From the NCBI GenBank assembly GCA_964388715.1, contig CAYMBN010000009.1, positions 1 to 53,727 on the forward strand: a stretch of 53,727 bases of DNA, written 5' to 3'. Under the pieces are notes generated by a model. That model made no database searches, was not told the DNA's origin, and saw only the letters and a list, made by a program, of their open reading frames with translations. The stretch comes from an uncultured Methanosarcinales archaeon (lineage in GTDB: Archaea; Nanobdellota; Nanobdellia; Woesearchaeales; CAYMBN01). Below, in pieces: positions 1-53,727 of the stretch (the first letter of the stretch is position 1; each line of letters begins with the position of its first letter). The position numbers and the translations under genes are program-made.

Positions 1-1
1 T

Positions 2-3000
2 TCAATCACAGAAAAGAATCTAGGAAAAATAACTTACAATTTTAAAGAAATTAAAGAAGACCAATTAATCGAACAAACAATAGCTCATTTTGATGGAAAC
101 CAATTAACAACAAATGGTCAAGAACAACTATCAACACTTCCTAGAACTTATTCAATTGGAAAATTTGGACAAGCAATTAATTTAACCCAAAGTGGTTCTG
201 TTAGTTATAATTTAACAAAATATCCTACATTAGTTAATGCAACACAAGGAACAGTAATGTTTTGGTTTAAACCAACTTGGGATGAAAATGATGGTGTGTG
301 CCATGGTTTATTTGAATTTTTACCTACAAGCAATTATAAAAATAGAATATCTCTTAACAAAAGAGAATCTAATGTTATGCATTTTACAACTTGGGGTTCT
401 AACAATGTTCAAAGAGGAGCATATTCTTGGAATGGAGATTGGACAGGTAATCAATGGCATCATGTTACAATAACTTATGGCAATAACATTGCTCCAAAAT
501 TCTATTTTGATGGAGTAAACAGAATAACATCCATAGCAGATCCAAGAGATGAAACTGATCCTATTGATAAAATAAGAATAGGAAATGATTACCTTGTTTG
601 TACAAAAGGTATTCAATCACTAGTTGATGAATTTAAAACTTTTAATGAAGTATTATCGCCAGAAGAAGTTAAAGAAGAATATGAATTTGATTTAAAACAT
701 TATGCTCTTTATGATGACTCTCTATTCCTTATGTACAACTTTGATAATATAGAAACTATAGGAGAAAATAGTACTCAAATTGTTGACTTAAGCCACTACA
801 GAAGAAATGCAAGTATATCAAATGTTTACACACCAAAATTCAGACAAGGAAAATATGGCCTAGCACTTGAACTCAATAGTAGTAATGATGATGTTGGTGT
901 TTCTAATACCCGTCCTCCTTCAAAAGACATGACTTTTGCAATATGGGCAAAACCAACTTACAAAAGTTCAGCAGGAAAATATCTCTTTGCTTCAGAAGGA
1001 GGCAACAGAGCAGGTTCAAAAGGTTTGTATTATGTTAATGATAAGTTTGGATTTTATGTGTACAACAACTCAAAAAAAGGTTTCACAGTTCAATCAGGAT
1101 CAGTTGGTGCATTTAATAAATGGAATCATGTTGTAGGTGTTATTGATTACACTAACAAAGAAATTAGAATTTATGTGGATGGAGAGTTAAAAGGTACCAA
1201 AAAACTTATAGGAACTTTTCCTTCTTCACTTAATCTTTTCAAAATAGGAGCAAGAACAGCAACAGGACATACTAATTATCATTTTAGAGGTTTAATTGAT
1301 GAGGTAAGAGTGTATAGTAGAGCACTACCATCAGATGAAATAAAACAACTCTACATGTACAACCTAAAAAAATCTGATATTGACAAATGGGAACTTTATA
1401 TTGATCAGAAAAAGGATATTGGAACTAGTTTATATTCAGGAGATTATTCATACAAAGTATCTGCTACAGACTTTAATGGACAAGAAAGTTCTGGTCAAAG
1501 AAATATCACTATTATAAACCAAATCCAACCAGGCATCCACTTTGTTCCAAACACACCAGAAGACAAAACAGCAACAACAAACCCAATATTAGAAGTTAAC
1601 ACTTCAATCGCAGCAACAGACACTCCAACCAAATTAACCTATAACTTTAATGGACAAAACTACAATCTCTATGATAATTCATTAGCATTATTTTACAATT
1701 TTGACAATATTAGTGCAATTGGCGAAAGTTACAATAAAACAGGAAGAAGTACTGTTATGGACTTAAGTCAATATGGTTATCACAGTCAAACATATAATTT
1801 TGATTATTATAATCCTACAGGAGGAAAATATAATGGAGCCTTTGAATTTGATGGAATCAATGATCATATTTTTGTTCAAAAAAGTATAATTGGTGACAAT
1901 AATAGTTATACAACAAGTTTTTGGACAAAACTATACCCAACAGGAAAGTTTCAATATCCAATTGTAAATATTTATGAAGGAGCATATGGCAGCAACAGAA
2001 AAGGTTTTGAGATTAATATAAAAAATTCTGGAGAAGTTTACCTTCAATCTGTTGGTTGGAACATGTACTCAAATAGCATAACAACAACAGATACCATTGA
2101 TTGGGGTAAATGGCAACATATTGCAACTGTTTTTAGTATTGAAGATAATACAATGTATATTTACATTAATGGCAAACTAAGCAAATCAGCTACAATTGGT
2201 CACAAAGGATTTAGAGATTATTCAAAACTTGATATTGGAGGTTACTATCAACCAAGCTCATCTGCTTCAAGATATATTAATGGTTCAATAGACAAGGTAA
2301 TGATGTGGAACAGATCTCTCTCACCAGATGAAATAAAATTCCTTTACAATTCAAACCTTAACAAATATGAAAAAGACAAATGGTTATTCCACACAAAACA
2401 TAACCTAACAAATGACAAAGAATACAGATTTGACACTTACACATTCCAAACATCTGCAGAACATGCTGATGGAACAATTAATTCAACTGAAAAAAGAACA
2501 ATTGCAATAACAACACTTGATAATCCACAAATTAACTTAAACATAAACAAACAAACTTTCCTAAAAGGAGAAATAGTAAACATTTCAGGAAAACTATTTA
2601 GTGATGATCAAGGACTTTCAAATAGACCAATCAATGTTTACACAGACAATAATAACCAAAACCAACACTCTTCAATAACACACTCAACATATAAAGACTT
2701 TGAACCAGGCACAGTAAATGAAACCTATATCCTTGATGATAAAATTGCTCTTGTACAATATACACCTAGATATCGACCTAAAAGATATTACAAAGGTGAT
2801 TACCTCTCACCAATCATTGACGCAGGTAAAACAGTTTATTGGGATAATACTGATTGGTCAGAACCTGCTCCTTACCAAGATTCTATTAACCTAAATTACA
2901 AAGACAATGTAATGTTTATGTGCAACTTTGATCAAGGCACTGATTGTTATGGATTAGATAAACCTTACTTTAACAACAATTCCTTAACTTCAGGAGTATT

Positions 3001-6000
3001 TAATAATGCACTAAACACTTCTCCAACAACAAGAACACGATATACAACTCCAACCGGCTTTAATCGAAGCAAAGGCTCATTATCTTTATGGGCAAAACAT
3101 TATGGTGGTGGAACCGGAGATGAATGGTTTGAAATACAGGATGGAAATCATGGAATATTATTATACAATTCTGCTACTAATGGAAATCTAGCATCATATT
3201 TCATGGGCTATCTAAGATATAATCTACATTGTACAGATGCCAAATCAAGATGGCACAATATTGTCCTTGTTTGGGATGTTGATGACATTGGAACAGAAAA
3301 AGGAAGTTATAGATTATACTGTGATGGTGTTAAGAAATTTGCAACCAACCGTACCTGGACTCAAAATACAACAGACTTTGGAGGTTCAATTACTTTTGGT
3401 GATGACCGTGGCAGAAATAACAGAGTAAGTATTGACGATGTTATATTATGGCACAACATTGATCTAACAGATGAAGAAATTCTAGATCTTTACACTAGAT
3501 CATATCTTCACCTTAATGTTTCAGTTCGAACCTCAAATGACAATATAACCTGGAGTAACTGGAAAGTTCACACAAAACCAGGCCAAAAAACAGACCTCTC
3601 AGGAAGATATTTACAATACAAAGTTAACATGCTCTCTAATAAAAGTGCTTACACTCCAGAACTTCATAACATTACATTTAATTATATTGCTCCTGGAACA
3701 GATAACACAGGCAATTACATACACTCATTCAGTGCACCAAACACTTCAGGAACTCATGAACTTAAAGTCAACTCTTCACTTGGTTGGTTACCAATAGAAC
3801 AAACCTCTTCAATAAAAGTATTACCAGCTGACTTACAAACATCAATTAACATTAACCCAGCTATTCACACAACAAACCCAATCACAGTAATGCCAACCAC
3901 AAATGTTCATATCTCTGGAAAACTTAACCTAACAACAGGAGCAAATATCCACAACAACAAAATCCAACTCTTTGTTGACAATTATGAAATAGGCAAAAAA
4001 CAAAAAACATTCTCAGAACAAATAACACTAGGCAAAAACCTATTCAACAACTACAAACTAAATGATGAATACACTTCAGAATGGATAAATGCAAACCAAG
4101 AGGTACATTGGAACAAGATTGACTTCACAAAACACACAACATCAAACAACCTTAACCAAGGATTAGTACTTTACCTACCATTTGACAAAGATGCAAAAGA
4201 CTACTCAGGACAAAATCATAAAATAATTTGTCTTAATAACAGTATCTGCCCTAACCTAATAGACAATGGAAAAAGTAATAGTGCTTATGAATTTAATAGA
4301 CAAGGACTTTTTATCCCATATTCAAAATCAACTGATCTAACAAGTACTAGAACTATTTCAGTATGGGTTAAACTAAATCAAAGTGGAAATTATGGTGGTG
4401 TTGTTGTTGGAAAACCAGATCTCAAAAACACACTAATTTTTTACAATAATAGATTTACTTATTATTTTGGATCAGCAACAGCAAGATTAGAAAAATATCA
4501 ATCATCTAGTTTTGATAAATGGTATCATCTAGTTGTTGTAAAAAATGAAACACATATGATACTTTATTTAAACAGTGAACCAATCAGTTCAGCATCTGTT
4601 TCAACTACACCATCATCTTCAAGAGAAATAAATATTGGTTACAGATATGATGGTTCTCCAAAAGATTGGTTTGAAGGAACAATTGATGAAATAAGAATGT
4701 ACAACAGATCTCTTTCACCAGATGAAGTCAAACAATTATACAGCAAAGACCTTACCAATCTAAACATCTCCACAAGAACATCTAACAACCCTGATGAATC
4801 AACAACAGACTGGAAAACCCACACAACCACAGACTCTCCAATAAACCAACAAGCACAATACTTACAATACAAAGTATCAATGTCAACAGAAGATAACGAG
4901 TACACTCCAATACTAAACCACTTAACACTTGATTACAACACAATCATAACAAATGATTATGGTATTTACAATTACTCATACCTAACACCAAGTGCAGAAG
5001 GTATTTATGAAATAAAAACAAATGCATCTTACTTATCCTTAAATAACCAAGAATCAATCTACATAAACATCTCTGACTTTATGCCACCAATATTCACATT
5101 CAACCAACCAACACCAGATCAAAACACAATAACAACAAACACAAACCAAATAATCAACACCACAATAACAGAAGGAGCACTCAAAAACCTAACTTATAGT
5201 TGGACAGACCATGCATATCATGATGATAATCTAGTTTTGGATTTAAGTCTAGATGAAGATTCATCTGTCGTTAAAGATAAAAGTGGACACAATAATGATG
5301 GTACTGTTAATGGTGCTGCTTTTGTAAGTGATGGTAAACATAATGGTGGTTATAACTTCATTAGTACTGAAAATGATTATATTCGAATACCACATTCTTC
5401 AAGTTTATTGATAAAAAATAATATCACTATGGGAATTTGGTTTAAGCCAAGTAAAGGATCCACTCAAGCTGGTTGGTCAAGTTTATTTAGTAAGAGAGAT
5501 AGTTCCTCTTCGTATCGTATTGGTTTGAGATCATCTGGTAGTTGTGGTTATGGTATTCAATTTGAATATGGTACTCAGAGTCTACAGAGTGATTCTGATT
5601 GTGATTTAAGTATTGGAAACTGGCATCATATTGTTGTGACAAGACAAGATGATGGCACTATGAGTATATATATAGATGGGGTTCTTAATAAACGAGCTTT
5701 ACTTTTAGCTGGGGAGATGGGAATTAATGGTTACCCTATTGATATTGGCGGTGATCCTTACTGGAAGAGATGGATCAACGGTACAGTTGATGAAGTAAAA
5801 ATCTGGAACAAGGTATTGTCTGAACTTGAAATAAAACAACAATATGAATCAAATGGAAGAACAAAAAAATACAATTATTATGATGATTCCTTAATCTCAA
5901 TGTTTGACTTTGATAATCATTCAAAACTAAATGACTTATCATCTTATGAAAACCATGCAACTTGCTTCAACTGTCCAACCTACACACAAGGAAAATCAGG

Positions 6001-9000
6001 TGGAGCATATGACTTTGATGGTGTTGATGATTACCTTAACTTTACATTAAGCTCAGGCTTCCCTTATACCCATGGATCAATGGAATTATGGTTTAAACCA
6101 AATCAAGCAAGCAATGAAATTAGTAATAATTTCAACTTATTCAGTACAGAATCAAATAAAAGATTCTACTTAACATACAGAGCAGATAAAGATGACTTTT
6201 ACTTTACACATAATGGTAATGGTTGTGGTGGATTTTATGCAGGCACAGAAACTGTTTCATTTAATGCAAATGAATGGCAACATGTATTAATTACCTGGAA
6301 TAATAATCCACACACAGTTGAATTTTATTTCAATGGAAACAGACTTACTTTTGATGCAGGTAGTAAAAAACTAATTTGTAAAGGTGGACACAGCTCAAAC
6401 CTATTCTTAGGATACAATGATTATGGTAAAAACAATTATTTTGATGGTGCAATTGACGAATTCCGTATGTGGAGCAGAACATTAGATGAACAAGAAATAA
6501 AACACCGTTACAATTCAAACTTCAAAAAGACTGACCTAAACAACTGGATATTCAATACTCCACAAAATAATTTAGATGATGGAATCTACCAATACTATTT
6601 TGATGCTTCTGACAAAAAAGAACAACAAAACTCAGAACAAAGAACTATTACAGTTGACACAACTCCACCAACAATACAATTTACACCACCAACACTCCAA
6701 GACAACAAAACAATTAACATAAGAGAAATGGACATAAACATTTCAATAACAGAAGCAAACCTAGATCAAATAATTCTTAATGTTACCTCAAACCTAATCC
6801 CAACAGCAAACTATTCATTATACGATGATGACCTTCTCCTAATGTACAACTTTGACAAAGTATCTGCTTTAGAAGAAACAGATACAAAAGTCATTGACAT
6901 AAGTCAATATGGTTATGATGCCACAATCAATGGAGCAACATACACAACCCAAGGAAAATATAATGGTGCTTATGAATTCAATGGTATCAGTGATTTCATT
7001 TTACTAGATGAAAAAGCCAACTTCAACTTAACACCACCAATATCAATCCAAGCATGGATAAAACCAAACCAAGCAAATCCATTCAAAGAACTAAACCAAT
7101 GCTTCATAAATCTCACTGTTTTAAATGAAAAACTAAAAACAAATCAATGGAATCATGTCATAGCAACATGGAATGGTTCTGAAGTAATATATTATTTAGC
7201 AGGCATAAAAGACTCAACACACACTCTTACATGTAATGCTCAAGACCAAAAACCCACTCTCTCCACATTAGTAGCAGCCCTAACTAGAATGATAAACGGA
7301 ACAATTGACGACTTAAAAATATGGAAAAGAACCATTTCCAACGAAGGAGAATCACATTTACAATATGTTTCAAACCTACAAAAACATAACTCAGACAAGT
7401 GGACAATGTATCAAAGAATTGGTAAAGGAATAAGACTGCCTGATGCAAATTACACATACCAATACTTTGCAAGAGACAAAGTTAACCACCTAATTCAAAC
7501 AGAATTAAGAAAATTCACGCTTGACGCAACACCACCAAGATTCCACAACTTAACCATAAACTCACCTAAAATAAATGAAAAAATATACTTTAACCTAACA
7601 CTAACAGAAAACCAAAAATTAAACTCATACACATTCAGCTGGAACCATTCAGGAACATGGACAAATTACACTTACAGCATCACAGGTCCTGAACATTTTG
7701 TATCAGAACAAAGAACAATCACACTCCCGCACCTTTTAACAATAGCCTATGCATTCTACGCAGATGACATAAACAACAACAAAAACAACACAGGAATCCA
7801 AACATTCACAATAGCTAACACACCACCAACATTTGACCAAGATCCTACAGTGAAAATTGTACAACCAGGTGAAAACCTTAATTATGATATTGACTGCAGT
7901 GACGCAGACAACCAAGCAATCACTTATTATGACAACACAACACTCTTTAACATAAATCCCACAACAGGAATCATTATGGACACTCCAACAGACGCAGAAG
8001 CAGGTAATCACACAATAAAAATCATTTGCAGTGACAGTTATAATAACACAACCAAACTATTCAAATATGCAATAATTGACGTAACCTCACCTACTTGGTC
8101 AAACAACAGAGTAAGCAACTCATCTCCAAAACATAATGATACAATCACATTCAACATCAACTGGAAAGATAATGTGCAACTAGATACATACATCTTTAGT
8201 TGGAATGATTCAGGTACCTGGGTCAACTTTACACATGACATAAACGGCACATCACACCTAGTTTCAGAACAAAAAACAATCACAGCAACACGCAGTGACA
8301 CAATTGCATGGACATACTATGCAAATGATACTAGCAGAAACAAAAACAAATCAAACATCTGGACACTTACAGTATCAAACTCAAGACCACAATCAAGAAA
8401 CACATCAATTGACCCAACAGACTTATTTACAAACCTAACAGCTACAATAAAAGGATTATGGACTTTCTTTGACTATGACCGTGACACACAAACAAATTAT
8501 CAAACAAAATGGTTCAACAATTCAAAAGAAATAACAAGATTAAGAGACAAAACAAGCTTCAACAGTCAAAACACAACAAAAGGAGACAATTGGACATTCA
8601 GTATAAGAGTCCACGATAGTTATACATGGTCAGATTGGTACAATTCAAGTGAATTCACTATCTTAAGAAACACTTCCCCAATAGTAAACTTTGTAAACAT
8701 CTCACCAAACCCAGCAGAACCAGAAGCTAATCTAAATTGTATAGTTAACATTACCCATGTAAGATTAAAATCATTCAAAGTTAACTTCACATGGTACAAG
8801 AATGGTACAAGAAACATGACCTGGGATACAAGAGTTAATTGCACAAACGGAACTCTGTGTTACACAAACAAATTTGTACCAAACCTAGATACAAAATTAG
8901 ATGACAAATTCATCTGCTCAATACTAGCATTTGATGGTTACAATTATACTGGTTGGATTAACTCATCTGAAATAACAATAAAACCAAAACCTCCTGTAAA

Positions 9001-10498
9001 AGTACCAGATCCAAGCCAACCATCAGGTCCTGGTCCAAGTTCAAGTAGCAGCTCAGGTAGTGGTAGTAGAACAAGTATAATAACCAGAACAGCTGAAGTT
9101 GAAAAGAATCTTAAAATAGTTGTACCACAAATAACGCAAATCTACAAAGGAGAAGACATTACTCTACCAGTTACACTAATTAACAACGGTTCAATAAGAC
9201 TAAACAACATCAAAGTACAAGTTGAAGGTACTAGCCAAGATTTATCCTTTAAATTAAGTGAGGGAGAAGTTACCCAACTTAACGCAAAAGAACAAAAGAA
9301 ACTAAATTTACTAATCAAAAGCAAAAACATAACAGGTGTACACAAACTAAAAATCAAAGCACAATCAGATAAACCTTCATTAGAAGACACAGAATCAATA
9401 ATAATAGAAGAAATACTCACAGAAGATGAAGAAGAAATTGTAAAACTTTACCAAAAAGTAATCTACTTACTAGATTCAAGTCCAGAATGCCTAGAAATAA
9501 AAGAACTAGAATCACAAGTAAAAGAACAAATCAATAAAAATAATTTCAAAAGAGCAAAAATTCTTGTTAACACTTTAATTGAACTCTGTGATGAACTAAG
9601 AAACATGGGTGAAAAACCAACATATTCCACCAATGACATTATGGATTACTATGATTATGTTAAAGAACTCAAGAAAAAGAACATAACAACCAAACAACAA
9701 ATTACTTTAGAAGGAAATGTTACAACTATCAACAAAATAATAACAAATAACGAAGAAGAATCCATTGATGATATCTTGGTTATTGAAGCAATTGACAAAC
9801 AAATTGCAGAAAACATGGATAATATTGAGTTCCTAACTCCAAATTATGAAGTAACTGAATCAGGTGAGTCAGTCCAATGGAAATTTAAAGAGATTCCTGC
9901 AAAGAAAAGTATTAGCATAACATACAAAGTAAAAGGAGATCTCAGAAATAAACTTTCTTTAAACACAACATCACTCTTACCAGACAAAGAATCAATCATT
10001 GGCAAAAAAGGATTTAATCTTAGAATTCCTGCAGTAATAGATTTATCTCGTTCAACTATCTTATCAACTGCAACAGGCACAATTATCGGAACAATTGCTT
10101 TAGCACACTTAATATATTCATTCAAGAAAAAGAAATCAAAGAAAACAAAACACCATAAAATACACACAAGCCCTAAAAAATCAAAGAAAAAGAAAAAATC
10201 ATCAACCAATATGCGCAAGTTCCTCCACGATAATTTTGGTTTATTTAAAACAAAAGCAGAACTTGAAAAAATTAAAAGATTAAAAGCAATGAAAAAAGCA
10301 GAGAAATTCAGATTAAAAAAACAGAGAAAAAAATCTAAAGGGAAATCTAAAGGTTTCAGATATCCACAATCAAAAAAACTATCTCCAATAGCAAAAAAAC
10401 TATTAAAAAAAGGTTTTAGCGAAAAACAAATCGAAGATGTTTTTATCAAGCAAGGATTTTCAAGAAAGATAATTAAAGATGTATTCAAAAATATATGA
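2..10498 (+). CDS. Giant membrane-anchored surface protein/adhesin with about 8 LamG (concanavalin A-like) domains, Ig/cadherin-like domains, a C-terminal TM helix and a basic cytoplasmic tail; 5'-truncated
   Basis: The frame of ORF 257..10498 is open from base 2 (SITEKNLGKITYNF...GTVMFWFKP), so the real start lies upstream of the window. Repeated LamG motifs: LMYNFD...G(K)YNGA(F/Y)EFDG...W.KP...W.H(V/I)...Y.(D/N)G...IG...G.IDE...(W/Y)NR.LS..EI. A P/S linker sits at ~8980-9070 and a hydrophobic helix ILSTATGTIIGTIALAHLIYSF at ~10058-10123, followed by a K-rich tail. Confidence 0.9.
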   Translation, partial: SITEKNLGKITYNFKEIKEDQLIEQTIAHFDGNQLTTNGQEQLSTLPRTYSIGKFGQAINLTQSGSVSYNLTKYPTLVNATQGTVMFWFKPTWDENDGVCHGLFEFLPTSNYKNRISLNKRESNVMHFTTWGSNNVQRGAYSWNGDWTGNQWHHVTITYGNNIAPKFYFDGVNRITSIADPRDETDPIDKIRIGNDYLVCTKGIQSLVDEFKTFNEVLSPEEVKEEYEFDLKHYALYDDSLFLMYNFDNIETIGENSTQIVDLSHYRRNASISNVYTPKFRQGKYGLALELNSSNDDVGVSNTRPPSKDMTFAIWAKPTYKSSAGKYLFASEGGNRAGSKGLYYVNDKFGFYVYNNSKKGFTVQSGSVGAFNKWNHVVGVIDYTNKEIRIYVDGELKGTKKLIGTFPSSLNLFKIGARTATGHTNYHFRGLIDEVRVYSRALPSDEIKQLYMYNLKKSDIDKWELYIDQKKDIGTSLYSGDYSYKVSATDFNGQESSGQRNITIINQIQPGIHFVPNTPEDKTATTNPILEVNTSIAATDTPTKLTYNFNGQNYNLYDNSLALFYNFDNISAIGESYNKTGRSTVMDLSQYGYHSQTYNFDYYNPTGGKYNGAFEFDGINDHIFVQKSIIGDNNSYTTSFWTKLYPTGKFQYPIVNIYEGAYGSNRKGFEINIKNSGEVYLQSVGWNMYSNSITTTDTIDWGKWQHIATVFSIEDNTMYIYINGKLSKSATIGHKGFRDYSKLDIGGYYQPSSSASRYINGSIDKVMMWNRSLSPDEIKFLYNSNLNKYEKDKWLFHTKHNLTNDKEYRFDTYTFQTSAEHADGTINSTEKRTIAITTLDNPQINLNINKQTFLKGEIVNISGKLFSDDQGLSNRPINVYTDNNNQNQHSSITHSTYKDFEPGTVNETYILDDKIALVQYTPRYRPKRYYKGDYLSPIIDAGKTVYWDNTDWSEPAPYQDSINLNYKDNVMFMCNFDQGTDCYGLDKPYFNNNSLTSGVFNNALNTSPTTRTRYTTPTGFNRSKGSLSLWAKHYGGGTGDEWFEIQDGNHGILLYNSATNGNLASYFMGYLRYNLHCTDAKSRWHNIVLVWDVDDIGTEKGSYRLYCDGVKKFATNRTWTQNTTDFGGSITFGDDRGRNNRVSIDDVILWHNIDLTDEEILDLYTRSYLHLNVSVRTSNDNITWSNWKVHTKPGQKTDLSGRYLQYKVNMLSNKSAYTPELHNITFNYIAPGTDNTGNYIHSFSAPNTSGTHELKVNSSLGWLPIEQTSSIKVLPADLQTSININPAIHTTNPITVMPTTNVHISGKLNLTTGANIHNNKIQLFVDNYEIGKKQKTFSEQITLGKNLFNNYKLNDEYTSEWINANQEVHWNKIDFTKHTTSNNLNQGLVLYLPFDKDAKDYSGQNHKIICLNNSICPNLIDNGKSNSAYEFNRQGLFIPYSKSTDLTSTRTISVWVKLNQSGNYGGVVVGKPDLKNTLIFYNNRFTYYFGSATARLEKYQSSSFDKWYHLVVVKNETHMILYLNSEPISSASVSTTPSSSREINIGYRYDGSPKDWFEGTIDEIRMYNRSLSPDEVKQLYSKDLTNLNISTRTSNNPDESTTDWKTHTTTDSPINQQAQYLQYKVSMSTEDNEYTPILNHLTLDYNTIITNDYGIYNYSYLTPSAEGIYEIKTNASYLSLNNQESIYINISDFMPPIFTFNQPTPDQNTITTNTNQIINTTITEGALKNLTYSWTDHAYHDDNLVLDLSLDEDSSVVKDKSGHNNDGTVNGAAFVSDGKHNGGYNFISTENDYIRIPHSSSLLIKNNITMGIWFKPSKGSTQAGWSSLFSKRDSSSSYRIGLRSSGSCGYGIQFEYGTQSLQSDSDCDLSIGNWHHIVVTRQDDGTMSIYIDGVLNKRALLLAGEMGINGYPIDIGGDPYWKRWINGTVDEVKIWNKVLSELEIKQQYESNGRTKKYNYYDDSLISMFDFDNHSKLNDLSSYENHATCFNCPTYTQGKSGGAYDFDGVDDYLNFTLSSGFPYTHGSMELWFKPNQASNEISNNFNLFSTESNKRFYLTYRADKDDFYFTHNGNGCGGFYAGTETVSFNANEWQHVLITWNNNPHTVEFYFNGNRLTFDAGSKKLICKGGHSSNLFLGYNDYGKNNYFDGAIDEFRMWSRTLDEQEIKHRYNSNFKKTDLNNWIFNTPQNNLDDGIYQYYFDASDKKEQQNSEQRTITVDTTPPTIQFTPPTLQDNKTINIREMDINISITEANLDQIILNVTSNLIPTANYSLYDDDLLLMYNFDKVSALEETDTKVIDISQYGYDATINGATYTTQGKYNGAYEFNGISDFILLDEKANFNLTPPISIQAWIKPNQANPFKELNQCFINLTVLNEKLKTNQWNHVIATWNGSEVIYYLAGIKDSTHTLTCNAQDQKPTLSTLVAALTRMINGTIDDLKIWKRTISNEGESHLQYVSNLQKHNSDKWTMYQRIGKGIRLPDANYTYQYFARDKVNHLIQTELRKFTLDATPPRFHNLTINSPKINEKIYFNLTLTENQKLNSYTFSWNHSGTWTNYTYSITGPEHFVSEQRTITLPHLLTIAYAFYADDINNNKNNTGIQTFTIANTPPTFDQDPTVKIVQPGENLNYDIDCSDADNQAITYYDNTTLFNINPTTGIIMDTPTDAEAGNHTIKIICSDSYNNTTKLFKYAIIDVTSPTWSNNRVSNSSPKHNDTITFNINWKDNVQLDTYIFSWNDSGTWVNFTHDINGTSHLVSEQKTITATRSDTIAWTYYANDTSRNKNKSNIWTLTVSNSRPQSRNTSIDPTDLFTNLTATIKGLWTFFDYDRDTQTNYQTKWFNNSKEITRLRDKTSFNSQNTTKGDNWTFSIRVHDSYTWSDWYNSSEFTILRNTSPIVNFVNISPNPAEPEANLNCIVNITHVRLKSFKVNFTWYKNGTRNMTWDTRVNCTNGTLCYTNKFVPNLDTKLDDKFICSILAFDGYNYTGWINSSEITIKPKPPVKVPDPSQPSGPGPSSSSSSGSGSRTSIITRTAEVEKNLKIVVPQITQIYKGEDITLPVTLINNGSIRLNNIKVQVEGTSQDLSFKLSEGEVTQLNAKEQKKLNLLIKSKNITGVHKLKIKAQSDKPSLEDTESIIIEEILTEDEEEIVKLYQKVIYLLDSSPECLEIKELESQVKEQINKNNFKRAKILVNTLIELCDELRNMGEKPTYSTNDIMDYYDYVKELKKKNITTKQQITLEGNVTTINKIITNNEEESIDDILVIEAIDKQIAENMDNIEFLTPNYEVTESGESVQWKFKEIPAKKSISITYKVKGDLRNKLSLNTTSLLPDKESIIGKKGFNLRIPAVIDLSRSTILSTATGTIIGTIALAHLIYSFKKKKSKKTKHHKIHTSPKKSKKKKKSSTNMRKFLHDNFGLFKTKAELEKIKRLKAMKKAEKFRLKKQRKKSKGKSKGFRYPQSKKLSPIAKKLLKKGFSEKQIEDVFIKQGFSRKIIKDVFKNI

Positions 10499-10508
10499 GG
10501 ACTAAAAA

Positions 10509-12530
10509 ATGAACACAGATGAGATGGAAATTAGACAATTAATCCATCAGGAATTAGAAAAACAAAAGAAAAAAGAAGTATACAAGAGAAAAATAAAGAG
10601 TATTTTTCATAGTAAACCTGCTCTTAAAAAAGCAATTAAACTTCCTAAACCACCTAAATCTATTCATCACAAAACTAAACACAAACCATTTTCCAAATTA
10701 TTCTCCAAATCAATCAAACCACCTCTAGAACTAGACAAAGAAATGGAAAAAGAACTTAAAAAAGCAGGATTAAAAAAGAAACCTGCTAAAAAAGAGGAAA
10801 AACAAATAAAGTCCAAAAAAACCAAGAAAAGTGAACTTTTAAAACAAAAACAAGAACTAAAAGAACTTGCAAAGATAAAAGAACAAGAAAAAAAACAACT
10901 CAAACTCAAATTAGAACTCAAAAAAGAAAGAAAAAGAAAAACCCGCAAATTCTTCCATGACAATTTAGGTTTATTCAAAACAAAATCAGAATTAAAGAGA
11001 ATAAAACAACAAAAGGCTAAAAAACAAACCAGAGAACTTGAATTAGAAAAAGAAAAAGAACAAAAAGCAGCTAAATTAGAAACAAAAAAACTCAAACTGA
11101 TAAAAGAAAAACAACACAAACAAGAAGAATTAAAGAAAAAGCAGGAACAAGAAGAAAAAACAAGAGAAAAACAAGAAGAAAGAAAACAAAAAGAACAAAA
11201 AAGAAGACAAGAACAAAAAGAAGAAAGAAAAGAACAAAAAAGACTAAAAAAACTTCAAAAAGAAAAAGCAAAAAGAAAAAAACAAGAACTAGCTAAACTA
11301 AAACAACTCAAACTCAAAGAAAAAGAAGAAAAACAACTAAAATCTAAACTAAAAAGAGAAAGAAAAAGGAAAATACACAAATTTTTCCATGACAATTTAG
11401 GTTTATTCAGAACAAAATCAGAATTAAAGAGAATAGAACAACAAAAAGCAAAGAAAAAAGATAGAGAATTTGAGTTAGAAAAGGAAAAAGAACAAAAAGC
11501 AGCTGAATTACAAAGAAGAAGATTAAAATTAATCAAAGAAAAACAGCACAAACAAGAAGAATTAAAGAAAAAGCAGGAACAAGAAGAAAAAACAAAAGAA
11601 AAACAGAAAGAAAGAAAACAAAAACAAAAAGAAGAAAGAAAAGAACAAAAAAGACTCAAAAAACTTCAAAAACTTTCAAAGAAAGGTTTAGAGAAGTCAA
11701 AGACTTCTCAAAAAGAAAGAGAATTAAAACTAAAATTAGAGAGAAAAAAAGAACAAGAAAAACAAAGACAACTCAAACTAAAAGAACAAGAAGAAAAACA
11801 ACTCAAATTAAAATTAAAAAGAGAAAGAAAAAGAAAAATACACAAATTCCTCCATGATAATTTTGGTTTATTCAAAATAAAGAAAAGAAAACACAAAAAA
11901 CCAGAAAAACAACCAAAAGCCAAAGAGAAAATAACAAAAAAACCAAAAAAACACAAAAAAATCACAATACACGAATTCCTTCACAAAAACATAGCTTTAT
12001 TTGAAAAGAATTCAGAGTTAAAGAAAATTAAAAAACTCAAAGCACAGAGAAAAGCACAAGAGTTAAAACTCAAATCTATAAGAAAACAACAAACTGAAGA
12101 AAAACAACAAATAAAAGAAAATGAAAAAAACAAACAAAGAGAAATAAACAAAAAAATAAAACTAAGAAAACAAAAAAAGAAGCAACTTCATAATTATTTA
12201 CATTATACTCTTGGTATGTTTAAAACAAAACAAGAATTACTAGAAATCAAAAAACTTAAATCACAAAGAAAAGCTGAAGAATTTAGATTAAAATGTTTAC
12301 AGGAAAAAGAAAAACAAGAATTACAAAAAATCAGAGAAATAAAAGGAAAACCAAAAAAAATAAGTGTCAAAAGTAAAATTGAATCTTTTAAATATAAAGA
12401 ATCCAAAAAAATATTCCCTTTAATCAAAAAATTACATTCACAAGGACACAAAAAACATCATATCAAAAAAGCTTTCCTAAGAAAAGGTTGGCAGGAAAAG
12501 ATAATTGATGAGATTTTTCAAAAGATTTAA
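10509..12530 (+). CDS. Lys/Glu/Gln-rich repetitive coiled-coil protein with 5 copies of an F(F/L)HDN(L/F)GLF-type motif
   Basis: 673 aa ORF with a GAGG RBS-like sequence upstream; charged low-complexity helices; C-terminal domain resembles the tail of the upstream giant protein. Confidence 0.8.
   Translation: MNTDEMEIRQLIHQELEKQKKKEVYKRKIKSIFHSKPALKKAIKLPKPPKSIHHKTKHKPFSKLFSKSIKPPLELDKEMEKELKKAGLKKKPAKKEEKQIKSKKTKKSELLKQKQELKELAKIKEQEKKQLKLKLELKKERKRKTRKFFHDNLGLFKTKSELKRIKQQKAKKQTRELELEKEKEQKAAKLETKKLKLIKEKQHKQEELKKKQEQEEKTREKQEERKQKEQKRRQEQKEERKEQKRLKKLQKEKAKRKKQELAKLKQLKLKEKEEKQLKSKLKRERKRKIHKFFHDNLGLFRTKSELKRIEQQKAKKKDREFELEKEKEQKAAELQRRRLKLIKEKQHKQEELKKKQEQEEKTKEKQKERKQKQKEERKEQKRLKKLQKLSKKGLEKSKTSQKERELKLKLERKKEQEKQRQLKLKEQEEKQLKLKLKRERKRKIHKFLHDNFGLFKIKKRKHKKPEKQPKAKEKITKKPKKHKKITIHEFLHKNIALFEKNSELKKIKKLKAQRKAQELKLKSIRKQQTEEKQQIKENEKNKQREINKKIKLRKQKKKQLHNYLHYTLGMFKTKQELLEIKKLKSQRKAEEFRLKCLQEKEKQELQKIREIKGKPKKISVKSKIESFKYKESKKIFPLIKKLHSQGHKKHHIKKAFLRKGWQEKIIDEIFQKI
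10885..11885 (+). repeat. Intragenic imperfect direct repeats (period ~432-465 bp)
   Basis: ccatgacaatttaggtttattc at 10955 and 11387, and ccatgataattttggtttattc at 11852, with extended flanking identity. Confidence 0.85.
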
Positions 12531-12558
12531 ATATGCAAAACCAATATAAAAATAAAAG

Positions 12559-13134
12559 ATGGTGATAAAAATGGTTGAAGATGAATATGAAATAATGCCA
12601 CATAAGGCTGTTGAAAAACTTAAAAAACAAATTGATAATATGAAAAAAGCAGGACTCACAGACCCTGCACAAGTTAAAGAACTACAAGGTTCTATACAAC
12701 AATTAAATTCTAACATGGCTAACATGATACAAGTATTTCATGCTGCTTCAGAACAAATGAAAGGCGAAGAGGAAGCCTTATCAGCGCCTGAAATAAAGAT
12801 GATTAACACAAAACTTGATGCGTTAGTTGACCAAAATAAGAAGATTGCAAGAGCACTTGTTGCAATTTCAGACATGATCAAAGGACCACAACCAGCTAAA
12901 CCACCAATGACAAAACCATTACCACCAAAACCTACAACTCATAAAACAGGATTTCCACCTCCTACAGTAATACCTTCATTCAACTCACCACCAACCCCTC
13001 CATTACCAGGTGGAAAAAGGAAACCTGCTCCAAGCATACCAAAACCAAATGAACCACTTGACCTTCCTGACTTTGACTTTGACCTAACTAAACCAAAAAA
13101 GAAAAAAAGTTTGTTTGGATTCCTCAAAAAATGA
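12559..13134 (+). CDS. Hypothetical protein: N-terminal coiled coil, Pro-rich linker, C-terminal KKKKSLFGFLKK amphipathic motif
   Basis: 191 aa ORF. The real start may be the second Met (12571), since GGTGA lies just upstream of it. Confidence 0.75.
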   Translation: MVIKMVEDEYEIMPHKAVEKLKKQIDNMKKAGLTDPAQVKELQGSIQQLNSNMANMIQVFHAASEQMKGEEEALSAPEIKMINTKLDALVDQNKKIARALVAISDMIKGPQPAKPPMTKPLPPKPTTHKTGFPPPTVIPSFNSPPTPPLPGGKRKPAPSIPKPNEPLDLPDFDFDLTKPKKKKSLFGFLKK

Positions 13135-13766
13135 CTACAAAAATTAGACGTTTCCTTAAATATGCAGCTTTAGCAAATAAAAAAACAAACAAAAAGCAAC
13201 CATTACCACTACCAATTAGATTACCCAAACAACTCAAACAATTCAAACAACTCAAAAAACCAATTTTACCTATTTCATCAAAACATACTGATGATAAAAT
13301 AATTGTTCTTGAACAAAAACTAAAACTTGCACTTGAAAAAGAAAATCTACTTTTTCAATCACAAGTACAAGATATAAGACAAATAAAACAATTAAAACAA
13401 AAAATATCAAAACTTGAATCAAATCTTTCTTCGATACAAAAACTAAATCAAACAGTTTCAAGCTTAAAATATCAATTTGATAAACATATTTCAAAGAAAA
13501 AACAAGTTGAACAAATTGAAAATCATATACTAAAACTTGAACAAAAGTATATTTCACTCAAATTAAAGTATCCTGAAGAAAAACTTATTCAAATAAAACA
13601 AAGAATAGATAAACTTAAAGCAACGATAAAACCACAACATGAACTTTTCCCAGATCTGAAACAACTTAAAAGTATTCACTCAATGAAATCAATATCACTT
13701 CCAAGATTAAAATTCCCAAATCTAGTACCTTTATCACAAAAAGAACCAGATTTACCTGAATTCTAA
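13131..13766 (+). CDS. Hypothetical coiled-coil protein
   Basis: 211 aa ORF overlapping the end of the previous gene; heptad-like central region. Confidence 0.7.
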   Translation: MTTKIRRFLKYAALANKKTNKKQPLPLPIRLPKQLKQFKQLKKPILPISSKHTDDKIIVLEQKLKLALEKENLLFQSQVQDIRQIKQLKQKISKLESNLSSIQKLNQTVSSLKYQFDKHISKKKQVEQIENHILKLEQKYISLKLKYPEEKLIQIKQRIDKLKATIKPQHELFPDLKQLKSIHSMKSISLPRLKFPNLVPLSQKEPDLPEF

Positions 13767-13785
13767 AAAAAAAGAAAAAATTGGC

Positions 13786-13947
13786 TTAAAGATCTTTAGC
13801 CATAACAGTTTTTCTACCGTTTGCTTCAGCTCTTGCACAAGCAGCTTTAACAAGATCCTGTGCTTTTTGATCTAGAGCATCTGCAAGATCACCTGCAACA
13901 TTAAATCCAGAAGCAGCTTCTTTCAATTTTGCTTTTACTACCAACAT
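13786..13947 (-). CDS. Small histone-fold protein (DUF1931-like), 53 aa
   Basis: Not in the ORF track. Translates to MLVVKAKLKEAASGFNVAGDLADALDQKAQDLVKAACARAEANGRKTVMAKDL. Carries the histone RKTV..(R/K)D motif, a GGAGGTG RBS at 13955-13961 and a downstream T-tract. Confidence 0.85.
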   Translation of the reverse strand: MLVVKAKLKEAASGFNVAGDLADALDQKAQDLVKAACARAEANGRKTVMAKDL

Positions 13948-14073
13948 ATCCAAACACCTCCTGTAGGATTGAACTACCTTTTTTCAAATAAAACAATATG
14001 TTTCTTATATATAAATGTTTTGGCTAAAACACCAGAATTTGCCCTTTTTAGAGCTTCAGAGTGGTAAATTCCA

Positions 14074-15762
14074 TTATTTGTGGGTAAACCAGAAAACTAA
14101 TTTATCCTTCTTTTTTTCATCCAACCTACAGAAACCAAACCTTTCAAGTTGTACAATATCTCCTTTCTTTAACTTACTCAAACTTTTTTCACCATAACCT
14201 TCTGTGTAATGTCCTTCAGGCATCATAACCGCAACATTAACAAGCTCTTTATCCTTAGGCAACCAATGTATAATCCTTTCTCCCTTATTTTTATATTTCT
14301 CATACTCTAAAGAATCAAAAACAAACTTCTTACCTTGTTTTTTAAAATTCAAACAATCCATTAACCTGTACAACTTCCCAGCTTTAAATTCCTTATGATC
14401 ATGTTTTGAAACATAAAACACTTGTTTTGTCTTAAACTTTCTACCACCTTTAACATTACTAGGATGCAGATCAAGTTCAATATCTTGTTCAGGTGCTTTT
14501 TCTACTTTAATTTCAACAGGATCAGCTACAAAAAAATATCTGTTTGAAGCAGCATCAATAACATCTTTATTAAACGCATTAATAACTTTAAAAAACTCTT
14601 TACCACTTACTGTTTTATCATTCTTACTTGGTCCAACATCAATTGAATACTTAATAAAAGCTTCTGGTTGATAACCTCTCCTTCTCAAACTTAATAAAAA
14701 TGGTAATCTAATATCATCCCACCCAGTAAACTTACCAGATTCAATCAATGGTCGAGTTTTTGAACAACTTACTCTAAGATCCAAAAAATTAATCCTTCCA
14801 GTATGAATATGCTCAGGAACCTTTTTCTTAAAATACTTAAACAAGTAAGATTGTTTTTCAGTATTAGTAATATGATCTTTTGATTTTATAACATGCGTCA
14901 TATTCATATCCATATCATCAATACCAACAGAAAAACTCATTAAAGGCCACACTCTATACTTCTTACCTTGCCTTGGATGTTTCATATCAAGTATTCTAAA
15001 TGCAGGCCAATCTCGAATAGCAGGATTCTTATGCTTAATATCTGTCTTAATTCTTAAAATACAATCACCAGGCTGATACTTAGTAAACATATCTTTCCAT
15101 TCTTTCATATTTTCTTTAGCAGACTTTTTTCTACAAGGACAAACTTGCATTTTATGTGCCTTTTCTCTAAAATCTTCACTTTTACAATGACAAACATATG
15201 CTTTACCCATTTTAATAAGATCTTCAGCATATTTGTAATAAACTTTCATCCTATCAGATTGTACATAAAACTCAGCAATATTATCTTTTGTAACCCAATC
15301 AGCATCTTTTGGAATCAAATCATAAGCTTTATCATAAATATTTTGAGGATTTGTATCACTTATTCTTAAAATTAATTTACCATCATACATTCTACAATAC
15401 TCAGAATTAACACCTAATGTAAACGCATGCCCAACATGCATTGGACCACTTGGACTAGGTTCAAACCTCATCACTACTTTACCCTTTTTAGCATTCTTAA
15501 GCTCAGGCAATCCTGTTCTTTTCTCTTTTTTCTTCTCTTCCAGCAACTCAGGAGCACTCTTTTTAAGCTCTTCAAGCTGCTTCTCTAGCTTCATAGAATT
15601 AACTTCCTTAACAACCTTAGCAACCTCTTTTCCAATATCCTTTGCCGTCTTCTTAAGCCCAGGCTCTTCTCCAAACAATTTACCAATCACAGCCCCTGGA
15701 TTAGCCTTTCCATTGAATTTAACAGCATTCTGAAGAGCATATTTCCTTATTTTATCCTTCAT
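14074..15762 (-). CDS. gltX: Glutamate--tRNA ligase (archaeal type)
   Basis: VVMRFEPSPSGPMHVGH (HIGH motif), LRISDTNP, AYVCHC, GWDDIRLP, QLERFGFCRLD; archaeal N-terminal helical extension. Confidence 0.97.
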   Translation of the reverse strand: MKDKIRKYALQNAVKFNGKANPGAVIGKLFGEEPGLKKTAKDIGKEVAKVVKEVNSMKLEKQLEELKKSAPELLEEKKKEKRTGLPELKNAKKGKVVMRFEPSPSGPMHVGHAFTLGVNSEYCRMYDGKLILRISDTNPQNIYDKAYDLIPKDADWVTKDNIAEFYVQSDRMKVYYKYAEDLIKMGKAYVCHCKSEDFREKAHKMQVCPCRKKSAKENMKEWKDMFTKYQPGDCILRIKTDIKHKNPAIRDWPAFRILDMKHPRQGKKYRVWPLMSFSVGIDDMDMNMTHVIKSKDHITNTEKQSYLFKYFKKKVPEHIHTGRINFLDLRVSCSKTRPLIESGKFTGWDDIRLPFLLSLRRRGYQPEAFIKYSIDVGPSKNDKTVSGKEFFKVINAFNKDVIDAASNRYFFVADPVEIKVEKAPEQDIELDLHPSNVKGGRKFKTKQVFYVSKHDHKEFKAGKLYRLMDCLNFKKQGKKFVFDSLEYEKYKNKGERIIHWLPKDKELVNVAVMMPEGHYTEGYGEKSLSKLKKGDIVQLERFGFCRLDEKKKDKLVFWFTHK

Positions 15763-15815
15763 ACTAAAATAATTCTTGTTGAGATATTTAAATTTAACCT
15801 TTATAAATATGTAAC

Positions 15816-15852
15816 TACTCCAAAGTAACTAAAAAACCAAAACATTTATATA
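15816..15852 (+). promoter_or_regulatory. TACT-N4-AGTA box plus BRE/TATA (TTTATATA at 15845-15852)
   Basis: TACTccaaAGTA ends 17 nt before TTTATATA; the same arrangement recurs at 20077-20113 and 47680-47716. Confidence 0.65.
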
Positions 15853-15884
15853 TGAGTTCTTCATAAGCCAATATAGGAGTAAAA

Positions 15885-17798
15885 ATGTCTGCTGAAAACA
15901 CTAATACAGAAAGTGCTATCCCTGAATATAAACTTTATTTAATAGACCGTGTTGCACAAAACTTTAATATTACTGATGTAAGAGCTAAAGTACGTGAAAG
16001 AAGAAGATTAATTGAACAAGGCAAACTTGATCCAAATGCTCCTTTTATTTATTCTATTCAAGAAAAACCAAAAACCAATTATTTATCAAAACTAAAATAC
16101 CTAGCACTTGCTTTAGTTCCAACTATAGCTATTGCTTATTTTTCATATGAACATTTATTTAATAAAAAACCAAACCTTGAAAATTTAATTAATGAACCAC
16201 AAATTACTAAAAATGTTGAAGCTCATTTAAATTCTGTAGCAGACATTACTCCTAAACAATCTGCTGTACAGAATTTAGCAGAGGAGAAACCTGAGGTACA
16301 ACCAGTACCTCAGGATAAACCTCCTACTTTTATTCCTTATACAGGAGATTTAGTTGATTTAGCATATGATGTTGTAATTATCAAAAGACCTCATGGAGGT
16401 TACTTTGAAGAAAAAGGTTGTATCTCAACTGGTGCAATTTTTTATGATAAATCAGGCAGAGAAATGATAAGTGAAGTAGACTTAGTTTCAGCTATAGATG
16501 ATATCCTTGCAAAAAATATTTCAAGAAAGTTCCCTGGTGTAAAAGTAATATTTTTAAGAGATTATGATAAGTATCTTTCACCTAAAGAAGCAGGATCAGA
16601 ACTTACAAAGCTAATAAGAAATCTTAGTAGAGATTCATTTTACTTCCCAGAACTAAACGCAGTTATATCAAAAGACTTTTATGAACTTAAAGGTAATCAA
16701 TATGTTCTTAAGGAAAATGGAAAAGGAGCAGGAAAATTCGCAGACATTAGAGATAAAATCATTGAATTAATCGTTGAAAAAGAATTTGTAAAACTTTTAA
16801 CCAATAATGGAGTATACAGATACTTAGTTGGTGACGAATTATATATCAGAGATAATGGTAATGTTGAAAAATATTCACAATACACTGACAGGAAAAAACA
16901 AGAGATCAGACAAATGGTTAAATCAGAAAAAAATCAAGAAATCGAAACCAAATTACAAAGTTTCCTTAATAACACTCACGAACAAGTTGCTGGTAGATAT
17001 ATCCTTAAAGATGGTTATTTAACACAAGATGCTACATCTTTAGAAAAAATACTTGTACTTGAAATGCCTCACTTTAATTCAGCTGCACGTATAACATACA
17101 ATCACATAAAAAATGCTTATAACATAAGAGACAAAGAACAATCTTCAAAAAAACTTAAACAATATTGTAAAAAGTATGGTTTACGTACAGGTTCAAGAGA
17201 AAGCATGAGACTCAAACTACTTAATTATGTTAACATAATCTCTAACTTGTCAGAGGAAGAAGTAAATAAGTACTTACATTCAGATCTTGAAAGAGTTTAC
17301 TCAAGATTAGGTATTAGTACAAAAGTAAGAGATAAAGGTGTAATTAGAGAAATGACTGATAATGAACTAAGAGGAAGATTACGTTGGATGATCCCTAATA
17401 GAGGAACATTCTTTTTATACCCTACCAATGAAGTTAATCCTACAGATGAAATAGAACTTGCTATGTATATTGGTAAAGAACTACAAAGAATAGGATTAAA
17501 AAGAGATAAAAGAGGAATCGTTAATCGTTCAACAGATGTTAGAGGCAGAAACAACTTTATAAGTTCTATGCAAATGCCAACAAGTGTATATCAGGAACCA
17601 ACAATGTTATTACTAGAAGCACTAAACATTCAAAATAAAACAGATCGTGAATTTGCTGAAAAATTCATAGAACAACCAGAGATTTTTGCCAACGCAGTTG
17701 TTAAAGGTTTATATGAATATAGTAAACAAAAAACAAGAAATATAGTCCAAAGTTCATCTAGATCAATAAACAACTATTCAAGAAATCAAAAAAGATAA
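15885..17798 (+). CDS. Membrane-anchored N-acetylmuramoyl-L-alanine amidase-like protein (Amidase_3 fold with large insertions)
   Basis: TM at aa ~72-88. Motifs in family order: VVIIKRPHGG (H170), ISEVDL..I...LAK..PGVKVIFLRDYD (E197), MPHFNSA (H396), RGTFFLY, LA..I.KEL....RDKRG, PTMLLLEALNIQN..D (E578), FANAVVKGLYEY. Confidence 0.75.
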   Translation: MSAENTNTESAIPEYKLYLIDRVAQNFNITDVRAKVRERRRLIEQGKLDPNAPFIYSIQEKPKTNYLSKLKYLALALVPTIAIAYFSYEHLFNKKPNLENLINEPQITKNVEAHLNSVADITPKQSAVQNLAEEKPEVQPVPQDKPPTFIPYTGDLVDLAYDVVIIKRPHGGYFEEKGCISTGAIFYDKSGREMISEVDLVSAIDDILAKNISRKFPGVKVIFLRDYDKYLSPKEAGSELTKLIRNLSRDSFYFPELNAVISKDFYELKGNQYVLKENGKGAGKFADIRDKIIELIVEKEFVKLLTNNGVYRYLVGDELYIRDNGNVEKYSQYTDRKKQEIRQMVKSEKNQEIETKLQSFLNNTHEQVAGRYILKDGYLTQDATSLEKILVLEMPHFNSAARITYNHIKNAYNIRDKEQSSKKLKQYCKKYGLRTGSRESMRLKLLNYVNIISNLSEEEVNKYLHSDLERVYSRLGISTKVRDKGVIREMTDNELRGRLRWMIPNRGTFFLYPTNEVNPTDEIELAMYIGKELQRIGLKRDKRGIVNRSTDVRGRNNFISSMQMPTSVYQEPTMLLLEALNIQNKTDREFAEKFIEQPEIFANAVVKGLYEYSKQKTRNIVQSSSRSINNYSRNQKR

Positions 17799-17811
17799 AA
17801 AATTATAATTT

Positions 17812-18597
17812 TTATTTTGTTACATTAGTTTGATTATCAATTTTATATGTTAACAATTCCTGTTTTATTTTTCTAATTGGATTAACTAAAAGACATTTTC
17901 CTGTCAGTCTTCTATACTTTTGAATATATGTCTCTTTTGATCCCTTATCACCTAAAACTCCTTCCATTTCTTCATAAAGCATATTAGAAACTGCAACTGC
18001 CTCAACTAATTGTTCAGCAGCTTTTTTAAAGTGAACATTCATTTCTTCTACTGTTCCAGAATATGGTTTCTCAGCTCTTTTATATGATGGGTTTAAATCT
18101 GTTTTTAATTCAATTGTACCCAAATTATCAGGCATATCTATTTTTATTGGATTACTTAGTAATATTCTTGCTCTTTTTAAATTTTCTTTACTAATACCAT
18201 ATGCTTGCTTAAGCTCATCAACTTCTTTTTTTGTAATCTCCAAAATCTTAACTTCTTGTAGAAAATACTTAACAGCTTGTTCAACATGTTCTGAAACTTT
18301 ACTTAATTCTCCTAAATAATGTGTTTCAGAATCATAAGATAAATATCCAAAATTTTCATTTAATTTTACTGTGCCAAGATTATCTGAAACTCTTACTTCC
18401 AAAGAATTAGGGCTAAACAGTTTAACTAATTTTAAACTTTCTTCACTTACCATATATTTTCCTTTACTTCTTTGAATTGCTTCACATACATCAACAACCA
18501 CTCTTATTTCTTGAGTATCTCTTCTAAAAGATTTTAATAGGTCATCATCAACATAACCTTCTAAGTCCACAATAGGGTCATAATCTTTCATTTTCAT
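17812..18597 (-). CDS. Hypothetical protein with two tandem internal repeats
   Basis: 261 aa; VRVSDNLGTVKL...YLGELSKVSEHVEQAV matches IDMPDNLGTIEL...YSGTVEEMNVHFKKAA. Confidence 0.75.
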   Translation of the reverse strand: MKMKDYDPIVDLEGYVDDDLLKSFRRDTQEIRVVVDVCEAIQRSKGKYMVSEESLKLVKLFSPNSLEVRVSDNLGTVKLNENFGYLSYDSETHYLGELSKVSEHVEQAVKYFLQEVKILEITKKEVDELKQAYGISKENLKRARILLSNPIKIDMPDNLGTIELKTDLNPSYKRAEKPYSGTVEEMNVHFKKAAEQLVEAVAVSNMLYEEMEGVLGDKGSKETYIQKYRRLTGKCLLVNPIRKIKQELLTYKIDNQTNVTK

Positions 18598-19517
18598 TAA
18601 GGTGTATATGGTAATTGAATAGCTTTATCTTCCATAGGCTCTGGACTAAAATAAATATAATCACTGATACCCTTCTTTTTACCAAAACCAACTTTCCAAT
18701 TTACTTTATTCTCATCGTCTTTAACAGTACATACTTTTCCTTTGTTTTCTGATGCAATAGTTTCATATTCATTAGCATCTTTAAATCTTTGTCTGAGACT
18801 TTTCATAACCATTACCAATTCAATAAAATTTTGAACAGGTTCGACAAAATCAGAAGATAAATTGTCAGTATTAACTTCTAATGCATCAAAATCAACTTCA
18901 TCAAAATTACATTCTTTAAAATTACCATCTTCCTGTTTAACATAAACACTTGCACTATCAAGAGTCTTATCATTATATTTTATTTTTACATAAACATTAT
19001 CATTAATAAAAATTCCAAGATCATTTCCATCATTAACAAGGTCACCAACACTTTGTTTATAACTCTCACTATAAACTCCTGAGTCCCTTAATCTTTTTTG
19101 GGTTTGTTTAGTTGCCTTTAGTAAATTTCCTAGTCTCTTATCTGCCTGAACAACAATATTTAAATCTTCTTCTTTAATACCATACTTTTTAAGATCAAGC
19201 TCATCAAAACTAATGTTTTTAAATTTACCATCTATTTGTTTTTCAAGGAAAGAAACGTCAACTGTTCTTATACTCTTTGGAACAACATCTTCAACACTTG
19301 CTTGTGAATCTCCATATTCAATTTTAACATAAAGATCTCCTTTAACATGTATCACTCTTTCTTTAAACACATCAAGTTGATCATCATTTCCTTGTAATCT
19401 TTGATAAGATTTTTTTGAATCACCTTGCAATTGAACTTTATTACCATAATTAGTAAAAGCATTTAATGCTCCTTGTAAATTAAAACGTTTTTTTACTTTT
19501 TTTTCAAGATTTTCCAT
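18597..19517 (-). CDS. Hypothetical protein with two tandem internal repeats
   Basis: Likely start is the ATG at 19517 after GGAGGAG (track start 19538). DLYVKIEY...KQIDGKFKNISFDELD matches NVYVKIKY...KQEDGNFKECNFDEVD. Confidence 0.75.
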   Translation of the reverse strand: MENLEKKVKKRFNLQGALNAFTNYGNKVQLQGDSKKSYQRLQGNDDQLDVFKERVIHVKGDLYVKIEYGDSQASVEDVVPKSIRTVDVSFLEKQIDGKFKNISFDELDLKKYGIKEEDLNIVVQADKRLGNLLKATKQTQKRLRDSGVYSESYKQSVGDLVNDGNDLGIFINDNVYVKIKYNDKTLDSASVYVKQEDGNFKECNFDEVDFDALEVNTDNLSSDFVEPVQNFIELVMVMKSLRQRFKDANEYETIASENKGKVCTVKDDENKVNWKVGFGKKKGISDYIYFSPEPMEDKAIQLPYTP

Positions 19518-19519
19518 TT

Positions 19520-20051
19520 TTATTCTCCTCCTTGACACATTCTAGCATGATAAAATTTTCCGTCATTCATATTTTGTATAACTTCTTCAAATCCACTCAA
19601 TTGGGTGTCTGAAACTCTTACTTGAACACCCATTGGTAAATCATAATTTCCATCATCTTTTCTTACTTTAGTTGCGAGACCAATTGCAGCAAACAAAGCA
19701 GTTTTTTTGTCCATTTCTAAACTATTTAATCTTTTTTCTGCTTGTTCTACTGTTATTGAATCGCGATCATAATTGTCCATTAATTTAATCTTAATACCAT
19801 CTTTTTCTATAATACCTTTTTCAGTTAATTCTTGATAATTTGAGTTTAACATATCATTAGCTTTTCCAAGCTCTTTATGAATTATATTGAAATGTTTTCT
19901 GTATTCCCTTAGTTGATTATCATTAGGCACAAATATTGCATCTGNNNNNNNNNNNNNNNNNNNNNNNNNNNNNNNNNNNNNNNNNNNNNNNNNNNNNNNN
20001 NNNNNNNNNNNNNNNNNNNNNNNNNNNNNNNNNNNNNNNNNNNNTACTCAT
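19520..20051 (-). CDS. Hypothetical protein spanning the assembly gap
   Basis: The frame of ORF 19520..19930 stays open up to the gap (DAIFVPND). On the other side of the gap an ATG at 20051 is preceded by GAGGT and a TATA box. Confidence 0.6.
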
Positions 20052-20076
20052 TATACCTCTAAAAAACAAGAACCCA

Positions 20077-20113
20077 TATATAAACCTTTCGGTTTTTTAA
20101 CTACTAAAAAGTA
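20077..20113 (-). promoter_or_regulatory. TACT-N4-AGTA box plus BRE/TATA for the three-gene operon
   Basis: The minus strand reads TACTttttAGTA, then 17 nt including CCGAAAGG, then TTTATATA. Confidence 0.65.
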
Positions 20114-20181
20114 ACAAATACTCCAAAACCCAAGAAATCAACCTCTACAAGCCTTAAAAACAAAGAAAAAAAAGAATAAGA

Positions 20182-21036
20182 TTATCCTTTTAAATAAGCA
20201 GCTTCTTGCTTAATTTCCATAGTTACTTTGTGCATTGCTTTATGAGCAAATTGAAGTGTATTTTTATCATCTTTTCTAAATAACTTAGCATCACTTTTTG
20301 GGATAAGATTGCCTATTTCAAGTTGTCCTAAATGTTCATAATCTTCTTGAACTTCTACTAAAAGATATCTTAATAATTTAAGACTGTTCATCATTACTTC
20401 ATGTGCAATATCAACCTCATCTAGTAAATTTTTTAAGATTAATAATGCATTTTTTTTAGTCACTTCTTCATTTTCCAGTTTTTCTTCTTGCCTATCAAAG
20501 AAAAACAACTTTCTTCCTTTAAATGTCCAATTTCTAAAGTAACCAACAACACCTTCATTAAACCGATATTCCATTGACATTGCTCCTGCAACACCAATAT
20601 TACCATCAGCAACTTCCATGTCAGCTAATACAATTGCTCTTTCTCTTTTAAGATACCTTCTTTCTCTTGTTTTGAACTTTGCAATTTTTTTGCTAACTAC
20701 TTTACCTAATTCTGTTTTTTCAAGAAAATCCTTGTGTTTTTCTATCCATTGGTTTAAATGTTGAAATGAACTTTTTAAAACCAGTAATGTATAAAAACAA
20801 ACACTATAAGCTCCATGTACTGCATAAACACTTCTTTCTGCTTTATCTTTCTCTTTATTTTCAAATTCATCTAAAAGATGTTTTCTCGCAGCTTTGAAAG
20901 CCTTTTTTATATCCTTTTCAGCTGCTGGAACTTCCTTCATTTCTTCTTTAGTAGCTAATCTTAAATACCTTTTAGTAAGTATATTTTTTCCGTGACCAGC
21001 TAATCCAGATTCTTCAATATGTGGTATCTCTACCAT
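20182..21036 (-). CDS. Hypothetical helical protein
   Basis: ORF 20182..21045. The ATG at 21036 follows GAGGTG, and there is a TTTAAATA at ~21099-21106. Confidence 0.75.
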   Translation of the reverse strand: MVEIPHIEESGLAGHGKNILTKRYLRLATKEEMKEVPAAEKDIKKAFKAARKHLLDEFENKEKDKAERSVYAVHGAYSVCFYTLLVLKSSFQHLNQWIEKHKDFLEKTELGKVVSKKIAKFKTRERRYLKRERAIVLADMEVADGNIGVAGAMSMEYRFNEGVVGYFRNWTFKGRKLFFFDRQEEKLENEEVTKKNALLILKNLLDEVDIAHEVMMNSLKLLRYLLVEVQEDYEHLGQLEIGNLIPKSDAKLFRKDDKNTLQFAHKAMHKVTMEIKQEAAYLKG

Positions 21037-21147
21037 TTTATCCACCTCAAATATTTTTTAATAAGCACATATACTTATTATGTTTTTTATTTCCTCTTTA
21101 TTTAAACTTTTTGTCTAAATTATCATGAATTTATGATTAAACAGTAA

Positions 21148-22928
21148 TTATAAATCTTTTACAATTTCCTTAGCTTTTTCTTCAATCATTTTTTTATTTG
21201 GCAATGCCCTTAATTTCTTCAATATTCCTTTTTTTCTGTATATTGGTGTTTCAGTTAATACTTTTTCAGCTCCCTCAGGTTCTCCTCTTTTTAAAGCATC
21301 TATTATTTTGTTTTTAACTTCCTCAACAGTGTCTTCAATGTTTATTATTTCACTAAATTTAAGGTGAAATGTTTTTTCAGATTTTTTTACCAAAAATAAA
21401 ATACCAGCACTTTCAACTTGCTTAACCTTAAATTCAACACCTTCTCTTAACTCAACATTTTTATTACTTAGTAAATTTGATGTTTGATCATGATGTTCCT
21501 TATCATATTTTTTAATTATTCTTACCAATTGTCCTCTAGTAAAAAACCCCTTACCTTCCTTAATCCTTTCAACTTTATTTCCATTAACCTTTTTAAACAC
21601 ATTATTATACCATCCCTCTTTTTTGCTTAAAAACAATATTAACTTATGAAGTATTGCAAGATCATGCCTAATCTTAATATAAAATTTAACTTCATGTTTC
21701 TCAAATGATTCCTTTAACGATTTAGCATTGTCTATAAGATTTTTATTAACCTCTTTATCAAAACCTTCTCTCAACTTATTTAAAACATCTTTTTGATTAT
21801 TATGTGATCCACCTATCAATTCACTTTGTGAATTAATTAACTTCTTAAACTCTTCAAGATCACTTTCTAATGCAGCTAACCTTGTTTTTAATTCCTCAAC
21901 AACCACGTTGAATCCTTCTTTGAATTTTTCATTGGTTTCTTCAACCTTTTCAGGATCAACTTTTTTAAGGAAAACAACCAATCCTTTCTTATATTCCTCA
22001 AGTATTTCCTCTACTTCTTTATACATAGCAACGTAATTATGAACATTCTTAGATAAAACCTTAACAGCTTTCTCATCATAACCAATAACCTTTTTATCAA
22101 GCTTTAACAACTCCTCATTTATTTTTAATATATCCTCAACCAATTTATTTAACTCATTAATTAATTTTAAATTTTTAACTTTTATAAATTCTTTATTTCT
22201 CTGAACCTCTGTTTTCCTTATATATTCTATCTGTGACATGTTCATTCCTTTTTTAAGAAGTTGTTTAACCTCTTCTTCATTATCAGTATAACTCAAAACC
22301 TCTTTATGTTTTTCACCTTTTCCAGTAATTGCAGCTTCTATTAAATCACCTGGGAAATTTTTTCTTATTTTTTCCTCAATTTCATCCTTAAATTCCTTAT
22401 TTTCTTCTTTAGCCATTGCCTTTTTCCTTTTTCCATTAAACCCTAAACATAATTTTAAATGTTCTTCAACCAATCTTTTCTTTTCCTTTTCTAATTCACC
22501 AATCTTACTAACCTTCTTCTCCATCTTTTTAACTTGATGCTCAGAAACCTTTTTCTCCATCTTCCTTCTTCCAAAAACAAATGCAAGAGCTACTAAAGCA
22601 ACTGCACTACCTTTCAAAAAAATTGGTTTACCAGCAGTCTTCTTAACACTTTCCCATACACTTTCTACTTCACCTGGTTCCATCTTTAATTCAATCAATT
22701 CAACAAGATCATTATACTTATCTTCACCAATATATTCCTTAACTTCTTGCACCGTAATATAATTTTTAATCTCATCCAATAAATCCTGATTTTCAGTTTT
22801 TTTTGCTCCTGCAATAGACTTTTCAAGAGCATCCAAAAACCTTTCTTTAACAATATTTTCTTCAGCTACAACAAAGATATTCATAACTAATAAAACCATT
22901 ACAAACATCCACATAAATCTCTTAAATT

Positions 22929-22932
<4 letters not shown>
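21148..22932 (-). CDS. Signal peptide, short ectodomain, single TM and long cytoplasmic coiled coil
   Basis: N-terminal MKFKRFMWMFVMVLLVMNIFVVA; TM GSAVALVALAFVF followed by GRRK; ATGA overlap with the upstream gene. Confidence 0.8.
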
Positions 22933-29811
<6,879 letters not shown>

Positions 29812-29819
29812 TTTTCACA

Positions 29820-32021
29820 TTATATTGTTGCACTTCCAGCACTATGTATACGTAAAGCACTTGCTCTAATCTCATCTGCTAAATCTTTCCAATTAAATTC
29901 TTCAGATGGAGCAATTACAGTTCTTTTATCATCCGACATAGCTGTTACCTGTATTTTTTGAGGACTAACACCACATATCCTGTAATAATAAACAAGATAC
30001 AGTGATGAATTATAATATTTTATGAATATTGGTTTTCCAGTTGAAATCAGTTGAGATGAAAAAGTTGTCAAATTAATTCCTCCTACTTTGACATTAACAT
30101 GCTTAAAAAAGTCCTCTAAATCTTCAGCAGAGATTTCCCCATCAGCTAATTTTTGAGTTAAAGCTTCTTCTGCTTCATCAATAAACTGCCAAGTTGCCCA
30201 ATTAACTTCATCATCCTCTAATCCATTAAATCTGTCTTTATTTGTCCCTTTTAATATATGATCTGCTACTTTAACTCTTCTATCACGACAATGAAGCAAT
30301 TTTCCAATGACATTCTTTTCTTTAGCTAAAAACTTTTTTAGTTTTTCTATTCCAGCATGAAAATTCTTTCTCCAAGCATCATCCTTTTTATCAACATGCT
30401 CTAAAAACTTAACTGGTTTTTTCAAAAACATCAAAATCTCTTCAGCTTTAGGAGCAAAATGATCTCTAAGAATTTTATTCTCTTTTTGTATATAACTTTT
30501 TAACTCTACTAATAATTCATATATCTTTTTAGTAAGATTAATACAATATAATATTCTTTCATGTTCCTCTTCCTCTAACTTCTCATTCCTTATAATCTTC
30601 TGTTTAATTTCTTCTATCTTTTCCCTATTCCTAGCCAACAACAGGTATTTGCTTGTATTCTCTTCATAAAACTTTAATGCTTTTTGTAACCAAACCTGTA
30701 CTTTGGTATTTTCCTCATCAAAATCCTCTAACTTTTCAACATGATCTCCTTCAAAAGTAATCAGTTCAACATCAAATTCACCTAAATCTTTATTACACTT
30801 AAACAACTTAGCAATATTATCAAGCAATTCCTCAGTACGTTTACGTATTTTCTTATCTCCTTTATACTTCTTTTGATCCCAGAAATCTTCATTTACATTC
30901 CCTAAATCTTCTAAAATTTCATTTATTTTTTTTAATGCATTCCATTTCTTCATCAAAGCATGATATATCTGCTTAAACTTCTTATCACTTAACTTATGAT
31001 CCTCAGCAATAGCACTAACCAACTTCTTAGTATTTTCTAAAAGTTGTTCTCTTTCAGACTTTCCTCCTGGAAACCATCCTTTTACTTTCTTTCCAAGCCT
31101 TGTTTGTCCTAACTTTTTATGCCATTTCTTTTTAAATCCAAGTCCTCCACTTAATGCGACAGCAATTGCAATAGCCCACGCCATATTATTAGAGGCGATA
31201 TTCTTAGCTCTTTCACCAAACGTAACATGCTCCTCTTGAATCTTTTCAAACTCTTCAGCATCAATCTGAGCATACTTCTTAGCAACACTATCAATCTTAC
31301 TTTGAGCATCTTCATATTCAATATCCTTTTCAGAACTAACCTCTCTTATTTCCTGCATAAGAGGTTTCACTTGTTGTTCCATAATGTTAACTCTCTCTCT
31401 TACATCAGGATCTTCAGTACCAACATAACTTAAATCTTCAATCACATCATTAATATCTGCAATAGTTGGATTTCTACCTAATAAACTTGAAAAAGTATTC
31501 CTATGAAGTGCATGAGTTGGAGGAACATGACTCAAAAATTTATCATCATCATCTTCTTTTCCATCATCTATCAAATACAATTCTCTACCAATTAATTTAT
31601 ACTTATCTCCATCATATGTAAAAGTAAATGTTTTATCTTTCCCAGTATAATCCTTACACTCTTTTTCTTCTTCTATTTTATTTTCGATTTCTTCCTTTGT
31701 TAATACTTTTGGATGTTTTAAACAGAACACTCCACCATCTATTTCTAAATATCCATTATCACCATCATAACTCATCAACCCACTCACTTTAAGACTAACA
31801 GGCCTTACTCCAATACCATAACTTTCCTCCAACACCTCATCAACTTGCTTAATCATCTCATCAATCTTCTTATTCCTCTCTTCCAAAACCCTCTCTCTTA
31901 ATTCTTGTAAAGTATCATCAGCATCAGTAACACTAAACTCTTCTTCATCAGCAGCAATAATCATAGTGCTAACTAACAAAATCATTACTATCCATAATCC
32001 AATCCATTTATTCTTTACCAT
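29820..32021 (-). CDS. Signal peptide, ectodomain with the two-Cys repeat, single TM and cytoplasmic coiled coil
   Basis: Signal MVKNKWIGLWIVMILLVSTMIIA; FCLK...CKDYTGKDKTFTFTYDGDKYKL; TM MAWAIAIAVALSGGLGF followed by KKKW. Confidence 0.8.
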   Translation of the reverse strand: MVKNKWIGLWIVMILLVSTMIIAADEEEFSVTDADDTLQELRERVLEERNKKIDEMIKQVDEVLEESYGIGVRPVSLKVSGLMSYDGDNGYLEIDGGVFCLKHPKVLTKEEIENKIEEEKECKDYTGKDKTFTFTYDGDKYKLIGRELYLIDDGKEDDDDKFLSHVPPTHALHRNTFSSLLGRNPTIADINDVIEDLSYVGTEDPDVRERVNIMEQQVKPLMQEIREVSSEKDIEYEDAQSKIDSVAKKYAQIDAEEFEKIQEEHVTFGERAKNIASNNMAWAIAIAVALSGGLGFKKKWHKKLGQTRLGKKVKGWFPGGKSEREQLLENTKKLVSAIAEDHKLSDKKFKQIYHALMKKWNALKKINEILEDLGNVNEDFWDQKKYKGDKKIRKRTEELLDNIAKLFKCNKDLGEFDVELITFEGDHVEKLEDFDEENTKVQVWLQKALKFYEENTSKYLLLARNREKIEEIKQKIIRNEKLEEEEHERILYCINLTKKIYELLVELKSYIQKENKILRDHFAPKAEEILMFLKKPVKFLEHVDKKDDAWRKNFHAGIEKLKKFLAKEKNVIGKLLHCRDRRVKVADHILKGTNKDRFNGLEDDEVNWATWQFIDEAEEALTQKLADGEISAEDLEDFFKHVNVKVGGINLTTFSSQLISTGKPIFIKYYNSSLYLVYYYRICGVSPQKIQVTAMSDDKRTVIAPSEEFNWKDLADEIRASALRIHSAGSATI

Positions 32022-32791
32022 TCATCCCTCAATTTTTGCTTTTCATCAATATCTTTCAAAAGTTGATTCAATTCATACGCACTCATTGTACTTAATGCAG
32101 TATTATTCTTCTCCAAGACATAACCAATGTAAGCTCTGCTAGCATCACGTTCCTTAGCCAAATCCTTTATCTTCTCATTAATGTCCTTCATCTTCTTCAC
32201 TTTCTTCTTATATGAGTTTGATTGAGGATCAAGCCCTTTCATATCATTACGAACTTCATTCATCTCTTTTTGCCAACAAACAATCTTTTCATCATATGTT
32301 CCAGTGCGACACTTTAACATACTAAACATTCCACCACCACCTAATGCTACATTATATATAATGAAAGTAACAACTAGAGCAATAATAAACGCCCATATCT
32401 TTTGATTCTGCATACCTGTATTTATCAAAACAAGATACACAACACCTAATATCAAGAAAAACATCAAATTCTTAACAAACGGTATAAAGAACTGTGCAGT
32501 TAACCCAGCTTTCACACCAGCAAATGCAAGTATCGCACCAAACGCAAACGCAAGTGCTTTTGCAGCAGGCGCATGTTCAAAAAACTTACCTATTCCAAGA
32601 TAAACCAAACTAAAGAAAATAATAAAGAACACAAAAAAGTCAACCAATTGAGTATTTCTATCATAAAATCCTTCAACATCACCAAACTTATCAACAACAG
32701 AATTCCATCCAGCCTTAAGTTTACTCTCAGCACTTATACTACCAACTAACAAAACCAGTACAAGTATCCAGATTATTAGTTTTTTATTCAT
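32015..32791 (-). CDS. Signal peptide and 4-TM membrane protein with short coiled coil; paralogous to the N-terminus of the giant SLT/M23 protein
   Basis: LVDFFVFFIIFFSLVYLGIGKFF..AAKALA..G..FFIPFVKNL matches WLDFALFTIIFISICFLGLSKVF..AARVLA..G..LFFPFVKNM. Confidence 0.82.
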   Translation of the reverse strand: MNKKLIIWILVLVLLVGSISAESKLKAGWNSVVDKFGDVEGFYDRNTQLVDFFVFFIIFFSLVYLGIGKFFEHAPAAKALAFAFGAILAFAGVKAGLTAQFFIPFVKNLMFFLILGVVYLVLINTGMQNQKIWAFIIALVVTFIIYNVALGGGGMFSMLKCRTGTYDEKIVCWQKEMNEVRNDMKGLDPQSNSYKKKVKKMKDINEKIKDLAKERDASRAYIGYVLEKNNTALSTMSAYELNQLLKDIDEKQKLRDEW

Positions 32792-34479
32792 TCAACAACC
32801 TTTTTCATTTCTGTTTGAATATGAGATTTTAATTCAGTTAATGGAATTTCTTTTTTCCTACAAACTTCTGCTTCCTCTTCAATAACTTTTATTTCAAGAT
32901 CAATAGCTTTTTGACCAAGATTAATTAATTTTGAAAATCTTCTTTTATCTTTACGAAGATCTGGAACAATCCCTGCTCTTTCACCTGTTTTATTTTTCCA
33001 TTCTACAATTGCTTTTACTCGTTCTAACTCTTTTTCTATTCTTTCCACAACCTTTGGAGGTATAATCTTATCTTCTCCTTGTTGTGTTGCAACATCTTTC
33101 TTAGCAAGATCAAAAGTACCAAGTGCAGCACTGTTTGCTTTATTAAACTGTGGAGAAAGTTCTCTTAACACTGCCAATTTTCTACCCTCTTCTCGTGTTA
33201 AATCACTAAATTCTTTCATAAAAACATTCATTGAATCAAATTGTTTATCACTCATTTTTGGGAATATTTCTTTACTAATCCTTTTATACTCTTTTGTCCA
33301 ATGATCATAACGTTTTTCAAGAACCTTGTCAGCTTTCTTAAATCTATTTTTTCTTATCTTATCAAGCTGTTTAAGCCTCTTATCAATAACTGTGATTAAC
33401 TCTCTGCTTGCGCTTACTTCTTCTTCAACTAATTCTTTAACTCTATCAGAAACATCTTTTTCAAACTCTTGCTTAAACTCTCCAACAACTTTTTCTTTAT
33501 ACTCTCCTTCTTCTAATTTCTTTAATTCTAATGTTAATTTCTCAGCCCATTCTTTAGGATCATATTTCTCTTTTTCTTTTTTACTTTCTTCTTCTAAGAA
33601 TTTGGCAAGATCTTCATTCTCTTTCCTTACTTTCTTAATATACATTGGCAAGTTCTTTTTGAATTCTCTGAACTTGTCCCAATTAATTTCTTTACCACCA
33701 ACAACAACTTCTTCTAATATAAATCGAACAAACTTGATAACCATGTGGTAAGATAATAATTTATGTACAGAGCCTTCTTTACCTAGCTTTCTAGCTAATT
33801 CTTTATCATCATAAACATGAATTAATCTGTGTAAGAATCCTTTTGTTTCATCAGTTAATGTTTTAAAATCAGGAATTCCAACTATATGTCCTGCTTGTTC
33901 TCTTAAAAATTCTCTTTCAGATATTTTTAATCTTTCTTTGATATTTTTCAATTTTTTAACATACCATCTATGCCAGGCAGCTGTTTTTCTGTCCTTCTCT
34001 TTTAACTCATTAATTCTTACAAGTACTTCTTCCATTAATTCATCAATATTCTTAATTAAATGTGATTTCTGAGCTTGCTCAAGTTTTCTTTTCTCTTCTC
34101 TCAGATACTCTTTTTCAAACTCTTCATCATGGTATATTCCAATTAATTTCTTAAGTTCAAGTGCAGTTCCCTCATCTTGAAGTTTTTCAAAATCAGCTAT
34201 AGTTGATTCTATGTGTCTAAAGAACCAATCAAGGTTTTTATGAACAGTAAATCTTTGATCTTTCAATTTTTTTAATATATCTTTAATTCTCTTAGCTAAT
34301 TTTTCATTCATAAATTCTTTATACAAGTTTCTTCTTGCAATTATTTCTGCTAATTTTCTTTGTATTTCTAACAATTTTTCTGATAACTGTTCTACTTCTC
34401 TCTCTTTTTCAGCTTCACTCTTCTGTTTAGCTAATTCTCTTTCCTCTTGCCTCCTTTTTTTAGTAAAGTTATCTACCAT
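32788..34479 (-). CDS. Soluble K/E-rich coiled-coil protein
   Basis: 563 aa, no hydrophobic segment; GGAGG RBS; ATGA overlap with the downstream gene. Confidence 0.8.
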   Translation of the reverse strand: MVDNFTKKRRQEERELAKQKSEAEKEREVEQLSEKLLEIQRKLAEIIARRNLYKEFMNEKLAKRIKDILKKLKDQRFTVHKNLDWFFRHIESTIADFEKLQDEGTALELKKLIGIYHDEEFEKEYLREEKRKLEQAQKSHLIKNIDELMEEVLVRINELKEKDRKTAAWHRWYVKKLKNIKERLKISEREFLREQAGHIVGIPDFKTLTDETKGFLHRLIHVYDDKELARKLGKEGSVHKLLSYHMVIKFVRFILEEVVVGGKEINWDKFREFKKNLPMYIKKVRKENEDLAKFLEEESKKEKEKYDPKEWAEKLTLELKKLEEGEYKEKVVGEFKQEFEKDVSDRVKELVEEEVSASRELITVIDKRLKQLDKIRKNRFKKADKVLEKRYDHWTKEYKRISKEIFPKMSDKQFDSMNVFMKEFSDLTREEGRKLAVLRELSPQFNKANSAALGTFDLAKKDVATQQGEDKIIPPKVVERIEKELERVKAIVEWKNKTGERAGIVPDLRKDKRRFSKLINLGQKAIDLEIKVIEEEAEVCRKKEIPLTELKSHIQTEMKKVVE

Positions 34480-34480
34480 T

Positions 34481-37087
34481 CTATTCCTCCGTTGAAGTAG
34501 GTGTAGGCGCAGGTTTATCCTTATCCACCTTTGATCCTACTTTCTTAGCTAATCCTAATTGTTTAATTACTTCATCACCTTCTTGCATATCATCATACTC
34601 CATACCAATTCTATCTTTTAGGAAATTTTGTATACCCCACATTGACTTATATGGGAAATATGATTTTGCTACTCCAATACCTGCTTTTTCAACCGCATCA
34701 AGTTGTTCTCTTGTAACCTTTACAACATTAATAGTCCTTTCTTGTGTTATAGGAACCAATATTCCTTCACTATTCTTTTCCATTATTACAAATTCTTCAG
34801 TAATTCTTTCTGTAGTTGAGTCACTCCTCAATACCTTCATTCTGTTTTGGAATGGATCATATACAATTCTCTTTAGTACAGGTATATAACCAGGATCATG
34901 TCTTTCAGCTATGTATCTTTTATCCCAAGCAGGGTCAGCATCACTTGGCTTAATATGTGCTTTTGCTTGTTTTGCTTTTTCCTCTTTTAATATTTCAAAT
35001 CCTACTACATGTGTTCCTCTCCACTCATCGTCTTCAACATCAGCTGGTTTGTTTTCTCCAACTTGATCATCTCCAAGATAACCAAAGTGTGCATTACCAA
35101 ATTTCCAATTTTGTTGGAAACTATATTTGAAATCTTTTACATCTTGTAATATTTTTAATGGGTTAACTTGGAAACGTCTTTCACCAACTTTTATTCCATT
35201 TAAGAATAAAGCATCTAATCTGTCTCTCATTCCACCAGCATACATATTAGTTGCTTTTAGCACTCTTTCTCTTAACTCTGACCATTTTTTCTCAACAGCT
35301 GCTATATCTTTTAATGATTTTTTCATTTCTTCCATCTTTGCTCTTGCTTTTTCTTCTTGTCGTTCAAATTTATCCATTTGATTTTTATAATAGATTTCAG
35401 CTGTTTGATATGCGTCATTATCAATCACATTATTGTTAAAGTCAGTTTCTGCTGTTTGTCTTGTTGTTTCTTCTTGATTTCTCTGTTCTGCAATCCTTGA
35501 AAGATCATTCATTGCAGAATCAATCTGTTGATTAATTCTTTCAGCATCTTTTACTCTTTTATCTCTATCTTCTATTCTATCACCAACATACATTTTACCT
35601 TGATTAAGGCCTTTTCCACCAGCAACTATGATCAATTCTTGTAATTCATCCATCATTGTTGAAACTTCTGAATATCCTGTGATAGAATCTTGGAACTCAG
35701 TATACCATCTATCTAAGAACATTGCAACTTTTTCACGATATAATCTAATCTCATCAATCAATGCTTCAATTGCAGTTGGTAATCTATTCTTAATCTGAGT
35801 TTTTCTTGCACCAAGTAATCTTCTAGCCCAACCTTTCTCAGCTAATTTATTTACTACTGCTCTCCAAGCATCTCCTTTTAATTCTTCCTTCTTCTTACTC
35901 CACCATGAATCTTCTTTTGCTTTTCCACCAAGCATCCATCCAAAGACATAACCATACAAGAAGTTGGTTATGAATTGTCCATCATGAGTAACTCTCCAGA
36001 AATGCATATCTACTAATGTTGTGTTTGCCAATGTGTTAACAATACCAAATGCAAATGCAGCAGCCATTGCAGCATTATCTCCATCTTTGTTAAATGATCT
36101 GTACAATAACGTGATCGCAATAAAGTATGTTATTCCAAAGAATACATCTAAGCTCATTCCACCACGAGCAGCTAATCCTCCTAATGTAATTGACAACATC
36201 CATCTTGCTGTAGCACCTTTTTCATCTCCAAAGCATTCAAACTGTTTGAAAACCCATAAGTAAACAAGTGATGCACCTAAGAATACCATTAAGTGAGGGA
36301 ATCTTAATAATGGACAATTAGTTGGTTTTGCTCCTGTTGGACTACCTTCACTACTTGTAGGCATATCAACTCCTTGATTAGGATTGATTTCATCTGTATA
36401 TAACATTCCTTCTTCATCAATATAATCTCTACAATATTCTTTTGTGTGTTTTACCTTTTCATCTTCTGTTACTTGTAACCATGAACCCAATTCACTTCCA
36501 GTCTCAACATAATATTCTCCTTCCCATTCTTTTAGTCCAATAGTTAATCCTTTAACTCTATCAAACCATTTCATCTCCCAAAGATAAACATCCTTACTTG
36601 TTCCATCATATTCATCATCTAATTGTATTGAAGCAAACAATGATGCAGTTACGATTAAAATTACAAGGAATATCTGTGCAACATTATTATCAAATCTAGA
36701 TTTAATACCTGGAATAGCAAACGCAGCAACTGCTAACAATACTGCAATTATCAATGCATTCACAAGTACATCTTTCTGGAACAATGTCTTTAATCCTTTA
36801 TACTGCCACAATTGTACATTACCAATCTTATATGCAACAAGAACAGATGCTACAACAATGATTGCATACAGGATATACTGCTTTGCACCTTTATCATCCT
36901 TATTAAATGGCAAGAAGAAATACACAACAAATCCTGTTGCCATTAATATAAATGCATTTATTACCATCTTAGTTGATATCCTTCCAGTGATATCTCCAAG
37001 ACTAGCAGCACTTACTCCGCTAATTAACAGCAGAGCTATGAATAATACAATCCATGCAAGATTCTTGAATTTACCTTGCACTTTCAT
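34481..37087 (-). CDS. Polytopic membrane protein (~9-10 TM) with C-terminal coiled coil
   Basis: Many hydrophobic helices in aa 1-385, with a duplicated hairpin (VINAFIL...VASVLVA / LVNALII...TASLFAS), then heptad repeats. Confidence 0.82.
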   Translation of the reverse strand: MKVQGKFKNLAWIVLFIALLLISGVSAASLGDITGRISTKMVINAFILMATGFVVYFFLPFNKDDKGAKQYILYAIIVVASVLVAYKIGNVQLWQYKGLKTLFQKDVLVNALIIAVLLAVAAFAIPGIKSRFDNNVAQIFLVILIVTASLFASIQLDDEYDGTSKDVYLWEMKWFDRVKGLTIGLKEWEGEYYVETGSELGSWLQVTEDEKVKHTKEYCRDYIDEEGMLYTDEINPNQGVDMPTSSEGSPTGAKPTNCPLLRFPHLMVFLGASLVYLWVFKQFECFGDEKGATARWMLSITLGGLAARGGMSLDVFFGITYFIAITLLYRSFNKDGDNAAMAAAFAFGIVNTLANTTLVDMHFWRVTHDGQFITNFLYGYVFGWMLGGKAKEDSWWSKKKEELKGDAWRAVVNKLAEKGWARRLLGARKTQIKNRLPTAIEALIDEIRLYREKVAMFLDRWYTEFQDSITGYSEVSTMMDELQELIIVAGGKGLNQGKMYVGDRIEDRDKRVKDAERINQQIDSAMNDLSRIAEQRNQEETTRQTAETDFNNNVIDNDAYQTAEIYYKNQMDKFERQEEKARAKMEEMKKSLKDIAAVEKKWSELRERVLKATNMYAGGMRDRLDALFLNGIKVGERRFQVNPLKILQDVKDFKYSFQQNWKFGNAHFGYLGDDQVGENKPADVEDDEWRGTHVVGFEILKEEKAKQAKAHIKPSDADPAWDKRYIAERHDPGYIPVLKRIVYDPFQNRMKVLRSDSTTERITEEFVIMEKNSEGILVPITQERTINVVKVTREQLDAVEKAGIGVAKSYFPYKSMWGIQNFLKDRIGMEYDDMQEGDEVIKQLGLAKKVGSKVDKDKPAPTPTSTEE

Positions 37088-38229
37088 AGCTCTTCCTCCA
37101 ATTTTTTCATTTCCTCTTTACTTACCTCTAGTCCGAACTCAATTCCATTCCAGACTTTTTCTATAAAATACCGAAGAGTTTGGTCAGTGATGCTAAACAA
37201 ACTATCTTCTTTAGAAATTAAATCAACATCAATTAATCTAGTCAACAAATTTTTAGTAACAGGAGCACTCCTGTAAATCATTCGAGAAACTTCAGACAAT
37301 CTTAAACCTTGTTCTGAAGCCAAAACCTTTAATATACTTTTTAATAATCCACGACCTCTTGCCCTGGACAATGAATTAACAAGAATAGACTCACAAGCAT
37401 TATGTATTATACCAGTTTTAACTAATGTCTGAGAAATAAAAGCTTTTTTAACATTTTTATATTTTGCATAACCAAGTGCAAGTGCATAAGCATAAATAGG
37501 AATACCTTGTGATAATCTAAATATTGCATCAACCTCTTTATCCCCAACTTTAACAATCTTTTCAACAAGCTCCTTTACCTTCTGTCGATCCAATCCCTCA
37601 ACAAGATGTTGTTCAAACCCAGAACAAATCTTTTTCATTAACTCAACAGCAGAACCAGAAACAACAAACATTGTATTTTCAAATTTCAGCTCATTAAAAA
37701 AAGAAAAAAAATCCTTAATCTGTGAGAAATTCTCAAAGTCAAGGACGTGCCAAAATTCGTCTAAAAACAACACAACTTTTTTACCAAGTTGTTCAGAAAA
37801 ATTAAATCCTAACTCTAATAACAATTTATGATCTGGTTTTATTTTCTGTAGCTCGTTATAAACAAGTTCAATTGTTTTCTGTGCTTTCTTAGGTAACTCA
37901 CTCCTAATTTCCATTAAATCTTCTATCCTTGTTCCAACCGGCTTCTTAAAAAAATAAGAACATAGGCTACTGATAAAGGCAACAGAAAAATCTTCTGGCG
38001 TGATGCTTGCCTTTTCAAAATCAAAATAAGCAGCCACAACATCTTGCTGCTCAAGAACTCGCATATAATTTTTTATAATTGTTGTTTTGCCTATGTATCT
38101 CTTTCCAATTAACGCTATGTTAGACTTTTTACCATGCTTAAAATCCTCTACTCTTTTCCGAAGTAATTCTACAAAGAAATCTCGTCCTGTAAATAGTCCT
38201 AATTCTTCCTTACTTAATTCAGGGTTCAT
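37084..38229 (-). CDS. Archaeal AAA/ATPase_2-family P-loop ATPase with C-terminal winged helix
   Basis: FTGR motif, Walker A GKRYIGKT, Walker B VVLFLDEF, VVSGSA, SQGIPIY, C-terminal LSEVSR...L.RL...DLI.K wHTH. Confidence 0.88.
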   Translation of the reverse strand: MNPELSKEELGLFTGRDFFVELLRKRVEDFKHGKKSNIALIGKRYIGKTTIIKNYMRVLEQQDVVAAYFDFEKASITPEDFSVAFISSLCSYFFKKPVGTRIEDLMEIRSELPKKAQKTIELVYNELQKIKPDHKLLLELGFNFSEQLGKKVVLFLDEFWHVLDFENFSQIKDFFSFFNELKFENTMFVVSGSAVELMKKICSGFEQHLVEGLDRQKVKELVEKIVKVGDKEVDAIFRLSQGIPIYAYALALGYAKYKNVKKAFISQTLVKTGIIHNACESILVNSLSRARGRGLLKSILKVLASEQGLRLSEVSRMIYRSAPVTKNLLTRLIDVDLISKEDSLFSITDQTLRYFIEKVWNGIEFGLEVSKEEMKKLEEEL

Positions 38230-38652
38230 AGCATCACTTGACCAATTGGTATATATACCTTATTGTCTAAATAATATATAAAGTTTTCGGTGTAAGAGAC
38301 TGTGCTCCTTGGGGGGTAATTTCAGAATGGAGCATTACCAAAGCACAGCCTCAGTACACGTAACAGTGTGATTTATTTGACCGTCTGGTATAAATACTGT
38401 ATAGTATAACTTATATTTAAACCTTTTGTTGTCACCCAAAACTCTTAAAACCATTTTTTCACTCAAATAAAGCAATATCACTATACCTTTTTGTATATTA
38501 TAAAAACAATATTTATACCATATGGTATAATTAATATAAAAACTTTTTGTTTTTGCAAAACAAAAACAGAAAGGTTTAGAATTTTTCTTCAAGAAAATCC
38601 AATTTTCAAAACAAAACTATTTTAAATACAAACATTTCACTATTCACTATAC

Positions 38653-38725
38653 AGCCCCATAGTGTAGCGGCCAATCATCGTGCCCTTTGGAGGCATGGAC
38701 CACGGTTCAAATCCGTGTGGGGCTA
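38653..38725 (+). tRNA. tRNA-Gln(TTG)
   Basis: Acceptor stem AGCCCCA/TGGGGCT, anticodon arm GTGCC-CTTTGGA-GGCAT, T arm CACGG-TTCAAAT-CCGTG; A1-U72 pair; no encoded CCA. Confidence 0.96.
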
Positions 38726-38785
38726 TTAAAAATCAAAGATTTTTAATCCCTCAAACTCTTACGAGATTTGAGGTATTTTTTCTTT
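38726..38785 (+). terminator. Two stem-loops and a T-tract after tRNA-Gln
   Basis: TTAAAAATC-AAA-GATTTTTAA, then CCTCAAA...TTTGAGG followed by TATTTTTT. Confidence 0.5.
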
Positions 38786-38798
38786 AAAAAAACAGCCC

Positions 38799-39659
38799 TT
38801 ACAAAGAAAAATTTAAACATAATTGTTCTGGAGAATAAGCTATACTTGGGACTAAACTTTCTAGTGTGGGAATAATCCCTCTATCCTCCTCAACATTATA
38901 AGTAGATAATGACTTAAAAAAATCATTTCCAATCACCTCCTCACTAACACACTCTGGTTTTCCATCCATTCCTGGCTGATATTTTCTCAGTACTCCAATA
39001 ATTCCATGTTTTTTATTCACAAGATCACACTCAATCTTTCTCCCAGTACTTTCTTCATACTCTTTTTTCGTCATAAAAAAGAACTCTTCAACCAATCCAT
39101 CTTTATTAAAATGAGTTACTTTTCCCATTCCTAAATTTGCATAAGGAGTTCTCATAATCTGGAAAGCTTCAATATTCATATTCTCTTCATTGTAAATAAC
39201 TTGTGGTAACATTATTGCTAATCTTGTTTTTGTACCTATTTCATCAATAGGGATACTGCCATCATAACTCATAAAATCATCAGGAATCATTTCAAATTCT
39301 TTTGTAACAGAATCATCTGAATTTACAACATAACGAATCCTTACTATTTTGTGTTCCTCCCTATCAACTCCAAAAACACCATCTTTTTTTTGGTATTTTC
39401 TTAAGTATCCTAAAAAATCCTCAATAGTTGGAATAGAACCAACAACTTTAGAAATATCTCTTTCTTTTACCAATCCTTTTACTTTTAATTTTTCTAATAA
39501 AGCACCACCATTTGCCAAATACAAAGCACCATGGTAACGTTCATTTTCTTCTTCAAAAGGTTCTCCTTCTGGAGAAAGAACTACACCATTCTTAATATAT
39601 GGTACACTCTTTTGCAAATCAGTATAATGTTGTTTTATTAGCCATTCAAATAAATTCAT
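38799..39659 (-). CDS. Hypothetical protein with degenerate diadenylate-cyclase (DisA_N/DAC)-like motifs
   Basis: HGALY, KDGVF (cf. DGA) and IGTKTRLA (cf. GTRHRAA) occur in family order; likely start is the ATG at 39659 after GAGTGA. Confidence 0.5.
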   Translation of the reverse strand: MNLFEWLIKQHYTDLQKSVPYIKNGVVLSPEGEPFEEENERYHGALYLANGGALLEKLKVKGLVKERDISKVVGSIPTIEDFLGYLRKYQKKDGVFGVDREEHKIVRIRYVVNSDDSVTKEFEMIPDDFMSYDGSIPIDEIGTKTRLAIMLPQVIYNEENMNIEAFQIMRTPYANLGMGKVTHFNKDGLVEEFFFMTKKEYEESTGRKIECDLVNKKHGIIGVLRKYQPGMDGKPECVSEEVIGNDFFKSLSTYNVEEDRGIIPTLESLVPSIAYSPEQLCLNFSL

Positions 39660-39784
39660 ATCTATCACTCTCTTATATACTAATATACACATCCCTATAT
39701 TTATGTGTAACTGTGCTCTTTTTTTTATTTTTAGGTAAAAAAATAGAAAAATTTATATATAAATAAAATAAATAACATATCATA

Positions 39785-40756
39785 ATGATAAATAAAGACT
39801 TAGTCTTTGTATATTCAGAAGATGCAAAAGTAAAAATCAAAGAATTAGCTTCTTTATTCAAAAAAAGTTCTCAGCTTATGAAATACTCATTAAAAGTCAT
39901 AGAAAAACAAGCTATTCTTTACAATCCATTTTGTATATTTGATTATTCACATTTTGGATTAATACTTTTCAGAGTTTACTTTAAAGGAGCTTATGTAAGT
40001 GAAAAAGATAAATCAGAAATCCTAAAAAAACTCACAGAAAATAATCATGTTGTTGCTGTTTACGAACTCAGCGGTGAATATGACTTAGTTGTTGAAATCC
40101 AAGCACCAAACCCATCTAGATTTAACAAAATTCTAAAGAACATTTCCAATTTAATCCCAACACTAAAACATTATAACACAATCCTTAACCTAGTCACACA
40201 TCTTTATCCAAAATCATACTTAACAAAAGCAGACAATCTACAATCCTACACTTCTCAACATATAATTGTTGGCGGTGACAGAGACTTAGAAACTTTTGAT
40301 AAAAAAGAATTAAGTGTAATGAAAGTTCTTTTGAACAATCCAAAAATTCGTTACACAACTTTAGCAAAAAAATCCAACCTAAATGTAAAAACAGTAAAAA
40401 CAATCCTAAACAATCTTCACAAAAAAAACATTATCAAAGGTTTCAAATATCTTATTGACACAGAAAACATGAACATCAACAAATTCAGACTCTTCCTCAA
40501 ACTTCACAACTCAACAAAAGAAAGAGAAAACAAATTGTTAAATTATTTCTTAAAAACAAAAGAAATAACTCAAGTAAACAAAACCCTTGGAGACTGGGAA
40601 CTAGAGATTGACCTAGAATCCCTAAACAAAACAAGAATAAGACAATTAACAATCGAAATAAGAGAACAATTCTCAGACATAATTGAAAACTTCAACATAA
40701 TGGAATTCTATAAAGAATACAGTAAGAGTTATTTAGGAAGGTTTGTTTTTGAGTAA
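39785..40756 (+). CDS. Tandem Lrp/AsnC-family transcriptional regulator
   Basis: Two HTH+RAM units (DAKVKIKELA...LSGEYDLVVEI; NPKIRYTTLAKK...TLGDWELEIDL). Confidence 0.88.
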   Translation: MINKDLVFVYSEDAKVKIKELASLFKKSSQLMKYSLKVIEKQAILYNPFCIFDYSHFGLILFRVYFKGAYVSEKDKSEILKKLTENNHVVAVYELSGEYDLVVEIQAPNPSRFNKILKNISNLIPTLKHYNTILNLVTHLYPKSYLTKADNLQSYTSQHIIVGGDRDLETFDKKELSVMKVLLNNPKIRYTTLAKKSNLNVKTVKTILNNLHKKNIIKGFKYLIDTENMNINKFRLFLKLHNSTKERENKLLNYFLKTKEITQVNKTLGDWELEIDLESLNKTRIRQLTIEIREQFSDIIENFNIMEFYKEYSKSYLGRFVFE

Positions 40757-40791
40757 AAATTTATAAATATCCCAATAATTCTAAATATTAA

Positions 40792-41148
40792 ATGAATCCT
40801 AATACAAGAATTAAACTTGAAGACCTGACTAAAGAACATTTGAGTAAGTTTTTTGATATTTATAGAAGTTTAGGTTTGGTCCGTGATGATGATCCTTTAA
40901 GTCATATCTCTTTTGACATGGTTAAGGAAGGGATTAGAAGAGGAAGCTATGAACTTAGACCAGTTTTAGCAATAGATACTGGTAAATTGTTAGTCGGTCA
41001 AAGATTAAATGATTCAGATGCTCAATTATATATTCATACTTATATTGCTGTTAGCCCTCAATATAAGGGTTTACATAAAGTTGATATTGATGCAGTGAAT
41101 GTATGTGAACTTTATGATCAAGCAATAAGGGAAGAGTTTTTGGAATAA
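40792..41148 (+). CDS. Hypothetical protein
   Basis: 118 aa ORF with a TTTATAAA box upstream; no recognisable motif. Confidence 0.65.
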   Translation: MNPNTRIKLEDLTKEHLSKFFDIYRSLGLVRDDDPLSHISFDMVKEGIRRGSYELRPVLAIDTGKLLVGQRLNDSDAQLYIHTYIAVSPQYKGLHKVDIDAVNVCELYDQAIREEFLE

Positions 41149-41172
41149 ATATTAAATTTATGGAGGATAAAA

Positions 41173-41454
41173 ATGCCAAAAAAAGTTAATGCATCACACA
41201 TATTAGTTAAAACAGAATCAGAAGCAAATGTTGTCTTATACGACGTAACACACGGTAAATCTTTTGAAGAAGTTGCAAAAGATAAATCACTTTGTCCTTC
41301 TGGAAAGAAAGGTGGAAGTCTTGGATGGTTTAGCAGAGGACAAATGGTTAAAGAATTTGAAACCGCAGCATTCTCACTCCAAAAAGGAGAAATATCACAA
41401 CCAGTAAAAACAAGATTCGGCTGGCATGTGATTAAGGTTGATGATTTGAAATAG
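41173..41454 (+). CDS. Parvulin-type peptidyl-prolyl cis-trans isomerase
   Basis: ASHILV, SLCPSGKKGGSLGWF..GQMVKEFE.AAF, PVKT.FGWHVI; GGAGG RBS. Confidence 0.95.
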   Translation: MPKKVNASHILVKTESEANVVLYDVTHGKSFEEVAKDKSLCPSGKKGGSLGWFSRGQMVKEFETAAFSLQKGEISQPVKTRFGWHVIKVDDLK

Positions 41455-41458
41455 AAAG

Positions 41459-42070
41459 TTACAACCAGAATTTTATGTGCTTACTAGTATCAACACCTAA
41501 TTCTTCTAAACCGCGTGGTAATGGACTGTAATCTTGTTGTTCTCTAAGAAGTTTAGCAAAATAATCAGATTCTTTCTTTTGTAAGTTTTGTAACCAATAT
41601 TCACTTAATTCATCAACCTTATCAAAAAAATCTTTCCCTTGTTTAAAATCTGTTTCAATCTCTTCAATTCGTTGGTATAAATTTCTTAATATCTCTGTAT
41701 TAAAAAAATCTTTAGAATCAGGAAGATAAAATCCAGTAAAATTCCTTTTAACTAATCCAAATGAATTTTCATGATCTGCAATTGCAAGAATTTCATCAAT
41801 CACTTGTTTTGATTCAGTAAACAGATCTGGTACAATAGATAATGCCTCTTCGCTTAGACTTTCAAACACATATTTCTCCATATTTCCAATAATCCCTTGT
41901 ATTGGTCCGCAAGAATCTCCGTAAAACTTTAAAGGACAAGGAATCAACTTCTCATCTTTAGTTATATAATAAGTATTAAGTAACTCTTTATACTTACATC
42001 CCATCCTTCCCACTAAATATTCTGGACTTACCATCTTCAACAACTCTATCAGAACCTCTTTAGAAACCAA
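41459..42070 (-). CDS. Hypothetical protein
   Basis: 203 aa ORF starting 3 nt after the stop of the preceding minus-strand gene. Confidence 0.65.
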   Translation of the reverse strand: MVSKEVLIELLKMVSPEYLVGRMGCKYKELLNTYYITKDEKLIPCPLKFYGDSCGPIQGIIGNMEKYVFESLSEEALSIVPDLFTESKQVIDEILAIADHENSFGLVKRNFTGFYLPDSKDFFNTEILRNLYQRIEEIETDFKQGKDFFDKVDELSEYWLQNLQKKESDYFAKLLREQQDYSPLPRGLEELGVDTSKHIKFWL

Positions 42071-42073
42071 AAA

Positions 42074-43273
42074 CTAGAATTTATTTATAAATATTATTAC
42101 TTTTCCCTCATCAGCATCAACTTCAACCATAACACCATTCTTCAAAACCTTACTACCATTCTTCGTCCCAATCACACATGGAATATTCATTTCTCTGCTT
42201 ACAATAGCTGCATGACAACTTAATCCGCCTTCATCAGTTACAATCGCAGCAGCTTTGCTCATTATTGGCACAAAATCAGGTGTTGTCATTGTTGTAACAA
42301 GTACTTCTCCTTGCTTAAAATCCTTAAACTGCTCAGGACCAAGAATAATTCTAACCTTTCCAACAACTTTGCCTTTACAAGCAGTTGTTCCTTTTACCTG
42401 ACCACTAACTTCTTCTTTATTATAATAATCAAAAAGCTCCTGAGCCTCATCACCAGATAACAAAACTTCTTTATCATCTAAAATTCCAATCACAAAACAC
42501 TGCTTTCTTTTTTCAATCTCTTCTTTAGAAACCTCACGATTAATAACTTCATTATAAGTTAACATAAAAAAATCATCTCTTTCCACACCCAACTCCTTAG
42601 CAATCTTCTGCGCAACAGGCTCAATATAATACCATAATTGTTGTGAAAGTTCTTTCATCCTATTCCTTAAATAAATTCCAACCTGTAATGCAGTCACAAA
42701 ATGATTATCAATCTCAGGCTTTTCCACTTCTTTCTTTTCCTTTACTTCAAAATTCTTTTCATCAACTTCTTGAATTATATTATAAGCAGTCTTAATCCAA
42801 GGAAAAGCTTTTCCCATCTCCAGTTCCTTATAAGGAACAGCATAATCCTCAATTACTTCCTTACTCAATTGCTTCTCACAATAATCAGTCAAAGGAACAG
42901 CAATAACATAATACTTTTGTACAGCTTTCAACAACTTAACATACATCTTAAACGCTTTTATCTTATCCATATCATTAATCTTCCCAATAAAATCCTTAAC
43001 TTCCAAAACAATCTGTTCAAACTCATCAAAAATCTTCAAAGCCCAATCCTTATCCTCTTCAAAAGCCTCCCTAAACTTCTCAACAAACAACTTAGTTACT
43101 TTATCATCATATAAATTAATATCCTTAACCCAGAAAATATTGTCATACTTAACACTAACATTAGGAGTTAACCTAATCTCTTGCACTTCTGCCTCATTAC
43201 ATATTCCTTTTGACTGCAAGAAACCAACTCTAGTCACACGCTTCTCCCAGACAATTGATTTAATTTTGTTCAT
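42074..43273 (-). CDS. Protein with C-terminal PEP-utilising enzyme mobile (phospho-His swivel) domain
   Basis: GEVLVTTMTTPDFVP.M.KAAAIVTDEGGLSCHAAIVSREMNIPCVIG; no ATP-grasp domain; likely start at 43273. Confidence 0.85.
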   Translation of the reverse strand: MNKIKSIVWEKRVTRVGFLQSKGICNEAEVQEIRLTPNVSVKYDNIFWVKDINLYDDKVTKLFVEKFREAFEEDKDWALKIFDEFEQIVLEVKDFIGKINDMDKIKAFKMYVKLLKAVQKYYVIAVPLTDYCEKQLSKEVIEDYAVPYKELEMGKAFPWIKTAYNIIQEVDEKNFEVKEKKEVEKPEIDNHFVTALQVGIYLRNRMKELSQQLWYYIEPVAQKIAKELGVERDDFFMLTYNEVINREVSKEEIEKRKQCFVIGILDDKEVLLSGDEAQELFDYYNKEEVSGQVKGTTACKGKVVGKVRIILGPEQFKDFKQGEVLVTTMTTPDFVPIMSKAAAIVTDEGGLSCHAAIVSREMNIPCVIGTKNGSKVLKNGVMVEVDADEGKVIIFINKF

Positions 43274-43298
43274 ACAAGTGCTAATTATCACTTTACTT

Positions 43299-44690
43299 TT
43301 AAATATTTCTCTCTAAGATCTCAATAATCCCTTTCTTACCATCAATTGAAATCAAATCACCATCATTAATTACCTGTGTAGCATCCTTTGCACCAACAAT
43401 ACATGGTAAACCAATCTCTCTTGCAATAATTGCTGCGTGTGATGCAATACCACCTTCGTTTGTGATTATTGCAGAAGCTCTTCTCATGTGTGGTACAAAA
43501 TCCTGTCTTGTCATTGCTGCAACCATAATTTCTCCATTTTGTAATTTATCAAAATCTAAATTAGTATTAATCACTCTCGCAATCCCCTTATGATTGCCTT
43601 TTGAAGCTGTTACTCCTTGAATAATCTTAATCTCTTTATTCACTTTATACAAACCTAACTCAGCCACCTTTTGCTTGATAATGTTTCCAGAATAAATCTT
43701 CACATTATCATCCAATTGAATCAATAAAAAAGCATTTTTTCTTTGTTCTATTTCTTGTTTGTTAAACTGGATAGATTTTTCTAAGTGTTCTTCAATCTCT
43801 TTGTTAGTCAACAAAGCAACCTCTTTAACATTTAATCCAATCCTTTTACCAATCTCCTTATAAAAATCTCTTATGCAAAGATTAAGCTTCTGCCTAACCA
43901 TATCCCTATAATCTCTAAAAACAACTGCTTTTTTTAACATCATGATTAGATCATAGAGTTTCTCATCAGGCTTTTCTAAACTTAAAGCATTTTCAAAATC
44001 AATTTGTCTTTGTTTTAATGAATCTTGGATCTTCCTAAGCTCTTCTTCAGCATTACTTATCTTTTCTAGCTCTTTCTTAAAATGTTCAACTGTATAAGGT
44101 TCGTGATCAAAGTCAAACATTGGGATATGTTTATACTTTTCAGCATGTTTCTCTAAATCCCCATCATTAATCTTTATTCTCAACAGATCAATCCTTTCAT
44201 TTGTAACATCATTTGGTTTAAGCGGAATAGAGAACACTGTAGACAATTCCTTATTCCTTAACATACCTTCAACCTTCATCACAATTCTTTGACAAACCCT
44301 AAAACCCATCCACATTCTTGTGTAATAATTTGCATGGTGGAATGAAAATTGTTTGTAAAGTTGAGATAATTCTTTGTTTAAGAGTTTGTTTGGGTATTTA
44401 ATTAATTGTTTTATGTAAAAATATGTCTCTTCAACAAACTCTTTTGCTTCTGGTATTAATCCAAAAACAAACTCAGGATTATCAAGCAACTTATCAATAT
44501 CCTTATGGAATTGTTCAATCTGCTTATCAGTAAAATAATCAGTCTTCTTTCCATCAAAGTAAACTAATGTGTTCATAACTCCTGTTCTATACCTTCTTTT
44601 GAACAACCTACCATATCCATAATTCCAGGCAATTGCAACTTGTGCTGCAAGTCTTCTTGTAACATGATGTTTCCAATTAATCTTGTTCAT
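43299..44690 (-). CDS. Protein with C-terminal PEP-utilising enzyme mobile domain (paralog)
   Basis: GEIMVAAMTRQDF..TNEGGIASHAAIIAREIGLPCIVG; the ATG at 44690 follows GGTGA. Confidence 0.85.
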   Translation of the reverse strand: MNKINWKHHVTRRLAAQVAIAWNYGYGRLFKRRYRTGVMNTLVYFDGKKTDYFTDKQIEQFHKDIDKLLDNPEFVFGLIPEAKEFVEETYFYIKQLIKYPNKLLNKELSQLYKQFSFHHANYYTRMWMGFRVCQRIVMKVEGMLRNKELSTVFSIPLKPNDVTNERIDLLRIKINDGDLEKHAEKYKHIPMFDFDHEPYTVEHFKKELEKISNAEEELRKIQDSLKQRQIDFENALSLEKPDEKLYDLIMMLKKAVVFRDYRDMVRQKLNLCIRDFYKEIGKRIGLNVKEVALLTNKEIEEHLEKSIQFNKQEIEQRKNAFLLIQLDDNVKIYSGNIIKQKVAELGLYKVNKEIKIIQGVTASKGNHKGIARVINTNLDFDKLQNGEIMVAAMTRQDFVPHMRRASAIITNEGGIASHAAIIAREIGLPCIVGAKDATQVINDGDLISIDGKKGIIEILERNI

Positions 44691-45324
44691 CTGTATCACC
44701 TTCTTGTTCTGAATTATTGTCTTTTTCTGAAATTGAGCTAATTATTGTGTAACCTTTTTCTGTATCACCTAATCCATCATCTGTTGCATCTTTATTAATA
44801 TGATAGACTTTGAAACCTTCTCCAATCTTTTCACTTGCTTTTACAGCTTCTTCAACATCTTTTAATGTATCATCACAATAAGATTCTATTCTTTGTCCTT
44901 GTTTTAGTAATTCTTCATAAGCTTCCAAGAACATCTTAACTGTTTTCTTATTTCCTGTGCCAGCTTGTTCAGAACTGTATATTTCATCAATATATTTTTC
45001 TAACCCTGCTCCTTCAATACAACTTTTAACCATCTCATCAGTTCCAACACTGAAAAGAAATATTTTGTCTCCTCTGCTTCTTTCATACATTAATTGTTCT
45101 TCTACTCCTTTAAGTGGATAAACTTCTATTTCACCACTTTTAATACCTTGTCTTTGAAGTCTTGAAACCTCTCTTGTGTATTCTTCATCTTCAAATAATA
45201 ATTCTTTAATATTATCTCCTGGTTTTAGTCCATATTTTGGATTAAGATTTTGAATAACATAATCATCTCTTCCTTCCATGTTTACCAATGTTTTACCAAT
45301 ATCATATGCTTGTACTTTTATCAT
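44677..45324 (-). CDS. HAD-superfamily hydrolase
   Basis: Motif I AYDIGKTLV, motif II FLFSVG, motif III K, motif IV YCDD...DVEEA. Confidence 0.75.
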   Translation of the reverse strand: MIKVQAYDIGKTLVNMEGRDDYVIQNLNPKYGLKPGDNIKELLFEDEEYTREVSRLQRQGIKSGEIEVYPLKGVEEQLMYERSRGDKIFLFSVGTDEMVKSCIEGAGLEKYIDEIYSSEQAGTGNKKTVKMFLEAYEELLKQGQRIESYCDDTLKDVEEAVKASEKIGEGFKVYHINKDATDDGLGDTEKGYTIISSISEKDNNSEQEGDTDEQD

Positions 45325-45410
45325 TTTATAGCTCCAGCTATCTTAAATTATTACAATACAACTTTAAGATGCTAATAATTATAGAAACAGGGAACTATAT
45401 AAACTTTCGT

Positions 45411-45426
45411 GGTGGTAGTTACCACC
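45411..45426. promoter_or_regulatory. Inverted repeat GGTGGTA-GT-TACCACC between divergent TATA boxes (putative operator)
   Basis: Perfect 7-bp arms. A minus-strand TTTATATA lies just to the left and a plus-strand TTTAAATA at 45433-45440. Confidence 0.6.
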
Positions 45427-45462
45427 AAAACATTTAAATATCCAAAATGTTTCAATGATCTT

Positions 45463-46203
45463 ATGTATCAAGAACTATTAAGAGAAATCGGCTTAAGCCC
45501 TAATGAATCTAAAGTATATGAAGCACTACTTCAATTAGGAGAAACTTCTGTTCAACTTATATCCCTCAAATCAAAAGTTCACAGAAGAAATGTTTATGAT
45601 TCTATAAACAAACTAATTGAAAAAGGACTTGCTTCTGAAATATTTATCAAAGGAGAAAAACATTTCAAAGCAATCAATCCAAGAAGATTACTTGAACTAC
45701 TTCAGGAAAAACAAGAAAAAATCAATAAAGTTCTACCTGAAATGCAAGCTAAGTACGAAGCTGTTGAAGAAAAAGAAGAAGCATACCTGTACCGTGGAAT
45801 TGAAGGATTCAAAAATTATCTCCAAGACATTCTAAAAACAAAAGAAACAGTATATTTTATTGGTGCAAAAGCTTTGTGGTTAGATGAAAGATTAAAACAT
45901 TATCTGCCACACTTTGAAAGAAAACGTAAAAAGCTTGGAATTAAGTTTATGCATTTATTTGACCATGATGTAAAAGAAAAAAAACCAGAAATCCTTAAAT
46001 TAGTTGGCAAACCATACAAGTTCCTCCCAAAACAATATTCAAGTCCAACTGCAATTGATATTTTTGGACCTTATGTTGTAACTTTTGTTGGCGTTGGTAT
46101 TGGCCAACTATATGAGGAACCAATCCAATTTGTAATGAAAAGCAGAAAACTCGCAGATGGCTATAAAAAATTCTTTCAGTTTATGTGGGATAATTGTGAA
46201 TAA
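45463..46203 (+). CDS. TrmB-family transcriptional regulator
   Basis: LREIGLSPNESKVYEALL.LG...VHRRNVYD..L..KGL HTH, then YRGIEGFK effector domain. Likely leaderless ATG at 45463, ~23 nt after the TATA box. Confidence 0.9.
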   Translation: MYQELLREIGLSPNESKVYEALLQLGETSVQLISLKSKVHRRNVYDSINKLIEKGLASEIFIKGEKHFKAINPRRLLELLQEKQEKINKVLPEMQAKYEAVEEKEEAYLYRGIEGFKNYLQDILKTKETVYFIGAKALWLDERLKHYLPHFERKRKKLGIKFMHLFDHDVKEKKPEILKLVGKPYKFLPKQYSSPTAIDIFGPYVVTFVGVGIGQLYEEPIQFVMKSRKLADGYKKFFQFMWDNCE

Positions 46204-46206
46204 AAT

Positions 46207-46341
46207 CGCCGTGGCCCAGATTTGAATTCCCCGATTTCTAGGAAATTTTTCCTAAAAATCTCTGGGATATCCCGAAGGAAACGGGCTAACTTGCGTTTAT
46301 AGACTCAAGGCCCGCGCAGTACCAGGTTGTGCCACCACGGC
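46207..46341 (-). tRNA. tRNA-Ser(TGA) with two introns (37/38 and 53/54)
   Basis: Removing 46288-46303 and 46227-46261 gives GCCGTGG TG GCAC AACCTGGTAC TGC G CGGGC CTTGAGA GCCCG TTTCCTTCGGGATAT CCCAG TTCAAAT CTGGG CCACGGC G (84 nt, long variable arm, G73). Confidence 0.9.
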
Positions 46342-46427
46342 ATAAAGTATAATAAAAAGAAGTGATTTAAAAAGGTTTCTTTTAAGAATATAAATATTTA
46401 AAAATAAATTCATCCTTTTTAGTTTTT

Positions 46428-47357
46428 ATGAGTAAAAGGAAAAAAAAGAAGTATAGAAAAATGAAAAGGGAATTGAAGAATCCAAAGCCTTCTTCTCTTG
46501 TTCCAGCGATTATCCTTTTTTTTGCAGCTCTTATTGGGTTAGCTGTAGGTCAGTATTCAAGTCTTCTTTCTAATTTTGTGAAACCTGATATTAAACCAGG
46601 AATTTCAGATAAATTATCCCAGCCAAAAAGGACTGTGAAAAAGGTTGGAGAGTCTTTAGAGGAAAGAATTGGAATCTACAGAGGTATACTAGAAAAACCT
46701 AATCTGAAAAAGCAGATGTATTATCTAATTGATAAACTTTATAATGCTGGACAGGGGTTGGTTGGTGGCCAGGTTTATATTAAAGATGACTTAATGGTTT
46801 TTCTTGATTTTAGGAATCATGCTTATGATCTTTTTGGCCAGTATATTGAGAAATTAGATCCTCCGACAATTTCAACTGAAGAATTAGATCATCTGATTAC
46901 AGGAATAGAAGCTTACACTCAAGTACTTTCTGAGGAAGATTTTGAGGGAAATGATTATGTTGAGTCATTGATTGAAGCAAGTGGTCCACTAATTAAAACC
47001 TTAAAATTCTTTAGGGACCGACCAGAAGATCTTCAATATTTTTATAATAATATTTCTGAATTTAGAGAACTTCATGGTAACTTTGCTCAAGTGTTAATGG
47101 ATATATATGTTAATTCACAATTTGTTAATGCAAACATTGACCAAACTATTGATGAAAATATTACTGGTTTTTCTTTTATAGGTGATTTTGTTCTTTCTGA
47201 TACTGGATTACCACCTACTGAATCTATGCAAGCGGCTACTAAAGAAGAAGGTATACCCAAATTTGTACTAGCTGATATGCTTAATTATAAGATTGATGTT
47301 TATTATGTTGAACAAGGGAAGAGTCATTTCTTGGGAAGGTATGATGTTGCACAATAA
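46428..47357 (+). CDS. Hypothetical protein with N-terminal basic stretch and one TM helix
   Basis: 309 aa; TM LVPAIILFFAALIGLAVG. Confidence 0.7.
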   Translation: MSKRKKKKYRKMKRELKNPKPSSLVPAIILFFAALIGLAVGQYSSLLSNFVKPDIKPGISDKLSQPKRTVKKVGESLEERIGIYRGILEKPNLKKQMYYLIDKLYNAGQGLVGGQVYIKDDLMVFLDFRNHAYDLFGQYIEKLDPPTISTEELDHLITGIEAYTQVLSEEDFEGNDYVESLIEASGPLIKTLKFFRDRPEDLQYFYNNISEFRELHGNFAQVLMDIYVNSQFVNANIDQTIDENITGFSFIGDFVLSDTGLPPTESMQAATKEEGIPKFVLADMLNYKIDVYYVEQGKSHFLGRYDVAQ

Positions 47358-47403
47358 CATTTAAATATATCAAAAATAATACTATTTCTGGGGTGAGTTT
47401 ATC

Positions 47404-47652
47404 ATGGAAAAAACCGAAGTTGGAAAAATAACTCATTTTTTTGGTAAAATAGGAGTAGCTGTTGTTGAATTAAGTAAAGGACTAAAAACAGGAGATAAAA
47501 TTCTTATTGAAGGTCATGGTCATGCAGTAGAACAGAATGTTGATTCAATGCAGATTGAACACGAAAAGATTGAAGAAGCAAAAGCAGGACAAAGTGTTGG
47601 AATGAAAACAGCAGAACCAGTCAAACCAGGAGATATTGTGTTTAAGGTTTAA
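47404..47652 (+). CDS. Small translation-factor domain II-like beta-barrel protein
   Basis: VGKITHFFGKIGVAVVEL...L..GD.I...Q.V.SMQIEH..I..A..GQSVG; GGGGTGA RBS. Confidence 0.85.
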   Translation: MEKTEVGKITHFFGKIGVAVVELSKGLKTGDKILIEGHGHAVEQNVDSMQIEHEKIEEAKAGQSVGMKTAEPVKPGDIVFKV

Positions 47653-47679
47653 TTATTTCTTTTTGATATTTTTTATAAC

Positions 47680-47716
47680 TACTACTTAGTGATCACAAAA
47701 CCAAAAGATTTATATA
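47680..47716 (+). promoter_or_regulatory. TACT-N4-AGTG box plus BRE/TATA
   Basis: TACTacttAGTG, then 17 nt including CCAAAAGA, then TTTATATA at 47709-47716. Confidence 0.6.
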
Positions 47717-47740
47717 TCATCTCTTATTCTTTAATATAAA

Positions 47741-48160
47741 ATGGCAGAAACATTATTTAGAAAAGTAAGCGGTGACTATGCTGTACATCCTGGTTACTCA
47801 CATACTTTATCTGACAAATTAGAATTAATATTTGAACAGAGTATCTACCCAGAAGGGAAACCTGCTATTGGTGTTGTTTATAGAGGCACAACTCTTGCTG
47901 ATGTTGCTTTCATTGACAAGGAAGATAACTTAAAAGCTGAAAGAATTAGTAGTCCTGTAGGAGGCCCTCCAAGAATATCTTTTCTAGATACTAATTCAAT
48001 TATAGAACTTTTCAAAATACTAGCTCTTAACGAACACAAATTCTTTGATGAAAATAGTGGCATCCCACCACAAGATGGTGCTCAATATATAGCTCCAATT
48101 TATGAAAAAATTGCAGAAGGACCACCTTCTTATAAAGAACTTGATATTTTTAACTCTTGA
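47741..48160 (+). CDS. Hypothetical protein
   Basis: 139 aa ORF 24 nt downstream of a TATA box (probably leaderless). Confidence 0.7.
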   Translation: MAETLFRKVSGDYAVHPGYSHTLSDKLELIFEQSIYPEGKPAIGVVYRGTTLADVAFIDKEDNLKAERISSPVGGPPRISFLDTNSIIELFKILALNEHKFFDENSGIPPQDGAQYIAPIYEKIAEGPPSYKELDIFNS

Positions 48161-48161
48161 T

Positions 48162-48470
48162 CTACTCAATCATTTCAATCTCAATATTTAATCCTTCTGG
48201 AATAGGTACTCTCATAATAAGTCTCAAAGCTCTTTCATCTACTCCTAAATCTATTAATCGTTTATGGATACGCATTTCATAACGTTCCCAAGAAGCCTTT
48301 CCTTCACCACAAGGTGTTCTCCTAGTGGTTACTTTCAATTTTTTAGTAGGTAATGGAATTGGACCACGCATAACAACTCCTGTTTTTTCTGCTATTCCTT
48401 TAATATGCTGACATATCTGATTAACTTTTTCTATTTCTGTACTTGCTAATTTAATTCTTGCTTTTTGCAT
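48162..48470 (-). CDS. rps10: 30S ribosomal protein S10 (uS10)
   Basis: ARIKL...[35 protein letters not shown]. Confidence 0.98.
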
Positions 48471-48519
48471 GGCTTACCTCATGATAAAACTCCAGTTTAT
48501 CATGTAAAAAAAATAAAAT

Positions 48520-49800
48520 TTATTTTTTTACAACATCAATGCACATACCAGCAGCGACTGTGGTACCAGAGTCTCTTACAGCAAATCTACTTAGCTGTGG
48601 AATTTCCTTTTGCTTTTCAATTACAAGAGGCTGAACAGGTTTAATTTTAACAATTGCAGCATCTCCGTTTTTGATAAAGTCAGGATTTTCCTGGACAACT
48701 TCACCAGTTGCAGGATTTAGCTTTTTCTCAATTGCCATAACCTGACATGCAACTTGTGCTGTGTGTATGTGAAATACTGGAGTGTATCCAACAGTTATAA
48801 CAGTTGGATGATTTAATACTACCATTTGAGCAGTAAATTCAGTTACAACAGTAGCTGGATTATCTACTGGACTTACAACATCACCACGAGCAATGTCTTT
48901 TTTACCAAAGCCTCTTACGTTAAATCCAACATTATCTCCTGGTTCAGCGCTTTGCATTTGTTCATGATGCATCTCTATTGTTTTTACTTCTCCTTCTACG
49001 CCTTTACCTTCTCTACCAGGCATTGCTGTGACTTTTTGACCAATCTTCATTACACCTGTCTCAATTCTTCCAACAGGTACAACTCCAATTCCTGTGATGT
49101 TATACACATCCTGAATTGGAAGTCTTAATGGTAATTCAGTTGGTTTATCAGGTTCTTTTAGTTCATCAAGTGTTTCTAGTAATGTTTTTCCACTAAACCA
49201 TGACATGTTTTCTGATTTCTTCACAACATTATCTCCTGGTAATGATGCTATTGGTATAAATGAAATTTCATCAGGTTTGTAACCTACGCTTTTTAGTAAA
49301 GTTGAAACATCTGCTTTAACTTTATCAAATTTAGCTTGGTCAAACTGAATCATATCCATTTTGTTAACTGCAATTATTAGTTGGTTAACACCAAGTGTTT
49401 TTGCTAAGAAAATATGTTCTTTTGTTTGTGCCATTACACCGTCATTAGCAGCTACAACTACCACACCAGCATCAGCTTGTGAAGCACCTGTAATCATGTT
49501 TTTAATAAAATCTTTGTGCCCTGGCGCATCAATTATTGTGAAGTAATACTTTGGTGTTTCAAACTTCTTATGCGCAAGATCAATTGTAACTCCTCTTTCT
49601 CTTTCTTCTTTCAGATTGTCCATAACAAAAGCAAACTCAAATCCACCTTTGCCAAGTTCTTCTGCTTTTTCTTTTAATTTTCTTAATGTTTGTTCATCAA
49701 TTGTACCAGAATCAAACAATAATCTTCCTACAGTTGTAGATTTACCATGATCTACGTGACCTATAAATACAAGGTTTATGTGTATTTTACCTTTAGCCAT
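48520..49800 (-). CDS. tuf: Elongation factor 1-alpha
   Basis: [27 protein letters not shown]; archaeal-type sequence. Confidence 0.99.
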
Positions 49801-49880
49801 ATTTAATCCCTCCGATTTGATTTTTGAGTGTTAAACCCTATTTTAAGGGTTTTCACTTATTATTTATAAATGTTATGCTT

Positions 49881-52064
49881 TTAAACTCCTAACATAGCGT
49901 CAGTAAGTCCTTTCCTATCTTTTATTTGTTTTACTATCTTTTCCTGTAATTCTGAAGGTAATCTTTCAAACATCTGATCCATTAATGAACTATTACCTCT
50001 ACCACCAGTTGCACTTCTAAGAGCAGAGCTCCATCCAATCATTTCTCCAACAGGCATCTTTGCTTTTGCAATTGTTAGCGCCCCTTCCTGGCTCATATCA
50101 AGCAACTGTCCTCTTCTATTACTAATTAATTTAGATAATTCACCCATATACTCAACAGGCGCTTCAAGCCTCATAATTTGTTTTGGTTCAAGTATAACAG
50201 GACCAGCAGTTATCATTGCACCACGAATTGACTCCCTCACTGCAGGATAAACCTGAGCAGGTCCTCTATGAATTGCATCTTCGTGTAATTTTGTATCCAT
50301 AAAATATACAGCCAACTTATTACATGGCTCTTTACACAATGGTCCAGCACTCATAACATCTTCAAACATATCTTGTATCATTTCCATTATTTCTCCAATA
50401 TGAACCTGACCTCGCACTAAATTAAACAATATATTACCTTTGAATATATCAGCAGCTTTAGGTGAAATTTTTGAATCCATTCCAAGTTCATTTAACTGAT
50501 CTCTAATCTTGAATACATCTTTTTTCCTTACCCTTCCTTCAGGTAACTCACCTTTTTTAATTGCCTCATAAATCTCGTCTTTCAAAGGTTCAACTTTAAA
50601 GTAAAACTTATTATGTTTATTAGGAGACTTACCTTCTATTTCTTGTGATAATTTAGTTACAGTTTCTCTGTAAACAACAATAGGCGAACCTGTTTTAACT
50701 TGTACACCTTTTTCACTTCTTATTCTATTTTCAATAACTTCTAAATGTAATTCTCCCATCCCATGCATTAAATGTTCTCCTGTTTCTTCATTTATTTCAA
50801 TTACTATTGTAGGATCTTCTTTTGTAACTTGTCTTAGAACTTCAATCAGTTTAGGTAAATCACTTGCTTTCTCAGCTTCAATAGCTTTTGTAATAACAGG
50901 TTCAAAAATATGCACGATCTGTTCGAAAGGTTCTGTTTCTGATAAAGATACTGTTTCACCAGGATATGCTTTAACTCCAGCTACTCCTACAATATTTCCA
51001 GAAGGTGCTTCATTAACAATCTCTCTTTTTGCACCATTATAAATAAACACTTGTTGTATACGTGCTTTCTGTTTAGCTCTGTTAAGATAAACATCAGTAC
51101 CTTTCTTCATTGTACCAGAGAATAATCTTCCAGCAGAAATTTCTCCTGCTTGAGGATCAACTACGATCTTAGTAATAACAAAAAATAAAGGACCTTTTGG
51201 GTCACATACTGTTAATGCTTTACCTTCAACACTTTCAATTTCACCACGCCATATCTTTGGAATCCTATAGTTTTGCGCTTGTACAGGATCTGGATGATGC
51301 TTAATAACAATATCAAGAATAACTTTATGTATTGGTGCTTTTTTAGCAAGCTCCTTCACTTTTGAATCATCACCACTAGCATATGCATCAATCACATCTT
51401 TAAACGAAATGTTTGATGCTTTCATGTATGGCCATGATAATGCCCAATTATGGAATGCAGAACCAAACGCAACTGTTCCATCTTGTACACTCACTTGCCA
51501 TTTATCTTTATATTCTTTTGGTGCAATCTGTCGTATAAATTTATTAACATCATTTATGATTGCTATAAACTTTTCCTGCATTTTTTCAGGTGTTAATTGT
51601 AATTCTTTGATTAATCTGTCAACTTTGTTGATAAATAAAACAGGTTTAACAAATTCTCTTAAGGCTTGACGCAAAACAGTTTCTGTCTGCGGCATAATAC
51701 CTTCAACAGCACAACATAATACAATTGTACCATCAACAGCTCTCATTGCTCGAGTAACGTCTCCACCAAAATCAACGTGACCAGGAGTATCAAGTAGGTT
51801 GATTAAGTACTCTTTTTCTTTATATTCATGCACCATACTAACAGAAGCAGTATCAATTGTAATACCTCTTTGTTGTTCATCATCATGAAAATCCATAACA
51901 AGTTGTTTTCCTGCAAGCTGCTCAGACATCATACCAGCGCCAGCCAATAAATTATCTGAGAAAGTTGTTTTTCCATGATCAATATGAGCACTTGTACAAA
52001 TGTTTCTAATTTGCTCAGGAAACTTCATAATTCTCTGTACCTTGTCAACCATCTTTTCTCCCAT
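49881..52064 (-). CDS. fusA: Elongation factor 2
   Basis: AHIDHGKTT, RGITI, DTPGH, NKVD, GMGELHL; diphthamide loop HEDAIHRGPAQ. Confidence 0.99.
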   Translation of the reverse strand: MGEKMVDKVQRIMKFPEQIRNICTSAHIDHGKTTFSDNLLAGAGMMSEQLAGKQLVMDFHDDEQQRGITIDTASVSMVHEYKEKEYLINLLDTPGHVDFGGDVTRAMRAVDGTIVLCCAVEGIMPQTETVLRQALREFVKPVLFINKVDRLIKELQLTPEKMQEKFIAIINDVNKFIRQIAPKEYKDKWQVSVQDGTVAFGSAFHNWALSWPYMKASNISFKDVIDAYASGDDSKVKELAKKAPIHKVILDIVIKHHPDPVQAQNYRIPKIWRGEIESVEGKALTVCDPKGPLFFVITKIVVDPQAGEISAGRLFSGTMKKGTDVYLNRAKQKARIQQVFIYNGAKREIVNEAPSGNIVGVAGVKAYPGETVSLSETEPFEQIVHIFEPVITKAIEAEKASDLPKLIEVLRQVTKEDPTIVIEINEETGEHLMHGMGELHLEVIENRIRSEKGVQVKTGSPIVVYRETVTKLSQEIEGKSPNKHNKFYFKVEPLKDEIYEAIKKGELPEGRVRKKDVFKIRDQLNELGMDSKISPKAADIFKGNILFNLVRGQVHIGEIMEMIQDMFEDVMSAGPLCKEPCNKLAVYFMDTKLHEDAIHRGPAQVYPAVRESIRGAMITAGPVILEPKQIMRLEAPVEYMGELSKLISNRRGQLLDMSQEGALTIAKAKMPVGEMIGWSSALRSATGGRGNSSLMDQMFERLPSELQEKIVKQIKDRKGLTDAMLGV

Positions 52065-52092
52065 TTTTAATCCTCCAAAAGTTTACTTTTGC

Positions 52093-52126
52093 GAGGTACC
52101 AGAAATCTCTGATTTCTCAGTACCTC
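52093..52126. other. Intergenic stem-loop between ndk and fusA
   Basis: GAGGTAC-C-AGAAATC-TCT-GATTTCT-CA-GTACCTC. Confidence 0.7.
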
Positions 52127-52127
52127 A

Positions 52128-52607
52128 TTAAAAAACATGTTTTTCATGTACTGTTTCGTAACTATGTAACTCCTCTTTTTTAAACCAAAGTTTAATTTCA
52201 TCTTTAGCTTCTTTTTTATTACCTGAAGCATGAACAAGATTCTTTATTGCCTGACCTTTTTTGTCAGTATATTCATATGAATGATGAGCAAAGTCTCCTC
52301 TTATTGTTCCAGGTTTAGCAGATTTAGGTTCTGTATCACCAACAATTTTTCTTACAAGTTCTACAGCATGTAAACCTTCTAACACAAATGCAACAACAGG
52401 TCCTTCTATAATCATTGCTTCTAGACCAGGATAAAACTTTTTGCTTACATGAGCTTTGTAATGTTCTTTTGCAAACTTTTTATCCACCCATATTTGTTTC
52501 ATACCAATAATCTTCAGACCAACATCTTCAAAACGTTGAATAATTCTTCCAACTAAACCACGTTGAACACCGTCAGGTTTAACCAAGATTAATGTTTGTT
52601 CTATCAT
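52128..52607 (-). CDS. ndk: Nucleoside diphosphate kinase
   Basis: [32 protein letters not shown]. Confidence 0.98.
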
Positions 52608-52780
52608 TTTTTACCACCTTTTTTTTGAACCCATTTGGTTAAGTGAGGTTTTCTTTTTAATTTTAAAAGATTTTTTTCACATTTCATTGAACAAAAATAA
52701 AATATTTTTCCGTCTTTCTTAACATACATCTTACCAGTACCTGGCTTGATACTATCTCCACAAAATGAACATTTTACCAT
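52604..52780 (-). CDS. rpl24e: 50S ribosomal protein L24e (58 aa)
   Basis: Not in the ORF track. Translates to [62 protein letters not shown] overlap with ndk. Confidence 0.97.
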
Positions 52781-52790
52781 TGTAATTCAC

Positions 52791-53078
52791 CTAGGCATTT
52801 CCTCTACCTTTCTTTGCAAGACCTCTTGCTTCAATTTCTGTTTCTCTTAGCATTAGTACGTCTCCTTTTCTGACAGGACCTTTAACATTTCTTCTTATAA
52901 TTTTATTTTCATCTCTTCCTTCCAGAATTTTGCATCTCACTTGAGTTGCCTCTCCTCTTGTGCCTGTTCTTCCAATAACTTCTTCAACACTTGCTGGAAA
53001 AGCTCTTGAAAAATTAACAGCACTTTTCTTTCCTTCTTCTTTCTTTCCTTTATCCCTTTTCTGCATCTTTCTTATCAT
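52791..53078 (-). CDS. rps28e: 30S ribosomal protein S28e with basic N-terminal extension
   Basis: [50 protein letters not shown]. Confidence 0.96.
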
Positions 53079-53088
53079 AGTTAACACC

Positions 53089-53436
53089 TTATGCTTTTAA
53101 TTTTCCAGAAAGATCTTTGATAATTTTCTTTGCTTCTCCTTCCTCTGTTATTGCAACTGCAGTAGTTGGAACATCTATTCCAGCAGCTGCTCCTAACTCT
53201 TCTCTTGTACATGTCTCAACACAAGGTACTTTTTTTTCTTCCCCTAAAAGAGGAATATGCATAATTATCTCTGGTGGATTAACATCATTTGCAATTGCTA
53301 CAAGTTTTGCTTTTCCTTTTTCCAAAGCTTTTGTAACCTCATTTGTACCTTTCTTTATTTTACCTGTAGTACGTGCTTGTTCAACTGCTTCAAGCACCAT
53401 TTCCATAACTTCTTTTGAAGCTTTTATTGCTGGCAT
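53089..53436 (-). CDS. rpl7ae: 50S ribosomal protein L7Ae
   Basis: [36 protein letters not shown]...ELGAAAGI.V. Confidence 0.97.
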
Positions 53437-53653
53437 TTATACCCGCCTCCATTTAATTTAATATTGAAGTACAAAAAAAGAAAAATTGTACCTCCCTCAA
53501 ACATTCATTGTGTAGCCCACCACACAATAAACGTTATCATCACTCATTGGTTTTTCCCAATAACCATGATTGGTTAGCCATTAGAAACAAGAAGTCATAT
53601 TTAAATGTTATTGTTTGAAGTCAATAAAGTGAATATACTCAAAAGTGGTTAAA

Positions 53654-53727
53654 TCACTTCACTTCTACTATTGTATTCAAACTCTGTCCAGGCATACCTG
53701 TCTCAAAAATTGCTCTAACAGCACCTT
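53654..53727 (-). CDS. rpl35ae: 50S ribosomal protein L35Ae, C-terminal fragment (5' end outside window)
   Basis: The minus strand translates GAVRAIFETGMPGQSLNTIVEVK*, matching the L35Ae C-terminus. Confidence 0.8.
   Translation of the reverse strand, partial: GAVRAIFETGMPGQSLNTIVEVK

Follow-up and report, generated by a model that had tools for sequence, protein, structure and literature searches.

The gene under study lies in a window of 53,727 nucleotides, the whole stretch of DNA that was analyzed. The source genome is archaeal by its rRNA, 1.3 Mb in size, and belongs to the DPANN archaea. The population is found in a marine habitat, and the searched collections contained no further genome of its family-level lineage. 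The gene occupies positions 15885 to 17798 of the forward strand, stop codon included, and according to the listing of open reading frames (ORFs), it starts with ATG and encodes 637 amino acids (aa), assigned here to a divergent, membrane-anchored protein of the Amidase_3 family. Residues 1 to 65 (15885 to 16079), upstream of a hydrophobic segment and with a Lys-rich flank, form a predicted cytoplasmic region of helical nature; a single-sequence model placed helices at residues 11 to 26 and 30 to 44 with low confidence. The single hydrophobic segment follows at residues 66 to 88 (16080 to 16148). It contains the top Kyte-Doolittle window, the most hydrophobic 19 residues being 70 to 88 (mean, 1.45), and the Lys-rich flank on its N-terminal side fits a single-pass anchor with the N terminus inside and the C terminus outside. 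The hydropathy profile is consistent with the N-terminal transmembrane anchor noted in the first-pass annotation of this DNA. A linker rich in Pro, Gln, and Glu (residues 89 to 162; 16149 to 16370), without a family match and disordered in the models, would connect the membrane to the catalytic domain.

The catalytic domain is split into three pieces, all encoded on the forward strand. The N block (residues 163 to 226; 16371 to 16562) was delimited by a jackhmmer domain, hhalign, shuffled controls, and a structural model. It comprises strand 1, a PHGG loop with H170, helix 1 from E197, strand 2, and an LRD motif. H170 (codon, 16392 to 16394) and E197 (16473 to 16475) are the predicted first and second zinc ligands, with E193 (16461 to 16463) as the alternative register for the latter. 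Insert 1 (residues 227 to 388; 16563 to 17048), recognized by alignment gaps and low pLDDT, separates this block from the core strand KILVLEMPHF (residues 389 to 398; 17049 to 17078), which carries H396 (17070 to 17072), the predicted third zinc ligand. Directly after H396 comes insert 2 (residues 399 to 506; 17079 to 17402), defined by alignment gaps and the model. The C block (residues 507 to 620; 17403 to 17744) was found by profile search, shuffles, hhalign, and the model, and contains the strand GTFFLYP, the helix ELAMYIGKELQ, the strand TMLLLEAL with E578 (17616 to 17618), and the final helices. The sequence contexts are VVIIKRPHGGY for H170, ISEVDLVSAI for E197, LVLEMPHFNSA for H396, and TMLLLEALNIQN for E578. 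The four family residues had been listed in this order before, and their positions could be read directly in the ORF.

It had also been suggested that insertions could hide the domain from routine annotation, and this was indeed the case. A Pfam search returned no PF01520 row for the query even at an E value of ≤10 (gathering score, 27 bits). No Amidase_3 match was found for it in NCBIfam, in PHROGs, or by phmmer against the PDB, and a six-frame search of the whole source genome with PF01520 gave 0 candidates, with matches in 8 of 14 control genomes. A word-indexed sequence search with the protein gave no match. When 1.84 billion representatives were searched by phmmer, the sole relative was a fragment of 170 aa, 100% identical to residues 344 to 512. 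Four DNA runs hold a near-identical copy of the gene, with one single-nucleotide polymorphism (C to T at 15962), and they therefore give no handle on selection; among RNA runs, none was listed with the sequence. Several weak matches were set aside. The lone match across the genomes of 60 relatives (15.9 bits; E value, 0.0023) sits in the linker and was dismissed as meaningless. A Reb1_MybAD match at residues 352 to 413 (23.1 bits; cutoff, 27), a SAP-like match in insert 2 (residues 422 to 449; E value, 0.011, under the cutoff), and further weak Pfam matches in the inserts, all under the cutoff, were regarded as noise from helices rich in Lys, Glu, and Gln.

Significant similarity was found when the query was compared with a profile of bona fide Amidase_3 members. 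This profile (A4) was made from 24 archaeal Amidase_3 domains, with the query excluded. It recovered CwlD, CwlV, AmiA, AmiB, AmiC, LytH, and Rv3717 in the PDB with E values from 1e-37 to 6e-8 and is thus a genuine Amidase_3 profile. The query scored 24.8 bits (E value, 5.3e-6 among 7308 sequences), and none of 5000 composition-matched shuffled copies reached this score, the maximum being 11.6 bits. Among the 2306 ORFs of the source genome, it was the only one above 9.0 bits, the score of the runner-up. Two of three jackhmmer seeds also retrieved the query before its inclusion in the profile, with E values of 4.8e-4 and then 5.8e-5 for seed L005, and 0.011 and then 6.8e-4 for seed L013. With the third seed, L008, the query had no significance (E value, 0.78). 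The controls, 200 shuffled copies and one reversed copy, gave E values of about 0.1 or worse. The nearest clusters in language-model features were Amidase_3 (0.85), which was taken as a lead only.

The contribution of each piece was then assessed. With hhalign, two collinear blocks were obtained, one at residues 505 to 612 (E value, 1.1e-4) and one at residues 164 to 235 (E value, 6.9e-3, or 3.8e-4 when an unpublished genome was included). The C block was strong, at 24.2 to 27.5 bits, which no shuffle equaled in sets of 5000 and 2000. The N block was modest alone: its jackhmmer domain had 7.3 bits, and in a shuffle test, 38 of 2000 copies equaled the score of the block. The His-396 block was not significant alone (177 of 2000 shuffles; 27 to 71 of 1000 with an earlier profile). 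The H396 site was the best location for the hidden Markov model (HMM) of the His block within residues 236 to 515. The three blocks were collinear, and each was the best site in its own region. In an unsupervised MAFFT alignment with the 24 archaeal domains, the catalytic columns were occupied by H170, E197, H396, and E578 of the query; these columns held His, Glu, His, and Glu in 22, 24, 22, and 24 of the 24 domains, respectively. Residues H196, E211, H265, and E373 of Escherichia coli AmiC fell in the same profile columns, E578 being paired with E373. The predicted zinc triad His...Glu...His sits at conserved family columns, and E578, which ends the penultimate core strand, is the putative catalytic glutamate. 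Overall, the family has 18 columns with a conservation of 70% or more, and the query agreed with 11 of them.

The register of the second zinc ligand was ambiguous, because HMMER paired the family glutamate with E193 whereas MAFFT and hhalign paired it with E197. Helix 1 of the model begins at residue 197, which favors E197. For the third ligand, E258 (in FYFPELNAV), H465 (in KYLHSDL), and the site DELYIRDN, a MAFFT placement with four sequences, were considered and dropped. H396 was preferred because the His-block HMM, MAFFT alignments of 25 and 26 sequences, and the model all chose residues 395 to 398.

The spacing between H170 and E197 is about 12 residues above the family norm. Strand 2 (end at about residue 226) and the His-396 strand (start at 389) are separated by about 160 residues where the family has about 25, which makes the net insert about 135 to 140 residues long. 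From H396 to the next core strand, GTFFLYP (residues 507 to 513), there are about 108 residues, against about 10 to 15, a net insert of about 100. These values from the alignment and the model match the roughly 140 and 100 aa estimated earlier. A single-sequence AlphaFold model was uninformative (pLDDT, 34). The alignment-guided model had a pLDDT of 84 to 94 in the N block, 87 in the His-396 strand, and 84 to 95 in the C block, and predicted one alpha/beta domain, built on a six-stranded sheet, that could be superposed on solved Amidase_3 members; since the core of the model derives from aligned Amidase_3 sequences, it is not fully independent evidence. Foldseek, which the first-pass annotation had proposed for a structural check, gave no match at an E value of ≤0.001. 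Insert 1 was modeled as helices and a three-stranded meander, with low pLDDT and no recognized family, and an Atlas search with it was uninformative (best score, 0.78). Insert 2 was mostly helical and adjoined the active site in the model, with a pLDDT below 50 over most of its length. The family profile, the alignment, and the predicted fold support the central claim of the first-pass annotation, a cryptic Amidase_3 domain split by large inserts, and we regard the protein as a real but extremely divergent variant of the family.

As context, we examined a gene on the reverse strand (24736 to 29811) that encodes a membrane protein of 1691 aa with an SLT domain (28798 to 29016) and a Peptidase_M23 domain (26983 to 27270), both assigned by domain searches. 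The M23 domain scored 58.8/65.6 bits. The SLT domain scored 20.1 bits with hmmscan, below the cutoff of 21.3, and 25.6 bits in a six-frame search; phmmer with the SLT region found nothing relevant in the PDB. The protein has the motifs NEV...GLMQI and HSGID...HLHFE, which we take to be SLT and M23 motifs. The SLT and M23 domains previously noted nearby thus reside in one protein, and families that cleave amide, glycosidic, and cross-link bonds do lie within about 14 kb, the span from 15885 to 29811 being 13.9 kb. The source genome has a single M23 domain and two SLT domains; the M23 domain and one SLT domain are located 7 to 12 kb from the amidase gene. This gene is monocistronic and outside the SLT/M23 operon, on the opposite strand at a distance of about 7 kb from the gene for the SLT+M23 protein, and it converges on the final gene of that operon. 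This operon neighbor (313 aa) had one match (E value, 4.2e-4) besides its own copy among 201 genomes, the source genome included. Because both it and the amidase are orphans, synteny was unusable. A scan for bacterial-type promoters and terminators showed no enrichment, but such a scan does not apply to archaea.

By inference, the protein may cooperate with the neighboring SLT+M23 protein in a toolkit for three bonds, although the position of its gene outside the operon speaks against this. Two observations are hints in favor of the idea. The second SLT gene of the genome, on contig 4, lies directly upstream of a degenerate amidase-like gene, and 2 of 27 amidase loci of relatives (30 fetched; L030, L032, and L033 excluded) had a peptidoglycan-hydrolase neighbor within 1.5 kb. 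Canonical Amidase_3 was present in 27 of the 301 genomes of the phylum. A penicillin-binding transpeptidase was undetected in the source genome. Mur_ligase_M had one match there, which is uninformative, as archaeal control genomes match too.

We favor, with some confidence, the interpretation that the protein is an active, single-pass extracellular zinc hydrolase, a divergent Amidase_3 enzyme that most likely acts on bacterial peptidoglycan. It would have its N terminus inside and its C terminus outside the cell, the extracellular part being an N-acetylmuramoyl-l-alanine amidase of the PF01520 type with a fold built from the three separated pieces (residues 163 to 226, 389 to 398, and 507 to 620). 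H170, E197 (or E193), and H396 would hold a zinc ion, and E578 would be the general base. Shown on the archaeal surface via the flexible linker of about 70 residues, the enzyme could release the stem peptides of bacterial peptidoglycan from their glycan strands, either where cells touch or on debris. The substrate is most likely foreign, because the 1.3-Mb archaeal genome lacks a detectable penicillin-binding transpeptidase. Bacterial amidases have separate modules for wall binding or regulation, for which the two inserts may stand in; insert 2, right after the third zinc ligand, might take part in substrate binding or act as a gate to the active site. The protein probably helps the archaeon to cut bacterial cell walls.

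Six well-conserved positions were changed: D, P, G, T, S, and G of the family are K167, R168, P169, L224, E393, and L580 in the query. DPG before the first His has become KRP, and the TR motif has L for T. E replaces the S that precedes the second His, and L replaces the G that follows the catalytic Glu. The loss of these positions is compatible with lost activity, and it is conceivable, though unlikely, that the protein is a relic of the Amidase_3 fold that has ceased to hydrolyze and acts as a surface binding or scaffolding module, for example, for glycan strands or partner proteins. Degenerate LytM domains, which activate rather than cut, offer a parallel. In addition to the six noncatalytic positions, Asp-Pro-Gly included, the very large inserts in two active-site-proximal loops and the extreme divergence without relatives would fit such a relic. 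So would the amidase-like remnant on contig 4, which lacks the first His and Glu blocks and has Lys for the second His, indicating that decay of this fold occurs in the lineage. Against such a relic, all four catalytic positions are kept in the query, even though its agreement with the conserved columns is limited to 11 of 18, and the block of the catalytic Glu is the best conserved (27.5 bits).

We regard as improbable a zinc amidase that is active on a substrate other than murein, that is, on an amide bond in the envelope of the archaeon itself or of a host archaeon; pseudomurein-like polymers, glycoprotein linkages, and poly-gamma-glutamate-like material may be named as such substrates. A chance constellation of motifs in a low-complexity, Lys/Glu-rich orphan without any Amidase_3 domain would explain the silence of the curated models, the weakness of two of the three blocks taken singly, and the dependence of the structural model on the alignment, but it is very improbable given that no composition-matched shuffle came near the profile score, that no other ORF of the genome exceeded 9 bits, that the three collinear blocks each lie at the best site of their region, and that the top 14 showed structural specificity.

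The interpretation as an active amidase can be extended in a way that we consider a long shot. The inserts would be a built-in targeting and gating module that silences the amidase on the archaeal surface until the bacterial wall is contacted. The enzyme, the giant membrane-embedded SLT+M23 protein, and the orphan proteins of its 20-kb operon would together make up an apparatus for contact-dependent wall breaching with which the archaeon opens bacterial cells, perhaps with the M23/LytM-fold domain as an amidase activator. EnvC, which activates AmiA and AmiB, is a parallel; by this analogy, a role of the neighboring M23 protein as activator is pure speculation.

DPANN archaea are generally considered to depend on life on other cells, and the means by which they breach the envelope of a partner are largely unexplained. 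Our results suggest that a whole catalytic class, the amidases, can hide behind inserts and divergence. If the protein is active, enzymes for all three types of murein bond adjoin in the source genome, so that a bacterial rather than an archaeal target becomes directly testable for this lineage. The protein would also be a natural example of an Amidase_3 fold tolerating two inserts, each longer than 100 residues, in loops that flank the zinc site, a tolerance that could be useful for understanding the regulation of amidases and for engineering them.

Known members of PF01520 include CwlV (1jwq), CwlD (7rag), a Clostridioides difficile amidase (4rn7), Cwp6 (5j72), and the phage endolysins CD27L (3qay) and PlyPSA (1xov). 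Compared with the approximately 180 residues of these members, the query domain spans about 460, two inserts (about 160 and about 108 residues) accounting for the difference. The PF01520 HMM does not match it, and DPG ahead of the first His as well as another three conserved family positions are substituted. The protein has an N-terminal transmembrane anchor, in an archaeon, without a wall-binding fusion of the LysM, SPOR, AMIN, or SH3 type. AmiA, AmiB, and AmiC of E. coli (8c2o, 8c0j, and 4bin) are autoinhibited division amidases with an insert of about 45 residues after the strand that follows the second His. In contrast, insert 2 of the query precedes that strand and directly follows the second His, one loop ahead of the regulatory domain of AmiA, and its length is more than double. 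In amidases of this type, the regulatory insert has a blocking helix with a Glu or Gln that ligates the zinc, and an interaction helix for a LytM activator; the low pLDDT of insert 2 allows no blocking helix to be asserted for the query. The three enzymes have nothing that corresponds to insert 1.

Peptidoglycan hydrolases have been documented in murein-less archaea and read as antibacterial tools, examples in two surveys being the M23 protein "Woldo" of Halobacteriales, M23 homologues of Nanoarchaeia, and a "large lytic murein transglycosylase" of Woesearchaeota (PMC12352652, PMC9723730). The 1691-aa SLT+M23 protein of the window fits the last type. The surveys used Pfam/CAZy detection, with a wall-binding domain also needed in PMC12352652, and the main text of PMC9723730 does not contain the word "amidase." Although PF01520 is listed among their domains (supplement S10), the query would escape detection; surveys resting on such matches therefore undercount enzymes like it.

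The nearest detectable relatives were canonical Amidase_3 proteins of the same order (L004 to L031), especially L025, L027, and L028 of family f67. Unlike the query, these proteins pass or partly pass PF01520, and their pairwise similarity to it was not significant (E values, 0.42 to 0.94). Many of them have an N-terminal hydrophobic segment, as the query does. L025, L027, and L028 carry inserts of 50 to 55 and about 20 residues at the two insert sites of the query, and f67 reads SPHFD or GPHLD at the second His, a PHF/PHL motif similar to MPHFN in the query.

The 637-residue protein encoded by the ORF at 15885 to 17798 (+), which starts with ATG in the ORF listing of the window, had been proposed in the first-pass annotation to contain an Amidase_3 domain hidden from routine annotation. 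The domain was indeed missed by the routine searches. With Pfam at an E value of ≤10, Amidase_3 was absent and the best rows were sub-threshold matches to Reb1_MybAD and SAP; nothing relevant was found with NCBIfam, PHROGs, or a phmmer search of the PDB. A six-frame search of the whole genome with PF01520 gave 0 candidates, and matches were obtained in 8 of the 14 control genomes. The query had no match in a word-indexed sequence search and no meaningful match in 60 related genomes. When it was compared by phmmer with 1.84 billion representatives, the sole match was a 170-aa fragment 100% identical to it. Judged by these searches, the query is an orphan protein.

Of 301 sampled genomes of the phylum, 27 contained PF01520, 25 of them above the cut-off, and the profiles used to test the query were built from PF01520 domains of the phylum's genomes. 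The first jackhmmer search was seeded with a relative's domain (L005) and run against 163 locus ORFs, L030 included, and 2306 ORFs of the genome. The query reached an E value of 0.0011 in round 2 and of 2.9e-6 (24.3 bits) in round 3, with a profile still free of the query, and matched in an N block (residues 164 to 235, 7.3 bits) and a C block (residues 516 to 614, 16.4 bits). The runs were repeated with L030 left out: before its inclusion, the query had E values of 4.8e-4 followed by 5.8e-5 with seed L005 and of 0.011 followed by 6.8e-4 with seed L013, and it was non-significant (0.78) with seed L008. For 200 shuffled copies of the query and 1 reversed copy, the E values were no better than about 0.1.

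When 24 family domains were aligned by MAFFT without the query, the alignment (A4) matched solved murein amidases with E values from 4.6e-37 to 6.1e-8. The A4 HMM gave the query 24.8 bits (E 5.3e-6 in a set of 7308 sequences), versus 9.0 for the next-best real ORF of the genome; no shuffle out of 5000 reached the query score, the maximum being 11.6. Using hhalign against A4, we recovered a C part at residues 505 to 612 (E 1.1e-4, probability 57%) and, collinear with it, an N part at residues 164 to 235 (E 6.9e-3). The support was uneven from block to block. The C block (27.5 bits, best site 516 to 615) was equaled by 0 of 2000 shuffles and the N block, with its best site at H170, by 38 of 2000; the His block was equaled by 177 of 2000 with the A4 profile (best site 395 to 407) and by 27 to 71 of 1000 with an earlier profile (best site 395 to 413). 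The N, His, and C blocks are collinear, each being the best site in its own region. Taken together, the query is very probably an Amidase_3 homologue.

The query does have the four catalytic-site residues claimed initially (H170, E197, H396, and E578), with flanking contexts as described at that stage. In an unsupervised MAFFT alignment (A3) of query residues 150 to 637 with the 24 domains, E197 and E578 fell into both invariant Glu columns, and H170 and H396 into both nearly invariant His columns. H196, E211, H265, and E373 of Escherichia coli AmiC, the first three of which we take to be Zn ligands and the last the catalytic Glu, mapped to the same profile columns, with E578 aligned with E373. 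The equivalent ligands of AmiA are H65, E80, and H133 (PMC10268282). The second ligand of the query was placed at E193 by HMMER and at E197 by MAFFT, hhalign, and the structural model, in which helix 1 starts at 197; both residues are Glu, with one helical turn between them. Conservation within the family reaches at least 70% at 18 columns; there, the query had 11 matches, 1 gap, and 6 differences (K-R-P for D-P-G before the first His, L for T in "TR", E for S before the second His, and L for G following the catalytic Glu).

AlphaFold2 run on the query as a single sequence gave an unusable model (pLDDT 34). With A3 as the alignment, 488 residues were modeled with a mean pLDDT of 63 and a pTM of 0.55, and the core had 10-residue block means of 82 to 95. 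The confident parts were strand 1, helix 1, strand 2, the H396 strand, the "LA" helix, the E578 strand, and the terminal helices; the inserts had low pLDDT. Because the family alignment informs the core, the model shows consistency and is not fully independent proof. Insertions of roughly 140 and 100 aa had been claimed, and we found about 160 residues between strand 2 (ending at about 226) and the H396 strand (389 to 398), versus about 25 in the family, and about 108 separating H396 from the core strand that follows (507 to 513), versus 10 to 15. A Pfam search gave no known-family match for either insert, and an Atlas search with insert 1 was uninformative.

The SSU rRNA of the genome (1.3 Mb, 31 contigs, 95.75% complete) scored 1381 bits against the archaeal model, and an archaeal LSU adjoins it; the genome is thus archaeal from its rRNA. 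Four DNA runs were essentially identical over the gene. A stretch of 35 bases in insert 2 (17125 to 17159) matched, with 5 mismatches, other organisms' contigs in the four runs, at depths of about 29 to 32 in three and 7.7 in the fourth; the match is A/T-rich and probably arose by chance. Over 19-residue stretches, the hydrophobicity of the query is highest at residues 70 to 88 (Kyte-Doolittle mean of 1.45), which follow a Lys-rich flank, a pattern that fits a predicted N-in single-pass anchor and agrees with the N-terminal TM anchor proposed at first. Upstream lies a divergent archaeal-type Glu/Gln-tRNA synthetase gene (14074 to 15762, -). At the window start, a giant open frame (2 to 10498, +) runs off the edge; it is at least 3498 aa long.

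On the opposite strand, 14 bp downstream, is the last gene of a convergent operon of roughly 20 kb (17812 to 38229, -). It comprises twelve genes, almost all orphans, including large ones of 868, 733, 655, 594, and 563 aa and the 313-aa neighbour of the amidase gene. An AAA/ATPase_2 gene (37084 to 38229) heads it, and a 1691-aa SLT and M23 membrane protein (24736 to 29811, -) lies in the middle. This protein has the only Peptidase_M23 domain of the genome (58.8/65.6 bits) and an SLT domain scoring 20.1 bits, below the cut-off, by hmmscan and 25.6 bits, above it, in a six-frame search; it contains NEV...GLMQI and HSGID...HLHFE, presumably the SLT and M23 motifs. The three families had been said to lie within about 14 kb, and the measured distance was 13.9 kb. 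The other operon proteins had no family match except the one AAA ATPase; a 258-aa protein (32015 to 32791) showed a very weak TrbC/VirB2-pilin match (E 0.14). The operon could encode a secretion, conjugation-like, or cell-contact apparatus.

The second SLT gene of the genome (contig 4, 9794 to 10183, within a 737-aa ORF) is directly upstream of a 277-aa gene (L039, 11492 to 12323). The N-terminal half of the latter's product shares homology with the N-domain of L013-type amidase proteins, the common archaeal form. The last 110 or so residues of the product have no DPGHG or Glu block and a Lys for the second His, keep the "LA" helix and "LEL" strand, and look like a decayed Amidase_3 domain. 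We also screened the neighbours of 27 relatives' amidase loci with flanks of about 1.5 kb (30 fetched; L030, L032, and L033 left out). An SLT neighbour was found at one locus (L021, 588 to 1565, -) and a Glucosaminidase plus VanY/Peptidase_M15 neighbour at another (L014, 1 to 951, +), which suggests that peptidoglycan-hydrolase genes form small clusters in this archaeal order. Together with the contig 4 pair, these neighbours hint that amidase-type and glycan-cleaving genes are linked in the lineage. In the relatives' loci L021/L032 (genome G245), L029/L033 (G109), and L031 (G059), the C-terminal Amidase_3 block precedes the N-terminal one in a single ORF, suggesting circularly permuted or partially duplicated domains. 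In L004 (G106, C20), from a related archaeon, a canonical domain (147.8 bits) lies within a 2515-aa open frame; in this class, amidase domains therefore occur within giant proteins as well.

Beyond homology, residue conservation, and fold consistency, the mechanism is one that we infer. The query would be a zinc amidase, tethered to the membrane and displayed at the surface, that strips stem peptides from bacterial murein; it would complement SLT, which cleaves glycan, and M23, which cleaves cross-bridges, and its inserts may supply substrate binding or gating. We regard this full statement, activity on murein included, as somewhat favored. No transpeptidase was found in a search of the genome, and the single Mur_ligase_M match is uninformative because archaeal controls match too.

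Published work, in the parts consulted, describes peptidoglycan hydrolases of archaea, M23 homologues in Nanoarchaeia, and "large lytic murein transglycosylases" in Woesearchaeota (PMC12352652, PMC9723730), and one survey lists PF01520 among its domains (PMC12352652, supplement S10). Judged by title and abstract, a full-text literature search gave no report of a Woesearchaeota N-acetylmuramoyl-L-alanine amidase, nor did the records consulted on DPANN, peptidoglycan, and amidase report such an enzyme. Since hydrolases in archaea are already published, enzymes of this kind are expected in this setting, and the query is new only as an insert-bearing variant within a known enzyme family. Its interest is moderate and lies mainly in showing that hydrolases can be hidden and in offering a way to test DPANN-bacteria interactions. 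Three relatives of one family (f67: L025, L027, and L028) have inserts of 50 to 55 and roughly 20 residues at the two sites of the query, and their second His, in "SPHFD/GPHLD", resembles that in the query's "MPHFN"; they look like intermediate forms. E. coli AmiA has a regulatory domain with a blocking helix (residues 151 to 194) (PMC10268282). This domain is located one loop beyond the position of insert 2, so that insert 2 lies near, not at, the AmiA site.
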